Shown piece by piece: positions 1 to 64,000 of a DNA stretch of 64,000 bases; position 1 is the stretch's first letter; each line of letters starts with the position of its first letter. The notes under the pieces were generated by a model that saw nothing but the letters and a program-made list of their open reading frames with translations, did no database searches and had not been told where the DNA came from. The stretch covers positions 24,742 to 88,741 of the forward strand of contig JAZRVM010000015.1 of NCBI GenBank assembly GCA_045599205.1. Reading direction: 5' to 3'. The DNA is from Christensenellaceae bacterium (lineage in GTDB: Bacteria > Bacillota > Clostridia > Christensenellales > Borkfalkiaceae). Position numbers and translations under genes: made by a program.

Positions 1-659
1 AACGTTACAGTAAAATCTTCTCTGCCGAAAATAACGGAAAATGAGTTTATATCATCAAAAACATATTCGCCGATTAAACACAAATCGTAATGATACGGCT
101 TAACTTTCCCGTTCTTATAAAAAACCCTACCGTCGGGAGAAAAATAAAGCTTAACGATTTCCTGCGTATCCGCACGAAATTCAATAAACCGCCCTGTCGT
201 AGTCGTCAAAACGCCTTCGGGGGATTTATGATAATAGGATTTGCTGATTTTAACGTCAAAATCAAAACGCAAAACCCCACAGGAAAATTCATACTTTGCA
301 CACGGAACAGGAAAAGTAAAATCATCGTTTAAAACGACTTTTTTGTCAAGAATTTTGGCACGTTTCGTATAAAGATGCCACCCTAAAAAAACCGTATGTG
401 ATTCTCTTTTGTACGCCGAATATTTTTCGTTTCTATCGATTTTAATATTTTTTAAGTTTTTAATAATTTCAGCCTCGGAAAAAGCTTTTTCGTTAAATAA
501 GTTTTTCCCGTACTCTTTTGACATAAACTCGATATAATGCGACAAAAACTCTTTTTGGTCATTAAAAAAAAGAGGAGAATCTTCGCCGTAAAAATCAATC
601 TTACCTCTTTTTAACTTATCGTCGTATTTTACAAATTCATTGAAAACGTCTTCTTGCAT
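1..659 (-). CDS. hypothetical protein, partial (N-terminal ~219 aa; 3' end runs off the window)
   Basis: Not in the ORF track because no stop lies in the window. On the minus strand, ATG at 657-659 follows a GAGGA Shine-Dalgarno at ~669-673. I checked every codon in this frame by hand down to position 3 and found no stop (MQEDVFNEFVKYDDKLKRGKIDFYGEDSPLFF...). No family recognised. Confidence 0.6.
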   Translation of the reverse strand, partial: MQEDVFNEFVKYDDKLKRGKIDFYGEDSPLFFNDQKEFLSHYIEFMSKEYGKNLFNEKAFSEAEIIKNLKNIKIDRNEKYSAYKRESHTVFLGWHLYTKRAKILDKKVVLNDDFTFPVPCAKYEFSCGVLRFDFDVKISKSYYHKSPEGVLTTTTGRFIEFRADTQEIVKLYFSPDGRVFYKNGKVKPYHYDLCLIGEYVFDDINSFSVIFGREDFTVT

Positions 660-715
660 TTTAATAAATCCTCAATTTTTATCATTATACCACATAAAAA
701 AAAGAAAGTAAAGAT

Positions 716-748
716 TTAAAAAAAACAAACCACCCGAAGGTGGTTTAT
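716..748 (-). terminator. intrinsic terminator after the M20 peptidase gene
   Basis: 8-bp stem aaaccacc (727-734) / ggtggttt (739-746) with loop cgaa, followed on the minus strand by a long U-tract (the A-run at 712-725). Confidence 0.8.
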
Positions 749-752
749 TTTG

Positions 753-2201
753 TTAACATTGACTTATTAAACGAATATAGAATTCAACTGCTCTATGAAT
801 TGTTTCAAGCCTGATTCTTTCGTTATTACCGTGTATAGTACTTCTTTCCTCACTCGTTAAGTCCATAGCAGAAAATCTATAAACTTTATCGGAAATCGAA
901 CCATAGTGACGGCTATCCGAACATTGAACCATAAGATAAGGAGAAACGATGCACCCCTTCCACGTTGAAGCAACGGCGTTTGCAACCTTCTTATAAGAAT
1001 CACACGCCGTTTGTGAAATCGGCGACGGATTCATACCTTGAATAACCGAGATTTTTACGTTTTCATTATCAACGGTTTTCGTCAAGTATTCAACTGCGGT
1101 ATCAATTGTATCTTCGGGATTAAGTCTGATATTAGAAACCATTTCTGCTTCAGGCGGAATAACGTTTGATGCCTTACTTCCGCTCATTTGCGTAAAAGCA
1201 ACGGTCGTACGCATAAGTGCATTAAGTTCCCCACCACTCTTTTTACAAATTTTATCTAAGACTTTACCGAATATCCAAAGGTTAGCAAAAATCATTCTAT
1301 AAACAAACGTCGATCTTCTGCCAAGCGTATCGAACATTTCGGCAACAGGTTTCGTTAAATGCATCTTGAAAGGATTGTTTTCAATCTTAACACATGCATC
1401 GGACAAAACGCCTACAGGTGTATGTGGCTTTGGTGCCGAAGCATGCCCACCTGCGGATTTTACCTTATAATTTATATCAATCATACCCTTTTCGGCAATA
1501 CCGATAAGTCCGCATTGTTCTTTAACGCCGGGGAAAATGTCTTTAACGACAGCCCCGCCTTCGTCAATTACGAGTTCTGGCGTAATACCGTTCTTTTTAA
1601 AGTAATCAACGATATTTATTGCGCCACGACCGTTAATTTCTTCTCCACCGGAAAATGCAAAGTAAATATCGTGTTCGGGAACGAAGCCATTTTTAATAAG
1701 ATGATCCGATGCCGTCATTACGCCGTTAAACGTAACTTTTGTGTCGAGAGTTCCTCTGCCCCACAAAACGCCGTTTTCGATTATACCTTCAAAAGGCGGT
1801 TTTTCCCAATCTTCTTCGTTTACGGGAACAACGTCGTAATGCGCCATCAAAACAGCAGGAGTTCCGTTTTCTTTGCCTTTCCACTTAAAAAGAAGTGCAC
1901 GGTCAGGAAGTTTCTCAAGCGTACAAACCTTATAAACGTTTGGAAAAAGTTCAGGCAATAAACCTATAAGTTTTTCAAATTCGCTATCGTCTTCTATCTT
2001 ACTGTCACGGTTAGAAACGGTCTTACATTTAACTAAAGTTTGAAGATTCTTAACCGCTTTGTCTTTATCAAAAACAATTTCGTTAGAGTCAACCGTAACG
2101 TTTGCCTTTGGCTTAAACATAGCAGTTCTGATTAAAATGGTTGCCAAAAGTCCCACAATAATAGCACAGATGGCGATAATAATGTACCAATAAAATTCCA
2201 T
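753..2201 (-). CDS. M20-family metallopeptidase (ArgE/DapE/CPG2-like) with N-terminal membrane anchor
   Basis: 482-aa ORF. N-terminal hydrophobic helix, then M20-type motifs in the translation: MAHYDVVP, WGRGTLDTK, FSGGEEINGRGA, IDEGG. Confidence 0.8.
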   Translation of the reverse strand: MEFYWYIIIAICAIIVGLLATILIRTAMFKPKANVTVDSNEIVFDKDKAVKNLQTLVKCKTVSNRDSKIEDDSEFEKLIGLLPELFPNVYKVCTLEKLPDRALLFKWKGKENGTPAVLMAHYDVVPVNEEDWEKPPFEGIIENGVLWGRGTLDTKVTFNGVMTASDHLIKNGFVPEHDIYFAFSGGEEINGRGAINIVDYFKKNGITPELVIDEGGAVVKDIFPGVKEQCGLIGIAEKGMIDINYKVKSAGGHASAPKPHTPVGVLSDACVKIENNPFKMHLTKPVAEMFDTLGRRSTFVYRMIFANLWIFGKVLDKICKKSGGELNALMRTTVAFTQMSGSKASNVIPPEAEMVSNIRLNPEDTIDTAVEYLTKTVDNENVKISVIQGMNPSPISQTACDSYKKVANAVASTWKGCIVSPYLMVQCSDSRHYGSISDKVYRFSAMDLTSEERSTIHGNNERIRLETIHRAVEFYIRLISQC

Positions 2202-2216
2202 GATTTCACCTCGTTA

Positions 2217-2897
2217 TTAAATAATACCCTTCTTGTACATTAAACGTGCTACCAAAATGGTAAATACAACACCGACAGGTACCATAATACCAACCGTGCT
2301 TGCGTTTAAGGCAGGAACGAATATAAATAATATAAGCATCAAAATGATTGTCGGTAGAGCAACTTTCCAGTTCTTTGAAACGAATACAACAGCAAGCCCA
2401 CCGAAAAGTGCCGGAAGAATTTGGTCAAAAGCAGGTTGTAACGTTGGCGAACTTAAAAGATTCGAAAGCGGAGTTACGCTAATCAAAATTACACCCAAAA
2501 CAATTATACCCGTCGTAACGATACTCGAAACTGCAATCGAAATCGTGGAAACGAGTTCGCCTTCTTCGGAACTTGCTTTAAGGTTAGCACTTTCAAGTGC
2601 GTTAAGAGCACAAGGAAGTTTTAAGTTTGAAATATTTCCTGTTACAAATGACAGATATGCCCCGCCTGCACCAAGCATAGGAACGTAGGTAAAAATTTCG
2701 ATAATACCTACTGCCCAATACATAGGAACGGTTGCGAGCATTCCTTTAAGTAACGGTTCCCATTCTGGAACGGCACCAAACATTATCATCAATGCCACAG
2801 GGAAAACAATTATAAGTGCCAAAATAATATATCCCCAAATCATACCATAACGGTGAACGCTATCCATATAAGATAAACCGGTTTTATTCTTAGCCAT
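2217..2897 (-). CDS. polytopic membrane protein, uncharacterised
   Basis: 226-aa ORF that is almost entirely hydrophobic helices. Its start overlaps the stop of the upstream gene at 2897, suggesting translational coupling. No family recognised. Confidence 0.75.
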   Translation of the reverse strand: MAKNKTGLSYMDSVHRYGMIWGYIILALIIVFPVALMIMFGAVPEWEPLLKGMLATVPMYWAVGIIEIFTYVPMLGAGGAYLSFVTGNISNLKLPCALNALESANLKASSEEGELVSTISIAVSSIVTTGIIVLGVILISVTPLSNLLSSPTLQPAFDQILPALFGGLAVVFVSKNWKVALPTIILMLILFIFVPALNASTVGIMVPVGVVFTILVARLMYKKGII

Positions 2898-3703
2898 TAT
2901 ATTTTACCTCCAAAAAACATTGTAAACGGAATTGCCGACGCCATACCAAGTACCAAACTGATAGGAAGGGCGTAATCGGTAATCCAGCGTGCTTTGGTCT
3001 TCTTTGAAATAATACCGAGCACAGCCATAACAAGAGCGGAAACAACCATTACGCAAATCGGTACTATACCCGAAGTGCTTGTGTAACTGACTTGCTGTTT
3101 AACTCCGTCAATTTTTTCCATAGTCGTAAACACACCGTCGGTTGATTTCCATAATCTATCAACGTTACAGAAAACGAATCCGAGGAAGGCAGAAATCATA
3201 CCCAAAAACATTGCAGAGTTAAAAATTTCACCCCACTTTTTATCCTTGCTTTCGATTTTGATCATACCGTTTTGAATCTTTTTGGTTAAAATAGGAACCA
3301 AAATAAGTCCGATAATAATACCAAAAGTCATTACCCAAACAACCGTAACAAATGCAGACGCTGTCGCAACGGGAGTAGCCATTGAACCGCCCAAAGGCAA
3401 TAAAGCATTAGCGGCAGCAGTCGTTTCGTACGAAAGGGAGCCGATAATCGACAATCTAAGCCAAGGAACGGGAATACCCAAACTTTGCGAAAGAACGACA
3501 ACACCGATTAAGATTGCAATAGCAGGTGCAATAGTAAAAATTGCGGAAGTCGTTATCGTGTTCTTTACGACAGAACCGGCAAGACCGATTTCTTTTGCAC
3601 GCTTTAACGCACGAACCAAAAAGAAAATAGATTGTCCCAAAACCGCAGCAACGATAATACCAACCATCACGAAAAGTATAGGACTGTTAATATCAAATTC
3701 CAT
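2897..3703 (-). CDS. polytopic membrane protein (possibly DUF5058-like)
   Basis: 268-aa hydrophobic ORF. The N-terminus MEFDINSPILFVMVGIIVAAVLGQSIFFLVRALKRAKE resembles DUF5058 proteins from memory only. It is the first gene of a three-gene block ending in the M20 peptidase. Confidence 0.7.
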   Translation of the reverse strand: MEFDINSPILFVMVGIIVAAVLGQSIFFLVRALKRAKEIGLAGSVVKNTITTSAIFTIAPAIAILIGVVVLSQSLGIPVPWLRLSIIGSLSYETTAAANALLPLGGSMATPVATASAFVTVVWVMTFGIIIGLILVPILTKKIQNGMIKIESKDKKWGEIFNSAMFLGMISAFLGFVFCNVDRLWKSTDGVFTTMEKIDGVKQQVSYTSTSGIVPICVMVVSALVMAVLGIISKKTKARWITDYALPISLVLGMASAIPFTMFFGGKI

Positions 3704-3800
3704 ACAAATCTCCTTTTTTTACAAAATACTTAACTTATTATACATTATTTTTATTTATTTTTCAATACAATTATATAAAAAAACAATAAATTCACATAAA

Positions 3801-3826
3801 TAAAAAAGTGGGCATTAACCCACTTT
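3801..3826 (-). terminator. intrinsic terminator after potD
   Basis: Stem aagtggg (3806-3812) / cccactt (3819-3825), followed by a U-tract on the minus strand. Confidence 0.75.
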
Positions 3827-3831
3827 TATTA

Positions 3832-5460
3832 TTATAGTTCCTCAATTTTGATAACCGTCAAATCTTTACGTCTTTGTTTATTATTGTTTTTCTTTTTCTT
3901 TTCGATATAAATTTTATCATTAAACTTAAATAAAACCAATATAACGATAACCAAAATGATACAACCGATTATCAACCAAATTGCCGTAGTCGATAACGTT
4001 GTTAACTTAACTTTACTCCACATTTCGTTTATTTTTGTAAGAGTGTCCGTATCAAAGTTTGCCATTATGGCACACCTATTTATAGTTTCCTCGTCCGGAT
4101 ATTGAGCATAAAGCATTTGAAAATTATCTTCGGTAGAATATATTACGTAATCTTCCCCACCGAAAAAATAATTTAAGTCAAGTGCATAAACGGGAACAAG
4201 ACTGTCGACGACATCTCCGTCTTCGGTAACTTCAACCCCCCTTAAACGGTATCCGCCTTCTCCGTCTTCTTCGACTTCACCATAAACACCGATAACGGAA
4301 TATAAATCGTTTTCGGTATCAACGCAGACAAAATCTTCTTCGAAATACTCTTCGTCATCTATAAGTTGTTGCTTTTCATCGGCGGAATAATATTCCATTT
4401 CCATTTCGGCACTGTACCAATCTTGGGCAAGTTCAAATACGGTATCCGTGGCGATACAACTCGTGTATCCCGTATAATCCATATTTTCCACTACAACGTC
4501 GTCAGAGCAAAGATAGTTTAAAAATTCAATACAATCCGCTTCTTGCTGACCGGTAGTGCTTTTCGACATAACGTAAGCGTCAAACCAAACGTTTGAACCT
4601 TCATCGGGGATTACGTAACCGAGATTTACCCCAACTTCTGCCCCGGATTCTAAAGCATAAACGGCATCACCGCTCCAAGCAAAATAAACGTCAATCCTTT
4701 CTCTTATAATATCGGACTTCGCACTATCAACTTCAAAACAGTACAAATTTTGTTTTGCATCTTGCAAAAACTCCTGAACTTTTGCAATAGTTTCGTCGTC
4801 CGTCCTATTAAAAATTTCCGTAACAGATGCATTATAGTTTTCGGAATTTTTATTCAAGGCTAAAAGTTCATCTCTATATATAGCCCCGACCGACATAGTA
4901 TAAGTATCACGAATACTGTCTTTAATAGTAATTCTATCGAAATATTTATTGTCTAAAACTGCGTTCCATGCGTTTAAATTCCAATCATCATCCTCGGCTG
5001 AATACACGTCCATATTATAAACGAAACCCATCGTTCCCCACATATATCCAACGGCGTAAGTTTTGTCGTCATCTTCATAAAAACCGAGTTCGGAGAATTT
5101 TTTGTTGATATATTCCGATGCACCGTTCTTAAAGTTTTCGGGCATTGTGAACGGCTTAATCATATCTTCTTCTATCATCTTCATAACCATGTATTCTGAT
5201 GGACATAAAAGATTTGCACCGTTCGGGTTCTTTTTCAGTTCGTTATACAATTCTTCAACGGTTGCCATCGTATAATAATTAACGTCAAAATCGTGAGAAT
5301 CGTTAAAGTTTTCAATTACGTCTTCCCCGATATAATCTTCAACGGAATAAACGTTTATTTCTCGCTTTTCCGCCTTGACACTTTTTGAATATAACGGGCA
5401 AAATATAATCAATAAAACGGCAATCTCTATCGCAAGAAAATTACACAATATTTTTTTCAT
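3832..5460 (-). CDS. potD: spermidine/putrescine ABC transporter substrate-binding protein, atypically long (acidic insertion plus C-terminal TM anchor)
   Basis: 542-aa ORF, last gene of the potABCD block, with a PotD-like core. It has an N-terminal signal/anchor (MKKILCNFLAIEIAVLLIIFCPLY), a D/E-rich insertion and a C-terminal helix TTAIWLIIGCIILVIVILVLFKF followed by KKKKNNNKQRRK. Confidence 0.75.
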   Translation of the reverse strand: MKKILCNFLAIEIAVLLIIFCPLYSKSVKAEKREINVYSVEDYIGEDVIENFNDSHDFDVNYYTMATVEELYNELKKNPNGANLLCPSEYMVMKMIEEDMIKPFTMPENFKNGASEYINKKFSELGFYEDDDKTYAVGYMWGTMGFVYNMDVYSAEDDDWNLNAWNAVLDNKYFDRITIKDSIRDTYTMSVGAIYRDELLALNKNSENYNASVTEIFNRTDDETIAKVQEFLQDAKQNLYCFEVDSAKSDIIRERIDVYFAWSGDAVYALESGAEVGVNLGYVIPDEGSNVWFDAYVMSKSTTGQQEADCIEFLNYLCSDDVVVENMDYTGYTSCIATDTVFELAQDWYSAEMEMEYYSADEKQQLIDDEEYFEEDFVCVDTENDLYSVIGVYGEVEEDGEGGYRLRGVEVTEDGDVVDSLVPVYALDLNYFFGGEDYVIYSTEDNFQMLYAQYPDEETINRCAIMANFDTDTLTKINEMWSKVKLTTLSTTAIWLIIGCIILVIVILVLFKFNDKIYIEKKKKNNNKQRRKDLTVIKIEEL

Positions 5461-5464
5461 AATA

Positions 5465-6256
5465 TCACATAACCTCCTTTGCCTTTTTGCCGGATTTAAT
5501 GTTTATTATCACAACAACAATAAACGTCAAAACAAATATGATAGTGGTAAGCGCCCTGTAAACAGGAATAGCCTCACTTGCGGCTTCGGTAGTAACTGCT
5601 ATTGCTTTATATACAGCCGTACTTATCGTATCAAATCCCATAGGAGATAGAGTTGCCGTAACGATGTAATCGTCAAGCGAAAGCGTTATTGCCAACATAA
5701 AACCGGTAAACACCCCGGGAAGAATTTCGGGCAAAATAACCTTAAAGAGTGCTTGCGTCGGCGTTGCACCAAGGTCCAACGCCGCTTCGTAAAGCGAAGA
5801 GTCCATTTGTTTTAATTTCGGCAAAACCGACAAAACTACAAATGGCGCAGATAAAATAATATGCCCAACGTATAAGCCGAAAATCGACCTAAACGAAACG
5901 CCTAAAATCATAAACAGCATAACCAAGGCACAAGCCGTTACGATTTCGGAGTTTACAACCGGAATTTGAGAAATTGCGTTGACAAACTTCCCCTTTTTAC
6001 CTTTTGAATAAAAAATACCGATTGCACCGAGCGTTCCTAAAACGGTTGATGCCGTTGCCGAGATTACGGCAAGTAATACAGTATTTATTATAACGTCCGA
6101 AATGTCGCCCAATTTACCGTACCACTTAAAAGAAAAACCTTCCCAAACACCTATCCAGTTACCACTATTGAAAGAAAAAATAACGAGAATAAAAATAGGG
6201 ATATAAATAAAAGCCAAGAGTAGGAAAATATAACCACGGGATAAAAATTTTCTCAT
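5465..6256 (-). CDS. potC: spermidine/putrescine ABC transporter permease
   Basis: 263-aa six-helix permease with an EAA loop ([26 protein letters not shown]). Confidence 0.85.
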   Translation of the reverse strand: MRKFLSRGYIFLLLAFIYIPIFILVIFSFNSGNWIGVWEGFSFKWYGKLGDISDVIINTVLLAVISATASTVLGTLGAIGIFYSKGKKGKFVNAISQIPVVNSEIVTACALVMLFMILGVSFRSIFGLYVGHIILSAPFVVLSVLPKLKQMDSSLYEAALDLGATPTQALFKVILPEILPGVFTGFMLAITLSLDDYIVTATLSPMGFDTISTAVYKAIAVTTEAASEAIPVYRALTTIIFVLTFIVVVIINIKSGKKAKEVM

Positions 6257-7116
6257 TACAAATTTGTCCCCCTTGAATTATTTTCACTCTTAAATCCACC
6301 GGTTAAAAGCATAGTCACAAACATGATAACAAGCATTATAAGCGATATTATTGCACCGGAGTTTTGGTTGATTTGCGTACCGTTTTCACCCAAGAAGCAC
6401 CACGCAATAAGTTTTCCAATAACGGAAAATCCCCTTGCACCGCTAAAAGTATCGGTGATAACGTAACAACTCATAACGGGTAAAAACACCATCATTGCAC
6501 CACTTATAACACCCGGTAAAGAAAGCGGAAGCGTTACGGAAGTAAACACTTTTACCTTACTTGCACCGAGATCCAACGCTGCTTCTTCCAAACTTTTATC
6601 CATCTTAATCAGCGTTGAATATAGCGGTAAAATCATAAACGGCAAAAAGTCGTAAGTCAGTCCGATTATATTTGCAAATGAACCGAGCGGTATTCCGATA
6701 AGCGTTAAAAGTTCCTTCATCGCCATTGCACGAAGAACAAAATTTATCCACGTCGGAATTATAAACAAAAGCAAAAAAATAAATGCGACGGATTTTTTCA
6801 TTTTCGACAAAATATACGCCAAAGGATATGCCAAGAGTAAACAAATTACAGTTATCAACAAAGCAACCAAAATACTGATTAAAAGAGTACTGATTTTTGT
6901 CGTATTAGTGAAAAAATCGATAAAGTTCATAAATGAAATATTTCCGTTTGCGTCGGTAAAAGCGTAGTAAACGACAACGAGCAAAGGAATAACTACGAAC
7001 ATTACTATAAATAACGCATATGGAATACAAAGTTGACCCCTTGAAAAAGGAAATCTTTTTTTACGAGAGCCAACTGTAAATGGTTCTTTTTGTACCATTT
7101 TAACGTCTTCTCTCAT
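6256..7116 (-). CDS. potB: spermidine/putrescine ABC transporter permease
   Basis: 286-aa permease with an EAA loop ([27 protein letters not shown]). Its ends overlap both potA and potC. Confidence 0.85.
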
Positions 7117-8621
7117 CTTACTATCTCCTGTTTAAGCGTAAGTTTAATATTTTCTTTTTTAATAATAACGGATACTCTGTCGTTTTCGTTCCACGTATCT
7201 TCCGTGTCGAAAACAAAATCTTCTTCGTTTTCATCCGTCCTTACGATAAGTTGGTAGTGGTCGCCTTTATAAATCATCGAAACGATATTTCCAACTGCTC
7301 CACCAACGTTTTGGTCATCGGAAATTTCAATATCTTTTAATCCGACTTCAACTTTAACGTCAACGTCAGTTAAATCGATTTTTTCGCCTTCGGCGGTTAT
7401 TAAATACCCTTCTTCGTCCAAATGAGATCCTGCGTATAATTGCGTAACGTCGCACTCAAACTCGCCGTCACCAAAACAAACCGTGTTTTTCTTTGTAATG
7501 TATCCGTCATATTTGTTTGACGAAAATTCTTTTGCCATAATATGAATGCCGTCGGGTTTAATCGTTATGCTAACGTTCTCCCCCACCTTTCTTTCGATGG
7601 TATCTTGAATTACGACTTCCGTCTTACCTACCATCATAACCATTTCATAATGGACACCCTTAAAAATCGAACTTACGATTTTACCGTTTACTTGTCCTTT
7701 ACCTTCGTCAAGTAACTCTATATCTTCCGGTCTAACTACAACATCAACCTTTTCGTTTTTAGGGAAAACGTCAAGGCAATCAAAATTGTATCCGATAAAC
7801 CTAACTTTTTTATCCTCGAGATAAGTACCGCTGAAAATATTACTTTCCCCGATAAAATCGGCAACAAAAGAGTTCTTCGGCTCGTTATATACGTCAGTCG
7901 GAGTGCCAACTTGTTGAATAACTCCGTCGTTCATAACGACAATCGTATCACTCATTGTAAGTGCTTCTTCTTGGTCGTGCGTAACGTAAATAAAAGTAAT
8001 GCCGAGTTTACGGTGCATTTCTTTTAATTCGAGTTGCATGTCCTTTCTCATTTTAAGGTCAAGAGCACCCAAAGGTTCGTCGAGCAACAAAATTTGAGGT
8101 TGATTAACTATTGCCCTTGCGATTGCAACACGTTGTTGTTGTCCACCCGAAAGCGTTGAAATACTTCTTTTTTCAAAGCCCTCAAGGTCAACGATTTTCA
8201 AAGCCTTTTCAACTTTTTCGGCAATTTCTTTTTTGGTTAATTTTTCTATTTTAGAAAACCGATTACCATCTTTATCTTGGTAGGTAACCTTAACTTTTTT
8301 AAGTTTAAGCCCAAATGCAATATTATCAAAAACGTTAAGATGAGGGAAAAGTGCGTATCGCTGGAAAACGGTATTGATGGGTCTTTTATTCGGCGGAAGA
8401 ATTGAAATATCTTCTCCGTTAAGAAGAATTTTTCCGGTCGTTGGCTTGTCAAATCCGGAAATCATACGAAGTGTCGTAGTTTTTCCGCAACCGGAAGGCC
8501 CTAAAAAGGTAACGAATTCGCCTTTTTTGATTTTGAGATTAACGTTGCTTACCGCAACAACACCGTTCTCAAATTGACGTGAAATGTCAACCAATTCAAT
8601 GATATTAGAATTTTCACTCAT
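7113..8621 (-). CDS. potA: spermidine/putrescine ABC transporter ATPase, extended form
   Basis: Walker [10 protein letters not shown], signature [14 protein letters not shown], Walker [12 protein letters not shown]. It is 502 aa because of an insertion after FGLKLKK and a long C-terminal regulatory region. Confidence 0.85.
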
Positions 8622-8662
8622 AACAGTTTTCTCCTAAAAAATTTATCTTAAAGTTAAAAATT

Positions 8663-9199
8663 TTAAAATGATGGTGGGGATGAAACCCAAATAAACTCTG
8701 CTTCTTTTGTGTCTTTGTTTATTATTTGATGAATTTTACTTGCGGAATAATAGAAACTTTCGCCCCTTTTTACCTTAATTCTACGCTTTCCCAAAAGCAA
8801 GACGATTTCGCCCTTTATAACAAAACCGAATTCCTCTCCTTCATGCGGAAAATCTTCGTCGGTAGATGCACCCGCTTTTAATACGATATGAACGGGCTCC
8901 ATCATGTTTTTTTGCGCATTCGGAACAAGCCAGTTTAAAACATACTCGTCGGTAACCTTTTCGATAAAATCATTTTTTGTAAAAACGACTTTTTCTTCTT
9001 GATCACTTTGAGAAAAAAATTCTTTAAGGTCGGTTCCGAGTGCCGAAAGAATATCTATAAGCGTGGCAATGGAAGGGCTTGTCAAATCATTTTCAAGTTG
9101 TGAAATATATCCCTTCGTAAGTTCACACCTATCGGCAAGTTCTTCTTGCGTGAGTTCACAAGAAAGCCTTAAATCCTTTATTTTTTCGCCAATTACCAT
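8663..9199 (-). CDS. XRE-family HTH transcriptional regulator with C-terminal cupin domain (PuuR-like)
   Basis: 178 aa. N-terminal HTH (IKDLRLSCELTQEELADRCELTKGYISQLEND) and a cupin-like C-terminus (HEGEEFGFVIKGEI). First gene of the pot block. Confidence 0.8.
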   Translation of the reverse strand: MVIGEKIKDLRLSCELTQEELADRCELTKGYISQLENDLTSPSIATLIDILSALGTDLKEFFSQSDQEEKVVFTKNDFIEKVTDEYVLNWLVPNAQKNMMEPVHIVLKAGASTDEDFPHEGEEFGFVIKGEIVLLLGKRRIKVKRGESFYYSASKIHQIINKDTKEAEFIWVSSPPSF

Positions 9200-9377
9200 T
9201 TTTTACCCTTTGGTTTATTAAATTTTAACTTTAAGTTTAATAAAACTAAACCCTTAACAATGCTATATTATAAAAAAAACGTAAAAATATGTCAATAATT
9301 TTTAACATATTTTTTTTAAATTTTTTTTGCATTTTTTTCGGCGTGCCTTTTATGGTTTTTTCTAACATATTTAAGCA

Positions 9378-9408
9378 CAAAAAAAACACAGCCTTAACTG
9401 TGTTTTTA
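9378..9408 (-). terminator. intrinsic terminator after the YitT-family gene
   Basis: Stem acacag (9386-9391) / ctgtgt (9398-9403), flanked by A- and T-runs. Confidence 0.7.
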
Positions 9409-9446
9409 TTTGTTTGTTTTATAAAAAGTGTTTATCGCATTTGAGA

Positions 9447-10313
9447 TTAAAAATTTGCCTTAAAAACGTCAGCAACGTCCGATATCGTTATGTAAGCTTT
9501 TTCGTCTTTCTTCGCAACAATGTATTTAAGGGCATTTATCTGAAATCTGTTTACGACAAAATATAGCATCGTCCTTTCTTCGCCGGAATACCCGCCTTTT
9601 GCTTTAAGCACCGTCGGGCTAACCTTAAACTTTTCTTTGAGTGCATTTTGCACTTCGTCCGGTTTTGCTGTAATTATAATTGCAGCCTTTGACCTATCGA
9701 TACCTTCAACAACGAAATCCACCGCCTTTATTCCTACGATATAGGTCAAAATGGAATATAACGGAATAGTCCAAGCCCCGAGAACAAAACCGCAAATAAC
9801 GTATAAAATTACGTTATATATCATTACGAACGTTCCAACTGTTATACTTAATCTTTTTGCAAAAATAACAGCCATAACTTCAATTCCGTCGATTGCCCCA
9901 CCATACCTAATTGCAAGTCCGCTTCCAACCCCCGAAATCAAACCACCGAATAGAGCGCAAAGTAATATGTCATCACCTGCTATGGGCGAAACTTCGCTTA
10001 AATCAAATAGGACGTTAGTAAATAAAAGCGATACAAGCGAATAGATAAGTACAACGTAAAGAGAATAAACGGTAAAAGTAACACCTTGTTTTTTAAGCCC
10101 GAATATAAAAAGCGGAATATTTAATACCACAAGGAAAAACGACAACGGCAACACGGAAGAAAAAACGTTAGCAAACAACATAGAAGTGCCGGAAATACCG
10201 CTATCAAATAGCGTTGCGGGATACAAAAACAAAGTAACACCCACAGCGTTTACGACACCGGAAACGGTAAGCATAATAAAATTAAAAAATCTAAATTCGG
10301 TTTTTCTTTTCAT
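9447..10313 (-). CDS. YitT-family membrane protein (DUF2179-containing)
   Basis: 288 aa: five or six TM helices followed by a soluble C-terminal domain (KAAIIITAKPDEVQNALKEKF...ITISDV), which is typical of YitT. Confidence 0.8.
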   Translation of the reverse strand: MKRKTEFRFFNFIMLTVSGVVNAVGVTLFLYPATLFDSGISGTSMLFANVFSSVLPLSFFLVVLNIPLFIFGLKKQGVTFTVYSLYVVLIYSLVSLLFTNVLFDLSEVSPIAGDDILLCALFGGLISGVGSGLAIRYGGAIDGIEVMAVIFAKRLSITVGTFVMIYNVILYVICGFVLGAWTIPLYSILTYIVGIKAVDFVVEGIDRSKAAIIITAKPDEVQNALKEKFKVSPTVLKAKGGYSGEERTMLYFVVNRFQINALKYIVAKKDEKAYITISDVADVFKANF

Positions 10314-10321
10314 CTTTCACC

Positions 10322-11914
10322 TTACAGTAATTCGTACAATTCTTCCTTTAACTTATAATATTTTTTAATATCCTTTGAATAAGTATGCATATCAATAAAA
10401 CCATACTTCTTCATAACACAAATGACCTTCTCTCTCGAAGTGCTTTTTGACGCAGAGATTAAAAGTCTATATAATTCAAACGCTTTAAGCATTGCAAAGT
10501 ATCTTATCGAATAATCAACGTCCCCATCCCCGGGATAAACGATAAATGAGTCGCCGGCAGCGAAAGCGCCTCCCGTAGTTGCGTCGGCATAAGGGTTTAA
10601 CGGCGAAATAGAAAATTGAGTATTATAAAAATTATACCCCCAATGTAAAAACCCGTTTGCCTTACTCGTGAAGATATCAAAACCCAAAACCATGGTCCTA
10701 AAAAACGGCATATGAAAATATCTGTTAGTTAAGTACTCGTTATCTACGCCGATACAATAATATATCAAATGCGGAACTTCATCAAATTGCGGTAAATCTT
10801 TACTGAACGTTGCAACAGCCGGCATATCAACGATTTTGCGCTTACAAAAATCAAATTGCGAAAGTGCGTCCATCGTTTTCATTCCACCGTTATGTTTTTT
10901 AACGAAATGATACAACTGTTCGTACTTATCAACGTGCTTTCCGTGCGGTTCATCGGTTAAGTGCATGTAACAATTATCAAAAATTCCTTTCTTCTTGGTG
11001 TAATCAGCCAATTCACTCAAAAATGAAGAAAGAAATTCGCAATATTCTTTTGAATCCGAATTTACGCTCCAACCGAAGTATTTGACGAGTTTTCCGTCAA
11101 CGTCAATCATAATTTTCGGGCAATATTCTCCGCCCCATTGCGTAAAGAGATGCGAGAATTCAAAATATTTTATTCCGTAACTTTTAGCGATTTCAATATA
11201 CTTATCGACTTCTGAAAAATCAAATTCGAAATTTTCTCGGTTTTTCTTAACTTTAACGAGTTGCGTGGTAAGTCTTTCCTTTCCGACGCCTGTGTCAAGC
11301 GGTGGCGTAAAAAGCGGAATTAGTAACATGTTATTACCCATTTTAACGTATGCTGACAAAAACTTTTCGAAAATCGAATAAAACTGCTTTGAAAAAGGTT
11401 CTACCTTATAATAATTACAAATCCCATCCAAATGAAACCAATTCGTTAAAATTACGTCCGTGTCAAGTAATTTTTTGTCTAAAACGTTGAGTTTAAATAA
11501 AACTTCTTTTCCGAGTGCTTTAATTTTAATGATATGCTCGCCGGGAGCTTTTTCACAAGCCGGTATTTCAAAATAAAAGGTAACGTGGTCTTCTTTTCTC
11601 AAAAAATAAATATAGTTTTCTCTTGTTAAAAGGTCGGGATAAACGTCGCCTTTACTTTTGATATAATATTTATCAGTTTTTTTATTGTTTGAATAATTTC
11701 CCTTTACTTCATGAACTTTGTAAATATTAACAGGCAAATCGGACTCCACGGAAATTTCGCCGTTAAGGTTATCCTTTGAAAGCCAAAAAAATTCATCATC
11801 GATAAAAAGCTGAAAAGAAAAACTTTCGTTACTCAAACAAAAGCCGGTATTTAATTTAACAACGTCCTTTTTGCTTAAAATTTTTACATCGCCGGAACAT
11901 AAAGTCAAACTCAT
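10322..11914 (-). CDS. DUF4091-like putative glycoside hydrolase
   Basis: The track ORF begins with TTG at 11929. ATG at 11912-11914 (MSLTLCSG...) has a GGAG 5 nt upstream and is the more likely start. Size and sequence style recall DUF4091 proteins; this is from memory and unverified. Confidence 0.55.
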   Translation of the reverse strand: MSLTLCSGDVKILSKKDVVKLNTGFCLSNESFSFQLFIDDEFFWLSKDNLNGEISVESDLPVNIYKVHEVKGNYSNNKKTDKYYIKSKGDVYPDLLTRENYIYFLRKEDHVTFYFEIPACEKAPGEHIIKIKALGKEVLFKLNVLDKKLLDTDVILTNWFHLDGICNYYKVEPFSKQFYSIFEKFLSAYVKMGNNMLLIPLFTPPLDTGVGKERLTTQLVKVKKNRENFEFDFSEVDKYIEIAKSYGIKYFEFSHLFTQWGGEYCPKIMIDVDGKLVKYFGWSVNSDSKEYCEFLSSFLSELADYTKKKGIFDNCYMHLTDEPHGKHVDKYEQLYHFVKKHNGGMKTMDALSQFDFCKRKIVDMPAVATFSKDLPQFDEVPHLIYYCIGVDNEYLTNRYFHMPFFRTMVLGFDIFTSKANGFLHWGYNFYNTQFSISPLNPYADATTGGAFAAGDSFIVYPGDGDVDYSIRYFAMLKAFELYRLLISASKSTSREKVICVMKKYGFIDMHTYSKDIKKYYKLKEELYELL

Positions 11915-12011
11915 AAATACTCCATACAATAATCTTTTTAAACATTATAACAAAAAATAAAAAATAAAGCAATATAATTCCAAATTATATTTTATTATAA
12001 CTTTAATTCTC

Positions 12012-12034
12012 AAATTCTCACTGAAAGAGAATTT
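12012..12034. promoter_or_regulatory. inverted repeat (operator-like) just upstream of the XRE-TM promoter
   Basis: aaattctc (12012-12019), 7-nt spacer, gagaattt (12027-12034): perfect 8-bp arms. aattctc is also directly repeated at 12005-12011. Confidence 0.45.
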
Positions 12035-12045
12035 CAAATATTATA

Positions 12046-12074
12046 TTGACAAAATATCCTATAAGCGATATAAT
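12046..12074 (+). promoter_or_regulatory. sigma-A-type promoter, perfect consensus
   Basis: TTGACA (12046-12051), 17-nt spacer, TATAAT (12069-12074), 25 nt upstream of the ATG at 12099. Confidence 0.7.
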
Positions 12075-12098
12075 CATAGAAAAAATAGGAACATAATT

Positions 12099-12689
12099 AT
12101 GGTGGAAGATATTAAAAAAAATATTGCAAGCAATCTTGTTCTTTTAAGAAAACAAAATAAGATGACACAGCAGGACGTTGCAAAAATCACTAATTATTCC
12201 GATAAAGCAGTTTCAAGATGGGAACTTGGCGACTCCTTCCCCGACATCGATGTTTTATCTTCTCTTTGCGATTATTTCGGCGTAACGTTTGAATGGTTAA
12301 TTAAATCACATAACGAAGCACCGAAAATTTCGAAAATTCAAAAAGAAAAATTTAAAATAGCTTCGGTAATTCTTTGGGAAATTTGTTGCTTTACTCTGGC
12401 AACCATATTGTACGTGTTTTTTCTTATAACAAAAAATATATCTTGTTGGCCGTTTTTTATTTGTGCGGGATTCTTTTCGGCACTGATATTTTCTTTTGCC
12501 GCAAGAAGATGGTGGGGAAATCTCGTGTGCTTCACGGCAAATTCGATTTCTCTTTGGTTATTAATATCAAGTTCATATCTTAGTATTTTAGAATTTGGAA
12601 ATGAAAACCTCTGGCCACTTTTTTTGGTAGGGATTCCGATTCAATCAATACTTATCCTCTTGCTTTATATCAAAAACGGAAAAAATTAA
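12099..12689 (+). CDS. membrane-anchored XRE-family HTH regulator
   Basis: 196 aa. N-terminal HTH (LRKQNKMTQQDVAKITNYSDKAVSRWELG) followed by about four TM helices. Confidence 0.75.
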   Translation: MVEDIKKNIASNLVLLRKQNKMTQQDVAKITNYSDKAVSRWELGDSFPDIDVLSSLCDYFGVTFEWLIKSHNEAPKISKIQKEKFKIASVILWEICCFTLATILYVFFLITKNISCWPFFICAGFFSALIFSFAARRWWGNLVCFTANSISLWLLISSSYLSILEFGNENLWPLFLVGIPIQSILILLLYIKNGKN

Positions 12690-12714
12690 AAGACCGAATA
12701 TTTTCGGTCTTTTT
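12689..12714. terminator. bidirectional intrinsic terminator between convergent genes
   Basis: 10-bp stem aaagaccgaa / ttcggtcttt with loop tatt, and T-runs on both strands. Confidence 0.8.
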
Positions 12715-13392
12715 TTATTCTATCCTCAATTTTCTTAAATAATCCTTTTGGTCATCGGTTATCCTGTAACTTTCGACTGCCTTTTGAATCGTTTTATTAT
12801 GCGTCCACTTGTCAAGAAGCTTATTTTCGAAAACGTAAATTGTACTATCCCATTGTTTTGCAAGCGCAGTAGCATAAAACCATGCAATCATCATATTAAC
12901 GTAATATTCGTCGGATTTAACACTTAAAGGAATTTGCAAAATCTTCTTATTAAAATCGTCGTCAAGGTAAAACGTCATAAGCATTTCAATCGCAAAACGT
13001 ATGGTATAAGTCTTATCGCTTTTAACCCATTGTTCAATTTTTTCAAGCAGTAACTTTTTATCCTTTTTTAATGCCTTGGGACTCATAATATCGCACACCG
13101 CCCAATTATCGACGTATGGCAAAAACTCGTCTAAAAGGTCATAAATTCGGCATATATCCTTCATTTCGGATATTAAAAGAGCGTGAAGCATATTTTCATC
13201 GTAATAAAAATGCGGAAGTATCGATAAAAAACGATTTGATTCTTCATCTGAAATATATTTCTTTGCAAAAGCCCTTAAAACAGGGACTCTAACTCCGATA
13301 AACTTATCTTTATCGATATTAGGTGTCAGTTTTGCCTGAAAATCAGCATAAGTTTTATCGGAAAGCGCAAAAAGGCGATTGATTAAATCCAT
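12715..13392 (-). CDS. DNA alkylation repair protein (AlkD-like HEAT-repeat family)
   Basis: 225 aa. The N-terminus LFALSDKTYADFQAKLTPNIDKDKFIGVRVPVLRAFAKKY is typical of the DNA alkylation repair enzyme family. Confidence 0.75.
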   Translation of the reverse strand: MDLINRLFALSDKTYADFQAKLTPNIDKDKFIGVRVPVLRAFAKKYISDEESNRFLSILPHFYYDENMLHALLISEMKDICRIYDLLDEFLPYVDNWAVCDIMSPKALKKDKKLLLEKIEQWVKSDKTYTIRFAIEMLMTFYLDDDFNKKILQIPLSVKSDEYYVNMMIAWFYATALAKQWDSTIYVFENKLLDKWTHNKTIQKAVESYRITDDQKDYLRKLRIE

Positions 13393-13438
13393 ATTAAACT
13401 ATTTTTAAATGAAATTTTTTCCTTTTAAAATTTTTCTC

Positions 13439-13467
13439 ATTATATCATTTGTTAAAATTGATGTCAA
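13439..13467 (-). promoter_or_regulatory. sigma-A-type promoter, perfect consensus (alkD-like gene)
   Basis: On the minus strand: TTGACA (13462-13467), 17-nt spacer, TATAAT (13439-13444). Confidence 0.65.
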
Positions 13468-13597
13468 GGTAAGATTACCGGCATTGTGCCTACCAAATAA
13501 TTCATATACTATTTCGTTTACGAAAATAAATTAGTAATACAAAAAATCGGCGAAAAACCACACCGTGTTAATAATACACTTCAATACCAATAAAAAA

Positions 13598-14386
13598 TCA
13601 ACTTGCCTTTTTTGTTTTTTTCGTTATATGGAATATACTTTCAATAATAAACGAAACAACCGAAATCAACAAAAACTCTCCGATAATCGAGTACAAAAAC
13701 GGAACGTATTCACCATTACTAACAAAAAATTTCGGCGTAAAAATATCGATAATATTTTTAACAAAAGGAACATCGATAGGAGCAAAAATAATTATCGGGT
13801 TACTCTCTTTAATGAGAGTATAGGCGTTAGACAAAGTTTCGCCCTTAATAAGATAAAAAGTAATCGTGTTGACAAATATCGTCAACTTGAACAATATATA
13901 GTGTGACGGAATCTTATAAAAGTTTTTAATTTTGATTTCGTTAAAGTCAAACAACAAACAAAGCAAATTACAAAACGCCAACAAAAAGTGGCAAACGTAA
14001 TACCGTACGAATTCAATATTATTTATCGACTCCCCTATAAACCAATAAGGAATTGCTATTGCGGCAAATCCCGAAAACATACCGATAATGTTTATGGCTT
14101 CTTTTAACGCACCTTTTTTTAGAATTAAAGAAAGAGGGTTAATGATAATCATCAAGGCGCACATGTTATACGCCGTTTGAATAAGATCGAATTCCTGCCC
14201 GATATACTGGGGCCATATTTTATTTTTTAAAATATGTTGAACAAAATTGAACAACATAAAAATCAAAACAAAAATTTTTTGAACGTAGCGCTTTTTATTT
14301 CTTAACAAAATAAAAGAAATAATCGAAAAGGCTATCGGTAACAAAATCATTAAAATATGAAAAACGTTTCCGTATTGTAAAACCAT
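13598..14386 (-). CDS. polytopic membrane protein (possibly YwaF/TIGR02206-like)
   Basis: 262-aa hydrophobic ORF with SD AAGGAGAAAT before the ATG. The family guess is weak. Confidence 0.7.
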   Translation of the reverse strand: MVLQYGNVFHILMILLPIAFSIISFILLRNKKRYVQKIFVLIFMLFNFVQHILKNKIWPQYIGQEFDLIQTAYNMCALMIIINPLSLILKKGALKEAINIIGMFSGFAAIAIPYWFIGESINNIEFVRYYVCHFLLAFCNLLCLLFDFNEIKIKNFYKIPSHYILFKLTIFVNTITFYLIKGETLSNAYTLIKESNPIIIFAPIDVPFVKNIIDIFTPKFFVSNGEYVPFLYSIIGEFLLISVVSFIIESIFHITKKTKKAS

Positions 14387-14471
14387 ATTTCTCCTTTACC
14401 TTAACCCACAATATCAATATTATGATATATTTTATTCTTCCCTTCTTTTCTTTTTTTATAATTTTTATTAC

Positions 14472-14500
14472 ATTATATCAACAGACTTTGCATCAGTCAA
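14472..14500 (-). promoter_or_regulatory. sigma-A-type promoter for the membrane protein gene
   Basis: On the minus strand: TTGACT (14495-14500), 17-nt spacer, TATAAT (14472-14477). Confidence 0.6.
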
Positions 14501-14779
14501 TAATATTTATGACGAAAAACTCAGATCTCTTGCAATATGGCTAAATTTACGTGTACGACGAAGATCCTGGCGAACTTCAAGCAATTGAACTGCTTGCCGG
14601 CTATTCTTACGACGACCTTGCGGTTATGCTAAACAACAGGTCTTTCCCTGATGGCGTGGACAGTTTTTGGGGAATGCAACTCACATATTTTAGAAAATAC
14701 GGACATGATTACAATTCTATCGTCAAAAAAGTGTCTATTCTTGGAACGGCAGAATATAAAACCGTATAGTAAATAAATA

Positions 14780-15229
14780 AAAACACAAAAAAAGCAAGGC
14801 AAATAAGCATATTCTTGATTAGACGTGGTAAATGTGCGTTCGATAATTAAGTAAGATTTTTCAAAGCCCTTTATAACGTTACCCTTTCCGCCTTCGAAAG
14901 TGCTTATCAAATTGCTTTCGCCGTTTATTGTTTCCGCATCGTTTCCAATAGCGTCTTACGGGGTTAAATATACAGGGAGTTTAGCGTATTCAATACTTAC
15001 TTTTTTGCTTTCTTCTAACGTTGTTTTTCAAGTCATTTGCGGTAAACACAAACGAATCATTAGAAACGTTTGAAAGGTCGATAGAAAGAATTTTTGCGTG
15101 TGCGTAAGCGCTTCGTACCACAACGGAATAAAGCATATCTTCTTTAGTAAAATCATCAACGTATTTTGCTCTACCCGTAACTTTATCCTTTCCGTCTACT
15201 CTTACGATATTTTCACCAAAATATTTCAT
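14780..15229 (-). pseudogene. remnant of a xanthine dehydrogenase / aldehyde oxidoreductase molybdopterin-subunit gene
   Basis: The 79-aa ORF MKYFGENIVRVDGKDKVTGRAKYVDDFTKEDMLYSVVVRSAYAHAKILSIDLS is a classic XDH-family N-terminus but stops early. In another frame I read KVSIEYAKLPVYLTP-stop-DAIGNDAETING...GGKGNVIKGFEKSYLIIERTFTTSNQEYAYL, after which the homology ends. Only about 170 of roughly 750 residues survive, broken by a deletion, a frameshift and an in-frame stop. Confidence 0.75.
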
Positions 15230-15482
15230 AATTTTTCTCCGTTTTTATTATACTTTATTTTAAAAAAAGTCAAATATAAAGACTATAAGATGTTAAAACT
15301 TGTGCCTTTTATAACAATAAACCATTGGTTTTTATTATTAAAAAATTTGCTATAAAAAAGTGCAACGAACTATTTTGGTACTCCCAAAAGAAGCATCTCC
15401 GTTTCGCTACGATGGACTATGTAATCCGTATTAGTCCGTCAACGGCGTCCGAACTCACAGTTCAATTCTTACGTTCGAAAAT

Positions 15483-15514
15483 AAAAACAAAAGCACTGCC
15501 AAACGGCAATGCTT
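15483..15514 (-). terminator. intrinsic terminator after tRNA-Arg
   Basis: As minus-strand RNA: AGCAUUGCC GUUU GGCAGUGCU followed by UUUGUUUUU. Confidence 0.75.
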
Positions 15515-15521
15515 TTTGTTT

Positions 15522-15596
15522 TGGTACTCCCGAGCAGAATCGAACTGCTAATCTTCCCTTAGGAGGGGAAAGTTATATCCATTTAACTACGGAAGC
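15522..15596 (-). tRNA. tRNA-Arg (anticodon CCU)
   Basis: Minus-strand sequence GCTTCCGTAGTTAAATGGATATAACTTTCCCCTCCTAAGGGAAGATTAGCAGTTCGATTCTGCTCGGGAGTACCA folds as a cloverleaf. D stem GTTA/TAAC; anticodon stem TTCCC/GGGAA with loop CTCCTAA; T arm AGCAG-TTCGATT-CTGCT; encoded CCA. The acceptor stem has G1-U72 and U4-G69 wobbles, which is a little unusual. Confidence 0.85.
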
Positions 15597-15623
15597 AAAT
15601 GTTTTATTTAATAAACGCTATAT

Positions 15624-15652
15624 ATTTTACAATATATTATCTTCAAAGTCAA
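15624..15652 (-). promoter_or_regulatory. sigma-A-type promoter for tRNA-Arg
   Basis: On the minus strand: TTGACT (15647-15652), 17-nt spacer, TAAAAT (15624-15629), about 28 nt upstream of the mature tRNA 5' end. Confidence 0.6.
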
Positions 15653-15772
15653 CTCAAAAAATATTTAACGAGTATAATTTTCCATTAAAAAAGAAACAAT
15701 CATATTAAAAGTATAACAATAATTATGAAATAATCATAAATTAAAATAGGATATACTTTTTTTGGAAGAAAT

Positions 15773-16135
15773 ATGATAAAACGCGGAGAATTATATTATG
15801 CAGATTTAAGTCCCGTTGTCGGGAGTGAACAAGGGGGTATAAGACCCATTTTAATCGTTCAAAACGATACGGGAAATAAATATTCTCCAACGGTAATTGC
15901 CGCCGCTGTAACGAGTAAGCTTACCAAGGCAAAACTGCCAACTCACATTGAAATTGCGGCAAACGAATTTGGACTGATTAAAGATTCAGTTATACTTTTG
16001 GAGCAAATACGTACTCTTGACAAAAAAAGATTAAAGGAAAAAATCGGCGAGCTTTCCAAAATTAAAATGAGCAAGGTAAACACCGCCCTGCTCATATCTT
16101 TGGGTTTTAACAATAAAGACGACTCGGTTATATAA
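15773..16135 (+). CDS. mazF: MazF/PemK-family endoribonuclease toxin (EndoA/NdoA-like)
   Basis: 120 aa. [58 protein letters not shown]...[16 protein letters not shown] is near-collinear with B. subtilis EndoA as I remember it. Confidence 0.9.
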
Positions 16136-16159
16136 TTAACCGCCACCGACTCAAAAGTG

Positions 16160-16561
16160 TTACTTTGCAATCAGCATAAGAGATTTTTCTTTTCTATATC
16201 TTTCAAGTGCTTTTAAGTATTTTTCCGAAATAGATAAATTATATCGTTGTTTTTCTTCATACGATAAGCTTTTATAATAATTCTCGTCGGTAAGCCTGCC
16301 TATTACGTCAGACACTTCCCCTTCGGTATCGAGAATTTCCTTAACACGTTTATAAAAATCTTCAAAATTATCGGTATTATGCTTTATTTTTTCGGCAACA
16401 CGCTCGGTTAAGTAATCTTTAACCTTACTTGCCGACACCCCGTTATTCTCTGCTTCTATTATCTGTTCCTTAATAAGTCCGCTATGTTCTTTCCAAAAAC
16501 CACTTTTTAATCTTTTTTTGGCTTCTCTGCAATATTGTTTTAACGATTTTTGTTCAACCAT
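16160..16561 (-). CDS. hypothetical protein (charged, helical)
   Basis: 133-aa ORF downstream of the rpsU terminator. No family recognised. Confidence 0.55.
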   Translation of the reverse strand: MVEQKSLKQYCREAKKRLKSGFWKEHSGLIKEQIIEAENNGVSASKVKDYLTERVAEKIKHNTDNFEDFYKRVKEILDTEGEVSDVIGRLTDENYYKSLSYEEKQRYNLSISEKYLKALERYRKEKSLMLIAK

Positions 16562-16611
16562 ACATTATTCCCCTATATTAGACATTATTCTACATATTTT
16601 TCACATAAAAA

Positions 16612-16648
16612 AAGAAAACCCACTGATTTATCTTCAGTAGGTTTTTTG
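16612..16648 (-). terminator. intrinsic terminator after rpsU
   Basis: As minus-strand RNA: AACCUACUGA AGAUAA AUCAGUGGGUU followed by UUCUUUUUUU. Confidence 0.75.
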
Positions 16649-16650
16649 TT

Positions 16651-16830
16651 TTAGCCCTTAAAGCTTCTCTTTCTGGCAGCTTCGGATTTTTTCTTTCTCT
16701 TTAACGAAGGACTTTCATAAAATTCTTTTTTACGCATATCACCGATAATGCCGTCACGTGAACACTTTCTCTTAAAACGTCTCAATGCGCTGTCGAGATT
16801 TTCATTTTCACCAACTCTAACAATAGACAT
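16651..16830 (-). CDS. rpsU: 30S ribosomal protein S21
   Basis: Below the ORF-track size cutoff. ATG at 16828-16830 follows AGGAAGGTGA. My hand translation gives 59 aa: [59 protein letters not shown], with stop at 16651-16653. Confidence 0.9.
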
Positions 16831-16874
16831 CTGTTTTCACCTTCCTTCGCAAAACTGCACTTTTTAGCATAATG

Positions 16875-16903
16875 AGTATATCAAAGTCGTTTTTTTTTGT
16901 CAA
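16875..16903 (-). promoter_or_regulatory. sigma-A-type promoter for rpsU
   Basis: On the minus strand: TTGACA (16898-16903), 17-nt spacer, TATACT (16875-16880). Confidence 0.65.
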
Positions 16904-16921
16904 TTACTTTTAATACATTTT

Positions 16922-17641
16922 TCACTTTTTTTGAAAGTTCCCGACTAAAAGCCTTTCCCCGTCAAGGTATGCCGTGGTTTGTTTGTTCCCTGACAAATAC
17001 TCTATCAATTCTTTTGTCTCCGATATGCCGTCTGGAATTTCAAGTCCCAAAAGGCGGTCATCGGTAATTCTATGAAAATCCGTTCCGCAAGTTACAAGCA
17101 AATTACCTCTTTCGGCAAAGTCTATTACCTTATCCTTATACCCTATATCGCTAGACTTACAATTTATTTCTATACCGTCGAGATACTTCGGGTCAAGTGG
17201 GGACATATTGGTATTCGGTCTATACGGCAAAGCGTTTTGTCTATACGGGTGAGCCTGAACAACGATTATACCGTACTTTTTGGAAAGATTATAAAGTTCT
17301 TCGTGAGACATAAAACAAAGCCCGCTCGTTTCTCGCATAAACCTATCCGTAACGCCTATAAGCACTATATCAGAATAATGCGGTAAATCTACGGAAACTT
17401 CAAGCCCGTAAAAGACCTCGAACCCCACGCTATCCCCGTATTCTTTTGCCAAACGGTATTCCTTTATAACCATTTCGGCATAATCGGAATATGACATATT
17501 GTCAAAATAAAAGGTTTGACAATGATTTGTGAGTATCATACCGCCGTACCCAATTTTCTTTTTATAATCAATTACTTCTTTATACGTCATTTGCCCGCAC
17601 ATACTTACGCCCTTCGTGTGAACGTGGGTGTCGATTATCAT
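16922..17641 (-). CDS. PHP-domain metal-dependent phosphoesterase
   Basis: The track ORF (to 17731) overlaps the HIT gene. The internal ATG at 17639-17641 (MIIDTHVHTKGVS...) has AAGGAG 6 nt upstream, overlapping the HIT stop. The IDTHVHT motif is PHP-type. Confidence 0.75.
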   Translation of the reverse strand: MIIDTHVHTKGVSMCGQMTYKEVIDYKKKIGYGGMILTNHCQTFYFDNMSYSDYAEMVIKEYRLAKEYGDSVGFEVFYGLEVSVDLPHYSDIVLIGVTDRFMRETSGLCFMSHEELYNLSKKYGIIVVQAHPYRQNALPYRPNTNMSPLDPKYLDGIEINCKSSDIGYKDKVIDFAERGNLLVTCGTDFHRITDDRLLGLEIPDGISETKELIEYLSGNKQTTAYLDGERLLVGNFQKK

Positions 17642-17651
17642 AACACACTCC

Positions 17652-17993
17652 TTATGCAGGTTGCCAGCCCATTTTCTCACCGGACAAAATATGTACGTGA
17701 AGGTGCGGTACGCTTTGTCCCGCATCGTCACCCTGATTGATTACAAGCCTATACCCGTTTTTAAGTTCCAAAAGGTTACAAAGTTTCGGTATCGTTTGAA
17801 GGCAATTTTTAAGCATTGTAGCCTGCTTTTCCGTCATCTCGGATAAATATTTGAAATGACTTTTAACGATACACAAGAAGTGATTTTTTGCCTTTGGCTC
17901 AATGTCACGGATTATAATCATATTTTCGTCTTCATAGATTTTGTTTACGGGAATTTCACCCGAAATAAACTTACAAAACAAACAATCTTCCAT
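17652..17993 (-). CDS. HIT-family (HinT-like) nucleotide hydrolase
   Basis: 113 aa with the histidine triad HLHVHILSG. Confidence 0.85.
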   Translation of the reverse strand: MEDCLFCKFISGEIPVNKIYEDENMIIIRDIEPKAKNHFLCIVKSHFKYLSEMTEKQATMLKNCLQTIPKLCNLLELKNGYRLVINQGDDAGQSVPHLHVHILSGEKMGWQPA

Positions 17994-18001
17994 AATTTCT
18001 C

Positions 18002-19240
18002 CTAAACAAGTTCGGCTTTTGCACCGTCTTTGAATTCTCCTATAATTTTTATTTTTCTAAACGTTTTATCGTTTAATAAATTTCCTTCGACGTAAACCCT
18101 TACGTAATTCGCCGTATAGCCTTCGGTATATCCGTCAACGTACTCTTCCGGTAAAAAATCAAACTCTAACCCCGCATTCTTTTTTATGAACCGACTTTTA
18201 CACTCCGCTTTCTTTTCAAGAAGAATATCGAGTCTTGCTTTTTTTATCTCCGCCGGCAAATCTTTCATCTTAAATGCAACCGTGCCTTCTCTCGGTGAAA
18301 ATATAAAGGGGTGAATGTCCGAAAACTCTACCTTATCGATAAACGCCACCGTTTCCGAAAAGTTTTCGTCGGTCTCGGTAGGAAAACCCGCAATAATATC
18401 CGTCGTTATACCCGCTAACGGGAAATACTTTCTTATCAGTTCCACCTTATCAAAATATTCTTCCGGAGTATAATGGCGATTCATTTTTTTAAGAACTGCA
18501 CTTGAACCCGATTGTAAAGACAAGTGAAAATGCGGTGCAAAGTCCTTTAACCCTTTAAGCGAAATCAAAAACCTATCGTCTATTACGTTTACTTCTAAAG
18601 AGCCGAGCCTGATTCTCGTGTCAACGGTTTTTAATTTTTCCATTAAGCCCGCAAGGTCAACTCCCTGATAATTATAAGTTGTGAGATTTATGCCGTTTAT
18701 TACCGCTTCTTTTGGTTTTACCGTGTTTATTTCCCTTATAACACTTTCGGGATTCCTACCCCTACTTCTTCCGCGAAGATAAGGAATAATACAGTAAGAA
18801 CAAAAATTATTACAGCCGTCTTGAACTTTAATATACATTCTTGTTCTTAAAGACTTAACGGGCAACAATTCTTCAAATTCGCTCTGTTCGGGGAAAATAC
18901 ATTCTCCCTTTTTATCTAACATTTTAAGGATTTCGTTTTTGTTAAAAACGCCCGTAATCAAACTTGCATTATCTTTTTCGGTAAACGGTTTTGGATTTTT
19001 TTGACAGGCACAACCCGTAAAAATTATCGATGCGTTCGGATTCAGTTTTTTTATTCGGCTACTCATTTGACGGGATTTTTTTTCCGCTTCCTTCGTAACG
19101 GCGCACGTGTTGACAATATAAAGGTCAGCAACAGTTAATTTGTCGCTGACTTCATACCCCATTTGCGTTAAACCCGCTATTAAAGAATCGCTCTCACATT
19201 CGTTTACTTTACAGCCGAGAGTAAAAACAACTACCTTCAT
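18002..19240 (-). CDS. mtaB: tRNA threonylcarbamoyladenosine methylthiotransferase MtaB (radical SAM)
   Basis: 412 aa. N-terminal MTTase domain (FTLGCKVNECES) and a radical-SAM CNNFCSYC motif. Its position after prmA matches B. subtilis yqeV. Confidence 0.85.
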   Translation of the reverse strand: MKVVVFTLGCKVNECESDSLIAGLTQMGYEVSDKLTVADLYIVNTCAVTKEAEKKSRQMSSRIKKLNPNASIIFTGCACQKNPKPFTEKDNASLITGVFNKNEILKMLDKKGECIFPEQSEFEELLPVKSLRTRMYIKVQDGCNNFCSYCIIPYLRGRSRGRNPESVIREINTVKPKEAVINGINLTTYNYQGVDLAGLMEKLKTVDTRIRLGSLEVNVIDDRFLISLKGLKDFAPHFHLSLQSGSSAVLKKMNRHYTPEEYFDKVELIRKYFPLAGITTDIIAGFPTETDENFSETVAFIDKVEFSDIHPFIFSPREGTVAFKMKDLPAEIKKARLDILLEKKAECKSRFIKKNAGLEFDFLPEEYVDGYTEGYTANYVRVYVEGNLLNDKTFRKIKIIGEFKDGAKAELV

Positions 19241-20172
19241 AATCCCTTTTTAACAACGAGTGCCGACCACTCGCCTTTAATTTTGTGTTCAAGATAGGTA
19301 AAGCCGACGTTTTCATAAGCCTTTCTTACCTTATCTAATCTATCGGCTAAAATACCGCTTAAAATTATCGTTCCGCCGTCTAATAAGTTGGCACCGATAA
19401 AAGGCGCAAACGAAATTAAAACTTCTGCCATAATATTGCACACGATAACGTTGCCCCTTTCGTTATTATCGTCTAATAAATTTTTAAGTAAAACTTTTGC
19501 GTTAAAAACGCCGTTAAGTTGAATATTATGAGTCGTTGCCGTTACTGCACACTCGTCGATATCGGTCATTATAACTTCTTTTGCACCGAGTTTACTTGCC
19601 GATATACCCAAAATACCGCTACCGCATCCAACGTCTAAAACCACGTCGCTTTTTTTAACGTACTTATTAAGGTATTCGACACACATAGATGTCGTTTCGT
19701 GTTCGCCCGTTCCGAAAGCCATATTCGAATCAAGCAAAACCTTTATTTCGCCGTCTTTTGGACTATATTGTATCCATTCGGGTACTATGACGATTTTACC
19801 TATATGTATTGGCTTAAAATGTTCTTTCCATTGTTCGTGCCAAAGGTCCCCGTCGATTTCACGTTTAACGGCTTCTAACGTACCCACGTCAAATTGACTG
19901 TTGTTCTTAAGCACAATTAAATCGTTTTCAACCTTACGGATAATCTCATTTGCTCCGTCAATGGGAAAAAATCCTTTAACCAAAACAGTCGTATCTTTTT
20001 TAAGCACTTCGTCATCGATATAATCCCACGTTTTACCTTGTTTTTCCAACTCGATAACGTCGGCAATATCGCTTATTACCACACCGCTATCGGTATAATT
20101 CCATAAAATATCACTGACAAGTTCTCCGCCGAAATGCGTTGTCGTTACAGTAAGTTCAATATAATTATTCAT
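19237..20172 (-). CDS. prmA: ribosomal protein L11 methyltransferase
   Basis: 311 aa with SAM motif VLDVGCGSGILGI. It follows dnaJ, as in the Firmicute dnaK operon. Confidence 0.85.
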   Translation of the reverse strand: MNNYIELTVTTTHFGGELVSDILWNYTDSGVVISDIADVIELEKQGKTWDYIDDEVLKKDTTVLVKGFFPIDGANEIIRKVENDLIVLKNNSQFDVGTLEAVKREIDGDLWHEQWKEHFKPIHIGKIVIVPEWIQYSPKDGEIKVLLDSNMAFGTGEHETTSMCVEYLNKYVKKSDVVLDVGCGSGILGISASKLGAKEVIMTDIDECAVTATTHNIQLNGVFNAKVLLKNLLDDNNERGNVIVCNIMAEVLISFAPFIGANLLDGGTIILSGILADRLDKVRKAYENVGFTYLEHKIKGEWSALVVKKGL

Positions 20173-20174
20173 AA

Positions 20175-21314
20175 CTAATCGTCGTATGGGTCAACGCCGT
20201 AAAGCGCTTCCATATTCTCTCTGTATTTCTTCATTTGGGGTGTATATTTTATATCTCCAGATGCCGAGAAAGATAAAAGGGCTTTCTTTTGTTCCTGTGA
20301 AATTTTCGTTGGAACTTCAACGATTACTTCTATATAAAGGTCGCCCGTTCCCCTTGACGTCTTGATACCTTTTCCACGAATAAAGAAAACTTTTCCGCTT
20401 TGCGTTCCTTCCGGTATTGAGTAAAATATCGTTTCGTCGATAAGCGGAACGCTGATGTTTCCGCCCATAACCGCCGTCTTAAAATCAATCGGAACTTGAA
20501 CGTAAAGGTCAAATTTTTTGCGCTTGAATATCTTGCTCGGTTCAACGTTTATAACTATAATAAGGTCGCCGGACTCTCCACCGTTTTTGCTGGCGTCCCC
20601 ATAACCTATTTTACGAATATAACTGCCCGTATCTGCGCCTGCCGGAATATCCAAAGAAAGTTTGGTCGTAGTCTTTAAGTAACCCTTACCCCTACAGTCG
20701 GGACATTGCTCCAAAATCTTTTTACCCGTACCGTGGCACTCGTCACAAGGGCGAACGGAAACCGAGCGGAAAATACCGTTTGAAGTAGAGTACTGAACTT
20801 CCCCCGCACCATGGCATTTTTCACACGTTTTATAAGCGGTGCCGTTTTTCGCACCCGTACCCCTACAAGATTTACACGGCTCGTTACGTGTATATGAAAT
20901 ATCCCTTTGGCAACCTTTTGCAGCGTCCATAAACGAAATGTTGAGTTCCAACGTAACGTCATCACCTTTTTCTTGAACAGGCTCGTGTTTTCTACTGCTC
21001 TTAAATCCACCGAATCCGCCACCGAAAATGTCGCTGAAAATATCTTCGAAGCCACCAAATCCGCCTGAACCGCCGAATCCACTAAAACCACCCATGTTCG
21101 GGTGTTCTTGTTGAAAGTCATATTCCTTTCTTTTTTTCTCGTCGGACAATACTTCGTTCGCTTCGTTTATTTCCTTAAACTTCTCTGCCGCTTCTTTATC
21201 TCCGGGATGAAGGTCGGGGTGATATTTTTTTACAAGTACACGATAAGCTTTTTTTATATCGTCACTCGAAGCGTTTTTATCAACGCCCAACGTCTCGTAA
21301 TAATTTTTTGCCAT
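20175..21314 (-). CDS. dnaJ: molecular chaperone DnaJ
   Basis: J-domain (YYETLGV...[14 protein letters not shown]), a G/F region and four CxxCxG zinc motifs. Confidence 0.95.
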
Positions 21315-21333
21315 AAAATCCTCTTTATACGCA

Positions 21334-21368
21334 ATATACAGAAAGGCGATTCTTGCCTTTCTGTATAT
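21334..21368 (-). promoter_or_regulatory. 14-bp perfect stem-loop in the dnaK-dnaJ intergenic region
   Basis: atatacagaaaggc (21334-21347) pairs with gcctttctgtatat (21355-21368). No strong U-tract follows, so this is more likely a processing or stability element than a full terminator. Confidence 0.6.
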
Positions 21369-21385
21369 ATTTGCTTACCTTTTAA

Positions 21386-23188
21386 TTATTGATGGAATTC
21401 GGTATCTCCGTTTTCGGCACCACCGTTACCCGCATTATTCGGGTCGCCGTTCGGGTTTGCCTGTTGATAAACTTTCGCAAAAATTGTTTGAGATTCGTTT
21501 GAAAGCTTTTCGGTCGCTTTAACGATTCTGTCGTTATCGTTTGATTCGAGTTCGACTTTGGCTTCTTTAACAGACTCTTCGAGTTTTGCTTTATCTTCGT
21601 CGGTAAGTTTATCGCCAACGTCCTTAATAGATTTTTCGATTGTGAAGATAAGCCCGTCGAGTTTATTATGATTATCTACTGCTTCCTTACGCTTTTTATC
21701 TTCTTCTTCGTATTGTTTTGCTTCTTTTACTGCCTTGTCGATATCTGCGTCGGAAAGGTTAGTTGAAGAAGTAATCGTAATGTTTTGTGATTTACCCGTT
21801 CCCATATCCTTTGCCGAAACGTTTACGATACCGTTTGCGTCGATATCAAACGTTACTTCGATTTGCGGAATTCCACGTGGCGCAGGAGCAATTCCGTTTA
21901 ACACGAAGTTGCCGAGCGTTTTGTTGTCTTTTGCAAATTCTCTTTCACCTTGTAAAATATGAATATCTACTTGCGTTTGGTTATCCGCTGCGGTTGAGAA
22001 TACTTGCGATTTCTTTACAGGAATCGTCGTGTTTCTTTCAATAAGTTTCGTGCATACGCCACCAAGCGTTTCGATACCGAGTGATAACGGCGTAACGTCG
22101 AGTAATAAAACGTCCTTTACTTCGCCGGATAAAACACCGCCTTGGATTGCGGCACCGATTGCAACGCACTCGTCAGGGTTGATGCCCTTAAATGGCTCTT
22201 TACCCGTAACCTGTCTTACCTTATCAACGACAGCCGGAATACGTGTCGAACCACCTACCAAAATAACCTTATCGATATCGGAATAAGAAAGTTTTGCGTC
22301 TTCCATAGCCTTTTTGAGCGGAACTACCGTAGCTTCTACAAGGTCGGAGGTTAATGCGTCGAACTTTTGCTTTGTTAAGGTTACGTCCAAGTGCTTAGGT
22401 CCCGTTGCATCTGCAGTAATAAACGGCAAGTTAACGTTGGTTTGCGTCATACCCGAAAGTTCGATTTTTGCCTTTTCTGCAGCCTCTTTAAGTCTTTGCA
22501 TAGCAAGTTTATCATTAGATAAATCTATGCCCTCCTTTGCCTTAAATTCGCTAACCAAATAATCCATAATCTTTTTATCGAAGTCGTCGCCACCGAGTAA
22601 GCAGTTACCGTTGGTTGCCAAAACTTCGAAAACACCGTCGCCTATTTCCATAATCGAAACGTCGAACGTTCCACCGCCAAGGTCGTAAATAATAACCTTT
22701 TGCGTTTTACCTTCCTTATCAAGGCCGTACGAAAGAGCTGCTGCCGTCGGTTCGTTGATAATACGAAGTACGTTAAGCCCTGCAATTTTACCTGCGTCCT
22801 TCGTTGCTTGACGTTGACTGTCGCTAAAATAAGCAGGACAGGTAATAACGGCGTCGGTTACCGTACCACCCAAATAACTTTCGGCGTCCTTTTTGAGTTT
22901 TGATAAAATCATAGCCGAAATTTCTTGCGGAGTGTATTGTTTTTCGTCAATACTTACTTTATAGTCGGAACCCATGTGTCTTTTAATCGATGCAACGGTC
23001 CTATCGGCATTACTTACCGCCTGACGCTTCGCAACTTGACCTACGAGTCTTTCTCCGTTCTTTTGAAAAGCAACAACGGACGGAGTCGTACGAGAACCTT
23101 CCGTGTTGGCAATTACTACCGGTTCACCGTTTTCCATAACGGCAACGCATGAGTTTGTTGTCCCTAAATCGATACCTATTGTTTTCAT
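21386..23188 (-). CDS. dnaK: molecular chaperone DnaK (Hsp70)
   Basis: 600 aa: [24 protein letters not shown] and the rest of the Hsp70 signature set. Confidence 0.97.
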
Positions 23189-23210
23189 ATATATTATCTC
23201 CTATTATTTT

Positions 23211-23759
23211 TTATTTCACTACGCTGACTTTAGCGTATCTTATTATTTTCCCTTTTAACTTATATCCCTTATAAAGTACGGATTTAACGGTGTCGGACTG
23301 TTCGCCCTCCTCGCCTTCCACTTGCATAATCGCTTCGGCAATTTCGGGATTAAACACTTCCCCTACGGGGTTAATCTCTTCAACTTCCATACTCTTTAAC
23401 GTTTCATCGAATTTACGTTTAATATTTTTTAGGCCTTCCAAAGTTTTTTCGTCAAGGTCAAGAGTCATTGCCCAGTCCAAATTGTCGCCTACGGGTAAAA
23501 TTTTAATTATTGCTTCCTTTTCACCGTCGGCAAAGGCTTCCGAATAAAGCGATGCGTTACGCTTTTTATAGTTATCGAACTCGGCAACGTTTCTCATCCA
23601 TTTATCTTTGATTTCGGCGTTCTCTTTTTTGAGTGCTTCAATCTCTTCGGTAAGTTTTTCAACGTCGGGTTTTTGATTCTCCGTCGAACTTTTTTCGGGT
23701 TTTTCCTTTACGGGTTTTTCCTTTTTTACGTTGGTTTCTTTGTTCTTCTCGTTGTCCAT
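23211..23759 (-). CDS. grpE: nucleotide exchange factor GrpE
   Basis: 182 aa: coiled-coil N-terminus and a GrpE core (RNVAEFDNYKKR). Confidence 0.9.
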   Translation of the reverse strand: MDNEKNKETNVKKEKPVKEKPEKSSTENQKPDVEKLTEEIEALKKENAEIKDKWMRNVAEFDNYKKRNASLYSEAFADGEKEAIIKILPVGDNLDWAMTLDLDEKTLEGLKNIKRKFDETLKSMEVEEINPVGEVFNPEIAEAIMQVEGEEGEQSDTVKSVLYKGYKLKGKIIRYAKVSVVK

Positions 23760-23767
23760 TTTATCTC

Positions 23768-24790
23768 CTACTTATTATTAAGAATACTCTCTAATATTTT
23801 TCCGACGCCTTCTAAAACGGAAATTACTTTTTGATAGTCCATACGAAGCGGTCCGATTACGCCGTACGTTCCCATTTTAACCCCGCTTGCGGAATAGGTT
23901 GCAGTAACGAGTGAATAATCGTCGGGAACGTCCTTATCGTTTTCGCCACCGATTTTTATGTTAATCTCGATATCGTCGCTTCCCGTCGAAAGCATGTCGG
24001 CAAGTTTATCTTTACTTGTTACGACGGATAAAAAGTTCTTTATTTTTTCGGAATCGTTATACTCCGGATTATTGAGAATTTTGCTTTCACCTTCCATAAT
24101 AACGTCAGAACTTTTATTTACGATATAATCTTCAATGGCACTTATAACGCTATCGAAAATTTCACGGTAAGAATCGAATTCTTCGTTGACGATTGTTTCG
24201 ACGTTGAGAATTTCGCTGAAGTCCTTACCGACCAAAAGTTTTGAGATAAACGCACTTGCATCGGCAATTTGCGCATCTGTCATATCACTCGGTATGTCGA
24301 TAAACTTATCACGAATAAGCGTGTTCTCCGTTACAATAAGTAAAAGCGCTTGCGTCGGCTTATATCTGAATATGTCGATTTTAACGATTTTGTCTTTATC
24401 GCTGTGAACTGTGTACGCAACCGACGTGTAATCGGTTAATTCCGAAATAACTTTTACGGCATTTTTTACAACGCTTTCCAAGTTGTTCGTATGATTCTTA
24501 AAGGCTTCTTTTATCGTAGCAATCTCTTTTACGGACAACTTGCTTTTATCCATAAGTTCGTTGACGTAAAGTTTATACGCTTCAATAGACGGGACACGAC
24601 CGCTTGACGTGTGCGGTTGAGATAAATACCCCATTTCTTCAAGCCCCGCAAGTTCACTCCTTACAGTTGCCGAGCTAATGTCTGACATATATTTTTCGGT
24701 TATATTCTTGCTTGAAACAGGTTGCGCCGTCGTGATATAATCATCAACGACACATTGCAAAATTTTCTTTTTTCTGTCAGACAATTTCAT
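23768..24790 (-). CDS. hrcA: heat-inducible transcription repressor HrcA
   Basis: The track ORF starts at TTG 24892, which is actually the -35 box of the promoter. ATG at 24788-24790 (MKLSDRKKKILQCVVDDYI...) has GGAGA 7 nt upstream and lies downstream of CIRCE. Confidence 0.9.
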   Translation of the reverse strand: MKLSDRKKKILQCVVDDYITTAQPVSSKNITEKYMSDISSATVRSELAGLEEMGYLSQPHTSSGRVPSIEAYKLYVNELMDKSKLSVKEIATIKEAFKNHTNNLESVVKNAVKVISELTDYTSVAYTVHSDKDKIVKIDIFRYKPTQALLLIVTENTLIRDKFIDIPSDMTDAQIADASAFISKLLVGKDFSEILNVETIVNEEFDSYREIFDSVISAIEDYIVNKSSDVIMEGESKILNNPEYNDSEKIKNFLSVVTSKDKLADMLSTGSDDIEINIKIGGENDKDVPDDYSLVTATYSASGVKMGTYGVIGPLRMDYQKVISVLEGVGKILESILNNK

Positions 24791-24825
24791 TACGTATTCT
24801 CCTTGGCAAACTTTATTTGGGGTTG

Positions 24826-24852
24826 TTAGCACTCTTTTGTTGTAAGTGCCAA
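24826..24852. promoter_or_regulatory. CIRCE operator (HrcA binding site)
   Basis: TTAGCACTC-N9-AAGTGCCAA compared with the consensus TTAGCACTC-N9-GAGTGCTAA. The left arm is perfect and the right arm has 2 mismatches. It lies between the promoter and the hrcA start. Confidence 0.85.
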
Positions 24853-24863
24853 CTTTTGAGATT

Positions 24864-24892
24864 ATTGTACTATTATTTATTGCCCTTGTCAA
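24864..24892 (-). promoter_or_regulatory. sigma-A-type promoter of the hrcA-grpE-dnaK-dnaJ operon
   Basis: On the minus strand: TTGACA (24887-24892), 17-nt spacer, TACAAT (24864-24869), immediately upstream of CIRCE. Confidence 0.75.
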
Positions 24893-24933
24893 GAATATTT
24901 TATAATTTTTTTTAAATTTTTATAATAGTTTAT

Positions 24934-24973
24934 AAAAAAAATCAAGCCAACGAAAATCGGCTTGATTTTTTTG
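24934..24973 (-). terminator. intrinsic terminator after the alanine symporter gene
   Basis: Stem atcaagcc (24941-24948) / ggcttgat (24959-24966), flanked by A- and T-runs. Confidence 0.75.
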
Positions 24974-25042
24974 CGACTCCATAAAATGTTATTGCACATT
25001 GCGTAGGAAAACTTTATGGTAAAATTATTGTGTTTTATTTCT

Positions 25043-26485
25043 TTAATCGTTCTTTTCTTCTCCTTCGTATGCGGTAAGCATAGGTTTAATATCCGCACCT
25101 TTCTTTCTGTCAAAATAATTCTTGACGATTTTAACGAGTGTACCCGACAAAATAACGAGTGCGATAAGGTTAGGGAAAGCCATAAGTGCATTTGCCATAT
25201 CGGCAAACAACCAAACAAAGTCCGAACCCAAATTGCTTCCGAAAAAGAAAGTGAGTAATGCAATAACGATAATCAACGCAACGTAAACGACGTTATAAAT
25301 AAACTTGCTCTTTCTTTGGTGGTTCTTAAAGAGATATTCGACAGCCGTTCCGCCGTAAATTGCCCACGCAAGAATAGTCGTAAACGCAAAAAGCGGTAAT
25401 ATGATACTGTATGCAACCGTTCCGAACGTTCCGAAGAATCCCGAAAATGCGTTCATTGCAACCGTTGCGCCGTCAGTCCCGCCGACGTTTGTCGTTAAAA
25501 CCGCAAGTGCGGTAAGCGTACAAATTACGAAGGTATCAAGGAATACTTCGAAGATACCCCAAAGACCTTGTTCAACGGGTTCACGCACGTTTGCGTTACT
25601 GTGTGCTATCGGCGATGAACCGAGCCCTGCTTCGTTCGAGAAAATACCACGTGCAAATCCGAAACGCATTGCGCTTGCAATTCCGTACCCCGCAAATCCG
25701 CCGAGAACCGATTTCGTAGAAAAAGCCGAAGTGAATATCGACGCAAAGGCTGCCGGAATTACCGAAACGTGAGCGAATACCAAAATCAATGATAAGAGGA
25801 TAAACGCTATCGCCATGAAAGGAACGATAACCGATGCAACTTTGCCTATACGCTTAACACCGCCGATAATTACGAGTGAAGTTAAAATAGCAATAATAAT
25901 TGCCGTTACCCACGTCGGAATACTAAATGCGGAGTTCCACGTCTTTTGAATTGTATCCGCTTGAACGGAACCCATACCGACTGCAGCTATCGCAGTAAAA
26001 ACCGCAAAGACGATTGCAAGCCATTTTTGTTTCGTACCGTTTTCAATATAGTACATAGGTCCGCCGATATAATCACCTTCCGTACCCTTCTTGCGGTAAA
26101 AAATACCGAGAGTTATTTCGGAAAATTTGGTTACACAGCCGAAAAATGCGGAAATCCACATCCAAAAAACCGCACCCGGACCGCCGGAAATAATTGCCGT
26201 CGTTACACCGACGATATTACCCGTGCCAACCGTTCCCGAAACAGCGGTCGAAAACGCTTCAAAAGGAGAAACGATATTTTTATCGTTACATTTTTCGCCC
26301 TTACCACGCATTTGACGAATTGATTCGCCAAAAGTCTTTTTTAGAGATAATCCGAATTTTCTTATCTGTAAGACTTTTGTGATTATCGTTAAAAATATAC
26401 CGCACAAAAGCATAAGCACTATCATAGGTATGCCCCAGAGTATATTGCCGTCAATCCAGTTTAAAATGTCATAAACTACTTGCAT
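25043..26485 (-). CDS. alanine/glycine:cation symporter (AGCS family)
   Basis: 480-aa polytopic protein: ISPFEAFSTAVSGTVGTGNIVGV and FSNEAGLGSSPIAH are AGCS hallmarks. Confidence 0.85.
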   Translation of the reverse strand: MQVVYDILNWIDGNILWGIPMIVLMLLCGIFLTIITKVLQIRKFGLSLKKTFGESIRQMRGKGEKCNDKNIVSPFEAFSTAVSGTVGTGNIVGVTTAIISGGPGAVFWMWISAFFGCVTKFSEITLGIFYRKKGTEGDYIGGPMYYIENGTKQKWLAIVFAVFTAIAAVGMGSVQADTIQKTWNSAFSIPTWVTAIIIAILTSLVIIGGVKRIGKVASVIVPFMAIAFILLSLILVFAHVSVIPAAFASIFTSAFSTKSVLGGFAGYGIASAMRFGFARGIFSNEAGLGSSPIAHSNANVREPVEQGLWGIFEVFLDTFVICTLTALAVLTTNVGGTDGATVAMNAFSGFFGTFGTVAYSIILPLFAFTTILAWAIYGGTAVEYLFKNHQRKSKFIYNVVYVALIIVIALLTFFFGSNLGSDFVWLFADMANALMAFPNLIALVILSGTLVKIVKNYFDRKKGADIKPMLTAYEGEEKND

Positions 26486-26621
26486 GTCCTTTCCTTCTAT
26501 ATTTTTTTGTTTTATTATATTATGTTTAATAATAATATGTCAAACAATAAATAAAAAAAAGGGAAAAAGCCGTTAAAAAAACGATTTTAACGACTTTTTT
26601 TATGCTTTTGTTTAATAAAAT

Positions 26622-27881
26622 CTATTTTCTGATACCGCACTTACCCGTAACTAAATACTTCGTTGTCAAAAGTGCGTCAAGACCCATAGGTCCACGTGCA
26701 TGAAGTTTTTGAGTTGAAATGCCTATTTCCGCACCAAGTCCGAAAATAAATCCGTCGGTAAACCTTGTCGATGCATTTTGATAAACCGTTGACGAATCTA
26801 TAAGTCGCATAAACTTTTCGGCGTTTTCCTTGTTTTCGGTTATTATCGTTTCCGAGTGATGCGTCGAACAAGCGTTAATGTGTTCGATTGCTTGGTCAAG
26901 GCTATCCACCGTCTTTACGGAAATAATCGGTCCGCCGTATTCGGTAAAGAAATCGTCCTGAACGGCTTTTACGGCAAACGGGTAATCCTTTATTGCGGAT
27001 AGCGATTTACCGTCGCAACGAATTTCGACTTCCATTTCGCCGAGTTTACTTGCAACAGCAGGTAAAATATCATTTAACACGGTTTTATGAATAACGATTG
27101 ATTCGAGAGTGTTACAAGTGCTGTAACGTTGCGTTTTAGCATTAAAGATAATATCGACTGCCTTTTGCTTGTCGGCAAACTCGTCGATATATGCGTGGCA
27201 ATTTCCTGCCCCCGTTTCGATAATAGGAACGGTTGCCGTCGATAAAGCCGTGTCAATGAGTTTTGCACTCCCCCTTGGAATAAGAAGGTCGACGTAACCT
27301 TTCATTTTCATAAACTTATTCGCCGTTTCGTGCGAAGTGTCTTCGATAAGCGAAATGGCGTTTTCGTCGATACCGTTTTTATAAAGCCCGTCTTTTATAA
27401 CTTCTACGATTGCCTTATTTGAGTTAATCGAGTCCGAACCACCACGCAAAATTACTGCGTTTTTCGTCTTAAAACAAAGTGCAAAAGCGTCGGCTGTTAC
27501 GTTAGGGCGAGATTCGAAAATAATACCGATAACGCCAAACGGAACTTTGATTTCTTTGATTTTTATTCTTTGCTTGCCGTTATTAAATTTTCTTACGACT
27601 TTGCCTTCGGGACTTTTAAGTTTGGTAACTTTTTTAAGCCCATCTGCCATAGACGAAATCACTTCGTCGGTAAGAGTGAGTCTATCGATAAAAGCGTCGT
27701 TTTTACCGTTCGCCTTTGCGTTTACGATATCTTTTAAGTTTTCAGCCTTTATTTTTTCCTTGCCGAACAATAAAAGTTTTGCTACCGTTTTAAGGGTTTT
27801 ATTTATTCTTTTTTCGGTTAAAGTTGAAAGCGAAGAAACGCTTTTTTTTGCGTTTTCGCATAACGTTTTTAAGTTACTCAT
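26622..27881 (-). CDS. proA: gamma-glutamyl phosphate reductase
   Basis: 419 aa of the aldehyde-dehydrogenase-type ProA family (GVIGIIFESRPNVT, CNTLESIVIH). No proB is adjacent. Confidence 0.9.
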   Translation of the reverse strand: MSNLKTLCENAKKSVSSLSTLTEKRINKTLKTVAKLLLFGKEKIKAENLKDIVNAKANGKNDAFIDRLTLTDEVISSMADGLKKVTKLKSPEGKVVRKFNNGKQRIKIKEIKVPFGVIGIIFESRPNVTADAFALCFKTKNAVILRGGSDSINSNKAIVEVIKDGLYKNGIDENAISLIEDTSHETANKFMKMKGYVDLLIPRGSAKLIDTALSTATVPIIETGAGNCHAYIDEFADKQKAVDIIFNAKTQRYSTCNTLESIVIHKTVLNDILPAVASKLGEMEVEIRCDGKSLSAIKDYPFAVKAVQDDFFTEYGGPIISVKTVDSLDQAIEHINACSTHHSETIITENKENAEKFMRLIDSSTVYQNASTRFTDGFIFGLGAEIGISTQKLHARGPMGLDALLTTKYLVTGKCGIRK

Positions 27882-28000
27882 TTTCCACCCACTTTATTGA
27901 CGTTTAATTATTTTTTCAAATGAAATATACCCACATCCGCTTATAATAAACCTGACTTCGGTATTTTTTTCGATTATACAATATTCTTTTCGATTTGTAA

Positions 28001-28034
28001 ACAAAAAAAGAGAAAACAACGTGTGTTTTCTCTC
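28001..28034 (-). terminator. intrinsic terminator after malQ
   Basis: Stem gagaaaaca (28010-28018) / tgttttctc (28024-28032), with a U-tract on the minus strand. Confidence 0.75.
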
Positions 28035-28039
28035 TTTTA

Positions 28040-29536
28040 TTATCTATTATACTTTTTCGTTAAGGTCGATAAGTACTTAACAAGTTGTGGCGTTTGCCAG
28101 TCCTTATCAACTCTTACCGCCCAGTTTTGCCTTTTTACCGTACCCGGTTCGTTTATTCTATACTCGCTTCCTTTTTTAAGTAAATCAAAAAGCGGAATTA
28201 TAAAAAGATTCGACTTACTGTTAAAACCGAGATTGATTATTCCGTCAACGAGCGAAACGTCGTCAACGATTTCCATATCGATTCCCGCAAGGCTTAAACT
28301 GTTTATAACGCCACGGATATAATTGTTTTTATCCCAGTCGCTTGCGTTATCCATAAGTCCCATAAGCGTATCGTTATCGTGCGTACCGGTATAAGTTACC
28401 GAATTTTCTTCGATATGTTCGGGCAAATATAAATTGTCGCTTTCGCCGTTAAAAGCAAACGACAAAATTTTCATACCGGGGTATCCGGTAAACTTTAAGA
28501 GTTCCCTTACCCCGTCGTCGATTATTCCGAGGTCTTCCGCAATAATCCGCTCGCAGTTTATTTCCTTATGAAGACTTTCGAAAAGTTCTTTCGAAGGGAC
28601 TTTTACCCATTCGCCGACTGTTGCGTCGCTTCTACCGTAATCTACTTCGTAATACCTGTCAAACCCACGGAAATGGTCGATACGTACGAAATCGAAGGTA
28701 TCAAGCGCTTTTTTAAGACGGTTTTTCCACCAAGAAAAATTGTCGTCCTTATGTCTATCGTAGTCGTAAACGGGATTGCCCCAAAGTTGACCTGTTTTGG
28801 AAAAATAATCGGGTGGAACACCTGCAATCTTTTTCGGTATATACTCGTCGTTTAACTTAAAAAGTCGGTGATTTACCCATACGTCAACGCTATCGTAAGC
28901 AACGTATAATGGCATATCACCCATAATCGATATTCCTTTCCCGTTGGCGTATTCTTTTAAGTTTTTCCACTCACGACTTGCTTCAAACTGAACGAATTGC
29001 CAAAAGTCAATCTCGTTCTTATGGCTATCGGCAAAGGTTTTAAGCGAATAACAGTCCCTATATTTTAATCCGCTTTCCCAAAGATAAAAGGGCTTAAAAT
29101 CTTGGTTATCTCGTATTGCCATAAAGAGCGCATAGTCGTTATATTCACCCTTATTTTTGAATTGAATAAAGTCTTTATCAAAAACGTCAAATCTCGAAAA
29201 AGCAAGGCGAAGTGCCGAAAACCTATCGGTATATATTTTGCCGTAGTCGATATATAATCCGTCACACTTTAACCCTTCCGCCTCGTTAGCCGTTAAAAGC
29301 CCTTTGATTTTTAACTCGTCTATACTTATAAAATAAGGATTAAAAGACTTTGAGCAAACGGAAGAATACGGCGAATCGCCAAAGCCCGTTTGTACAAGCG
29401 GAAGTATTTGCCAAACTTTTTGATGCGTCTTTACCAAAAAATCAACAAACTCATAACTTTCTTTACCAAAACTTCCTATACCGTACTCGTTATAAAGCGA
29501 GAAAACCGGAAGGAGAACACCACTGCATCTTTTCAT
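28040..29536 (-). CDS. malQ: 4-alpha-glucanotransferase (amylomaltase, GH77)
   Basis: GVLLPVFSLYNEYGIGSFG, RIDHFRGF, GTHDNDT. The track ORF (to 29626) overlaps the purA 3' end and spans a hairpin (agcgtgg/ccacgct), so the ATG at 29534-29536 (MKRCSGVLLP) is preferred. The start remains uncertain. Confidence 0.85.
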   Translation of the reverse strand: MKRCSGVLLPVFSLYNEYGIGSFGKESYEFVDFLVKTHQKVWQILPLVQTGFGDSPYSSVCSKSFNPYFISIDELKIKGLLTANEAEGLKCDGLYIDYGKIYTDRFSALRLAFSRFDVFDKDFIQFKNKGEYNDYALFMAIRDNQDFKPFYLWESGLKYRDCYSLKTFADSHKNEIDFWQFVQFEASREWKNLKEYANGKGISIMGDMPLYVAYDSVDVWVNHRLFKLNDEYIPKKIAGVPPDYFSKTGQLWGNPVYDYDRHKDDNFSWWKNRLKKALDTFDFVRIDHFRGFDRYYEVDYGRSDATVGEWVKVPSKELFESLHKEINCERIIAEDLGIIDDGVRELLKFTGYPGMKILSFAFNGESDNLYLPEHIEENSVTYTGTHDNDTLMGLMDNASDWDKNNYIRGVINSLSLAGIDMEIVDDVSLVDGIINLGFNSKSNLFIIPLFDLLKKGSEYRINEPGTVKRQNWAVRVDKDWQTPQLVKYLSTLTKKYNR

Positions 29537-29591
29537 AGAATATTTAAGCGTGGACAACGCCACGCTTTCCTTTTTACCTTTTGTATTTATA

Positions 29592-30863
29592 TTATAAAAC
29601 GACGTACGCTTCTCTTTCCGCACCAACGGAAACGTACTTGATTTTTGCGCCGACTTTTGATTCGATAAACTTAATATAATCTAATGCTTCCTTTGGAAGA
29701 TCGGACGCCTTTTTGCATTTTGAAATATCCGTATTCCAACCTTTAAGCGTCGTGAATACAGGTCTATAATCGTTAAGTTTTTGAGAGAACGGGAATTCGT
29801 CGGTTACAACGCCGTCTTTTTCATAGCCGACGCAAACTTCGATTTCCTTCATATACGATAATACGTCGAGTTTCGTTAAAGCGATAATATCGGCACCTTG
29901 AATTCTTATGCCGTACTTACTTGCAACTACGTCAAACGGACCGACACGCCTTGGCCTACCGGTTGCCGCACCGTATTCGCCACCGGCTTCACGGAGAGCG
30001 TCTGCCTTTTCTCCGAAGTATTCGGCGGTAAACGGACCTTCACCGACGCAAGACGAATAAGCCTTCATAATGCCTATCGAGTGGTCGAGTTTCAAGTTGG
30101 GAACTCCCGCACCGATAGGAGCATACGAAGCAATCGTGTTTGAAGAAGAAGTATAAGGATAAATACCGAAATCGATATCACGGAGCGCACCGAGTTGGGC
30201 TTCAAACATAATCTTTTTGCCCTGTTCGTTTGCTTTATTGAGATACAAACCCGTATCGCAAATATAAGGCAAAAGCGGTGTGCCGTAAGTTTTAAGATAA
30301 TCTATCATATCGGAAAGTTCGACCTTTTTGTCGCCGTACATTTTTTCAACGGTTAAATTTTTCCATTCCAAAATATCCGTAAGCCTTTCGAGTGAATATT
30401 CAACGTCTAAAAGTTCACCCATACGAAGGTCTTTTTTAAGATACTTATCGCTATAAACGGGCGAAATGCCACGACGGGTTGAACCGAATTTTTTATCCTT
30501 TAATCTCGTTTCTTCCAAAACGTCTTGCAAAACGTGATAAGGCATACAAATTACTGCTTTGTCGCTTATCTTTAAGTTTTCGGGGCTTATTTTGATTCCT
30601 GCCTTTCTTAAACTCTCTATTTCGTTGCACAAGTGCTTAATGTCGATTGCCATACCGTTTCCCATAACGCAAACAACGTTATCACGTAAAATTCCCGAAG
30701 GAAGCAAGTTCAAAATAAACTTACCCTTTTCGTTTACAACCGTATGCCCTGCGTTGTTTCCGCCTTGATATCTGCATACGATATCGTAATCGCTTGAAAG
30801 TAGGTCAACCATACGACCTTTGCCTTCATCTCCCCAATTTATACCAGAAATTGCCGTTAACAT
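29592..30863 (-). CDS. purA: adenylosuccinate synthetase
   Basis: 423 aa: GINWGDEGKGRMVD, GGNNAGHTV. Confidence 0.95.
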   Translation of the reverse strand: MLTAISGINWGDEGKGRMVDLLSSDYDIVCRYQGGNNAGHTVVNEKGKFILNLLPSGILRDNVVCVMGNGMAIDIKHLCNEIESLRKAGIKISPENLKISDKAVICMPYHVLQDVLEETRLKDKKFGSTRRGISPVYSDKYLKKDLRMGELLDVEYSLERLTDILEWKNLTVEKMYGDKKVELSDMIDYLKTYGTPLLPYICDTGLYLNKANEQGKKIMFEAQLGALRDIDFGIYPYTSSSNTIASYAPIGAGVPNLKLDHSIGIMKAYSSCVGEGPFTAEYFGEKADALREAGGEYGAATGRPRRVGPFDVVASKYGIRIQGADIIALTKLDVLSYMKEIEVCVGYEKDGVVTDEFPFSQKLNDYRPVFTTLKGWNTDISKCKKASDLPKEALDYIKFIESKVGAKIKYVSVGAEREAYVVL

Positions 30864-30890
30864 TTCGTTACCTCCGAAAGTGATACTTTG

Positions 30891-30919
30891 ATTATGATAT
30901 GTTATCCATTATTTGTCAA
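30891..30919 (-). promoter_or_regulatory. sigma-A-type promoter for purA
   Basis: On the minus strand: TTGACA (30914-30919), 17-nt spacer, CATAAT (30891-30896). Confidence 0.6.
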
Positions 30920-30950
30920 TATTTTATCTATTAAAATAAGTTATGGATAA

Positions 30951-31685
30951 CTATTTACAGTAACCGCCACCGACGCTTAAAGTTTCGCCGGTAATATACG
31001 ACGACGCCTCGCCTGATAAAAAGTAAATTACGTTTGCGACTTCTTTTGCCGTACCGAACCGTCTAAGCGGTATATCGTTTATTATCTCTTGTTTTTCTTC
31101 GTTTGAAAAAATATCGTTCATTTTGGTGTCGATAACCCCGGGGCTTACACAGTTCACCCTTACGTTTGAAAAAGCAACTTCTTTTGAAAGAGATTTCGTC
31201 AGTCCGATAAGTGCCGACTTACTTGCCGAATAAACACTCTCCATCGATGCACCGACTTCGCCCCAAATAGACGAAACGTAAGTTATCGTACCGGATTTTC
31301 GCTCTACCATACCTTCGAGAAGGTATTTCGACAGTAAAAATGCGGACTTAAAGTTCACGTTCATAACGTAATCGAATTCTTCTTCCGTTGTGTCGGTTGT
31401 AAGTTTATATAAGTCCACCCCCGCGTTATAAACAAAACAATCGATATGCTTAAAATTCGTTTTGAGATTCTCTATAAGTAAATTAACGTCTTTACTTTTA
31501 GACAAATCACACTTTACGCAATACGTCATTTGAGCATAATCTTCGCTTAAACCTTTGATTAAATTTTCGAGATTTTCCCTACCGTTATTGTATACGGCGA
31601 TAACGAAATACCCCTCAAGCAAAAAACGCTTGACGGTTTCTTTTCCGATATCTCCGCTTGCACCGGTTATCAATACTGTCTTCAT
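30951..31685 (-). CDS. SDR-family oxidoreductase (FabG-like)
   Basis: 244 aa: TGASGDIGK cofactor motif and YSASKSAL catalytic motif. Confidence 0.85.
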   Translation of the reverse strand: MKTVLITGASGDIGKETVKRFLLEGYFVIAVYNNGRENLENLIKGLSEDYAQMTYCVKCDLSKSKDVNLLIENLKTNFKHIDCFVYNAGVDLYKLTTDTTEEEFDYVMNVNFKSAFLLSKYLLEGMVERKSGTITYVSSIWGEVGASMESVYSASKSALIGLTKSLSKEVAFSNVRVNCVSPGVIDTKMNDIFSNEEKQEIINDIPLRRFGTAKEVANVIYFLSGEASSYITGETLSVGGGYCK

Positions 31686-31720
31686 ACTTTCCTTATTGTT
31701 TTTTTACTGAATTTACGCAT

Positions 31721-31750
31721 AAAAATACCCACAAAAGACTTGTGGGTAAA
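31721..31750 (-). terminator. intrinsic terminator after efp
   Basis: Stem acccacaa (31728-31735) / ttgtgggt (31741-31748), followed by a U-tract on the minus strand. Confidence 0.75.
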
Positions 31751-31756
31751 ATTATA

Positions 31757-32317
31757 TTAGCCTTTAACACGTTCCATATATTCGTCGGTTCTCGTATCAA
31801 CTCTGATAAGTTCACCTTCGTTAACGAACATAGGTACTTGAATCGTTGCACCCGTTTCCAAAACTGCTTCCTTGGTTGCGTTGGTTGCGGTATTACCCTT
31901 AACCGAAGGATCTGCTTTTACTACACGAAGTACTACGAAGTTATCACATTCAACCGAAAAAGCAACGCCCTTATAAGACTTAACGACAACGTTATCGTTT
32001 TCCTTAATGTACTTCAATGCATTTTCTACTTGTTCGTAGTTAAGTGGTGTAAGATTATATTCTTGATCCATAAAATAATAAAGTTCGCCGTCGGTATAAG
32101 AATAAGTCATATTCTTCGTTTCGATTGACGCTTCTTGAATCTTTTCGGTTGGGTTCCATGTTTTTTCCAAAACTGCGCCCGTTACGACGTTCTTCATCTT
32201 CGTTCTTACGAATGCTGCACCTTTGCCCGGTTTTACGTGTTGGAAATCAACGATTGTGTAAATGTTGTTTTCAAATTCAAACGTTACGCCTTTTCTAAAA
32301 TCGCCTGCTGATATCAT
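31757..32317 (-). CDS. efp: translation elongation factor P
   Basis: 186 aa: [44 protein letters not shown]. Confidence 0.95.
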
Positions 32318-32371
32318 AAATTTTTCTCCTTGTTTCGCTTTTCAGCGTTAAATTACTTTATAATAATGAAA

Positions 32372-33448
32372 TTATTTTATTATGATAAGTTCTTTATCAT
32401 CCGAAAACAATCTCTTTATTCCGTCTTTGTTTATTACTACCGTGTCTTCTATCCTGACGCCGAATTCTCCGTCGAGATATACGCCCGGTTCTACGGTAAA
32501 TACCATATTGTCTTTGAGTGTGGTTTTGCTTTTATAACTTATTCTCGGTTCTTCGTGTATTTCAAGTCCGACGCCATGCCCCAAAGAGTGTGTGAATTTA
32601 CCCTTGAAGTTAAACTTGTTTATGGTATACTCCGCCATATTATGTAAATCTTTTGCCTGCGCCCCTGCATTAAAACTCACGATAACGCTTTCGTTCGCAG
32701 TCTTTACGGCATAATACGCTTCCATAAATTTTTTGTCGGGCGTGCCGAAATAAAGCGTTCTCGTAAGGTCGGAACAGTACCCGTTATACTTGCAACCCAT
32801 ATCGATAAGGACGGGCATATTCTTTTGAAGCTTTGTTTTATCGCTTTCGTGGTGAGGTACGGCGCTGTTTTTACCAAAAGCAACGATTGTGTCGAAACTC
32901 ATTTCTTCCGCACCGAGCGACAAACAGTTTTTTTCTATCTCCGACTTAACTTTAAGTTCGGTTACTCCTTCACGGATTGCGCCGAGAGATTTATTAAAAC
33001 CTTGCCACGCAATTTCACAAGCCTTTTCTATATACTCTATCTCTTTTTTCGACTTGACCATACGGCAGGCGTTTATTTCGTCTTTTCCGTCTGAAACCGA
33101 AAAATACAGCGAAAGTTCGTTATAACGTGAAACAGTTGTATTGTCGAAATTCATCTTCAAACTCTTTACGTTATGAATCGCACAATATTCTCTTATCGTG
33201 TCTACGCCTTGATACAAAACAGGCTTAAAACCTGCCTTTACCGTTTCGGCTTCGAATTCGTAATAATATCTCGAATCTAAAAAATATACCTTTTCGTCTG
33301 CCAAAAGCATACAGCCTTCGGCAATATCTTTACCGAAAAAATATCTACGCTCCAACCTGTCTTCGATTAAAAACGCATTGCCGTTTGAAAAGTTCAAATT
33401 CCCCTTCATATTCTCTTTTATTTTAACAAATTTTTTGTTATTCGTCAA
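32372..33448 (-). CDS. M24-family Xaa-Pro aminopeptidase
   Basis: 358 aa: HSLGHGVGLEIHEEP and VEPGVY...GVRIED. The pairing with efp is conserved in Firmicutes. Confidence 0.85.
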   Translation of the reverse strand: MTNNKKFVKIKENMKGNLNFSNGNAFLIEDRLERRYFFGKDIAEGCMLLADEKVYFLDSRYYYEFEAETVKAGFKPVLYQGVDTIREYCAIHNVKSLKMNFDNTTVSRYNELSLYFSVSDGKDEINACRMVKSKKEIEYIEKACEIAWQGFNKSLGAIREGVTELKVKSEIEKNCLSLGAEEMSFDTIVAFGKNSAVPHHESDKTKLQKNMPVLIDMGCKYNGYCSDLTRTLYFGTPDKKFMEAYYAVKTANESVIVSFNAGAQAKDLHNMAEYTINKFNFKGKFTHSLGHGVGLEIHEEPRISYKSKTTLKDNMVFTVEPGVYLDGEFGVRIEDTVVINKDGIKRLFSDDKELIIIK

Positions 33449-34290
33449 TTACTACGATAAACTTTTTGCATATAAAGCGCATCTTTATCCTGTGTCCCCG
33501 CACTTTCACATACGATAACGGGTTCGAGCCCGAGTTTTTTTAATACCACGCAGAGCGGTTCAAATTCCGGTCCGTATTCCGTATCTTCGAAAGTCAAATG
33601 TTTTACTTCGCCTTTTTGGGTATATTCTATTTTGGAAAAATGAACGTGAAAGTGCTTCATTTTTTCCATGCCGAGATTGTCAATCATATACGTAAGTCTT
33701 TTCTCATAATCGGCTTCGGTTTTAAGACTTCCGCATTCTCTTGCGTTGACATGCCCGAAATCTACGGTCGGAACGAAAATTTTATCTGTCTTACAAAATT
33801 CCGTTACTTCCTCTATCGTGCCGATTTGCCCTAACTTTCCCATGGTTTCGGGGCAGAACGTAAGGTCGTTTAACCCTTCGTTATATATTCTGTCCCGCAA
33901 AATTCCCATGCGTTTAAGTGTCAATAATACGGCTTCTTCCCTTGATAACTTTCCTTGACTTGCGGGGTGAAATATTACTCTATCTCCACCCATAAGTCTT
34001 ACCTTTTTTGCCGACTCTATAATATAATTATAAGACTTTTCGGCATTTTCGTCTTCGGGGTTTGCAAGGTTAATATAATAAGGAGCATGCACGCTTATCG
34101 ATATACCGGCTTCCTTAAAAGCCTTTCCGATTGACAACGCCTTTTCGTCTGAAACGGAAATGCCTCTACCGAAAGAATATTCAAAATGATTAAGTCCCAT
34201 ATTTTTTACCCAAACAGCCGACTGTTCGGTACTCACGTTTCCCGCTTCCCTAAAAGCATCGGAATTGCCACTCGGCCCGAATTTAATCAT
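33445..34290 (-). CDS. xylose-isomerase-like TIM-barrel protein (endonuclease IV / AP endonuclease family 2-like)
   Basis: 281 aa: FGPSGNS...HAPYYINLANP...IFHP...H motif pattern. The assignment is tentative. Confidence 0.55.
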   Translation of the reverse strand: MIKFGPSGNSDAFREAGNVSTEQSAVWVKNMGLNHFEYSFGRGISVSDEKALSIGKAFKEAGISISVHAPYYINLANPEDENAEKSYNYIIESAKKVRLMGGDRVIFHPASQGKLSREEAVLLTLKRMGILRDRIYNEGLNDLTFCPETMGKLGQIGTIEEVTEFCKTDKIFVPTVDFGHVNARECGSLKTEADYEKRLTYMIDNLGMEKMKHFHVHFSKIEYTQKGEVKHLTFEDTEYGPEFEPLCVVLKKLGLEPVIVCESAGTQDKDALYMQKVYRSN

Positions 34291-35170
34291 TTTTTCTCCT
34301 TAAAAACTCAACGTCGTTTTTTAACTGCAATTTAAGTTCGTCAACGCTGTCGAATTTTTTTACGTTGCGAAGAAAGGTTAAAAATTCCACCTTGATTTCT
34401 TTGCCGTAAATATCACGATTTAACCCGTCAAAATAAACTTCAACGACTTTTTTCGATTCTCCAAACGTCGGTCTATAACCATAATTTATCAAAACGGGGT
34501 AAGATTTCCCGTCAACGTACCCCTTGCCCGAATATACGCCGTCGTAAATCGTCATAACGGCGTTGTCGATATTTACGTTCGCCGTCGGAAAGCCGAGCGT
34601 TTTGCCTACACCCCTGTCTTTAACGACTTCACCACGTAAAAAATATGGAAAAGTAAGATAGGAATTCGCCTTTTCAATCTCCCCGTTTTTAAGTAAATAT
34701 TTTATTTGCGTCGTTGAAATCTTTTTTCCGTTTTCCTTTTTTATATCTACGATAAAAGTTTTTTGCCCCTTGCTTTCGGCGTACGTTATTACGTCAAAGG
34801 CACGACCTTCTCCGTTACGCCCGAAGGAAAAATCTTCTCCGAAAACGTAACCTACGATATCGTACTTTTCGTTTAATATATCCAAAAATTCGAACTTGTC
34901 CATCGAAAGCACTTCATCGTTTACAGGTAGAGAAAAAATTTCGTTTATGCCCAAAAGCGATATCAGTTTAAGTCTATCGTTAAAGGAATAAATCGGTTTA
35001 TCGTCCTGCCCGAATAACGTGCTTTTAAGGTTACCCGAAAAGGTAAAAAGCGACGGTGTAACGCCGTGTTTTTCGCTTTCCGAAACACACTTAAAAACGA
35101 CGTCTTTATGACCTATATGCACGCTATCGAAAAAACCGAGCGCAATAATCGTTTTAATCTTCTTTGACAT
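34283..35170 (-). CDS. ribF: bifunctional riboflavin kinase / FAD synthetase
   Basis: 295 aa: GFFDSVHIGH N-terminal adenylyltransferase motif and a C-terminal kinase domain (GFPTANV). Confidence 0.9.
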   Translation of the reverse strand: MSKKIKTIIALGFFDSVHIGHKDVVFKCVSESEKHGVTPSLFTFSGNLKSTLFGQDDKPIYSFNDRLKLISLLGINEIFSLPVNDEVLSMDKFEFLDILNEKYDIVGYVFGEDFSFGRNGEGRAFDVITYAESKGQKTFIVDIKKENGKKISTTQIKYLLKNGEIEKANSYLTFPYFLRGEVVKDRGVGKTLGFPTANVNIDNAVMTIYDGVYSGKGYVDGKSYPVLINYGYRPTFGESKKVVEVYFDGLNRDIYGKEIKVEFLTFLRNVKKFDSVDELKLQLKNDVEFLRRKND

Positions 35171-36008
35171 AAGCCCTTATTTTTAAAATTTTATCTTTCA
35201 CTTCACCGACGCCGATAAATTCACTTCCGCCGTAAACCCTGTAAAATCCGTCGCTAAAACCCATATCTTCTTTTATGCCGTTAATAAGCCTTTTCGTCTG
35301 GTAATCGTTTAATACGAGTTTATCAAAAGAAATAACGATATCTGACGGAATAATCTTGTCGGATAAATCTTCACACTTTTCGACGTCGTCAAGAGAAACG
35401 GCGTTTTCGTAATTAAATACTACTGCTTCCGTTCTTTCAAGCGCACTCATTACGGCAAGCGAATCGGTAGCATAACCCAAATCACGTGCAAGAGAACGGA
35501 TATACGTTCCCCCCTTACATTCGACAATAAACTTATATTCGGTGTCGGAAACCTGCTCCGCCATCTTAAACGATATTACCGTTACTTTTTTCGGCGCAAG
35601 TGAAAAATCAACGCCGTGTCTTGCCAGATTATAGCCCTTCGTGCCGTTTACGCACTTCGCCGAATACTTGGGCGGGACTTGGTCTATCTCTCCGACAAAA
35701 TTGTCAAGTTTATTTAATATTTTTTCTTTTGAAGGAATATTGCCGGTCGTTTTTGTAACCGTACCCGTAGTGTCGAGCGTGTCGGTTAAAACGCCGAACT
35801 TAAACGTCGCAACGTAGGTTTTTTTCTTATCTAAAAGATAGTCGAAAAGCCTACACGTTTTCCCTATCGCCACGGGAAGTACTCCCGACGCCATAGGATC
35901 AAGCGTACCCATATGTCCGCAAGGCTTATGAAATCTTTTTTTAACAGCCGAAACAACCTTCGCCGAAGATATGCCCGACGGTTTTATCACGTTAATAAAT
36001 CCGTTCAT
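35154..36008 (-). CDS. truB: tRNA pseudouridine-55 synthase
   Basis: 284 aa: GFINVIKPSGISS...GHMGTLDPMASGVLPV. Confidence 0.9.
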   Translation of the reverse strand: MNGFINVIKPSGISSAKVVSAVKKRFHKPCGHMGTLDPMASGVLPVAIGKTCRLFDYLLDKKKTYVATFKFGVLTDTLDTTGTVTKTTGNIPSKEKILNKLDNFVGEIDQVPPKYSAKCVNGTKGYNLARHGVDFSLAPKKVTVISFKMAEQVSDTEYKFIVECKGGTYIRSLARDLGYATDSLAVMSALERTEAVVFNYENAVSLDDVEKCEDLSDKIIPSDIVISFDKLVLNDYQTKRLINGIKEDMGFSDGFYRVYGGSEFIGVGEVKDKILKIRAYVKED

Positions 36009-36009
36009 T

Positions 36010-36969
36010 TTAATCTTCTAATTGTTGAGAAACACGGTAAGATAACTTATCGATTATTTCTTCGTAATCGGCAGAAATTTGGCAACCGCTTGCCAAAACG
36101 TGCCCACCGCCACCGAACGAAGTCGCAACGGCGTTGACGTCCGCCTTTTTGGACCTTAAACTTATCTTATATTTTTTTTCTTCAAGTTCGAGAAGACACG
36201 CCCCCACTTCGACGCTATCGATACCCATAACGAAATCGATAAAACCTTCGGTTTGTTCGGGCTTTGCACCGGACAAGATTAAATCTTCCCTTCTAACCGT
36301 GATAACGGCGAATCTGTCGTTAAGCAAGTATCTTATTTTGCTCATCGTAAGTCCGAAAAGTTTGGCACGGCTTTTTGTTTGTTTTATAAAAGTGTTGTAG
36401 TATATTTGATTAAAGTTTGCGTTTTTACCTTGTAAAACGCCTGCCTTATAAAAGGTTTCTTGCGTTACGTTTTTATGAGTAAAATTGCCCGTATCGGTAA
36501 CCATACCGAGCGCCAAAAGGTTTGCGATACGTTCGGTTATCGGTGCGTTTAACTCCATAATAAGGTCCATAACGTTCTCGCAATTCGACGCCTTATCCAC
36601 AACGTAATTAAACGCCCCGTGCATCGTGTTCGAAACGTGGTGGTCAATATTATAAGTGTTTTTCGATGACGTATAAATCTCGAAGAATTTACCTATCCTG
36701 TTTGCATCGGCAACGTCAACTAAAACGAAGGCGGAGTACCCCTTCGACAAGTCGATATCGTATTTAACGAACTTTGTTTCTTCGATAAAAGAAAAATTTT
36801 GCGGGATAGCATCGTTAGAGAAAATATCGGCTTCTACCCCGATATTGTTAAGCGCCGACCACAGTGCAAGCCCACTTCCTACCGTGTCGCCGTCAGGACG
36901 AACGTGAATAAATATTGCCACGGCCTTTTCTCTTTTGAGTTTTTCTGCAAACAACTTTAAACTTATCAT
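36010..36969 (-). CDS. nrnA: DHH/DHHA1 phosphoesterase (NrnA-like oligoribonuclease / pAp phosphatase)
   Basis: 319 aa: DGDTVGS, NIDHHVSN, GGGGHVLASG. Confidence 0.8.
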   Translation of the reverse strand: MISLKLFAEKLKREKAVAIFIHVRPDGDTVGSGLALWSALNNIGVEADIFSNDAIPQNFSFIEETKFVKYDIDLSKGYSAFVLVDVADANRIGKFFEIYTSSKNTYNIDHHVSNTMHGAFNYVVDKASNCENVMDLIMELNAPITERIANLLALGMVTDTGNFTHKNVTQETFYKAGVLQGKNANFNQIYYNTFIKQTKSRAKLFGLTMSKIRYLLNDRFAVITVRREDLILSGAKPEQTEGFIDFVMGIDSVEVGACLLELEEKKYKISLRSKKADVNAVATSFGGGGHVLASGCQISADYEEIIDKLSYRVSQQLED

Positions 36970-37331
36970 TTGTTTTCCTTTTTTATTTGTGCGAAAAGTT
37001 TATCCATTTTATCGCTGTATTCCATTGAATCGTCGCTTAAAAATTGAAGTTTCGGCACGGTACGTATATTTGAAATCTTCGCAAGTTCGTATCTGATACG
37101 GTTTGCTTCTTCTTTAATTGCATCGAAAGTCGTCTTCTTTTTTTCGGCGTTCGTAGAAAAAACCGAGATATAAACTTTTGCAAATGACAAATCCTTACTC
37201 GTGTCAACTTTAAGTATGCTGAACATTTCGGTAATCAAAGGATTCTTTATTTTGTGAGCGATAATTTCATAAAGGTCTTTTTGAAATTCGCTATTCAGTT
37301 TATCCATACGGTTGACTTTTCCGTTATTCAT
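36966..37331 (-). CDS. rbfA: ribosome-binding factor A
   Basis: The ATG at 37329-37331 ([24 protein letters not shown]...) lies 10 nt after GAGGAG and overlaps the infB stop, so it is preferred over the longer track ORF (to 37349). Confidence 0.85.
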
Positions 37332-39918
37332 TGTTTCCCGACTCCTCAACTTGATAGCATTCGATAAAATCGCCTACTTTTATATCGTTGAACTTCTCGA
37401 TAGAAATACCGCACTCGAAACCTTGTCCGACTTCTTTTACGTCGTCTTTGAATCTCTTTAATTGCAAAACGTTACCTTCGCAAATCATAATGTCGCTACG
37501 GTAAATACGGAGTTTTCCGCTACGCATAATCTTACCTTCCGTAACGTAACAACCGGCAACTTGACCGACGCCGGAAATTTTGAATACTTCCCTAACTTCC
37601 GCTTTACCGAGATATACTTCCGTAAATTTCGGAGCAAGCATACCTTTAAGTGCGTTTTGAACGTCTTCTATCGCTTCGTAAATTACACGGTAAAGTTTAA
37701 CGTCAACCCCGCTTCTTTCGGCAGATTGTTTTGCGTTGGAATCGGGACGTACGTTAAAGCCGATAATAATTGCGTGCGAACTTTCGGCAAGCATAACGTC
37801 CGAATCGTTGATTGCGCCGACGGCGGAGTGAATAACGTTGACTTTGACTTCTTCGTTCGAAAGTTTTTCCATTGACTCTCTTACCGCTTCAACCGAACCT
37901 TGAACGTCTGCCTTAACGATAATGTTAAGACCTTTCATTTCGCCTTCCGATATTTTATTGAATACGTCGTCAAGCGATACCTTTTGCGACGACTTAATCA
38001 TATTTTCTCTTTCTTTGTTCTTTCTTTCTTCCGCAACCTGCTTCAAGAGTTTTTCTTGTTCTACGGCAAATAAAACGTCGCCTGCGTTAGGCACTTCGTC
38101 TAACCCCATAATCGAAACGGGCATTGACGGACCGGCACTCGTAATACGTCTGCCTTTATCGTCTATCATCGCCCTTATCTTACCCGTAACCGTTCCGACG
38201 ATAACCGGATCGGATACTTTAAGCGTTCCGTTTTGAACGAGAATCGTTGCGATAGGACCTTTACTTTGGTCGAGTTTTGCTTCGATAACAACGCCCTTTG
38301 CCTTTCTGTTCGGGTTTGCCTTTAAGTCTTTTATTTCTGCTAAAAGTTCTATGCTTTCAAGTAGTTTATCAACGCCGACACCCGTTTTTGCAGAGATAGG
38401 GCAAATCATAACGTCCCCACCCCATTCCTCAGGTAAAAGTCCGTGTTCGGTTAAACCCGTCTTAACCTTTTCGATATTTGCTTCGGGCTTATCGATTTTA
38501 TTTACGGCAACGATAATCGGAACGTTTGCCGCTTTTGCGTGATTTATTGCTTCAACGGTTTGTGGCATAATGCCGTCGTCTGCCGCAACAACAAGCACGG
38601 CAATATCCGTTGCTTGCGTTCCCCTTGCACGCATCGCCGTAAATGCGGCGTGCCCCGGCGTATCAAGGAAAGTCAACTGTTTTCCGCCGACCGACACTTG
38701 ATATGCACCGATATGCTGTGTGATACCGCCTGCTTCACCTGCCGTAACGTTTGTCTTTCTGATTCTGTCGAGAAGCGACGTCTTACCATGGTCAACGTGT
38801 CCCATTACGGTAACGACAGGCGGACGACCTTCCAAAGTACTTGGATCGTCGGCATCTTCAACGAAGCCTTCCGACAAAACGTCTTCCGCCGTCTTATCGA
38901 GTTTAAGTTCGAGTTCGACGCCGAATTCGTCCGCAATATATGCTGCGGTGTCGAAATCAACCGAGTCGTTTATCGTCTTCATAATGCCTTCCTTAAAAAG
39001 ACGTTTGGTAATTTCCGCTGCGGTTACCCCGATTTTTTCGCTCAACACTTTAAGTGCGATTATGTCCGAATTGATAACAGCCTTTTCGATTTTAACCGTG
39101 CTGACAGTCTGTTCTTTTGCCTTCTTTACGGGACGGAATTTTCTGTAACCCGTTTTATCTTCATCGAAATCGTCGATGCTTACTTGATTTTTAATAAGCG
39201 CACGTTTATTTAAGGTATGTTTTTCTTCGTACTGACTGTCGTCGTTTTGTTTTTTCTTATTATTAAAGTTTCTCTTATCCGTTTTTTCGATAACGGCAGG
39301 AGCAACGTAAGTTTCTCTCGGTTTACGGTTAAAGGACGGCTTGTCGCCACCGAACTGCGGTTTACCGAAAGGCTTTTTGTCGCCATTCGGTCGTTCTCCT
39401 TTATATCCACCCCTTTTATTGTCGTACGATGGCTGATAAACGTTACCCGTTGCTTGTGGGCGTGGACGTGAAGTCGTTGACGTTTCGTGACGAACGATAA
39501 AAGAAGGCCTTGCTTTAACTTCCGGCTTAACTTCGACGTCTTGTGTTACGGGTTTTGAAGATGCTTCCGTTTTTTCCTTTTCGTCCGTTTGTTTTTCCTG
39601 TTTTACTTCCGTCTTTTCGTCGGTTGTCGGTAAAGAAGGTTGTTCAACGTGGGTATCTTGTGCGGAAGTCTCTTCCGTCAATAAATCCGCTTTTTTAATT
39701 TCAACGGTCGATTCGGGTTTCTCTTCCAAAACCGTTTCCGCTTTTTGTCTTTGCTCGGCAAAAAACGCAAGTTTTTCTTCAAGTCTTGCCCTGATATTTT
39801 TTGCGGATTTTAAGTGTGACGATATTTCCCCGCCAAGCGACGTAAAACCACCACCCGATAAAGCGTCGTTTACCCTTTTGATGTTTTCGTTACGCTTTTC
39901 TTTTTGTTGTTCAGCCAT
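37324..39918 (-). CDS. infB: translation initiation factor IF-2
   Basis: 864 aa: a low-complexity N-terminus, then the GTPase domain ([21 protein letters not shown]). Confidence 0.95.
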
Positions 39919-40241
39919 TATTTATTCTCCTGTTCGATTTCGATATATTCTTTGTCCGTATTGTCTATAAACGCCTTGGATAAAGCCTTGTCCGTTATTG
40001 CCAAAACTTTTGCGTTATCTCTAAACGTTATATCTTCCAAATTTTTCTTCACGGTTTTATAAAGTCTTGCGTGCAATTTCTTCGCAAGTTTTTTCGAATC
40101 GTTTACCGTGTTCTCGCTCGCAGTTTTGCAAACGACCATAACGTATGCCTTTTTTAAGGTCGAAACGGCGTTAAAGCCGATTTTGCACTTATTTGCACGA
40201 ATACTAAACCCTATAAAAGTTTCCGCCTTACTCTTTTCCAT
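39918..40241 (-). CDS. ylxQ: L7Ae-family RNA-binding protein YlxQ
   Basis: 107 aa in the conserved position between ylxR and infB. Confidence 0.8.
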
Positions 40242-40491
40242 TAAAATCCCTTTCTATCGCTTCATAAACTTTTACGTCCACTTCTTTTTTGAACGTGCGG
40301 TTCAGCGACTTTAGTTTAATAAGTTTTTTTATGCAACCCGTATCGTTACAAATATATGCGCCACGCCCGTCGGCTTTTCCCGTTTTGTCAAGGCTTATTC
40401 CGTTTTCGCCGTCAACGATTCTGATAAGTTCGTTTTTCGGTCTAACGGCTTTGCACGCAATACACGTCCGCATAGGAACTTTTTTTTCCAT
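40228..40491 (-). CDS. ylxR: YlxR/DUF448 RNA-binding protein
   Basis: 87 aa: PMRTCIACKAVRPKNELIRIV...GRGAYIC. Confidence 0.85.
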   Translation of the reverse strand: MEKKVPMRTCIACKAVRPKNELIRIVDGENGISLDKTGKADGRGAYICNDTGCIKKLIKLKSLNRTFKKEVDVKVYEAIERDFNGKE

Positions 40492-40524
40492 ACTTACTTC
40501 TCTTTATTAAAAATTTAAGATTTA

Positions 40525-41616
40525 TTAACCTTCGGTAACTTCTTCCGTTCCGCTTTCCGTTAAGTCTAAATCTTCACCTGCGTTAGATTCGCTCTTTACG
40601 TCGATTTTCCAACCCGTAAGTCTTACGGCAAGTCTTGCGTTTTGACCGCTTCTGCCGATTGCAAGCGACAATTTATCGTCCGGAACGATAACACGTGCGT
40701 TGTTTTCGCCCTCCAACTGATATACTCTTAATACCTTTGCAGGCGACAATGCTTTTGCAATAAATTCAAGCGGATTTTCACTCCACAAAATAATATCGAT
40801 TTTTTCGCCACCGAGTGCGGAAACGATGGCGTTTACTCTTGCGCCCTTGTTGCCTACACATGCACCTACAGCGTCGATTTGCGGATCGGCACTATATATT
40901 GCAATCTTGGTTCTCTGCCCCGGATCACGAGCAACGCTCTTTATCTCGACAAGACCTTGCTTGATTTCCGGTACTTCGTTCTCAAACAATCTCTTAACAA
41001 GTCCGCTCGAAGTTCTCGATACGACTACTTGTGCGTCGTTACCGATGTTTTTAACCCTTTTAACGAATACGTCGAGTTTTTGATTGAGTTCGTACTTTTC
41101 TCCCGGAACTTGGTCTTTTGGCATTAAGATACCTTCGAGTTGGTTTGCACCCATTTCAACGTAAACGTTACCGTCTTCGATACGTCTTACCGTGCATGCC
41201 ATAAGTTCGCCTTCTTTATCTTCGAATTCGGCTACGTTATTGCTTTGTTCGATTTCACGGAGTTTTTGCGTCAAAACCTGTCTGCCCGTTTGAGCGGCAA
41301 TTCTCGTAAAGTTCTTCGGCGTAAATTCTTCTGTCAAAACGTCCCCGACCTTTATACTCTTTTTGATTTGTTGTGCTTCTTCCAAACTGATTTCCTTATC
41401 AAAATCGACAACTTCTTCAACGACGTTTTTAACGCTGTAAAATTTTACCGATTTTTTCTCGGCGGAAATTTTAACTTCAACGCCCGTTGCGTCCCCTGCA
41501 TACTTTTTGTATGCAATAACCAAGGCATTTTCCAAAGCCTTCAAAAATTCCGTTTGGGAAATACCTTTTTGTTTTTCAAGGTCCTCTAATGCTAAAAAGA
41601 AATCTTGACTAATCAT
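40525..41616 (-). CDS. nusA: transcription termination/antitermination factor NusA
   Basis: 363 aa with S1 and KH domains (RTKIAIYSADPQIDAVGACVGNKGARV, AIGRSGQNARLA). Confidence 0.95.
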   Translation of the reverse strand: MISQDFFLALEDLEKQKGISQTEFLKALENALVIAYKKYAGDATGVEVKISAEKKSVKFYSVKNVVEEVVDFDKEISLEEAQQIKKSIKVGDVLTEEFTPKNFTRIAAQTGRQVLTQKLREIEQSNNVAEFEDKEGELMACTVRRIEDGNVYVEMGANQLEGILMPKDQVPGEKYELNQKLDVFVKRVKNIGNDAQVVVSRTSSGLVKRLFENEVPEIKQGLVEIKSVARDPGQRTKIAIYSADPQIDAVGACVGNKGARVNAIVSALGGEKIDIILWSENPLEFIAKALSPAKVLRVYQLEGENNARVIVPDDKLSLAIGRSGQNARLAVRLTGWKIDVKSESNAGEDLDLTESGTEEVTEG

Positions 41617-41670
41617 TTTTGTTCTCCTAAATATGTATTATTAAATTTTATTCTTTACGATTTCGTGTTC

Positions 41671-42135
41671 TTATTCAAAATCGATAAATTCGTTCATCTT
41701 TTCAAGGCTTTTTAATTCAAGCGACAGCGTAAGCTTTTCACTCACTTTGATAACGACCGCCTTTTTGTCGTATTTTTCCAAAATCCCGTCGTAAGCTTTT
41801 TTACCTTTAACGGAATTTTTGAGTTTAACTTCAACCTTTTGACCGATATGCGATAAATAATCTTCATCGGTTCTAAACGCCCAGTCAATTCCCGCACTTG
41901 AAACGTTCAAAGTGTAAGGCTCGCCGTAGGTCGGGTCCAACTCGTCCAAAGGGGATTCAAAGGCTTTATGAAATTCTTCACACGTATCAAGGTCCATTCC
42001 GCCGTCTTTTTTTAAGTAAACCGTCAAAGAAGGGTTTTTGCCTTGCTTAAACTCAACGTCGTAAACCTTAACACCCGTTTTTTGTGCAATTTCTTCCGCA
42101 AGAGATACTATCTCACTAATAGATTTAACTTTCAT
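41671..42135 (-). CDS. rimP: ribosome maturation factor RimP
   Basis: 154 aa, directly upstream of nusA. Confidence 0.85.
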   Translation of the reverse strand: MKVKSISEIVSLAEEIAQKTGVKVYDVEFKQGKNPSLTVYLKKDGGMDLDTCEEFHKAFESPLDELDPTYGEPYTLNVSSAGIDWAFRTDEDYLSHIGQKVEVKLKNSVKGKKAYDGILEKYDKKAVVIKVSEKLTLSLELKSLEKMNEFIDFE

Positions 42136-42199
42136 TATTGCCTCATTGTTTTGTTTTTACAATCGTTGCCCAACCGAAAAATTTTCCTTTCCGCCACCG

Positions 42200-42233
42200 A
42201 TAAAAACAAATGAGAACGGCAAAGCGTTCTCAT
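42200..42233 (-). terminator. intrinsic terminator inside the rimP-nusA leader (candidate attenuator)
   Basis: On the minus strand: ATGAGAACG CTTTGC CGTTCTCAT followed by TTGTTTTTAT. It lies about 65 nt upstream of the rimP ATG and downstream of the putative promoter. Confidence 0.6.
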
Positions 42234-42263
42234 TAAGTCAAGCATATTTATTGTTCGTATATT

Positions 42264-42292
42264 ATATTACCATATAATATGCTTTTTTGCAA
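42264..42292 (-). promoter_or_regulatory. sigma-A-type promoter (extended -10) for rimP-nusA-infB
   Basis: On the minus strand: TTGCAA (42287-42292), 17-nt spacer ending in TG-G, then TAATAT (42264-42269). Confidence 0.55.
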
Positions 42293-42324
42293 GCGTTTTT
42301 ATCACTTTTATTTTGCGTTTTGTT

Positions 42325-43851
42325 TTATTCTTTTTCCGCAATCTTCATAAGTTCGATAAACACTTGTGCCGTTGCCCTTGCGTCCGACAACGCTCTATGG
42401 TGATTAAAAGAAATATTGAAATTATCCGCCACCGTATCAAGGTCGAATTTTTTTAGCGTCGGCAAAAGTTTTTTAGATAATGCCCACGTGTCGAAAACTT
42501 CGCCCTTTACTTCGTAATCGGCTTCACGTGCAAATTTTTTTATAAAAGAAAGGTCAAATTCTACGTTATGCCCGATAATGGCGCACCCGTCGATAAACTT
42601 CATAAAATCGGGAAGTACCGCCGAAAAGCGTGGTGCGTCCTTTACCATATCGTTTGTTATACCCGTAAGTTCGGTTATCTTTTCGGTTATTATCTTGTCG
42701 GGATTTATAAGCGACGAAAATTGTTCGATGATTTTTCCGTCCCTTATCTTTACCGCACCGACATCCGTTATGTTGTCCTTTAACACTTCAAGCCCCGTGG
42801 TTTCTAAATCGAACGACACGAAATCTCTGCCCATAAACATATCGGGGATTTTCGAGTTTAAGTCAAAAACGCTTTCAACCCTGACACTCTCCGCAGGTTC
42901 GGGAAAAATCAAGTGATAACTTTTCGGTGCAGACTTTTTATAACGGTCTTTCTTTTTGAAATCTTCGGGGAAAGTGCAACGGTTTATCTTGTTAAAGGTA
43001 AACGACGGCGTACCGTTATATTCGCCCATACTGCCCCGTGCGATAATACACTCGCCTTCGGTTATATCTCTTATTTTTTGACACGTCGCTTTTTTGGAAA
43101 AATAAAGTCCGCTAACCCTTCCCGTCGTATCGTCAACGTGGATAATAAAAAACGGTTTACCCGTCTTGGTTTCTTTTTCCACGATTTTGGTAACTCTTCC
43201 GCAAATAACGGCTTCTCCCGACGTAACGTCTTCAATGTATTCCGCCAAATCTCCCATTTGGTCGTCGTCGATTATAACGACGTCCTTAACCCTAATGGTT
43301 CTATGTTCGATTTTTTCAAGTTCGCCTTCGAAAACGTCTTCGGAAAGAATATCGATTATTTCTCCTTCGTCCTTTTGTTCCGTACTCCCCAAGAAGTCGG
43401 AACAAAACTTATGCCTTAAATGTTCGTTGATTTTCGAAATAAGAGAGTTTCTCGTTACGTATTCAATGCCGTCCTTATTAAGTCTTAAAACGTACTTGAC
43501 GTTATCCCCGAACACGTCGCAATTAATATCGGTCTTTTTTAAGAAAATGGATATCGACGGGAAATTGTCTTTTAAGAATTTATAAATCTCGTTACCGCAC
43601 AATTCGTTTTCGGCAACGATTTTTTTTACGGTAATTTCAACGCTCTTGAATACGGGTGCCGTTATTTTTTCGACTTCGCCGAGAATCTTTGATTTTAACT
43701 CGTCGTCAATCGTCTTGTCGCAAATGAAATTATAAGTTACTTTATGCTCGTTTTTCCCGACGACTACGGATGAAATTTTTATTTTATTAAGCCTTTCGTC
43801 TATACTTCGAAGGTCGGACAAAAACTCTGATTCCGTCTTTATCGTATACAT
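42325..43851 (-). CDS. PolC-like N-terminal/OB-fold/DnaQ-type 3'-5' exonuclease protein lacking PHP and polymerase domains
   Basis: 508 aa. Exo motifs FVSFDLETTGLE (ExoI), IIGHNVEFDLSF (ExoII) and HHRALSDARATAQVF (ExoIII). They are preceded by an OB-like segment (AVICGRVTKIVEKETKTGKPFFIIHVDDTTGRVSGLYF...CIIARGSMGEYNGTPSF) that parallels the B. subtilis PolC OB domain from memory. The gene occupies the ispG-polC-rimP slot. Confidence 0.75.
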   Translation of the reverse strand: MYTIKTESEFLSDLRSIDERLNKIKISSVVVGKNEHKVTYNFICDKTIDDELKSKILGEVEKITAPVFKSVEITVKKIVAENELCGNEIYKFLKDNFPSISIFLKKTDINCDVFGDNVKYVLRLNKDGIEYVTRNSLISKINEHLRHKFCSDFLGSTEQKDEGEIIDILSEDVFEGELEKIEHRTIRVKDVVIIDDDQMGDLAEYIEDVTSGEAVICGRVTKIVEKETKTGKPFFIIHVDDTTGRVSGLYFSKKATCQKIRDITEGECIIARGSMGEYNGTPSFTFNKINRCTFPEDFKKKDRYKKSAPKSYHLIFPEPAESVRVESVFDLNSKIPDMFMGRDFVSFDLETTGLEVLKDNITDVGAVKIRDGKIIEQFSSLINPDKIITEKITELTGITNDMVKDAPRFSAVLPDFMKFIDGCAIIGHNVEFDLSFIKKFAREADYEVKGEVFDTWALSKKLLPTLKKFDLDTVADNFNISFNHHRALSDARATAQVFIELMKIAEKE

Positions 43852-44882
43852 TTATCAATCTCACCAAAGAACACCTTTTCGGCGTCTTCTTCCTTTATTT
43901 TTTTCTCTATCTTTCCGTCAATGAAAATAACGCACTCTCCGTTACCGGCACCGGCTATCCCGAGTTTACAATCGCTTGCTTCCCCCGGTCCGTTTACCGC
44001 ACAACCCATGACGGCGATTTTAAGACTTTTCGTTACGTTTTGACAATACGCTTCCACTTTTTTCGCAAACCCCATACAGTCCCACTCACATCTTCCGCAC
44101 GTCGGGCAGGCAACAAGCGTTACCCCCATATCGAACATACCGAGTGCCGACAATATGGCTTTCCCCGCAACGACTTCACGCACGGGATCGGCAGATAAAC
44201 TTACCCTTATCGTATCTCCGATACCACGGCTTAAAAGAGATCCTATGCCGATACTGTTTTTAATTATTCCGTTATATTCCGTTCCCGCTTCCGTTACGCC
44301 CAAGTGAAGGGGATAATCGGTTTTTTTGCTGACGTATTCATACGCTTTTATCATAAGCGGAACGGACGATGCCTTTACTGAAATTACGATATTTTCCACT
44401 CCGTACTTTTCCAAAACGGCAACGTTTTTAAGTGCGCTTTCGCCAAGGGAAATTTCGTTCTTGCCGTATTTACGCAAAAACTCTTTTTCGACGCTTCCGG
44501 TGTTTGCTCCGACACGTACGGGAATACCCCTTTCCTTTAACGCCTTCGCAACTTCTTCAACGTTTTTTTCGTTGCCGATATTTCCCGGGTTAATACGGAT
44601 TTTATCGGCACCCGAAACTATTGAGTCGATTGCGAGTTTATGGTCGAAATGAATATCCGCAACGAGTGGCATATCGGTTTTCTTTTTGAGTTCTTTTATC
44701 GAAAAAGCGTCAAGGCTGTCAAGCACGGAAAACCTTACGATATCACAACCCGCATTTTTTAATTCTTCAATTTGTTTTAACGAATTTTCCGTATCGCAAA
44801 GCCTTGTCGTCGCCATTGATTGAACGGCAATTCTTTCTCCGCCACCGATTACGATATTCCCTATCTTGACTTTCTTACTCAT
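43839..44882 (-). CDS. ispG: 4-hydroxy-3-methylbut-2-enyl diphosphate synthase
   Basis: 347 aa: IAVQSMATT, and CPTCGRC with GCAVNGPGE for the Fe-S cluster. Confidence 0.95.
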   Translation of the reverse strand: MSKKVKIGNIVIGGGERIAVQSMATTRLCDTENSLKQIEELKNAGCDIVRFSVLDSLDAFSIKELKKKTDMPLVADIHFDHKLAIDSIVSGADKIRINPGNIGNEKNVEEVAKALKERGIPVRVGANTGSVEKEFLRKYGKNEISLGESALKNVAVLEKYGVENIVISVKASSVPLMIKAYEYVSKKTDYPLHLGVTEAGTEYNGIIKNSIGIGSLLSRGIGDTIRVSLSADPVREVVAGKAILSALGMFDMGVTLVACPTCGRCEWDCMGFAKKVEAYCQNVTKSLKIAVMGCAVNGPGEASDCKLGIAGAGNGECVIFIDGKIEKKIKEEDAEKVFFGEIDKCIR

Positions 44883-44933
44883 ACTTCACCTTTTTAATAT
44901 AATATCACAATTCCTGCAGTAAGTAAAGTAAAA

Positions 44934-44960
44934 TAAAAAAACGCCTTTCGGCGCTTTTAT
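44934..44960 (-). terminator. intrinsic terminator closing the phage-derived block
   Basis: As minus-strand RNA: AAAAGCGCC GAAA GGCGUUUU followed by UUUAUUUU. It sits between the last structural gene (stop at 44979) and the ispG start (44882). Confidence 0.75.
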
Positions 44961-44978
44961 ATTTTTATTAAGTTGTTC

Positions 44979-45884
44979 TTATTCGGGATTTTCCGCAGCG
45001 TTTATTTTATATGCGTAAACAAGGTCGGCGTAATACTCGTCGAGATATACGGCGATTTTCTTTTCGCTTTTAATGTCGTTATAAGCAACCATCGGCGAAA
45101 GAGAATCGTAATACCCGCTTACGCAGGAAATTGCGTCGGAATAATAACCCATATCGATAAGTTCTTCTTTAGAATAACCCGTTTCGTGTACTTGCAAATA
45201 TTTTAATTTTAAGTTCGCATTTATTTCCACCACGCTGTTTTCATATCTCTGCTCTCTCTCGTCGGCGCTGTTATTATACTTGGTTATCGCCAAAACTTTT
45301 TCTTCTTCCTTTTCGTAAAGTTCAATAACCTTTGCGTTTACTTCCGCACTTTCAACTTCTTGGTAATACGTATCGACGCCCGTTATGTCCGCATCGATAC
45401 GAGTTATTTTTGCGTTTATCTCGGAAACGGCGTCGTTAAATTTCGACGTAATTTCGGTAATCTTTGCGTTTTTGTTTTCTTCCGTTTTGGAAAGTTTTTG
45501 AAGGGTAATATCGGAATCCATAATCCCCTTCGACAACGCCTCTTTTTTCATGGCGGAAACGGATTTTGCGTATTCCGACCGAACTGATAAAATTTGTGCG
45601 TCTTTTGCCGTCGTCAATTCGGTTATCTTGTTTTGAAGTGCGCTTTTTTCCGCCGTTAGACTTTCCTTCCGCTTTAACCGTCTTTCTTTTTGTGCGCCAC
45701 ATAAAAGCGACGTCGCTTTCGAAATCAATTCGTTTTGCGTCGGCGCCGTGTAAGTTAACCGTTCGATATTAAGCGGTGTTATTACGGTGTTTTCGTACTC
45801 GAATTTACGAAGCCTATAATACGAGAAAATATCTCTTAACGTTTCATACATTTCTTCCTTTGTCGTTGGAACTGTAAAATCCAT
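44979..45884 (-). CDS. phage-block protein with long central coiled coil (needle/plug-like?)
   Basis: 301 aa with a heptad-rich central region (KESLTAEKSALQNKITELTTAKDAQILSVRSEYAKSVSAMKKEAL...). Last gene of the block, 2 nt after the preceding stop. Confidence 0.7.
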   Translation of the reverse strand: MDFTVPTTKEEMYETLRDIFSYYRLRKFEYENTVITPLNIERLTYTAPTQNELISKATSLLCGAQKERRLKRKESLTAEKSALQNKITELTTAKDAQILSVRSEYAKSVSAMKKEALSKGIMDSDITLQKLSKTEENKNAKITEITSKFNDAVSEINAKITRIDADITGVDTYYQEVESAEVNAKVIELYEKEEEKVLAITKYNNSADEREQRYENSVVEINANLKLKYLQVHETGYSKEELIDMGYYSDAISCVSGYYDSLSPMVAYNDIKSEKKIAVYLDEYYADLVYAYKINAAENPE

Positions 45885-45886
45885 AA

Positions 45887-47098
45887 TTATCTCCTATAAA
45901 AAAGTTTTATTTTTTCTATACCGAAATTTTTTGAATCGCCTCTGACTTTTATCGTAAACAGCCTTGAATTTAAAAAAGCCTTTATTTCGTTTTCGCCACT
46001 ACGTAACTTATACTCTTTTAAACCGAAATCACCCGATACCGTCATTATGCAATCCGCATCGACTTCAACGATTATTTTATAGACGAATTTTTTGCCGTCG
46101 CAATTTAACGCCAAGCCCGACGCCTTATAAACGGATTCGCCATCACCTAAAAGATATACCTTGCCGTTTTTGTCCATAAAAATTCCTTTGCCGATATATT
46201 TTAAGCACGAATTTTCTTCGTACGGTTTTACGTAATACGTGTCCTTTGTATTTACGTCGTAAATTAAAAATTTCTCGCCGATATCGTCTTTGATTTTTAC
46301 GACGTACTTGCCTAAATAATTCGACGCCCAGTCCGTAACGACGTAATCTTTCTCCCCTTTTTGGCAGGCACTTTCGTTTTCTCCCGTTAGCGACGTAAGA
46401 CAATTCGAACGGATAAAGTAAACCTTTCCGTCAATCGTGGTAAGTGATTTTTCGTTGATATCCACAACCGACGTATCAAGAGTCGTTACGATAAAATCTT
46501 CACACGAATATTTCGCCGTTATCTTTTTGATTTTCGTTTTTGTCAAAGCGTACAAAACGTCGTCCACCGCAAACAACAATCGAATTTCGTCGCCGAAGTC
46601 TATTTCCCCTTCTTTTTCTATTTCTTCGCCGTCTAAAACGAGTTTGGAAAACAAAAGTTTTTGACCGTGCGAGCAAAAAATTCGCCCAGCAAAATACGTG
46701 TAATTCTTCCCATCGAATATCTTTTTATATTGAAGTCCTTTCCCAAGCATAACGCACTTACCGTTACCGCAAACGGATATTACTTCTTCGCCCTTATACT
46801 TAAAGTTAAAAAGGTTTGGGGGACGTAAAAACCCACCTGAAACGAGAATCATTGCTCCGCCTTCTAATCGGTAAAGATTGCCGTCCGCACAAAAGACGTA
46901 CGTTTTATCCGATACCGTGTAAGATTTTTTTATCTCCGAATTTTTATGCGTATCGAAAGCATAACGAAGCCCCTTCGTTCCGACCACCTTTTTGGGTTTT
47001 ATTAAGCACGAATAACTCTCTTTCGAAACAGACAAAAAATCATTAACGTTATAAAAAAGTTCTTTTTCTTTTTTAAACCTAAACATAGGAATTGCCAT
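45887..47098 (-). CDS. phage-block protein with repeated beta-propeller-like blades (tail hub/nozzle-like?)
   Basis: Recurrent blade-like motifs: ADGNLYRLEGG, VDDVLYALTKT, IDGKVYFIRSN, KNGKVYLLGDG. The ATG at 47096-47098 (MAIPMFRF) lies 9 nt after AGGAG and forms a TAATG stop-start overlap. The track start at 47107 is too close to the SD. Confidence 0.7.
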   Translation of the reverse strand: MAIPMFRFKKEKELFYNVNDFLSVSKESYSCLIKPKKVVGTKGLRYAFDTHKNSEIKKSYTVSDKTYVFCADGNLYRLEGGAMILVSGGFLRPPNLFNFKYKGEEVISVCGNGKCVMLGKGLQYKKIFDGKNYTYFAGRIFCSHGQKLLFSKLVLDGEEIEKEGEIDFGDEIRLLFAVDDVLYALTKTKIKKITAKYSCEDFIVTTLDTSVVDINEKSLTTIDGKVYFIRSNCLTSLTGENESACQKGEKDYVVTDWASNYLGKYVVKIKDDIGEKFLIYDVNTKDTYYVKPYEENSCLKYIGKGIFMDKNGKVYLLGDGESVYKASGLALNCDGKKFVYKIIVEVDADCIMTVSGDFGLKEYKLRSGENEIKAFLNSRLFTIKVRGDSKNFGIEKIKLFYRR

Positions 47099-47670
47099 TA
47101 AAACCATCTCCTTTCTTTGGTCGTGGAGTTTTTCGGCGGAATTAAAGACGTAACGGCGTCGGAGTATCTTTTTCTAAACGTAAGACTTTCGCTGAAAGCG
47201 TGTCTTGTCAGGTACACTTCCGCAACGACGCCGAGTGCCAAAACTTCGGCGGTTATTTTTTGTTCGCTGAAATCGATATTGTCAAAAAGTCCACAGTTCG
47301 ACGGAACAAAAGCGTAAACGATTTTCGCAGGAAATTCCTTTAAGACAATTTGAGTCGTGTTCGACGTGTACTTTACTTCTTCGCCCTTGTCGTTATAAAC
47401 GCCGAAAATCTTTATAAGTCTTTCGCCCAACTCGGTATAAGTTATTTTCTCTTTTTCGATTTGTTCTTCCTTTATCATCGGCACGAAAGAAGTTGCAAGT
47501 TCGGAAATAACGACGTTAGCGCATCTCGTATAAGTGTCGATAAGCGAAAGCGTGGAATTATCTGATGCGTCGCTAATATCGTTCGTGTCGGTTACTTCAT
47601 TTAGATAAGCAATAACTTCTTCATCTCCGAGATAGGTTGCTGAAATCTTTATAATATCTTTTATGGTCAT
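47098..47670 (-). CDS. phage-block protein (head completion/adaptor-like by position)
   Basis: 190-aa ORF immediately after the capsid gene hairpin, with SD AAGGGGAAACT before the ATG. No family recognised. Confidence 0.7.
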   Translation of the reverse strand: MTIKDIIKISATYLGDEEVIAYLNEVTDTNDISDASDNSTLSLIDTYTRCANVVISELATSFVPMIKEEQIEKEKITYTELGERLIKIFGVYNDKGEEVKYTSNTTQIVLKEFPAKIVYAFVPSNCGLFDNIDFSEQKITAEVLALGVVAEVYLTRHAFSESLTFRKRYSDAVTSLIPPKNSTTKERRWF

Positions 47671-47679
47671 AGTTTCCCC

Positions 47680-47714
47680 TTAAAAATACGGGGGCGTCGA
47701 AATTAAACGCCCCC
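47680..47714 (-). terminator. GC-rich hairpin plus U-tract directly after the capsid gene (partial terminator)
   Basis: On the minus strand: GGGGGCGT TTAATTTCG ACGCCCCC, then GTATTTTTAA. Arms are at 47690-47697 and 47707-47714. Confidence 0.65.
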
Positions 47715-47746
47715 ATACCCTAAATTATTTTTTTGTTTTTATACTT

Positions 47747-48922
47747 TTACGCTTCGGTAATTCCCGTCAAAACGCCTTGACCACATGGTCTACTGCAAAT
47801 AATGTCGGCATATTTTACAAGAGTTGCCGTGTAAACAGGTTTACCTGCTACTTGCTTTAATACCTTACCGTCGTCGCCTTCAAGCCATTGCCAGTCGCAA
47901 AGTTGGTGCATAGCAAAGTCGTTCGTGTTAAGAAGGTACATTGTTCCGTCAGGACAGAATCTGTCTGCAACGACAGGGATACCGTTATAACTTAACGCTT
48001 TGTATCCGCCTTCCAAATCCATAGTGTCAACGAAACGTTTGTTTTGGCTGAACAAGTTTTGCAAAGCACGTCTTACACCCCAAGAACAAACGATAAAGTT
48101 AGTGTTAGAGCCACTTTGTTCTTCAATAGCGTCGAGTGCCTTTTGAATCTTTGCTTCGGTAATACTGCCTATACTCGTACCGATATACGGAACAAGCCAA
48201 GGGTGAGTTGATTTACTTAACCCGTAGATAGTACCCGTTGACGAAAAGATTGCACCGAGTCCGGTTATTTCGTTATTATACGAACCTTGAACGGTTGCGA
48301 TAACACCTGACGTGATATCTGTTGAAGTGAGCGTTGTACCGCTTACCGTAACCGTTTTATTCGTTCTGTCAACGGCTAAAACCTTTCTTCCCGTTGCACC
48401 GGTAATTGCCGTTCCGTCAGACGCTCTGAAATCAATCAACATACCTTCGATAAAGTTTTTTACCGAGTCGAAAGTAATAACGCCGTTTGAAATAGAAGCA
48501 ACCGTGCCGAGTTTACCCGTACCGTCGCCGTAAAGCATTCTGCCGAAGTTAAAAGAACTTGCTTTAAGCAAGCCTTCCATTTCGGAATTGAGTAAACTTA
48601 CAAAAGCCCCCGAATTGTTTTCCGACGCTCTGATTGCCTTGTCGGAAATTTCTATCGTGCCGTAAAGGTTTTTAAGCGGTAAAACGAATTGTTCGTAGCT
48701 GTTGCCCGTAGCGTCAGGGAGCGAACCGTCTTCCGTACCCGCACCGACGCCACCGTTCATACCGTAAATAGCAAGTTTTCTTACTTCCTTGCCCCATACG
48801 TCGTCAGACGTTTGTTTTATCATCGATAAAAGCGGGTTTGCGTTTTTGTTGAGTTGTTCGGCGACAACGTCAAGATAATATGATTTAAGCGCCTTGTCTG
48901 CGCTCGTTAATGTTATTGCCAT
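47747..48922 (-). CDS. phage major capsid protein (probable HK97 fold)
   Basis: 391 aa, positioned after the scaffold-like gene. The N-terminus MAITLTSADKALKSYYLDVVAEQLNKNANPLLSMI and overall style resemble annotated phage major capsid proteins (from memory). SD is AAGGAAG. Confidence 0.7.
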   Translation of the reverse strand: MAITLTSADKALKSYYLDVVAEQLNKNANPLLSMIKQTSDDVWGKEVRKLAIYGMNGGVGAGTEDGSLPDATGNSYEQFVLPLKNLYGTIEISDKAIRASENNSGAFVSLLNSEMEGLLKASSFNFGRMLYGDGTGKLGTVASISNGVITFDSVKNFIEGMLIDFRASDGTAITGATGRKVLAVDRTNKTVTVSGTTLTSTDITSGVIATVQGSYNNEITGLGAIFSSTGTIYGLSKSTHPWLVPYIGTSIGSITEAKIQKALDAIEEQSGSNTNFIVCSWGVRRALQNLFSQNKRFVDTMDLEGGYKALSYNGIPVVADRFCPDGTMYLLNTNDFAMHQLCDWQWLEGDDGKVLKQVAGKPVYTATLVKYADIICSRPCGQGVLTGITEA

Positions 48923-48942
48923 AAATTACTTCCTTATATTTT

Positions 48943-49461
48943 CTATTTGGACAAAAACATTGCCTTGACGAGATTTCCCGCCTCGGTAATGCTTTTCGGC
49001 TTGTCCGTCGGAGCTTTCACGCCAACCCCGACGCCGTCCATAATCACAGCCTTTTGTTTGTTCGACAAAACTTCCTTTAAGTACTCTTTCAAAATCTCGT
49101 CTTTGTTTTGCGACGCAATTTCTTCTTGGGTTTTACTTAAATTGTTTTCATCTTCTCCCAAAGATACGTTAGGAGCGGTTTCAGTTGTCGCTTGGGTAAA
49201 ATCGGTAACGTTTTCCTTCGACGTACCGTCGTTTACACCGATAAGCGATTGATTCGCTTTATCTAAATTTATCTTCCCCTCCAACTCTTTTAGTCGCTGA
49301 CTGCGTTTGGTAAATTCAGCTTCTAAACTGTTGTACGCATTAAGTAGGGCGTTAACGTCCTTAAACTTACCTAATGAGAGCAAGCCCTCTTTTTCGCCCA
49401 AAACCTTCTCTGCCTCCGCAGTTTGCGATACGGGCTTGTTTTGTTCTTCGTTTTCGTTCAT
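48943..49461 (-). CDS. phage scaffolding-like protein
   Basis: 172 aa, acidic and helical/coiled-coil, between the portal and capsid genes. Strong SD GGGAGG. Confidence 0.6.
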   Translation of the reverse strand: MNENEEQNKPVSQTAEAEKVLGEKEGLLSLGKFKDVNALLNAYNSLEAEFTKRSQRLKELEGKINLDKANQSLIGVNDGTSKENVTDFTQATTETAPNVSLGEDENNLSKTQEEIASQNKDEILKEYLKEVLSNKQKAVIMDGVGVGVKAPTDKPKSITEAGNLVKAMFLSK

Positions 49462-49479
49462 GTTTTTCCTCCCGATATT

Positions 49480-51336
49480 TTATTTACTTACACTTTCTTC
49501 AAGTTTGTTAAGTTTTTCTTTATGCTCTTTTACGTGAGAAAAGAGCCTTGTTTTTTCTTCTTCCGTCAACTCGGCGTATTCACTTAAAATATACCTTACG
49601 TGTTCGTCAACGTGTATTTTATGATTATCGATTTCTTCAACCTGCAAGCCGTTTTTCCGTATCGTCATATTTTCCGACTGTGCCTTTTCTTCGTGAAGTC
49701 TTGACAACCCTTTTTGATAATCCAAATCGTTATAACCGAGAAGGGATAATACCTTTTCTTTGGTTGCAGGGTGCAAATTTCCGTCTTCGGCATTTAACAA
49801 CCCGCTATTATAAAGTTTGAGTATCATTTCCTTTTTTTGGCTCGGCGTATAGATAAGTTCGTTTTCGCTTTCAAGGTAAACGTCGTCGTTACGACAAACG
49901 CTTTTGTCGATATAACCTATTTTGGTTTTGTTCGAGTTATCCTGATATTTAATAAGTTTTATTCCGCTTAAAAATTGACAATAAAGGTGAAGAACCTTTT
50001 TCGATACACCCAAAAAACAGTTTCTTATATTGTCCGCAACGATGGTCATTCTTTCGTTATCTTGGTCAACTAAAAGCGAAAGCGCACTACCACTTGAAAG
50101 CCTTGCGTTTTCGTTCGACGACGAAACGTCGCTTACACCGCTTATTTGCACGAATTCGGCGAGTAATTTATTTTCTTCCTCGTCAAAGTCGGGCGGAATG
50201 GTACCGTTAGCCATCATTTCGGGAACTTTCGCCCCCTGTCTATACACCAAAACCTTCCCCGGTGATAGACCGTCGGTCGATAAATCTTCTACGTCAACCG
50301 ACCCGTCTTCGACGGTTAAAATTCCGCTCGTAAGCCTATTCATAAATTCCTGTTTCCTATTCTTAACGGCGTTAAAAGCACGTTGAACGGGAATAAGCCT
50401 TTCGATAATGCTTGTCCCGAAAAAATTTCCCGGCAGTACTACCGACTTTTGCATAACGAAAGGCAAGAATCTTTTATTATCGTTGCCGTAATAATACGGA
50501 AGGTCGCCGTAGTATAAAAGTTTTCCGCCACAGACGGTAATCAATCTTCCGAGCGGATACTCCTTCGACGGCATCTCGTATTTTTCTATCACGATTTGAG
50601 AATTAACAAGCGTCGATTCGGTTTTTTTCTCCTTTAACTCGTTTTGCTTTGAAAAAGAGTAAACGTCGTATTCTTCCCCTACAAGCGAAACGCCGTATTT
50701 TTCTTTTATCGTTTCGACGTCAAGTATTTGTGCGTGAATAATGCTCTTGCAATTTTCAACGTCGTCACAATAAAGATTATCGGGAAAAACTTCGTAAGGA
50801 GAAACGGGAACAATCTTTACGTCGCCTTCGTAAACGTTTTTACCGTCTACGTCCCCCACAAGTTCGCCACCCATATTGTTCCATACGATTTTGTAAAAAC
50901 CCGTACCGCACGTTTCACTCCACGCAGTAACCTTTTTTACCACTTCGGTAAAGCCGTTACGCTTAAAACTTTCCGCAATAAGTCTTTCGGCAAGCGATGC
51001 ACTTGCAACGTCAACGTCGTCGTCGGAAGCAGGTCTTACGGAAACTTTCGGTGTTACTCTCGAAAATTTTGCCGACCTTGTTTCCATAATCGGCGCAATA
51101 TGATTGAATACCATATTTTTTTGCCAAAAAAATTCTTTGTCGGTCGGCATAATTTCTCCGCTATTCGACAGATAACAATACTGATTTCCGTTAAGAAAAT
51201 TCATATTGAGTTCCCATTGTCTATCAAGCGTTTTGCGCTTGTTTCGTCTTGCTTCGAAATCCGCCGTAACTTCGTTAATAAGTTCGTTTACGTAACGCTC
51301 CCGTTCTACGTCTTGTTTTTTTCTATTTTTTTCCAC
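49480..51336 (-). CDS. phage portal protein
   Basis: About 618-638 aa, directly after the terminase region. The N-terminal RRNKRKTLDRQWELNMNFLNGNQYCY segment is portal-like. The track start (51396) is a TTG. GTG at 51334-51336 lies 6 nt after AGGAG and overlaps the upstream ORF by 14 nt, so I prefer it. The start remains uncertain. Confidence 0.7.
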   Translation of the reverse strand: MEKNRKKQDVERERYVNELINEVTADFEARRNKRKTLDRQWELNMNFLNGNQYCYLSNSGEIMPTDKEFFWQKNMVFNHIAPIMETRSAKFSRVTPKVSVRPASDDDVDVASASLAERLIAESFKRNGFTEVVKKVTAWSETCGTGFYKIVWNNMGGELVGDVDGKNVYEGDVKIVPVSPYEVFPDNLYCDDVENCKSIIHAQILDVETIKEKYGVSLVGEEYDVYSFSKQNELKEKKTESTLVNSQIVIEKYEMPSKEYPLGRLITVCGGKLLYYGDLPYYYGNDNKRFLPFVMQKSVVLPGNFFGTSIIERLIPVQRAFNAVKNRKQEFMNRLTSGILTVEDGSVDVEDLSTDGLSPGKVLVYRQGAKVPEMMANGTIPPDFDEEENKLLAEFVQISGVSDVSSSNENARLSSGSALSLLVDQDNERMTIVADNIRNCFLGVSKKVLHLYCQFLSGIKLIKYQDNSNKTKIGYIDKSVCRNDDVYLESENELIYTPSQKKEMILKLYNSGLLNAEDGNLHPATKEKVLSLLGYNDLDYQKGLSRLHEEKAQSENMTIRKNGLQVEEIDNHKIHVDEHVRYILSEYAELTEEEKTRLFSHVKEHKEKLNKLEESVSK

Positions 51337-51637
51337 TTTTTTCTCCTTCACGTTCTTCCCACAACTCGTCAAGTAAACGCTTCCTTTCAAATTCAAGTTC
51401 TTCGTCGGTATATTCCGACAAAGGCGTTTCGACGTCTTCGTCTATCAACATTTTAAGTGCCGACAGGTCGGGTGGAACGTTTTTTACAGTTACTTTTTTC
51501 TTATTCAGTTTTATTTCTCCGCCATCATCACTCGAATACTCCTCAACCGTTTCGACGGTATCAAAGCCAAGTGCCTTTTTTACGATTGCCTGTTTTAACT
51601 TTTCGGGATTAACCCCGTTAACCGTTTCTTCGTTCAT
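51323..51637 (-). CDS. small acidic phage-block protein (possible truncated small-terminase-like protein)
   Basis: 104 aa, overlapping the TerL stop by 20 nt. The segment KKALGFDTVETVEEYSSDDGGEIKLNKKKVTVKNVPPDLSALKML weakly recalls the C-terminal half of some small terminases (from memory). No N-terminal HTH is visible. Confidence 0.5.
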   Translation of the reverse strand: MNEETVNGVNPEKLKQAIVKKALGFDTVETVEEYSSDDGGEIKLNKKKVTVKNVPPDLSALKMLIDEDVETPLSEYTDEELEFERKRLLDELWEEREGEKSGKK

Positions 51638-53063
51638 AAAGTATCTTTTTTATTAGTCGCTCCTTGTCTTTTTGGACAGCAGTCTTAACGGATTTTATCT
51701 CGTTTCGGTGCGGTCTTGTCATAAGATAATAGCGAAGTTCGTCGAGTGCGTGATCGTCGATTTTTTTAGGATTATCGCCAACTCCCCACCTATAACTTTT
51801 AAGCTCCCGTATTAAATTCACGCAGGACTTAAAAATGTATAAATCGGGTTTGCCGTTTTTCTTGTTAAGATATTCCTTTACTCTTTCTATCCCCGAAAAA
51901 ATTTCCTTGTTGACGTTTGGGTTTACGGCTATGCCGTTTTCGAAAAACAGTTCGGTAACCGAACGCATACCGCCCAAAGTTTTTTGGTTCGCAGCGCTGT
52001 CGATAAGTGCTTCGATTTTCCCGTCGTATCTTCTTTTCCACTTTAATTCGTCGCTGATGCGTTTTATATCGTTTGAGTGATGCTCGATATCTTGTTGCGC
52101 CAAAAAATGCTCCGCAACGACGTAAACGTTGTCGTCGTAATCAACTGCGTACCAGTGGCACGAAAGAGGATTATTAAGCCCCGGGTCTATGGACAAACAG
52201 TCCTGCCACTCGGGCGGGACGTCAAACGGCTCGATAACGTGAACGTTCTCGTCAAACTCCGGATAAACAAGTCCGAAGTCGCTTCTAAACCGTCCGTACT
52301 TTCTGCTTTCAAGTTGGTCGTCTGATAAACTGCGAGATAAAACGTTTATCTCGTCTTTATCGAGATACGGGTTGTCGTCCCAGTTCATAAACTCATACCA
52401 CACTTCGGGATTGTTTCCTTTATTTAGGTATATTTCGTCGTACACGTAAGTAAGTCCTTTAAGCGGAGTCATCGTGCCGAAAATATCGCCACGCTTATCA
52501 ATAACACGCATTAAACATTCTTCATAAATATCTTTCGGCGGTTCTTCGTCAAACCACACGAAATCAAGTGAACTGCCTTGAAATTTTTCTCTGCCCTGAT
52601 CGCATGACTTAAAACCGATAACCGATTTCCCACCGAAAACGTTTTTAATTACGATTTGGTCTATGACGCCGTACGATAAACTGTCCTTTTTGCCCGACAG
52701 CATCGTTACGTCTAATATCCACTCGGGATTAAGATACGAAAGTATTTTTGCCTGTGCGACGTCTCTTTGAACTTGCGTCGAAAGGGAAACAACCCAGCCG
52801 AACGTGTCCTTTCGGTTTTGTCGGTATGGGTGAATCCCACGAGAAATATAAACCGTTTCGACAGCCCCGCACTCGGTCTTTCCGCTTCGATTTCCACCGA
52901 AGACCCAACGGTTTCGCTTTTGGCACTTATGAAATTCAAGTTGCTTTTTATGTATCTTTTCGCCCGTGTTGTACTCGGAAAGCTTGCTCGGCGCACTTCG
53001 TCTGTTTTTTTCGTCGATTATTTCAAGTAATCTCGTTACTCTTTTTTTGTCTTCGCTAATCAT
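51618..53063 (-). CDS. phage terminase large subunit
   Basis: 481 aa: Walker A FGGNRSGKTE, Walker B/catalytic LDFVWFDEEP, and a C-terminal RNaseH-like nuclease part (SIDPG..., IDSAANQ, DDHALDELRY). Confidence 0.85.
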   Translation of the reverse strand: MISEDKKRVTRLLEIIDEKNRRSAPSKLSEYNTGEKIHKKQLEFHKCQKRNRWVFGGNRSGKTECGAVETVYISRGIHPYRQNRKDTFGWVVSLSTQVQRDVAQAKILSYLNPEWILDVTMLSGKKDSLSYGVIDQIVIKNVFGGKSVIGFKSCDQGREKFQGSSLDFVWFDEEPPKDIYEECLMRVIDKRGDIFGTMTPLKGLTYVYDEIYLNKGNNPEVWYEFMNWDDNPYLDKDEINVLSRSLSDDQLESRKYGRFRSDFGLVYPEFDENVHVIEPFDVPPEWQDCLSIDPGLNNPLSCHWYAVDYDDNVYVVAEHFLAQQDIEHHSNDIKRISDELKWKRRYDGKIEALIDSAANQKTLGGMRSVTELFFENGIAVNPNVNKEIFSGIERVKEYLNKKNGKPDLYIFKSCVNLIRELKSYRWGVGDNPKKIDDHALDELRYYLMTRPHRNEIKSVKTAVQKDKERLIKKILYERRNG

Positions 53064-53070
53064 CGCAGTG

Positions 53071-53112
53071 ATTATATGTATCTTTTTTATAAATGGAATA
53101 CGTAAATGACAA
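53071..53112 (-). promoter_or_regulatory. promoter region of the phage-derived block
   Basis: On the minus strand: TTGTCA (53107-53112), 17 nt, TAAAAA (53084-53089). There is also a perfect TATAAT (53071-53076) only 7 nt upstream of the TerL ATG. No Shine-Dalgarno sequence is visible. Confidence 0.5.
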
Positions 53113-53130
53113 GAGAAAGAAAATTTTTTT

Positions 53131-53163
53131 AAAACAAAAAAAGCGACGGGATTTCCATCGCTT
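53131..53163 (-). terminator. intrinsic terminator after ppiB
   Basis: On the minus strand: AGCGATGG AAAT CCCGTCGCT followed by TTTTTTTGTTTT. Confidence 0.75.
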
Positions 53164-53180
53164 TAAGTTGATTTTCTTTG

Positions 53181-53696
53181 TTAAGCTTTATCGGGTTCGC
53201 CGTATTCCTCGCCGAAAGTATCGACAGTCATTACTTTTATCTTCATATCCTTTATCGGTCTGTCGGAATAATCGGTGTCGGTATTTGCAATATAGTCAAG
53301 CGTATCAAACCCGTCGATAAGTTTTCCAAAGCCTGCATATTCCCCATCGAGATACGGTGCGTCTTCGTGCATAATGAAAAATTGCGAACCGCCGGAATTC
53401 GGGTGCATTGCCCTTGCCATAGATAAAACGCCACGAACGTGCTTTAAGTCGTTTTTAAAATGATTTGAGTTAAACTCTCCCTTAATCGTGTAACTGGGGC
53501 CACCCATACCGTTTCCGTCAGGGCAACCGCCTTGAATCATAAACCCGCTTATTACCCTATGAAAAATAAGCCCGTTATAAAAACCTTTGTTGATTAAAGA
53601 TATAAAATTTTTAACCGTATTCGGGGCAATTTCGGGATATAATTCGGCAGTCATAACCTTGCCGTCTTCCATTTCGATTTTAACTTGTGGATTCAT
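53181..53696 (-). CDS. ppiB: cyclophilin-type peptidyl-prolyl cis-trans isomerase
   Basis: 171 aa: FHRVISGFMIQGGCP, GVLSMARA, GSQFFI. Confidence 0.9.
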   Translation of the reverse strand: MNPQVKIEMEDGKVMTAELYPEIAPNTVKNFISLINKGFYNGLIFHRVISGFMIQGGCPDGNGMGGPSYTIKGEFNSNHFKNDLKHVRGVLSMARAMHPNSGGSQFFIMHEDAPYLDGEYAGFGKLIDGFDTLDYIANTDTDYSDRPIKDMKIKVMTVDTFGEEYGEPDKA

Positions 53697-53772
53697 ACTT
53701 TTCTCCTTTAATTATATTGTATCACTTTTATAAATTGCTATCAAGAATAAACGCAAAAAAAATAAAAAAACC

Positions 53773-53800
53773 TTGAAATGATTTTTATTCGTGCTATAAT
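53773..53800 (+). promoter_or_regulatory. sigma-A-type promoter for the glycoside hydrolase gene
   Basis: TTGAAA (53773-53778), 16-nt spacer, TATAAT (53795-53800). Confidence 0.55.
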
Positions 53801-53830
53801 AATGTCAAGCTGATAAAAAAGGAAAAGAAT

Positions 53831-55156
53831 ATGATTACTGTTGATTTTAGTAAAAACGTTGGAAAAATCAAACCCATGCACGCCGTCAATAACGGACCTA
53901 TGAAAAAAAGCGTTAGAAGCGTGTCGAATTTCGAACTTTTCCGTGATTCCGGCATCCCGTTCGTCAGAACGCACGACTCGGCTTTTTGTGAGTCTTACGG
54001 TTTTGAATTTACCGTTGACGTTCACAGGATTTTTACCGACTTTGATGCCGACGAAAATGACCCAAACAGTTACGATTTCGAGTGTACCGACAATTATATT
54101 GCTACGATTATCGAAAGCGGAAGCGAAGTTTTTTATAGGCTCGGTTCTAATATCGAACACGGCAAAAAGAAAGGGACCTATCCCCCGAAAGATTACCTTA
54201 AATGGGCAATGATTTGCGAACACATAATACTTCATTATAATAACGGTTGGAAAGACGGATTTAACTACGGTATAAAATACTGGGAAATATGGAACGAACC
54301 CGACTGCAAAAACGGCGACGGAAGTCAACCGTGTTGGCAAGGCACGATGGAAGAATTCGGCGAGTTTTTCTCCGTCAGCGCAAAATACTTAAAGGAAAAA
54401 TTTCCAGACCTTAAAATCGGTGGTCCGGCGTTTTGTTATATGGGCGAAGGGCTAAACGGAATTACGAACGACGTTAAAATTATTCTCGATATTATGAAGA
54501 AAAACGACGTTAAACTCGACTTCGTTTCATATCACGGATACTGGAACGACGTTGAAGGGTTTAAGCGTTATAACGACGGCGCAATCGAGATTTTCAATAG
54601 TTACGGTTATGAAAAAGCCGAAAAGATTTTGGACGAGTGGAATTACGTTCAAGGTTGGAACGGCGACAAATGGATTTACACTCTTAAAAGCATTCAAGGG
54701 CAAAAAGGGGCGTCTTACCAAACGGCGATTATGTGCGTCGGACAAAAAAGTAAGGTCGATATGCTTATGTATTACGACGCAAGGTTATTTTGCACGATGA
54801 ACGGACTATTCAATCAGTTTTTGGAACCGCTTGCGGGGTATTACGCCATTAAGGCTTTTGACGAAATTTATAAACTTAAAAACTGTGCCCTATCAACCGA
54901 CGAAAATTACGTTTACTCGGTTGCGGGCTTTGATGATAATAATAAGCAAATTCTTTTAACTTGTTTTAATAACAACGAGAGTTTTACCCCAAAAAATGTC
55001 GAACTTAACCTTTTGGGCGTCGGCGATAAGGACATGGCGGAAATATATTTTCTTGACAACAATAACGGATTTGAGTTACGTGCAAGAAAAAAAATTAAAA
55101 ATCTTAAAATTAAACTCAAAAATTACGATATCGTTAAAATTAAAATCGTGAAATAA
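53831..55156 (+). CDS. clan GH-A glycoside hydrolase (GH39-like)
   Basis: 441 aa: IKPMHAVNNGP near the N-terminus and the YWEIWNEPD acid/base motif typical of GH39-like (beta/alpha)8 hydrolases. The family-level call is unverified. Confidence 0.6.
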   Translation: MITVDFSKNVGKIKPMHAVNNGPMKKSVRSVSNFELFRDSGIPFVRTHDSAFCESYGFEFTVDVHRIFTDFDADENDPNSYDFECTDNYIATIIESGSEVFYRLGSNIEHGKKKGTYPPKDYLKWAMICEHIILHYNNGWKDGFNYGIKYWEIWNEPDCKNGDGSQPCWQGTMEEFGEFFSVSAKYLKEKFPDLKIGGPAFCYMGEGLNGITNDVKIILDIMKKNDVKLDFVSYHGYWNDVEGFKRYNDGAIEIFNSYGYEKAEKILDEWNYVQGWNGDKWIYTLKSIQGQKGASYQTAIMCVGQKSKVDMLMYYDARLFCTMNGLFNQFLEPLAGYYAIKAFDEIYKLKNCALSTDENYVYSVAGFDDNNKQILLTCFNNNESFTPKNVELNLLGVGDKDMAEIYFLDNNNGFELRARKKIKNLKIKLKNYDIVKIKIVK

Positions 55157-55165
55157 AATTCAATT

Positions 55166-55220
55166 AAAAAGACGGCAAAGTCGCTCTTCCCATAGGGAAA
55201 AGCGACTTTTCCGTCTTTCT
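55166..55220. terminator. bidirectional long hairpin terminator between convergent genes
   Basis: Outer stem aaagacgg (55168-55175) / ccgtcttt (55211-55218); inner stem aaagtcgct / agcgacttt. Confidence 0.75.
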
Positions 55221-56033
55221 TTATATAGCTTTATGCAATTTTTTATCCGTTTCGATTTCGTCTTTATGGGTTTTTATGTACTTTGTCCACTTGATATATC
55301 CGTACGTGGTGTTCGTAAAGTACCCTGCTTTAAGAACGAGTAAAACGTATTGTCCCGACAAAACGTTAATAACAGTTTCCAAAATCGCTTCGATGTACCA
55401 AGCAATCCATTGTTCACGAATACGAAGGAGAATAAACACGCCGTTACAAATGCCGACGGCACTTACGCAAGCGTCAAGATAACACACGATTGTTTCTATC
55501 GTTACGTTACCGTTAAAAATATCCGTTTCGATTTCAAGCGTCGTTAGAAGATATCCTATTCCGATAGTCCAAACGATTATACCTAAAATTATAAGTACTT
55601 CCGCAAGTCCACTTAACTTTCTGACGATTGTAAGTTCTTCGTTTTGCCTATCACGGTGCCTATTCCAGTTGACAAAGCTTATTATATCGATAGGTATCCA
55701 AAATAAAATCGTCGTTGCCATAGTTGCAAACCTGAACGCCAACAAAAGCGGGATAAGTATTTCCGTAAGTTCGACGACAAGAGAAACAATAAAGTTCCAC
55801 TTGCTTTGCTTGGAAATTAAAAGTTCGCAAAGTACGTTTGACGCAATATTTAATAAGTAAAGAGCCAAAATAAGTTTTCCGTTTATTCCGTTCGTATCTT
55901 CTTCGGGAAAAATAATCGCAAAGACGACGGATAGAACGAGAATAGAAAAAAACCAGATTTTTTCATACAACGAAAAAAAGCCCCAAAGAGATTTAAACTT
56001 TGATAAAATTGTAGGTTTTCCCCTTCTTTCCAT
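55221..56033 (-). CDS. pnuC: PnuC-like nicotinamide riboside/vitamin transporter
   Basis: 270 aa with 7-8 TM helices. The pattern ISKQSKWNF...FWIPIDIISFVNW...EQWIAWYIEAILETVINVLSGQY matches PnuC-family features from memory. Confidence 0.55.
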   Translation of the reverse strand: MERRGKPTILSKFKSLWGFFSLYEKIWFFSILVLSVVFAIIFPEEDTNGINGKLILALYLLNIASNVLCELLISKQSKWNFIVSLVVELTEILIPLLLAFRFATMATTILFWIPIDIISFVNWNRHRDRQNEELTIVRKLSGLAEVLIILGIIVWTIGIGYLLTTLEIETDIFNGNVTIETIVCYLDACVSAVGICNGVFILLRIREQWIAWYIEAILETVINVLSGQYVLLVLKAGYFTNTTYGYIKWTKYIKTHKDEIETDKKLHKAI

Positions 56034-56302
56034 ATTTTCACCTTTTTATATTATAACATTATCTTAAAAGGCGTGTCCATTATTTTTAAAGCATTTTCCT
56101 ACCCACTTTTTCATTTTTTGTAAACAATACTGACATAATAGCCCATCAAAACATATAGAAAAACGTATATTGATTTTCTTCAATAAGTCTTTATAAATTA
56201 CAACTATCCTTTCGTTTTTGGTAGGCTTAACGTATTTAATACGCAACATTTTATCGAATATTACTAATGTTCACAAAAAGATTTTGCTCTGCAAAAGATT
56301 TT

Positions 56303-56375
56303 TGGGAAAAAGGAGAAGCCCGCCATCTGTTATGCAGTTTGCAGTAGCAAACTGCTGACGTAAGGCGGTGCTTCG
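56303..56375 (-). terminator. compound hairpin terminator after ssrA
   Basis: Outer stem gaagcccgcc (56315-56324) / ggcggtgcttc (56364-56374) encloses an inner hairpin gcagtttgc-agt-agcaaactgc. It is followed on the minus strand by UCCUUUUUCCC. Confidence 0.6.
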
Positions 56376-56381
56376 ACGTGG

Positions 56382-56734
56382 TGGTGGAGATGTCGGGAAT
56401 TGCACCCGAGTCTTGAACGCTTCAAAAAAGTTTTCTACATACTTATCCGACGGTTAATCTCGGCAAAACTACGGCCGTCGGCGACCTTTAATTTTGCCAT
56501 AATTTCTTAAAATCCACTACTTAAACGAAATCAAATTAAGCAGTAGTTCCCTGTCATTTTGACGCCCTTTTCCTTACCGACAGGCGAGTAAAGAAAGAAC
56601 GTACGCTATTAAGCAGCGTAAGCTAATTTTTGAGTTTTATTAGCATTTAAATTTATTTTCCCTTTTTTACGAAGCAGGGACTTCGGTATGCTTGCACCGT
56701 TTATCGGTCGCCCAATCGAATCTATAACACCCCC
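56382..56734 (-). ncRNA. ssrA: tmRNA (SsrA), 353 nt
   Basis: The minus strand starts GGGGGTGTTATAGATTCGATTGGGCGACCG and ends GACTCGGGTGCAATTCCCGACATCTCCACCA. The acceptor stem has G3-U70 and there is a T-arm. The internal reading frame GCT AAT AAA ACT CAA AAA TTA GCT TAC GCT GCT TAA TAG gives the tag ANKTQKLAYAA. Confidence 0.93.
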
Positions 56735-56735
56735 A

Positions 56736-57194
56736 TTATTTATTATATTCTTTAATTGCCCTTTCTTTTTCTCTGTTTAAGTCTTTTTCCATAATCGAAC
56801 GCTTTTTATCGTAAGTATGCTTACCTTTGCAAAGCCCGAGTTCCATTTTAATAAGCGCTTTTTTATAATATAGATTAAGGGGAACAAGCGTAAGTCCTTT
56901 TTCGGCAACTTGGCTGTTAAGTTTAATTATTTCCCCTTTTTTAAGCAAAAGTTTTCTATCCCGTTTTGAATTTTTTGTGTTAAACGCTCCCGCTTTATCG
57001 TAAACGGCAATATGCATATTCTTAATAAAGAGTTCACCGCCGTAAAAAACGCAAAAACTGTCCTTAAGATTGACTTGACCTTTTCTTAAAGACTTAACTT
57101 CGCCACCGTCCAAAACAATGCCTGCTTCAAAAGTGTCGAGAACAAAGTATTCGTGATAAACGACACGGTTTTGCGTTATTACTTTTTCTTCCAT
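56736..57194 (-). CDS. smpB: SsrA-binding protein SmpB
   Basis: 152 aa: ITQNRVVYHEYFVLDTFEAGIVLDGGEVKSLR... Confidence 0.95.
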   Translation of the reverse strand: MEEKVITQNRVVYHEYFVLDTFEAGIVLDGGEVKSLRKGQVNLKDSFCVFYGGELFIKNMHIAVYDKAGAFNTKNSKRDRKLLLKKGEIIKLNSQVAEKGLTLVPLNLYYKKALIKMELGLCKGKHTYDKKRSIMEKDLNREKERAIKEYNK

Positions 57195-57221
57195 ATTTTT
57201 ACTATTATAACGAGATTTTTG

Positions 57222-57258
57222 AGAAAAAAAACGGCGATTTTTTAATTAAAACCGCCGA
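57222..57258 (-). terminator. intrinsic terminator after secG
   Basis: On the minus strand: CGGCGG-TTTTAATTAAAA-AATCGCCG followed by TTTTTTTT. Confidence 0.7.
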
Positions 57259-57276
57259 ATTTGATTTTTATTTCAG

Positions 57277-57579
57277 TTATCCGATAAAGGTTGCGATAAC
57301 TGCAAAAACAATACACAAAACACCGAAAACAATACCGCTGATTACAGTCCATTTTTTCATTTTATGTTCGAAAGTTTTGCTCTTGTTTTTACCTAAAAAC
57401 GTTTCGGTTTGACCGCCAAGTGCGCTGATTCCGGAAGAATTACCCGGTTGGAATAAAACGACGAGAACGATAAAAAGTGCCGCTATACCCATAATGATTA
57501 AGAGGGCGATTTTAAGTCCGCCGTACCAAATATCCCAAAATGCGCCGTGTGCTTCCATAAGCATATTCAAAATTACCAT
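57277..57579 (-). CDS. secG: preprotein translocase subunit SecG
   Basis: 100 aa with two TM helices and the LFQPGNSSGISALGG motif. SD is AAGGAGAAAC. Confidence 0.85.
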   Translation of the reverse strand: MVILNMLMEAHGAFWDIWYGGLKIALLIIMGIAALFIVLVVLFQPGNSSGISALGGQTETFLGKNKSKTFEHKMKKWTVISGIVFGVLCIVFAVIATFIG

Positions 57580-57652
57580 AATTGTTTCTCCTTAAAAACA
57601 AAATGATTATATCATACAAAAATCATTTTTTCAACTGTTTTTTTATGATTTA

Positions 57653-59221
57653 TTATTTAATTAAGCTTTTACCCGTCATTTCCGTCGGTTTTTCTATGCC
57701 CATCATATAAAGAAGCGTAGGTGCAATATCGCAAAGTTTACCGTCGTCACGAAGTTTTTTGCCTACGAAATCTTTTCCTATAACGATAAGCGGAACGGGG
57801 TTCGTCGTGTGTGCCGTGAACGGCTCGCCGTTACTGTCAATCATCTTATCTGCGTTGCCGTGGTCGGCTGTTACGATTGCGTTGCCACCCATAGCCAAAA
57901 TTTTATCGACAACGGTTTTTACGCATTCGTCAACCGTTTTAACCGCCTTTACCGCAGCGTCGAACACGCCTGTATGCCCTACCATATCGCAGTTTGCAAA
58001 GTTCAATATCATAACGTCGTAATCACCCGTATCGAGTTCTGATAAAACCCTTTTTGTAACTTCGTAAGCACTCATTTCGGGTTTTAAGTCATAAGTTGCA
58101 ACCTTTGGTGAAGGGATAACGATTCTCGTTTCGCCTTCAACAGGTGCTTCGAGTTTTGCGTTAAAGAAAAACGTTACGTGTGCGTACTTTTCCGTTTCAG
58201 CTATATGAAGTTGCTTTTTATTGAGTTTTGAAAGATATTGCGGGAGAGTGTTGGTTATTTCTTCCGGCGGAAAGGCAACCGCAACGTCCTTAAAAGAAGA
58301 ATCGTAAACGGCAAAACCCGTGTAAGTCGGAGTCAAAAAACCCGTCTTTCTTTCAAAATACATTTCCTTTCCCTTCTCGCTATCAAAGTACGGAGTAAAT
58401 TCACGCTGGGAAATTGCTCTCGTGATTTGTCTTGCTCTATCGGGACGGAAATTAAAAAATATTACCGAGTCGCCTTTTTCGATTAAACCGACAGGTTTTC
58501 CGTTTTCCGTAATATTCGTCGGCAACACAAATTCGTCAAACACACCTTTATCGTAACTGTTTTTAAGTGCCGATATCGCCGAGTCTGCCTTTTCACCTTC
58601 GCCGAGCGTCAACATATTATACGCCTTTTCGGTTCTGTCCCAGTTGTTATCCCTATCCATAACGTAATATCTACCGCAAACGGAAGCAATCTTGCCGTAG
58701 CCGAGTTCTTTGATTTTATTTTCAAGCATTTCCATAAACGAAATACCGGAGTTCGGTGCGGTATCACGCCCGTCCATAAAACAATGAATATATGTGTTTT
58801 TTACACCTTTTTCTTTGGCAAGTTTTATAAGTGCAAAAAGATGGGTTATATGCGAGTGAACGCCACCGTCCGATAATAATCCGTATAAATGAAGATTTTT
58901 ATTAGAGTTTATTGCGTTATCAACGGCTTTAAGAAGGGCGGTATTTTTAAAGAAATCCCCGTCGGCGATTGACTTTGTTATCTTTGTTAAATCCTGATAA
59001 ATAACTCTGCCCGCACCGATATTGAGATGCCCTACTTCGGAATTGCCCATTTGCCCGTCGGGAAGTCCGACGTCCATACCGCTTGCACCTATACAAGTCG
59101 AAGGATATTCCTTCATATACTTATTAACGTTTACGCTGTCGGCAGATAAAATCGCATTGCCTTCATTATTTTCCGACTTGCCGTAACCGTCCATTATGAT
59201 TATACAATTAGGTTTTTTCAT
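57653..59221 (-). CDS. gpmI: 2,3-bisphosphoglycerate-independent phosphoglycerate mutase
   Basis: 522 aa: IIMDGYG, MGNSEVGHLNIGAGR, TADHGNA. Confidence 0.95.
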   Translation of the reverse strand: MKKPNCIIIMDGYGKSENNEGNAILSADSVNVNKYMKEYPSTCIGASGMDVGLPDGQMGNSEVGHLNIGAGRVIYQDLTKITKSIADGDFFKNTALLKAVDNAINSNKNLHLYGLLSDGGVHSHITHLFALIKLAKEKGVKNTYIHCFMDGRDTAPNSGISFMEMLENKIKELGYGKIASVCGRYYVMDRDNNWDRTEKAYNMLTLGEGEKADSAISALKNSYDKGVFDEFVLPTNITENGKPVGLIEKGDSVIFFNFRPDRARQITRAISQREFTPYFDSEKGKEMYFERKTGFLTPTYTGFAVYDSSFKDVAVAFPPEEITNTLPQYLSKLNKKQLHIAETEKYAHVTFFFNAKLEAPVEGETRIVIPSPKVATYDLKPEMSAYEVTKRVLSELDTGDYDVMILNFANCDMVGHTGVFDAAVKAVKTVDECVKTVVDKILAMGGNAIVTADHGNADKMIDSNGEPFTAHTTNPVPLIVIGKDFVGKKLRDDGKLCDIAPTLLYMMGIEKPTEMTGKSLIK

Positions 59222-59241
59222 ATATTCTCTCCTGAAACAAA

Positions 59242-60030
59242 TTATAATATTTTAATTTTTTCGCCGTTAAAAAGTTTCATCTCTTTTGCCAAAGATAAGC
59301 CGTATTCATTAACTTTTGCCTTGGCTTCGGCTTCCAAATTATTTATTGATTTAATAATATCGACAGCGTGGGCGTCAACACCGAAAATCATTTCGTTACC
59401 CACTTTTTTTGCTATCCTATAAAGCATTTCGCTTGGGTAAAATCTTTTATCGAACATGCCGTAAAAATTAACTTCAAGTGGCATACATAGTTTTTTTGCC
59501 TGCGTAAAAATTTCGGTAAAGCATTTTTCCTTTAACTCGTCGTTCCCTAAAAAGTTCATGACGTCGGGGTGCGCAAGATAAGAAAAAATGCCTTTTTTCA
59601 TACCTTCGATAACCTGTTCGGAGTAATCTTTCATAAGTTTTTCGTCGAAAGTTTGAAACGCAGTCATAAACCTTTCACGCTCGTTATATAAAGCGTGTTG
59701 CCCGAGAATAACGTAGTCCGGATTAACGGTTTTATAAAAAGACAAAAGTTTATCAAACGTTTCGGGAAAATACTCCGTTTCGAATCCGATAAGAATTTCT
59801 ATATCGTCCTTATACTCTTTTTTAAGTTTATTAAGAGTGTCAAAATAATCTTCCGTCTGCTCGGGTCTCATTCTATACGTCGAATAATAACCATCGGAAA
59901 AAAATTGCGGAGTATGGTCGGAAAAGCCGAGAACTTTTACGCCTTGAGAAATAAATGCTTCGATATATTCCCTTTCCGTTCCGTTTGCGTGATTGCACCT
60001 AAATGTGTGCGTATGAAAATTTGATAACAT
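59242..60030 (-). CDS. PHP-family phosphatase (HisJ/histidinol-phosphatase-like)
   Basis: 262 aa: the N-terminal NFHTHTFRCNHA motif is typical of HisJ-type PHP phosphatases. Confidence 0.65.
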   Translation of the reverse strand: MLSNFHTHTFRCNHANGTEREYIEAFISQGVKVLGFSDHTPQFFSDGYYSTYRMRPEQTEDYFDTLNKLKKEYKDDIEILIGFETEYFPETFDKLLSFYKTVNPDYVILGQHALYNERERFMTAFQTFDEKLMKDYSEQVIEGMKKGIFSYLAHPDVMNFLGNDELKEKCFTEIFTQAKKLCMPLEVNFYGMFDKRFYPSEMLYRIAKKVGNEMIFGVDAHAVDIIKSINNLEAEAKAKVNEYGLSLAKEMKLFNGEKIKIL

Positions 60031-60104
60031 ATTTTTCTCTTTTAATAAAATATATTTATCGGTCTTTTGATAAAATCAAAAAAACGATAGTTATATTTTA
60101 TTCG

Positions 60105-60138
60105 TTTACAACATAAAGGGCTGTTCTCACAGCCCTTT
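60105..60138 (-). terminator. hairpin after tpiA (weak U-tract)
   Basis: 9-bp stem aaagggctg (60115-60123) / cagcccttt (60130-60138). The downstream U-run is poor, so termination may be only partial. Confidence 0.5.
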
Positions 60139-60156
60139 ATGCTATTAAACCGATTA

Positions 60157-60909
60157 TTAGTCCTTATAATTTACGATTGAAGCAAAGTCGTTTGCTTTAA
60201 GTGCCGCACCGCCGATTAAACCGCCGTCGATATTTCTCATCGCCATAAGTTCCTTTGCGTTTGCAGGTTTCATACTTCCGCCGTATTGAATACGGAGTCC
60301 TTTGCTGACTTCAACGCCCCAAGTCTTTTTAACGAGATTTCTGATAAAACCGATTGTCGTATTTGCATCTTCAGCCGTAGCCGTTTTGCCTGTACCGATA
60401 GCCCAAACAGGTTCGTAAGCAATAACGATTGATGCAAAGTCTTCTGCGGTAATATCCTTAAATCCGTCTAAAACTTGCTTTTTCAATACTCTCTTGGTCT
60501 TGTTCTTTTCTCTTTCGGTAAGCGTTTCGCCAACGCATACGATAGGCTTTAAGCCGTTCTTTAATGCTTGACGTAATCTTGCGTTTACGCTTTCGTCGGT
60601 TTCGCCGAAATATTGTCTTCTTTCGCTGTGTCCGATAATAACGTATTCAACGCCGATTTCCTTTAACATTTCTGCGGAAATTTCACCCGTAAATGCACCG
60701 TTATCTGCCCAAGCAACGTTTTCGGCACCAAGATGAATCTTCGTTCCTTTAACTGCGTTTGCAACTGCCCAAAGGTCGGTGTATGGAACACATACTACAA
60801 CTTCCGGCTTGGATTTTGCTACAAGCGGTTTTAATTCGTTGATAAGTGCTTCTGCTTCGGCAACAGTCTTATTCATTTTCCAGTTTCCTGCAATAATAGG
60901 TTTTCTCAT
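60157..60909 (-). CDS. tpiA: triosephosphate isomerase
   Basis: 250 aa: IAGNWKMN, IIGHSERR, AYEPVWAIGTG. Confidence 0.95.
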   Translation of the reverse strand: MRKPIIAGNWKMNKTVAEAEALINELKPLVAKSKPEVVVCVPYTDLWAVANAVKGTKIHLGAENVAWADNGAFTGEISAEMLKEIGVEYVIIGHSERRQYFGETDESVNARLRQALKNGLKPIVCVGETLTEREKNKTKRVLKKQVLDGFKDITAEDFASIVIAYEPVWAIGTGKTATAEDANTTIGFIRNLVKKTWGVEVSKGLRIQYGGSMKPANAKELMAMRNIDGGLIGGAALKANDFASIVNYKD

Positions 60910-60937
60910 TTTTATTTCTCCATTAGTTTTTTATAAA

Positions 60938-62251
60938 TTAGTCTTTATCGTTTAAGCATTCGATACCCGGAAGTTTCTTTCCTTCGAAGAGTTCCAAAGA
61001 TGCACCGCCACCCGTAGAAATGTGCGTCATCTTATCAGCGTATCCAAGACTCGTAACTGCTGCGGCACTATCTCCGCCACCGATAATCGTCGTACCCTTT
61101 GCATTAGCCAACGCTTCTGCAACGGCAATCGTACCTTTTGCCAAAATAGGATTTTCAAATACGCCCATAGGTCCGTTCCAAATAACGGTTTTAGCGTCTT
61201 TAACCGTTTCGGCAAAGAGTTCACGTGTCTTTGGACCGATATCGAGTCCTTCTCTATTTGAAGGAATAGCGGTAACGTCGTAATCAACCGTTTCAACAGG
61301 TGCGTCGATAGGGTTCGGGAAAGCGTCAACGGTAACGGTATCGATAGGCAATAAAAGTTTCTTGCCCGATGCCTGTGCCTTTGCCATCATATCCTTACAG
61401 TAATCGATTTGTTCGTCGTCAACGAGTGATTTACCTACTTCGTATCCCTTTGCTTTAAGGAAGGTGTAAGCCATACCACCGCCGATTACCAACGTATCGC
61501 ATTTTTCGAGAAGGTTTGAAATAACTTTAAGCTTATCGGCAACTTTTGCCCCGCCCAAAATTGCAACGAACGGTCTTTCCGGATTTTCCAAAGCGTTTGC
61601 CATAACCGAAAGTTCTTTTTCGATAAGGAATCCGCAAACGGCAGTCTTAACAAAACCGTATTCGACGATAGCGGCAGTCGTTGCATGTGAACGATGAGCC
61701 GTACCGAAAGCGTCGTTTACGTAAACGTCGCAAAATTCAGCGAGTTTTTTGCAAAGTGTTTCGTCTCTCTTTTCTTCACCTGCTTCAAAACGTGTGTTTT
61801 CAAGCAAGCAAACGTCTCCATCTTTAAGCGATGCAACGGCAGACTTTGCGCTTTCACCTACAACGTCGGTAGCGAAAACAACTTGTTTACCGAGTTTAAC
61901 AGAAAGACTTTCGGCAACCGGACGAAGCGTAAACTTGTCCTTATCTTTAAGTGCCTTCTTTAAGTATTCTGCCTTTGCTTCTTCTCTTTGTTCTTCAGGC
62001 AAAGCTTCGATAGCGGCCTTTTCTTTTTTGTTTAATCCGAAGCCTTCGGTAAAGATATTGTGCGGTTTGCCCATGTGCGAGCAAAGAATAACTTTTGCAC
62101 CGTTTTCAGTCAAATACCTGATTGTCGGGAGCGCACCGTTAATACGTGTTTCGTCCGTGATAACGCCGTCTTTCATCGGTACGTTAAAGTCAACCCTGAC
62201 AAGACATCTTTTACCCTTTACTTCTACGTCTTTTATAGATTTTTTGTTCAT
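60938..62251 (-). CDS. pgk: phosphoglycerate kinase (with ~35-40 aa insertion)
   Basis: 437 aa: [21 protein letters not shown]. There is extra sequence between GKP and LRPVA. Confidence 0.95.
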
Positions 62252-62291
62252 AAAATCCCTCCGAGATTTTCTACATTATTTTATCCTATTT

Positions 62292-62320
62292 ATTATATAA
62301 ATAAACAATGTATTTGTCAA
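62292..62320 (-). promoter_or_regulatory. sigma-A-type promoter, perfect consensus (pgk operon)
   Basis: On the minus strand: TTGACA (62315-62320), 17-nt spacer, TATAAT (62292-62297). Confidence 0.7.
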
Positions 62321-62345
62321 TATTTTACGTATAAAAATAAATAAA

Positions 62346-62378
62346 AAAACCCACATTTACCGTGTAAATGCGGGCTTA
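62346..62378 (-). terminator. intrinsic terminator after the Na/Pi cotransporter gene
   Basis: As minus-strand RNA: CCCGCAUUUA CACGG UAAAUGUGGG followed by UUUUUUUAU. Confidence 0.8.
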
Positions 62379-62382
62379 TTGA

Positions 62383-64000
62383 TTATTTTTGAAATTGCTT
62401 TACGTTGACGTACTGTTTTATTGAAAACGCAACGTTCGTCAAGTGGTCGCCGACACGTTCTAAATTAGATACGGTTTGCAAATAAACCGACCCGAGTTCA
62501 GGAGAACACTTGCCTTGTTTTAACCTTTCGATATGTTTTGCTTCGAGCTCAACACTCGCCTTATCGATACTTTCTTCCAAAATATCTACCGAAATTAAAA
62601 GTGATGCGTTTCTTTCGTTGTATGCGGTCAAAGCCTTTTCGTGAAGTTCCAAAACGTTGTTTACCATATCACGCAATTCGTTTTTGGCTTCTTCCGAAAA
62701 GTCCAAAGAATTACTGCGAAGTCTTTGGGCATATTCTAAAATGTTTTCGGCATAGTCGCCGATGCGTTCGATATCCGATACGACGTGATAATACGTCCCG
62801 ATTTTCTTTTCGTCGTTACGGCTGACGTCCCTTGTCGCTATCTTCGTAAGGTAATTCGTTATATTTTTATTCAAGAAATTAAGCACTTCTTCGTTCTCAC
62901 GAAGTTCGCTTTCTCTATCAAGCGTACTGTCTAAAAGCATACTCGACGCAATAACGATATTCTCTCTTGCGATACTTGCCATCTTGACGATTTCTTTTTT
63001 CGTTGCGTCGGTTGCGATAGGCGGTGTTTCCAAAAATCTATCGTCGATAAACGCAAGCTTAAACTTGTTTTCAACAGTCTGGCGTTCGGGAATAATCTTT
63101 TCGGCAATTTTAACGAGTTGACCGGTAAACGGCAACAATACAAGCGTCGTCAATAAGTTAAAGAAGGTGTGGAAATTCGCTATAATTCTTTCCATGGAAT
63201 TTCCGCTTATTTTCGTCATTAATTCGCCGATTTTATCCGTCCAAATCCAAATCGGAACGATACAAATAAGACAACCGCAAAGATTAAACAATAAGTGAAT
63301 AATTGCCGTGCGTTTAGCATTTGTCGAAGTGCCGATTGACGATATAATCGAAGTGATACAAGTGCCGATATTCGACCCTAAAATAATAAACACAGCCGTT
63401 CTGAAGTTGATTGCACTACCAAGAGCAATTAAAATACCCGTAATGGCGGCAGAACTTTGAATCAAAGCTGTGAATATAATACCGATTAAAACCAAAAGAA
63501 GCGGGAAAATGCTTTCGTTTTGGAAAATGTTTTTAAATAAAGGAAGAAGCGTTTTATTGCCGAGAGTGTCGGTCGTGTAAATAATTTCGTTAACCGACTT
63601 ACTCATAATTTTAAGACCGATAAAAATCATACCGATACCGAGTAAAATATACCCGAGTTTTTTGAATTTATCTTTTTTTACGGTCATGGTGATAATCATA
63701 CCGACTGCGGCAAAGAGAGCGGCAATGGCGTTCATATCAATGGCTTGTCCTTCGCCCGACAACGATAAAATTTGTGCCGTAATCGTCGTACCGATATTCG
63801 CACCCATAATTACCGAAGTTGCTTGCGCAAGTGACATAAGCCCGACGTTTACAAAACCTACGAGCATAACCGTCGTTGCGGTGGAACTGTTGATAATCGC
63901 AGTAACCGTGGCACCGACGCCTACACCTGCAAAACGGTTAGACGTCATCTTTCCGAGCATAACCTTCATTTTGTCACCGGCAATCTGCTCAAGGTTTGAG
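62383..64000 (-). CDS. Na/Pi cotransporter family protein with C-terminal PhoU-like domain, 5' end off the window
   Basis: The frame stays open upstream of the track Met (…SNLEQIAGDKMKVMLGKMTSNRFAGVGVGATVTAIINSS) up to position 64000, so the true start is beyond the window. Duplicated NptA-type repeats are followed by PhoU-like helices. Confidence 0.8.
   Translation of the reverse strand, partial: SNLEQIAGDKMKVMLGKMTSNRFAGVGVGATVTAIINSSTATTVMLVGFVNVGLMSLAQATSVIMGANIGTTITAQILSLSGEGQAIDMNAIAALFAAVGMIITMTVKKDKFKKLGYILLGIGMIFIGLKIMSKSVNEIIYTTDTLGNKTLLPLFKNIFQNESIFPLLLVLIGIIFTALIQSSAAITGILIALGSAINFRTAVFIILGSNIGTCITSIISSIGTSTNAKRTAIIHLLFNLCGCLICIVPIWIWTDKIGELMTKISGNSMERIIANFHTFFNLLTTLVLLPFTGQLVKIAEKIIPERQTVENKFKLAFIDDRFLETPPIATDATKKEIVKMASIARENIVIASSMLLDSTLDRESELRENEEVLNFLNKNITNYLTKIATRDVSRNDEKKIGTYYHVVSDIERIGDYAENILEYAQRLRSNSLDFSEEAKNELRDMVNNVLELHEKALTAYNERNASLLISVDILEESIDKASVELEAKHIERLKQGKCSPELGSVYLQTVSNLERVGDHLTNVAFSIKQYVNVKQFQK

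Follow-up and report, generated by a model that had tools for sequence, protein, structure and literature searches.

A putative domesticated, podovirus-derived, gene-transfer-agent-like head-and-neck operon in Christensenellales

Eight intact and tightly packed genes on the minus strand of a Christensenellaceae genome (positions 44979-53063 of the 64-kb stretch of DNA analysed here, hereafter the window) probably represent the head-and-neck operon of a domesticated, podovirus-derived "viriform" of gene transfer agent (GTA)-like type, vertically inherited in Christensenellales. Alongside a complete DNA-packaging head set, consisting of the large terminase (TerL), the portal and the capsid protein, the operon encodes at least one part of a short tail, a predicted nozzle, and it diverges in step with the host genes ispG-polC(N)-rimP-nusA-infB under strong purifying selection. 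The original prediction had described a domesticated module that builds a head and closes its portal, and this description is supported by profile matches, the fold of the nozzle, synteny and selection. It had left a choice among a GTA-like particle, a capsid-forming satellite and another exapted capsid function, of which we favour the first and disfavour the satellite. The block is most likely part of a GTA-like system given that it has been retained in intact form, and under strong selection, in hundreds of related species, and we infer that its function would be the production of particles and the transfer of DNA.

Packaging and head genes

All eight open reading frames were recovered at the coordinates and on the strand originally given, and these coordinates reproduce the close spacing already remarked upon (overlaps of 20 and 14 nt, a TAATG overlap and a gap of 2 nt). 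The gene order is TerL, a 104-aa protein, portal, a scaffold-like protein, major capsid protein, a 190-aa protein, a 403/406-aa protein and a DUF7934 protein. Terminase, portal and capsid folds, which had been proposed from the letters, were all recovered by profile searches. TerL (481 aa, ATPase and nuclease; 51618-53063, minus strand) matches PF03237 (1.5e-10) and phrog_2 (1.4e-32). Across 73 homologues, the motifs that had been read by eye (Walker A, Walker B and nuclease) show little or no variation, with 89–100% conservation per position at Walker A G56-T63, Walker B L166-E174, GTMTP 196-200 and D293/D355/D437/D441, and TerL is the most constrained gene of the operon (dN/dS = 0.035-0.042). 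Next to it is a 104-aa acidic protein (51323-51637, minus strand; pI 4.6) that found no family match in profile searches; it is kept between TerL and portal in all operon variants, is present in 81 loci and is 46-59% identical to its positional homologues. It is possibly a factor associated with the portal or one resembling the small terminase (TerS), a gene not found in the 64-kb window.

The portal (618 aa; 49480-51336, minus strand) matches PF16510 P22_portal (7.6e-16), PF23899 SU10_portal and phrog_156 (7.6e-39), with dN/dS of 0.08-0.09. Its start is a GTG at 51336 preceded by a GGAG Shine-Dalgarno sequence, which yields the 14-nt overlap, while the frame stays open further, to a TTG at 51396. 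Between portal and capsid lies an acidic protein of 172 aa (48943-49461, minus strand) that would be the scaffold judging from its position. Profile searches gave it no family match; similarity to its homologues, which are 136-236 aa long, is limited to the N- and C-terminal parts and leaves out the middle. The major capsid protein (391 aa; 47747-48922, minus strand) is of the podovirus (SU10-like) type, matching NF033394 capsid_maj_Podo (3.2e-88), phrog_14242 (2.7e-67) and PF17236. It has more than 6400 homologues, the top 120 at 70-84% identity, and dN/dS of 0.10-0.17. From its ~390 residues a large capsid had been expected; this argument fails because the T number, not chain length, sets capsid size, and the ~40 nm heads of FpGTA, the GTA of Faecalibacterium prausnitzii, hold ~8.5 kb (PMC12946183).

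Adaptor-like, nozzle and DUF7934 proteins

Downstream of the head genes are three proteins that evolve much faster than the head itself. The 190-aa protein (47098-47670, minus strand) is probably a head-to-tail adaptor, as weakly suggested by its gene lying directly upstream of the nozzle gene and by a handful of profile matches in its family (phrog_2377 "head-tail adaptor Ad1" in 5 of 42 members, best 1.7e-4; phrog_442 in 1 of 42). The 403/406-aa protein (45887-47098/47107, minus strand) yielded a mostly beta-strand AF2 model of low confidence (mean pLDDT 55.6), for which the top 22 Foldseek matches in the PDB are all podovirus tail or portal-tail complexes, including Pa223 (1.5e-11), P22 gp10 (8eap_D, 4.2e-9), SU10 and T7 gp12. 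Matches in BFVD are named "P22 Gp10" (1e-13 to 1e-9), and the fold matches have TM values of 0.28-0.45 on this low-confidence model. The protein is thereby predicted to be a podovirus tail nozzle or hub of the P22 gp10 / T7 gp12 type, the gp10 counterpart that had been supposed from gene order. Its gene diverges fastest in the operon, with ~20% identity to positional homologues. The terminal gene, conserved as such in both type A and type B operons, encodes a DUF7934 protein of 301 aa (44979-45884, minus strand; PF25588, 6e-10) with a low-complexity, helical-looking (by eye) central region. It gave no consistent PHROG or PDB match and is possibly a plug, needle or fibre.

Chromosomal setting, inheritance and selection

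The operon is placed between ispG (43839-44882) and a gene for a cyclophilin-type PPIase (53181-53696). A terminator-like hairpin on the minus strand (53164-53140, a 10-bp stem then a T run) closes the upstream PPIase gene and sets the operon apart from it, and a second one (44958-44937, minus strand, a 9-bp stem then a T run) terminates the operon upstream of ispG. Of the promoter and clean terminator originally claimed for the block, the terminator stands as this second hairpin, and the promoter was not called, since a consensus scan found none of sigma-70 type in 53064-53139. Reading of the sequence nevertheless points to a putative activator-dependent promoter at 53071-53112 (minus strand), with a GTCATT box (53110-53105), a weak -35 element TTCCAT (53098-53093) and TATAAT (53076-53071) 7 nt ahead of the TerL ATG, before which no Shine-Dalgarno sequence is seen in this region. 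A G(T/A)CATA box followed by sigma-A-like -35/-10 elements is also visible by eye in 10 other species whose operon abuts host genes, and the shared arrangement would suit such a promoter. A phage-type transcription activator adjoins the operon in most genomes; it and its two neighbour genes are absent from this window.

Searches of the 64-kb window found no integrase, no other phage genes and, as had been said, no direct repeat common to the two flanks. Profile searches of the eight proteins returned no protease, tail-tube, tape-measure, baseplate, tailspike, holin or endolysin family, and no phage-related family appeared among the flanking and uncharacterised window proteins scanned; the remaining window genes are housekeeping by eye. 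Genes for integration, replication and immunity are absent from the block, and none of the six related loci annotated with Pfam contains an integrase. The window yielded no receptor-binding protein, holin or endolysin, so that the earlier remark that nothing serves adsorption or lysis is correct for the window itself; beyond it, the analogous FpGTA keeps such genes at a second locus. The block might instead be the structural half of an active temperate phage, with the remaining modules situated beyond the window or on a separate contig, and more distant relatives do carry additional large genes downstream of the nozzle (about 800 and 680 aa in L110 and L114, 807 and 704 aa in Maliibacterium massiliense, and larger sets in L140 and L149). 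We consider this very improbable, as housekeeping genes with their own terminators stand on both sides of the operon, its junctions are equally tight in many species with varied upstream neighbours, and we know of no life style based on a split, trans-acting phage genome.

At least 585 species-representative genomes contain relatives of the operon. Three of the best 80 bear the title Acidiphilium, and every other one of them carries the label Christensenellaceae, Christensenella, Ca. Borkfalkia or unclassified Clostridia/Bacillota gut MAG. The junction of the operon with ispG-polC(N)-rimP-nusA-infB recurs in at least 20 Christensenellales species, and the upstream neighbours vary among species (MATE/thyA/folA, parE/parC, GH106). 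Close homologues occur among housekeeping genes in many species and are not confined to complete prophages; such a confinement would have counted against domestication. Mean pairwise identities of TerL (0.735) and the capsid protein (0.695) are close to those of ispG (0.691) and nusA (0.749). The Mantel correlation between operon and "host" reference genes, which are the operon flanks and thus physically linked to it, is r = 0.83 (reached by 0 of 5000 permutations) and is driven by a few close pairs, with per-gene Spearman values of only 0.16-0.40. Codon and tetranucleotide usage of the block is within the range of the neighbouring genes, in agreement with the codon style perceived by eye, although this style is not CG-rich, the genome being AT-rich (~39% GC). 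In these respects the operon looks domesticated, and neither decaying nor recently inserted.

Two of the competing explanations are weakened by this record. The first is an inert prophage remnant whose reading frames happen to stay open, which we regard as the least credible of all; the block does correspond to only part of a phage genome, and in one relative (L023/L101) the nozzle gene is split into 118 + 306 aa by possible decay or assembly error, whereas all eight frames are uninterrupted in this genome as in dozens of species, conservation reaches at least 98% at 142 of the 481 TerL positions in the homologue alignment, and dN/dS stays below 0.4 for all eight genes (0.04-0.38) over dS of 0.4-1.9, without the near-1 values or frequent frameshifts and stops across relatives that decay would leave. 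At this divergence a neutral remnant would be erased. Nor is the copy strain-specific or under relaxed selection, given the strong purifying selection and a dS similar to that of the host flanks. The second is a capsid-forming satellite of the cf-PICI kind, which has its integrase, replication and regulation genes lost or elsewhere and borrows the tails of a helper phage. The cf-PICIs described by Alqurainy et al. in 2023 reportedly bring a terminase, portal and capsid protein of their own and use borrowed tails, and genes for tail fibres or lysis are missing from the operon. Such an origin is nonetheless improbable, because integrase, replication genes and att repeats are absent here and in related loci, composition is host-like, and an element that occupies one fixed place beside ispG across at least 20 species and shares the dS of the host genes does not behave like a mobile island. 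Since the operon encodes its own nozzle, it would also have no need of a siphovirus- or myovirus-type helper tail.

An unlikely but more serious competitor accepts domestication and assigns the capsid a use other than gene transfer, such as killing or lysis of competitors without DNA delivery, export or protection of chromosomal DNA (eDNA, stress survival) or a phage decoy. Selection and synteny show that the operon serves some purpose but do not reveal which, and the window lacks receptor-binding and lysis genes. PBSX, for example, has been proposed to kill or lyse competitors without delivering DNA. For FpGTA, the authors leave open DNA delivery versus a PBSX-like action (PMC12946183). Against such uses, TerL is the most constrained protein with all ATPase and nuclease motifs kept, and DNA packaging is therefore central; killing of PBSX type needs a contractile tail, of which there is none here; and nozzle, adaptor and DUF7934 protein diverge fast, as expected of parts that meet a changing cell surface.

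Under the GTA-like reading, a host signal would lead to transcription of the operon from the activator-dependent promoter, probably mediated by the phage-type late activator that most genomes, though not this window, encode adjacent to the operon. Procapsids would form from portal, scaffold and capsid protein without a protease, and TerL, perhaps with the 104-aa protein, would package host DNA by a headful mechanism without sequence specificity. The 190-aa adaptor and the nozzle would then seal the portal, with the DUF7934 protein plugging or extending it. Receptor-binding and lysis proteins may be supplied by another locus, by analogy with FpGTA, and the released particles would bring short random fragments of the chromosome to related cells.

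Comparison with known systems

The nearest capsid proteins of cultured phages, at 25-31% identity, are those of Microbacterium phage Shocker (MW507126) and other actinobacteriophage podoviruses, to which the TerL and portal profiles also match strongly. Shocker gene 33 is matched by the nozzle profile (2e-4) and neighbours the "tail tube protein" gene 32, an order that the present operon shares. These are, however, complete lytic phages of ~45 kb that have lysis and replication genes as well as very large tail genes, and they are distant in sequence. The likeness to the P22 genes 2-1-8-5-4-10-26 (terminase, portal, scaffold, coat, then the portal-closing proteins) includes the match of the portal to Pfam P22_portal, the lack of a prohead protease and the fold match of the 403/406-aa protein to gp10. 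In contrast to P22, gene 3 (TerS), the tailspike gp9 and the ejection proteins are absent, the capsid is of the SU10/"Podo" type rather than the P22 coat type, and the counterparts of gp4 and gp26 are only candidates; P22 is also a mobile temperate phage, whereas the block is fixed and host-like.

RcGTA of Alphaproteobacteria is a phage-derived structural cluster that is vertically inherited under purifying selection and not self-transmissible, with accessory genes for adsorption and lysis at other loci and expression under host control. In being phage-derived, vertical and selected, with accessory loci elsewhere, it is like the system proposed here. RcGTA is siphovirus-like, possesses a protease, tail tube and tape measure, and cleaves its HK97-type capsid protein in maturation; the present operon is podovirus-type, unrelated in sequence and found in a different phylum.

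The closest known system is FpGTA, likened here by gene order and by published and NCBI labels. FpGTA is a split-locus, podovirus-like GTA of gut Clostridia, near-ubiquitous in its host genus, with an operon I of 10.5 kb and a separate operon with fibres and lysis genes (PMC12946183, Nat Commun 2026). EM, proteomics and packaged DNA support particles of ~40 nm with 8.4-8.9 kb (~9 kb) of host DNA; they look tailless, without identifiable tails, and a podovirus-like form is inferred by the authors (PMC12946183). The same study reports GTA-like packaging of about 4.1-7.1 kb in Christensenellaceae MAGs and names no locus (PMC12946183). Both are chromosomal operons of gut Clostridia in the order TerL, portal, scaffold-position protein, capsid, then small to medium proteins, with no tail tube, tape measure or integrase reported in the FpGTA operon. 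One operon I protein was matched to the podovirus nozzle 8eap, the same PDB entry as here, and the last is labelled "cell envelope biogenesis protein TolA" by NCBI. They differ in host order (Oscillospirales versus Christensenellales), in gene number (ten ORFs including a putative TerS versus eight, TerS not identified) and in the scaffold-position protein, which is labelled Prp-like in FpGTA and has no match here. Particles and a second operon are known for FpGTA, whereas the present system is predicted from its genes. The FpGTA capsid is labelled "N4-gp56 family", while the capsid here, like 29 diverse relatives, fits NF033394 capsid_maj_Podo and does not fit N4-gp56; the behaviour of one system is not simply transferable to the other, and FpGTA and the Christensenellales operon may represent independent domestications.

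Gene content and protein assignments

The eight phage-derived genes occupy 8085 bp of the minus strand (44979-53063) between ispG and a cyclophilin-type PPIase gene. The original prediction described a head module of eight genes and this observation is confirmed, and the overlaps of 20 nt, 14 nt and TAATG that it listed, together with the 2-nt gap, follow from the confirmed coordinates. The first gene encodes TerL (51618-53063; 481 aa; PF03237 at 1.5e-10 and phrog_2 at 1.4e-32), whose Walker A, Walker B, coupling and nuclease positions vary hardly or not at all across 73 sequences. It is followed by an acidic protein with no family match (51323-51637; 104 aa, pI 4.6) and by the portal (49480-51336), a protein of 618 aa when counted from a GTG preceded by GGAG, in a reading frame open up to 51396. 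The portal matches the profiles P22_portal (7.6e-16), SU10_portal and phrog_156 (7.6e-39). Next comes an acidic protein of 172 aa (48943-49461) whose N- and C-terminal parts align with its homologues and whose middle aligns poorly; from this pattern and its position we infer a scaffold. The capsid protein (47747-48922; 391 aa) matches NF033394 'capsid_maj_Podo' (3.2e-88), phrog_14242 (2.7e-67) and SU10_MCP. An encapsulin reading was dropped because the block also encodes a portal and a terminase. Profile searches with the other five proteins of the block returned no significant family except DUF7934 (6e-10) for the 301-aa product of the last gene (44979-45884).

The protein of 403 or 406 aa (45887-47098 or 45887-47107) found itself alone in a homologue search at E<=1e-5 and shares about 20% identity with proteins encoded at the corresponding position in related loci. 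Its AlphaFold model, built on an alignment of three rows, is mostly beta-strand and of low confidence (mean pLDDT 55.6). All of the top 22 Foldseek matches of this model in the PDB are podovirus tail or portal-tail complexes, including the Pa223 tail (1.5e-11), P22 gp10 (8eap_D, 4.2e-9), Pan3, VP1, SU10, Pam1, GP4 and T7 gp12, and the BFVD matches are repeatedly titled 'Bacteriophage P22, Gp10'. On these matches we call it a predicted tail nozzle or hub, an assignment of fold class and not a detailed model given TM-scores of 0.28-0.45. Directly upstream of the nozzle gene, in a position that fits an adaptor, lies the gene for a 190-aa protein (47098-47670). Five of 42 members of its family match phrog_2377 'head-tail adaptor Ad1' (best 1.7e-4), and the second-best match of the family profile in the PDB, 9k09_d 'Tail tubular protein A', is non-significant (E 0.46). 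A single-sequence AlphaFold model of this protein was too poor (pLDDT 47) and had no Foldseek matches. PDB searches by sequence and profile with the 190-, 406- and 301-aa families gave non-significant matches only. For the DUF7934 family no consistent PHROG family was found, and no PDB or PHROG match supports a gp26-type needle.

Flanks, upstream genes and regulatory sequences

Beyond ispG the chromosome continues with a 508-aa PolC-N-terminal/exonuclease protein and then rimP, nusA and infB. Terminator-like hairpins lie between the PPIase gene and TerL (53164-53140) and between the last gene of the operon and ispG (44958-44937). A direct-repeat search linked no repeat common to both flanks, as originally reported. 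Those flanking and uncharacterised proteins of the window that were scanned matched cellular families only, the remaining genes are housekeeping by eye, and no fibre, receptor-binding protein, holin or endolysin gene was found within the 64 kb. The sole tRNA gene of the window, tRNA-Arg(CCT) at 15522-15596, is about 29 kb away from the block. It lies inside a low-GC stretch (11000-16000; 30-33% against ~39% elsewhere) that encodes an Xre-type HTH membrane protein, a DNA-alkylation-repair-like protein and a TMEM164-like protein. Across the window (1-64000) the minus strand carries nearly all genes, the phage-derived operon included, and the cumulative GC skew falls near-monotonically. Replication and the window as a whole probably run in the same orientation.

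In many Bacillota, full-length polC occupies the ispG-rimP interval. The 508-aa gene found here (42325-43851, minus strand) has the PolC N-terminal and DEDD-exonuclease parts only, matching positions 418-589 of the 1445-position PolC model. Since it is retained at 507-519 aa in at least 20 species, 42-58% identical to the copy in the window and with a dN/dS of 0.05-0.09, it is a genuine gene in its own right and no truncation.

The operon's upstream side is variable among species. Where TerL adjoins host genes, as in the window, the neighbours include MATE/thyA/folA, parE/parC and GH106. In many other genomes a conserved gene trio lies upstream of the operon and encodes a membrane-anchored protein of ~840 aa, a protein of 160-180 aa and a divergent membrane protein of ~247 aa with hydrophobic N- and C-terminal stretches resembling membrane anchors (for example at 1304-5827 of L006, 1910-5900 of L004 and 4245-5485 of L001, L-numbers denoting related loci in other genomes or contigs). 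Twelve of the 26 members of the 160-180-aa family match phrog_36 'transcriptional regulator' and seven match phrog_248 'transcriptional activator'. A tblastn search of the window with the activator, the membrane protein and the 840-aa protein returned nothing.

A consensus scan from the upstream terminator to TerL found no sigma-70-type promoter. Within 53071-53112 (minus strand), a TATAAT with a weak -35 is present at 53076-53071, and since it stands 7 nt before the TerL ATG and no Shine-Dalgarno sequence precedes that ATG, the transcript may be leaderless. A GTCATT box lies further upstream at 53110-53105. In ten other species in which the operon adjoins host genes (L030, L031, L037, L044, L054, L067, L068, L075, L079 and L093), visual inspection shows a G(T/A)CATA box 8-10 nt 5' of sigma-A-like -35/-10 elements. 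This arrangement would fit a putative activator-dependent promoter, and the phage-type protein encoded beside most of the operons is the obvious candidate for the activator. A sporulation-sigma promoter for the GTCATA box was rejected by eye on spacing.

Distribution, descent and selection

A search with the capsid protein gives more than 6400 homologues at E<=1e-10 and, at the level of 50% clusters, 466 clusters below 1e-30. The top 120 homologues are 70-84% identical and come from Clostridia MAGs on contigs of up to 675 kb, and the nearest capsid proteins among INPHARED phage records are 25-31% identical and mostly from cultured actinobacteriophages. When a single genome was scanned for each species, at least 585 species proved to have a relative, of which the best 80 are labelled Christensenellaceae, Christensenella, Ca. 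Borkfalkia or unclassified Clostridia/Bacillota gut MAGs, with the exception of three records titled Acidiphilium. All related loci inspected have a similar gene series and housekeeping genes as neighbours, and three layouts can be distinguished 3' of the capsid gene. Type A, the layout of the window, has proteins of ~186, 410 and 298 aa; type B has extra genes, for which tblastn against the window returned nothing; and type C is that of Borkfalkia-like genomes. In at least 20 species the genes immediately after a type A operon are ispG, the ~510-aa PolC-N gene, rimP, nusA, ylxR and infB, as in the window. No integrase is recorded in the Pfam-annotated neighbourhoods of the related loci, and in the window and these loci alike the phage structural genes lie in a host chromosome with no integrase, replication or immunity genes and no att sites beside them. 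In one related locus (L101:11791-13036, equal to L023) the nozzle gene is split into ORFs of 118 and 306 aa, either by a frameshift, implying loss of function in that lineage, or by an assembly error.

Larger relatives are also known. Among 76 relatives in IMG/VR, those with at least 47% identity are mostly short pieces of the same chromosomal operon. At 54-58% capsid identity, two loci (L110 and L114) have proteins of ~800 and 680 aa after the nozzle, and at 46-48% the sets are larger and more phage-like, such as L140, L149 and that of Maliibacterium massiliense, a cultured isolate with a complete genome (L167; LR026983.1, 2215459-2236634), which has extra proteins of 807 and 704 aa on either side of its DUF7934 gene. 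DUF7934-family proteins are present in these larger sets by Pfam match (Maliibacterium) or by profile match (L140, L149). Relatives at or below 32% identity reside on IMG/VR phage contigs of 30-60 kb. These graded gene sets suggest a series descending from complete podoviruses, with the type A operon as its most reduced member. Two IMG/VR contigs (L014:720-16250 and L017; capsid identity 56-59%) have TerL, portal, scaffold and capsid genes; downstream of the capsid gene neither adaptor nor nozzle was detected, and methyltransferase-, helicase- and LexA-like genes are found instead.

Among 18 genomes that share the ispG junction, mean pairwise identity is 0.735 for TerL, 0.695 for the capsid protein, 0.574 for the portal and 0.36 for both the 190-aa and the DUF7934 proteins, against 0.691 for ispG, 0.749 for NusA and 0.578 for the PolC-N protein in the flanks. 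Module and host-flank distances are correlated (Mantel r = 0.83, reached by 0 of 5000 permutations), a result driven by a few close pairs, since the per-gene Spearman coefficients are only 0.16-0.40. In three close genomes the dN/dS values are 0.035-0.042 for TerL, 0.084-0.091 for the portal, 0.10-0.17 for the capsid protein, 0.04-0.15 for the 104-aa protein, 0.27-0.38 for the scaffold, 0.28-0.35 for the adaptor, 0.25-0.34 for the nozzle and 0.11-0.20 for the DUF7934 protein, compared with 0.03-0.05 for ispG and 0.06-0.07 for nusA, and the dS of the block is in the range of the host genes. The RSCU distance of the block is 0.177 (0.154 ± 0.033 for host 8-kb blocks), 16 of 56 windows have a larger tetranucleotide distance than the block, and its GC content is 41% against 39% for host genes, a composition within the host range. 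Across relatives, a junction conserved in at least 20 species and dN/dS values of 0.04-0.38, along with the Mantel correlation, dS and composition, are those of long-term vertical inheritance under purifying selection. Taken together, identity, Mantel correlation, dN/dS, TerL residues and composition give the operon the signature of an old, fixed and functional element, and not that of a recent prophage, of a mobile island or of a remnant in decay.

Interpretation and relation to known systems

Three options were originally put forward for this module, namely a GTA-like particle, a capsid-forming satellite that has lost its mobility module, or another exapted capsid function. That interpretation is supported, and the GTA-like option fits best. 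In P22, as here, a terminase is combined with a P22-type portal, a protease-less scaffold (by position only in our case) and a gp10-type hub. Unlike cf-PICIs, the block has no integrase, alpA/stl-like regulators, replication modules or att repeats. Based on gene content, the pattern of selection and the precedent of the podovirus-like GTA of Faecalibacterium prausnitzii (FpGTA), the GTA-like operon would fill small, short-tailed particles with host DNA, while other loci would provide for adsorption and lysis. The locus points to a second large order of gut anaerobes in which a short-tailed capsid operon persists as a core-like trait passed on by vertical descent. Animal and human gut MAGs are among the species-representative genomes, at least 585 in number, that have a relative.

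A literature search yielded one directly relevant paper (PMC12946183) and nothing further on this element or DUF7934. According to that paper, the few GTAs described so far are mostly alphaproteobacterial, and none before FpGTA (2024 preprint, 2026 paper) had a podovirus-like form (PMC12946183). Its particles are ~40 nm in size, appear tailless and contain 8.4-8.9 kb of random host DNA (PMC12946183). The same study reported GTA-like packaging in two Christensenellaceae MAGs, with peaks at 4.07 and 7.07 kb in HGM11616 and a main peak at 6.3 kb in QANA01, and assigned a candidate GTA operon solely in Faecalibacterium (PMC12946183). Against these VLP reads of about 4.1-7.1 kb, the window operon alone measures 8085 bp, an indirect indication that the packaged pieces may be too small for the full gene set of the particle. 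The operon described here is a concrete candidate for the cluster behind the Christensenellaceae signal, which was left without a locus, and the question thereby becomes testable. Its interest lies in its breadth, its housekeeping-like conservation and this testable locus for a published packaging signal. A far-reaching version, which we consider rather improbable as a whole, is that the operon is a self-sufficient minimal podovirus-like GTA kept by the whole of Christensenellales at housekeeping rates, that it is also the locus behind the 4-7 kb Christensenellaceae packaging in human stool, that nozzle and DUF7934 protein are its sole adsorption device without a fibre operon, and that it was domesticated independently of FpGTA with a different capsid family.

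FpGTA operon I spans 10.5 kb and ten ORFs. These encode a TerS-like protein, TerL, portal, scaffold and capsid proteins along with conserved hypothetical proteins, and the authors matched one of the latter to PDB 8eap, calling it 'tail nozzle'; operon II, ~125 kb away, encodes fibre, receptor-binding protein, holin and endolysin (PMC12946183). Compared by published description, the window operon is built along similar lines: its TerL, portal, scaffold and capsid genes are followed by neck genes with a P22 gp10-like nozzle in the same order, and the predicted nozzle model has the same fold. The difference is in the capsid protein, which in FpGTA (RCH50849.1) is labelled 'N4-gp56 family'. The window protein and 29 diverse relatives match NF033394 and have no N4-gp56 match, at a threshold of E<=0.1 for the window protein and E<=0.01 for the relatives. 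Judged by the label of the FpGTA protein, this suggests that the two capsids may come from different families. The two elements may have been domesticated independently. Should the capsid families truly be distinct, short-tailed GTAs would have more than one origin in gut Clostridia, and such a repeated origin would bear on the frequency of capsid-mediated gene flow in the microbiome.
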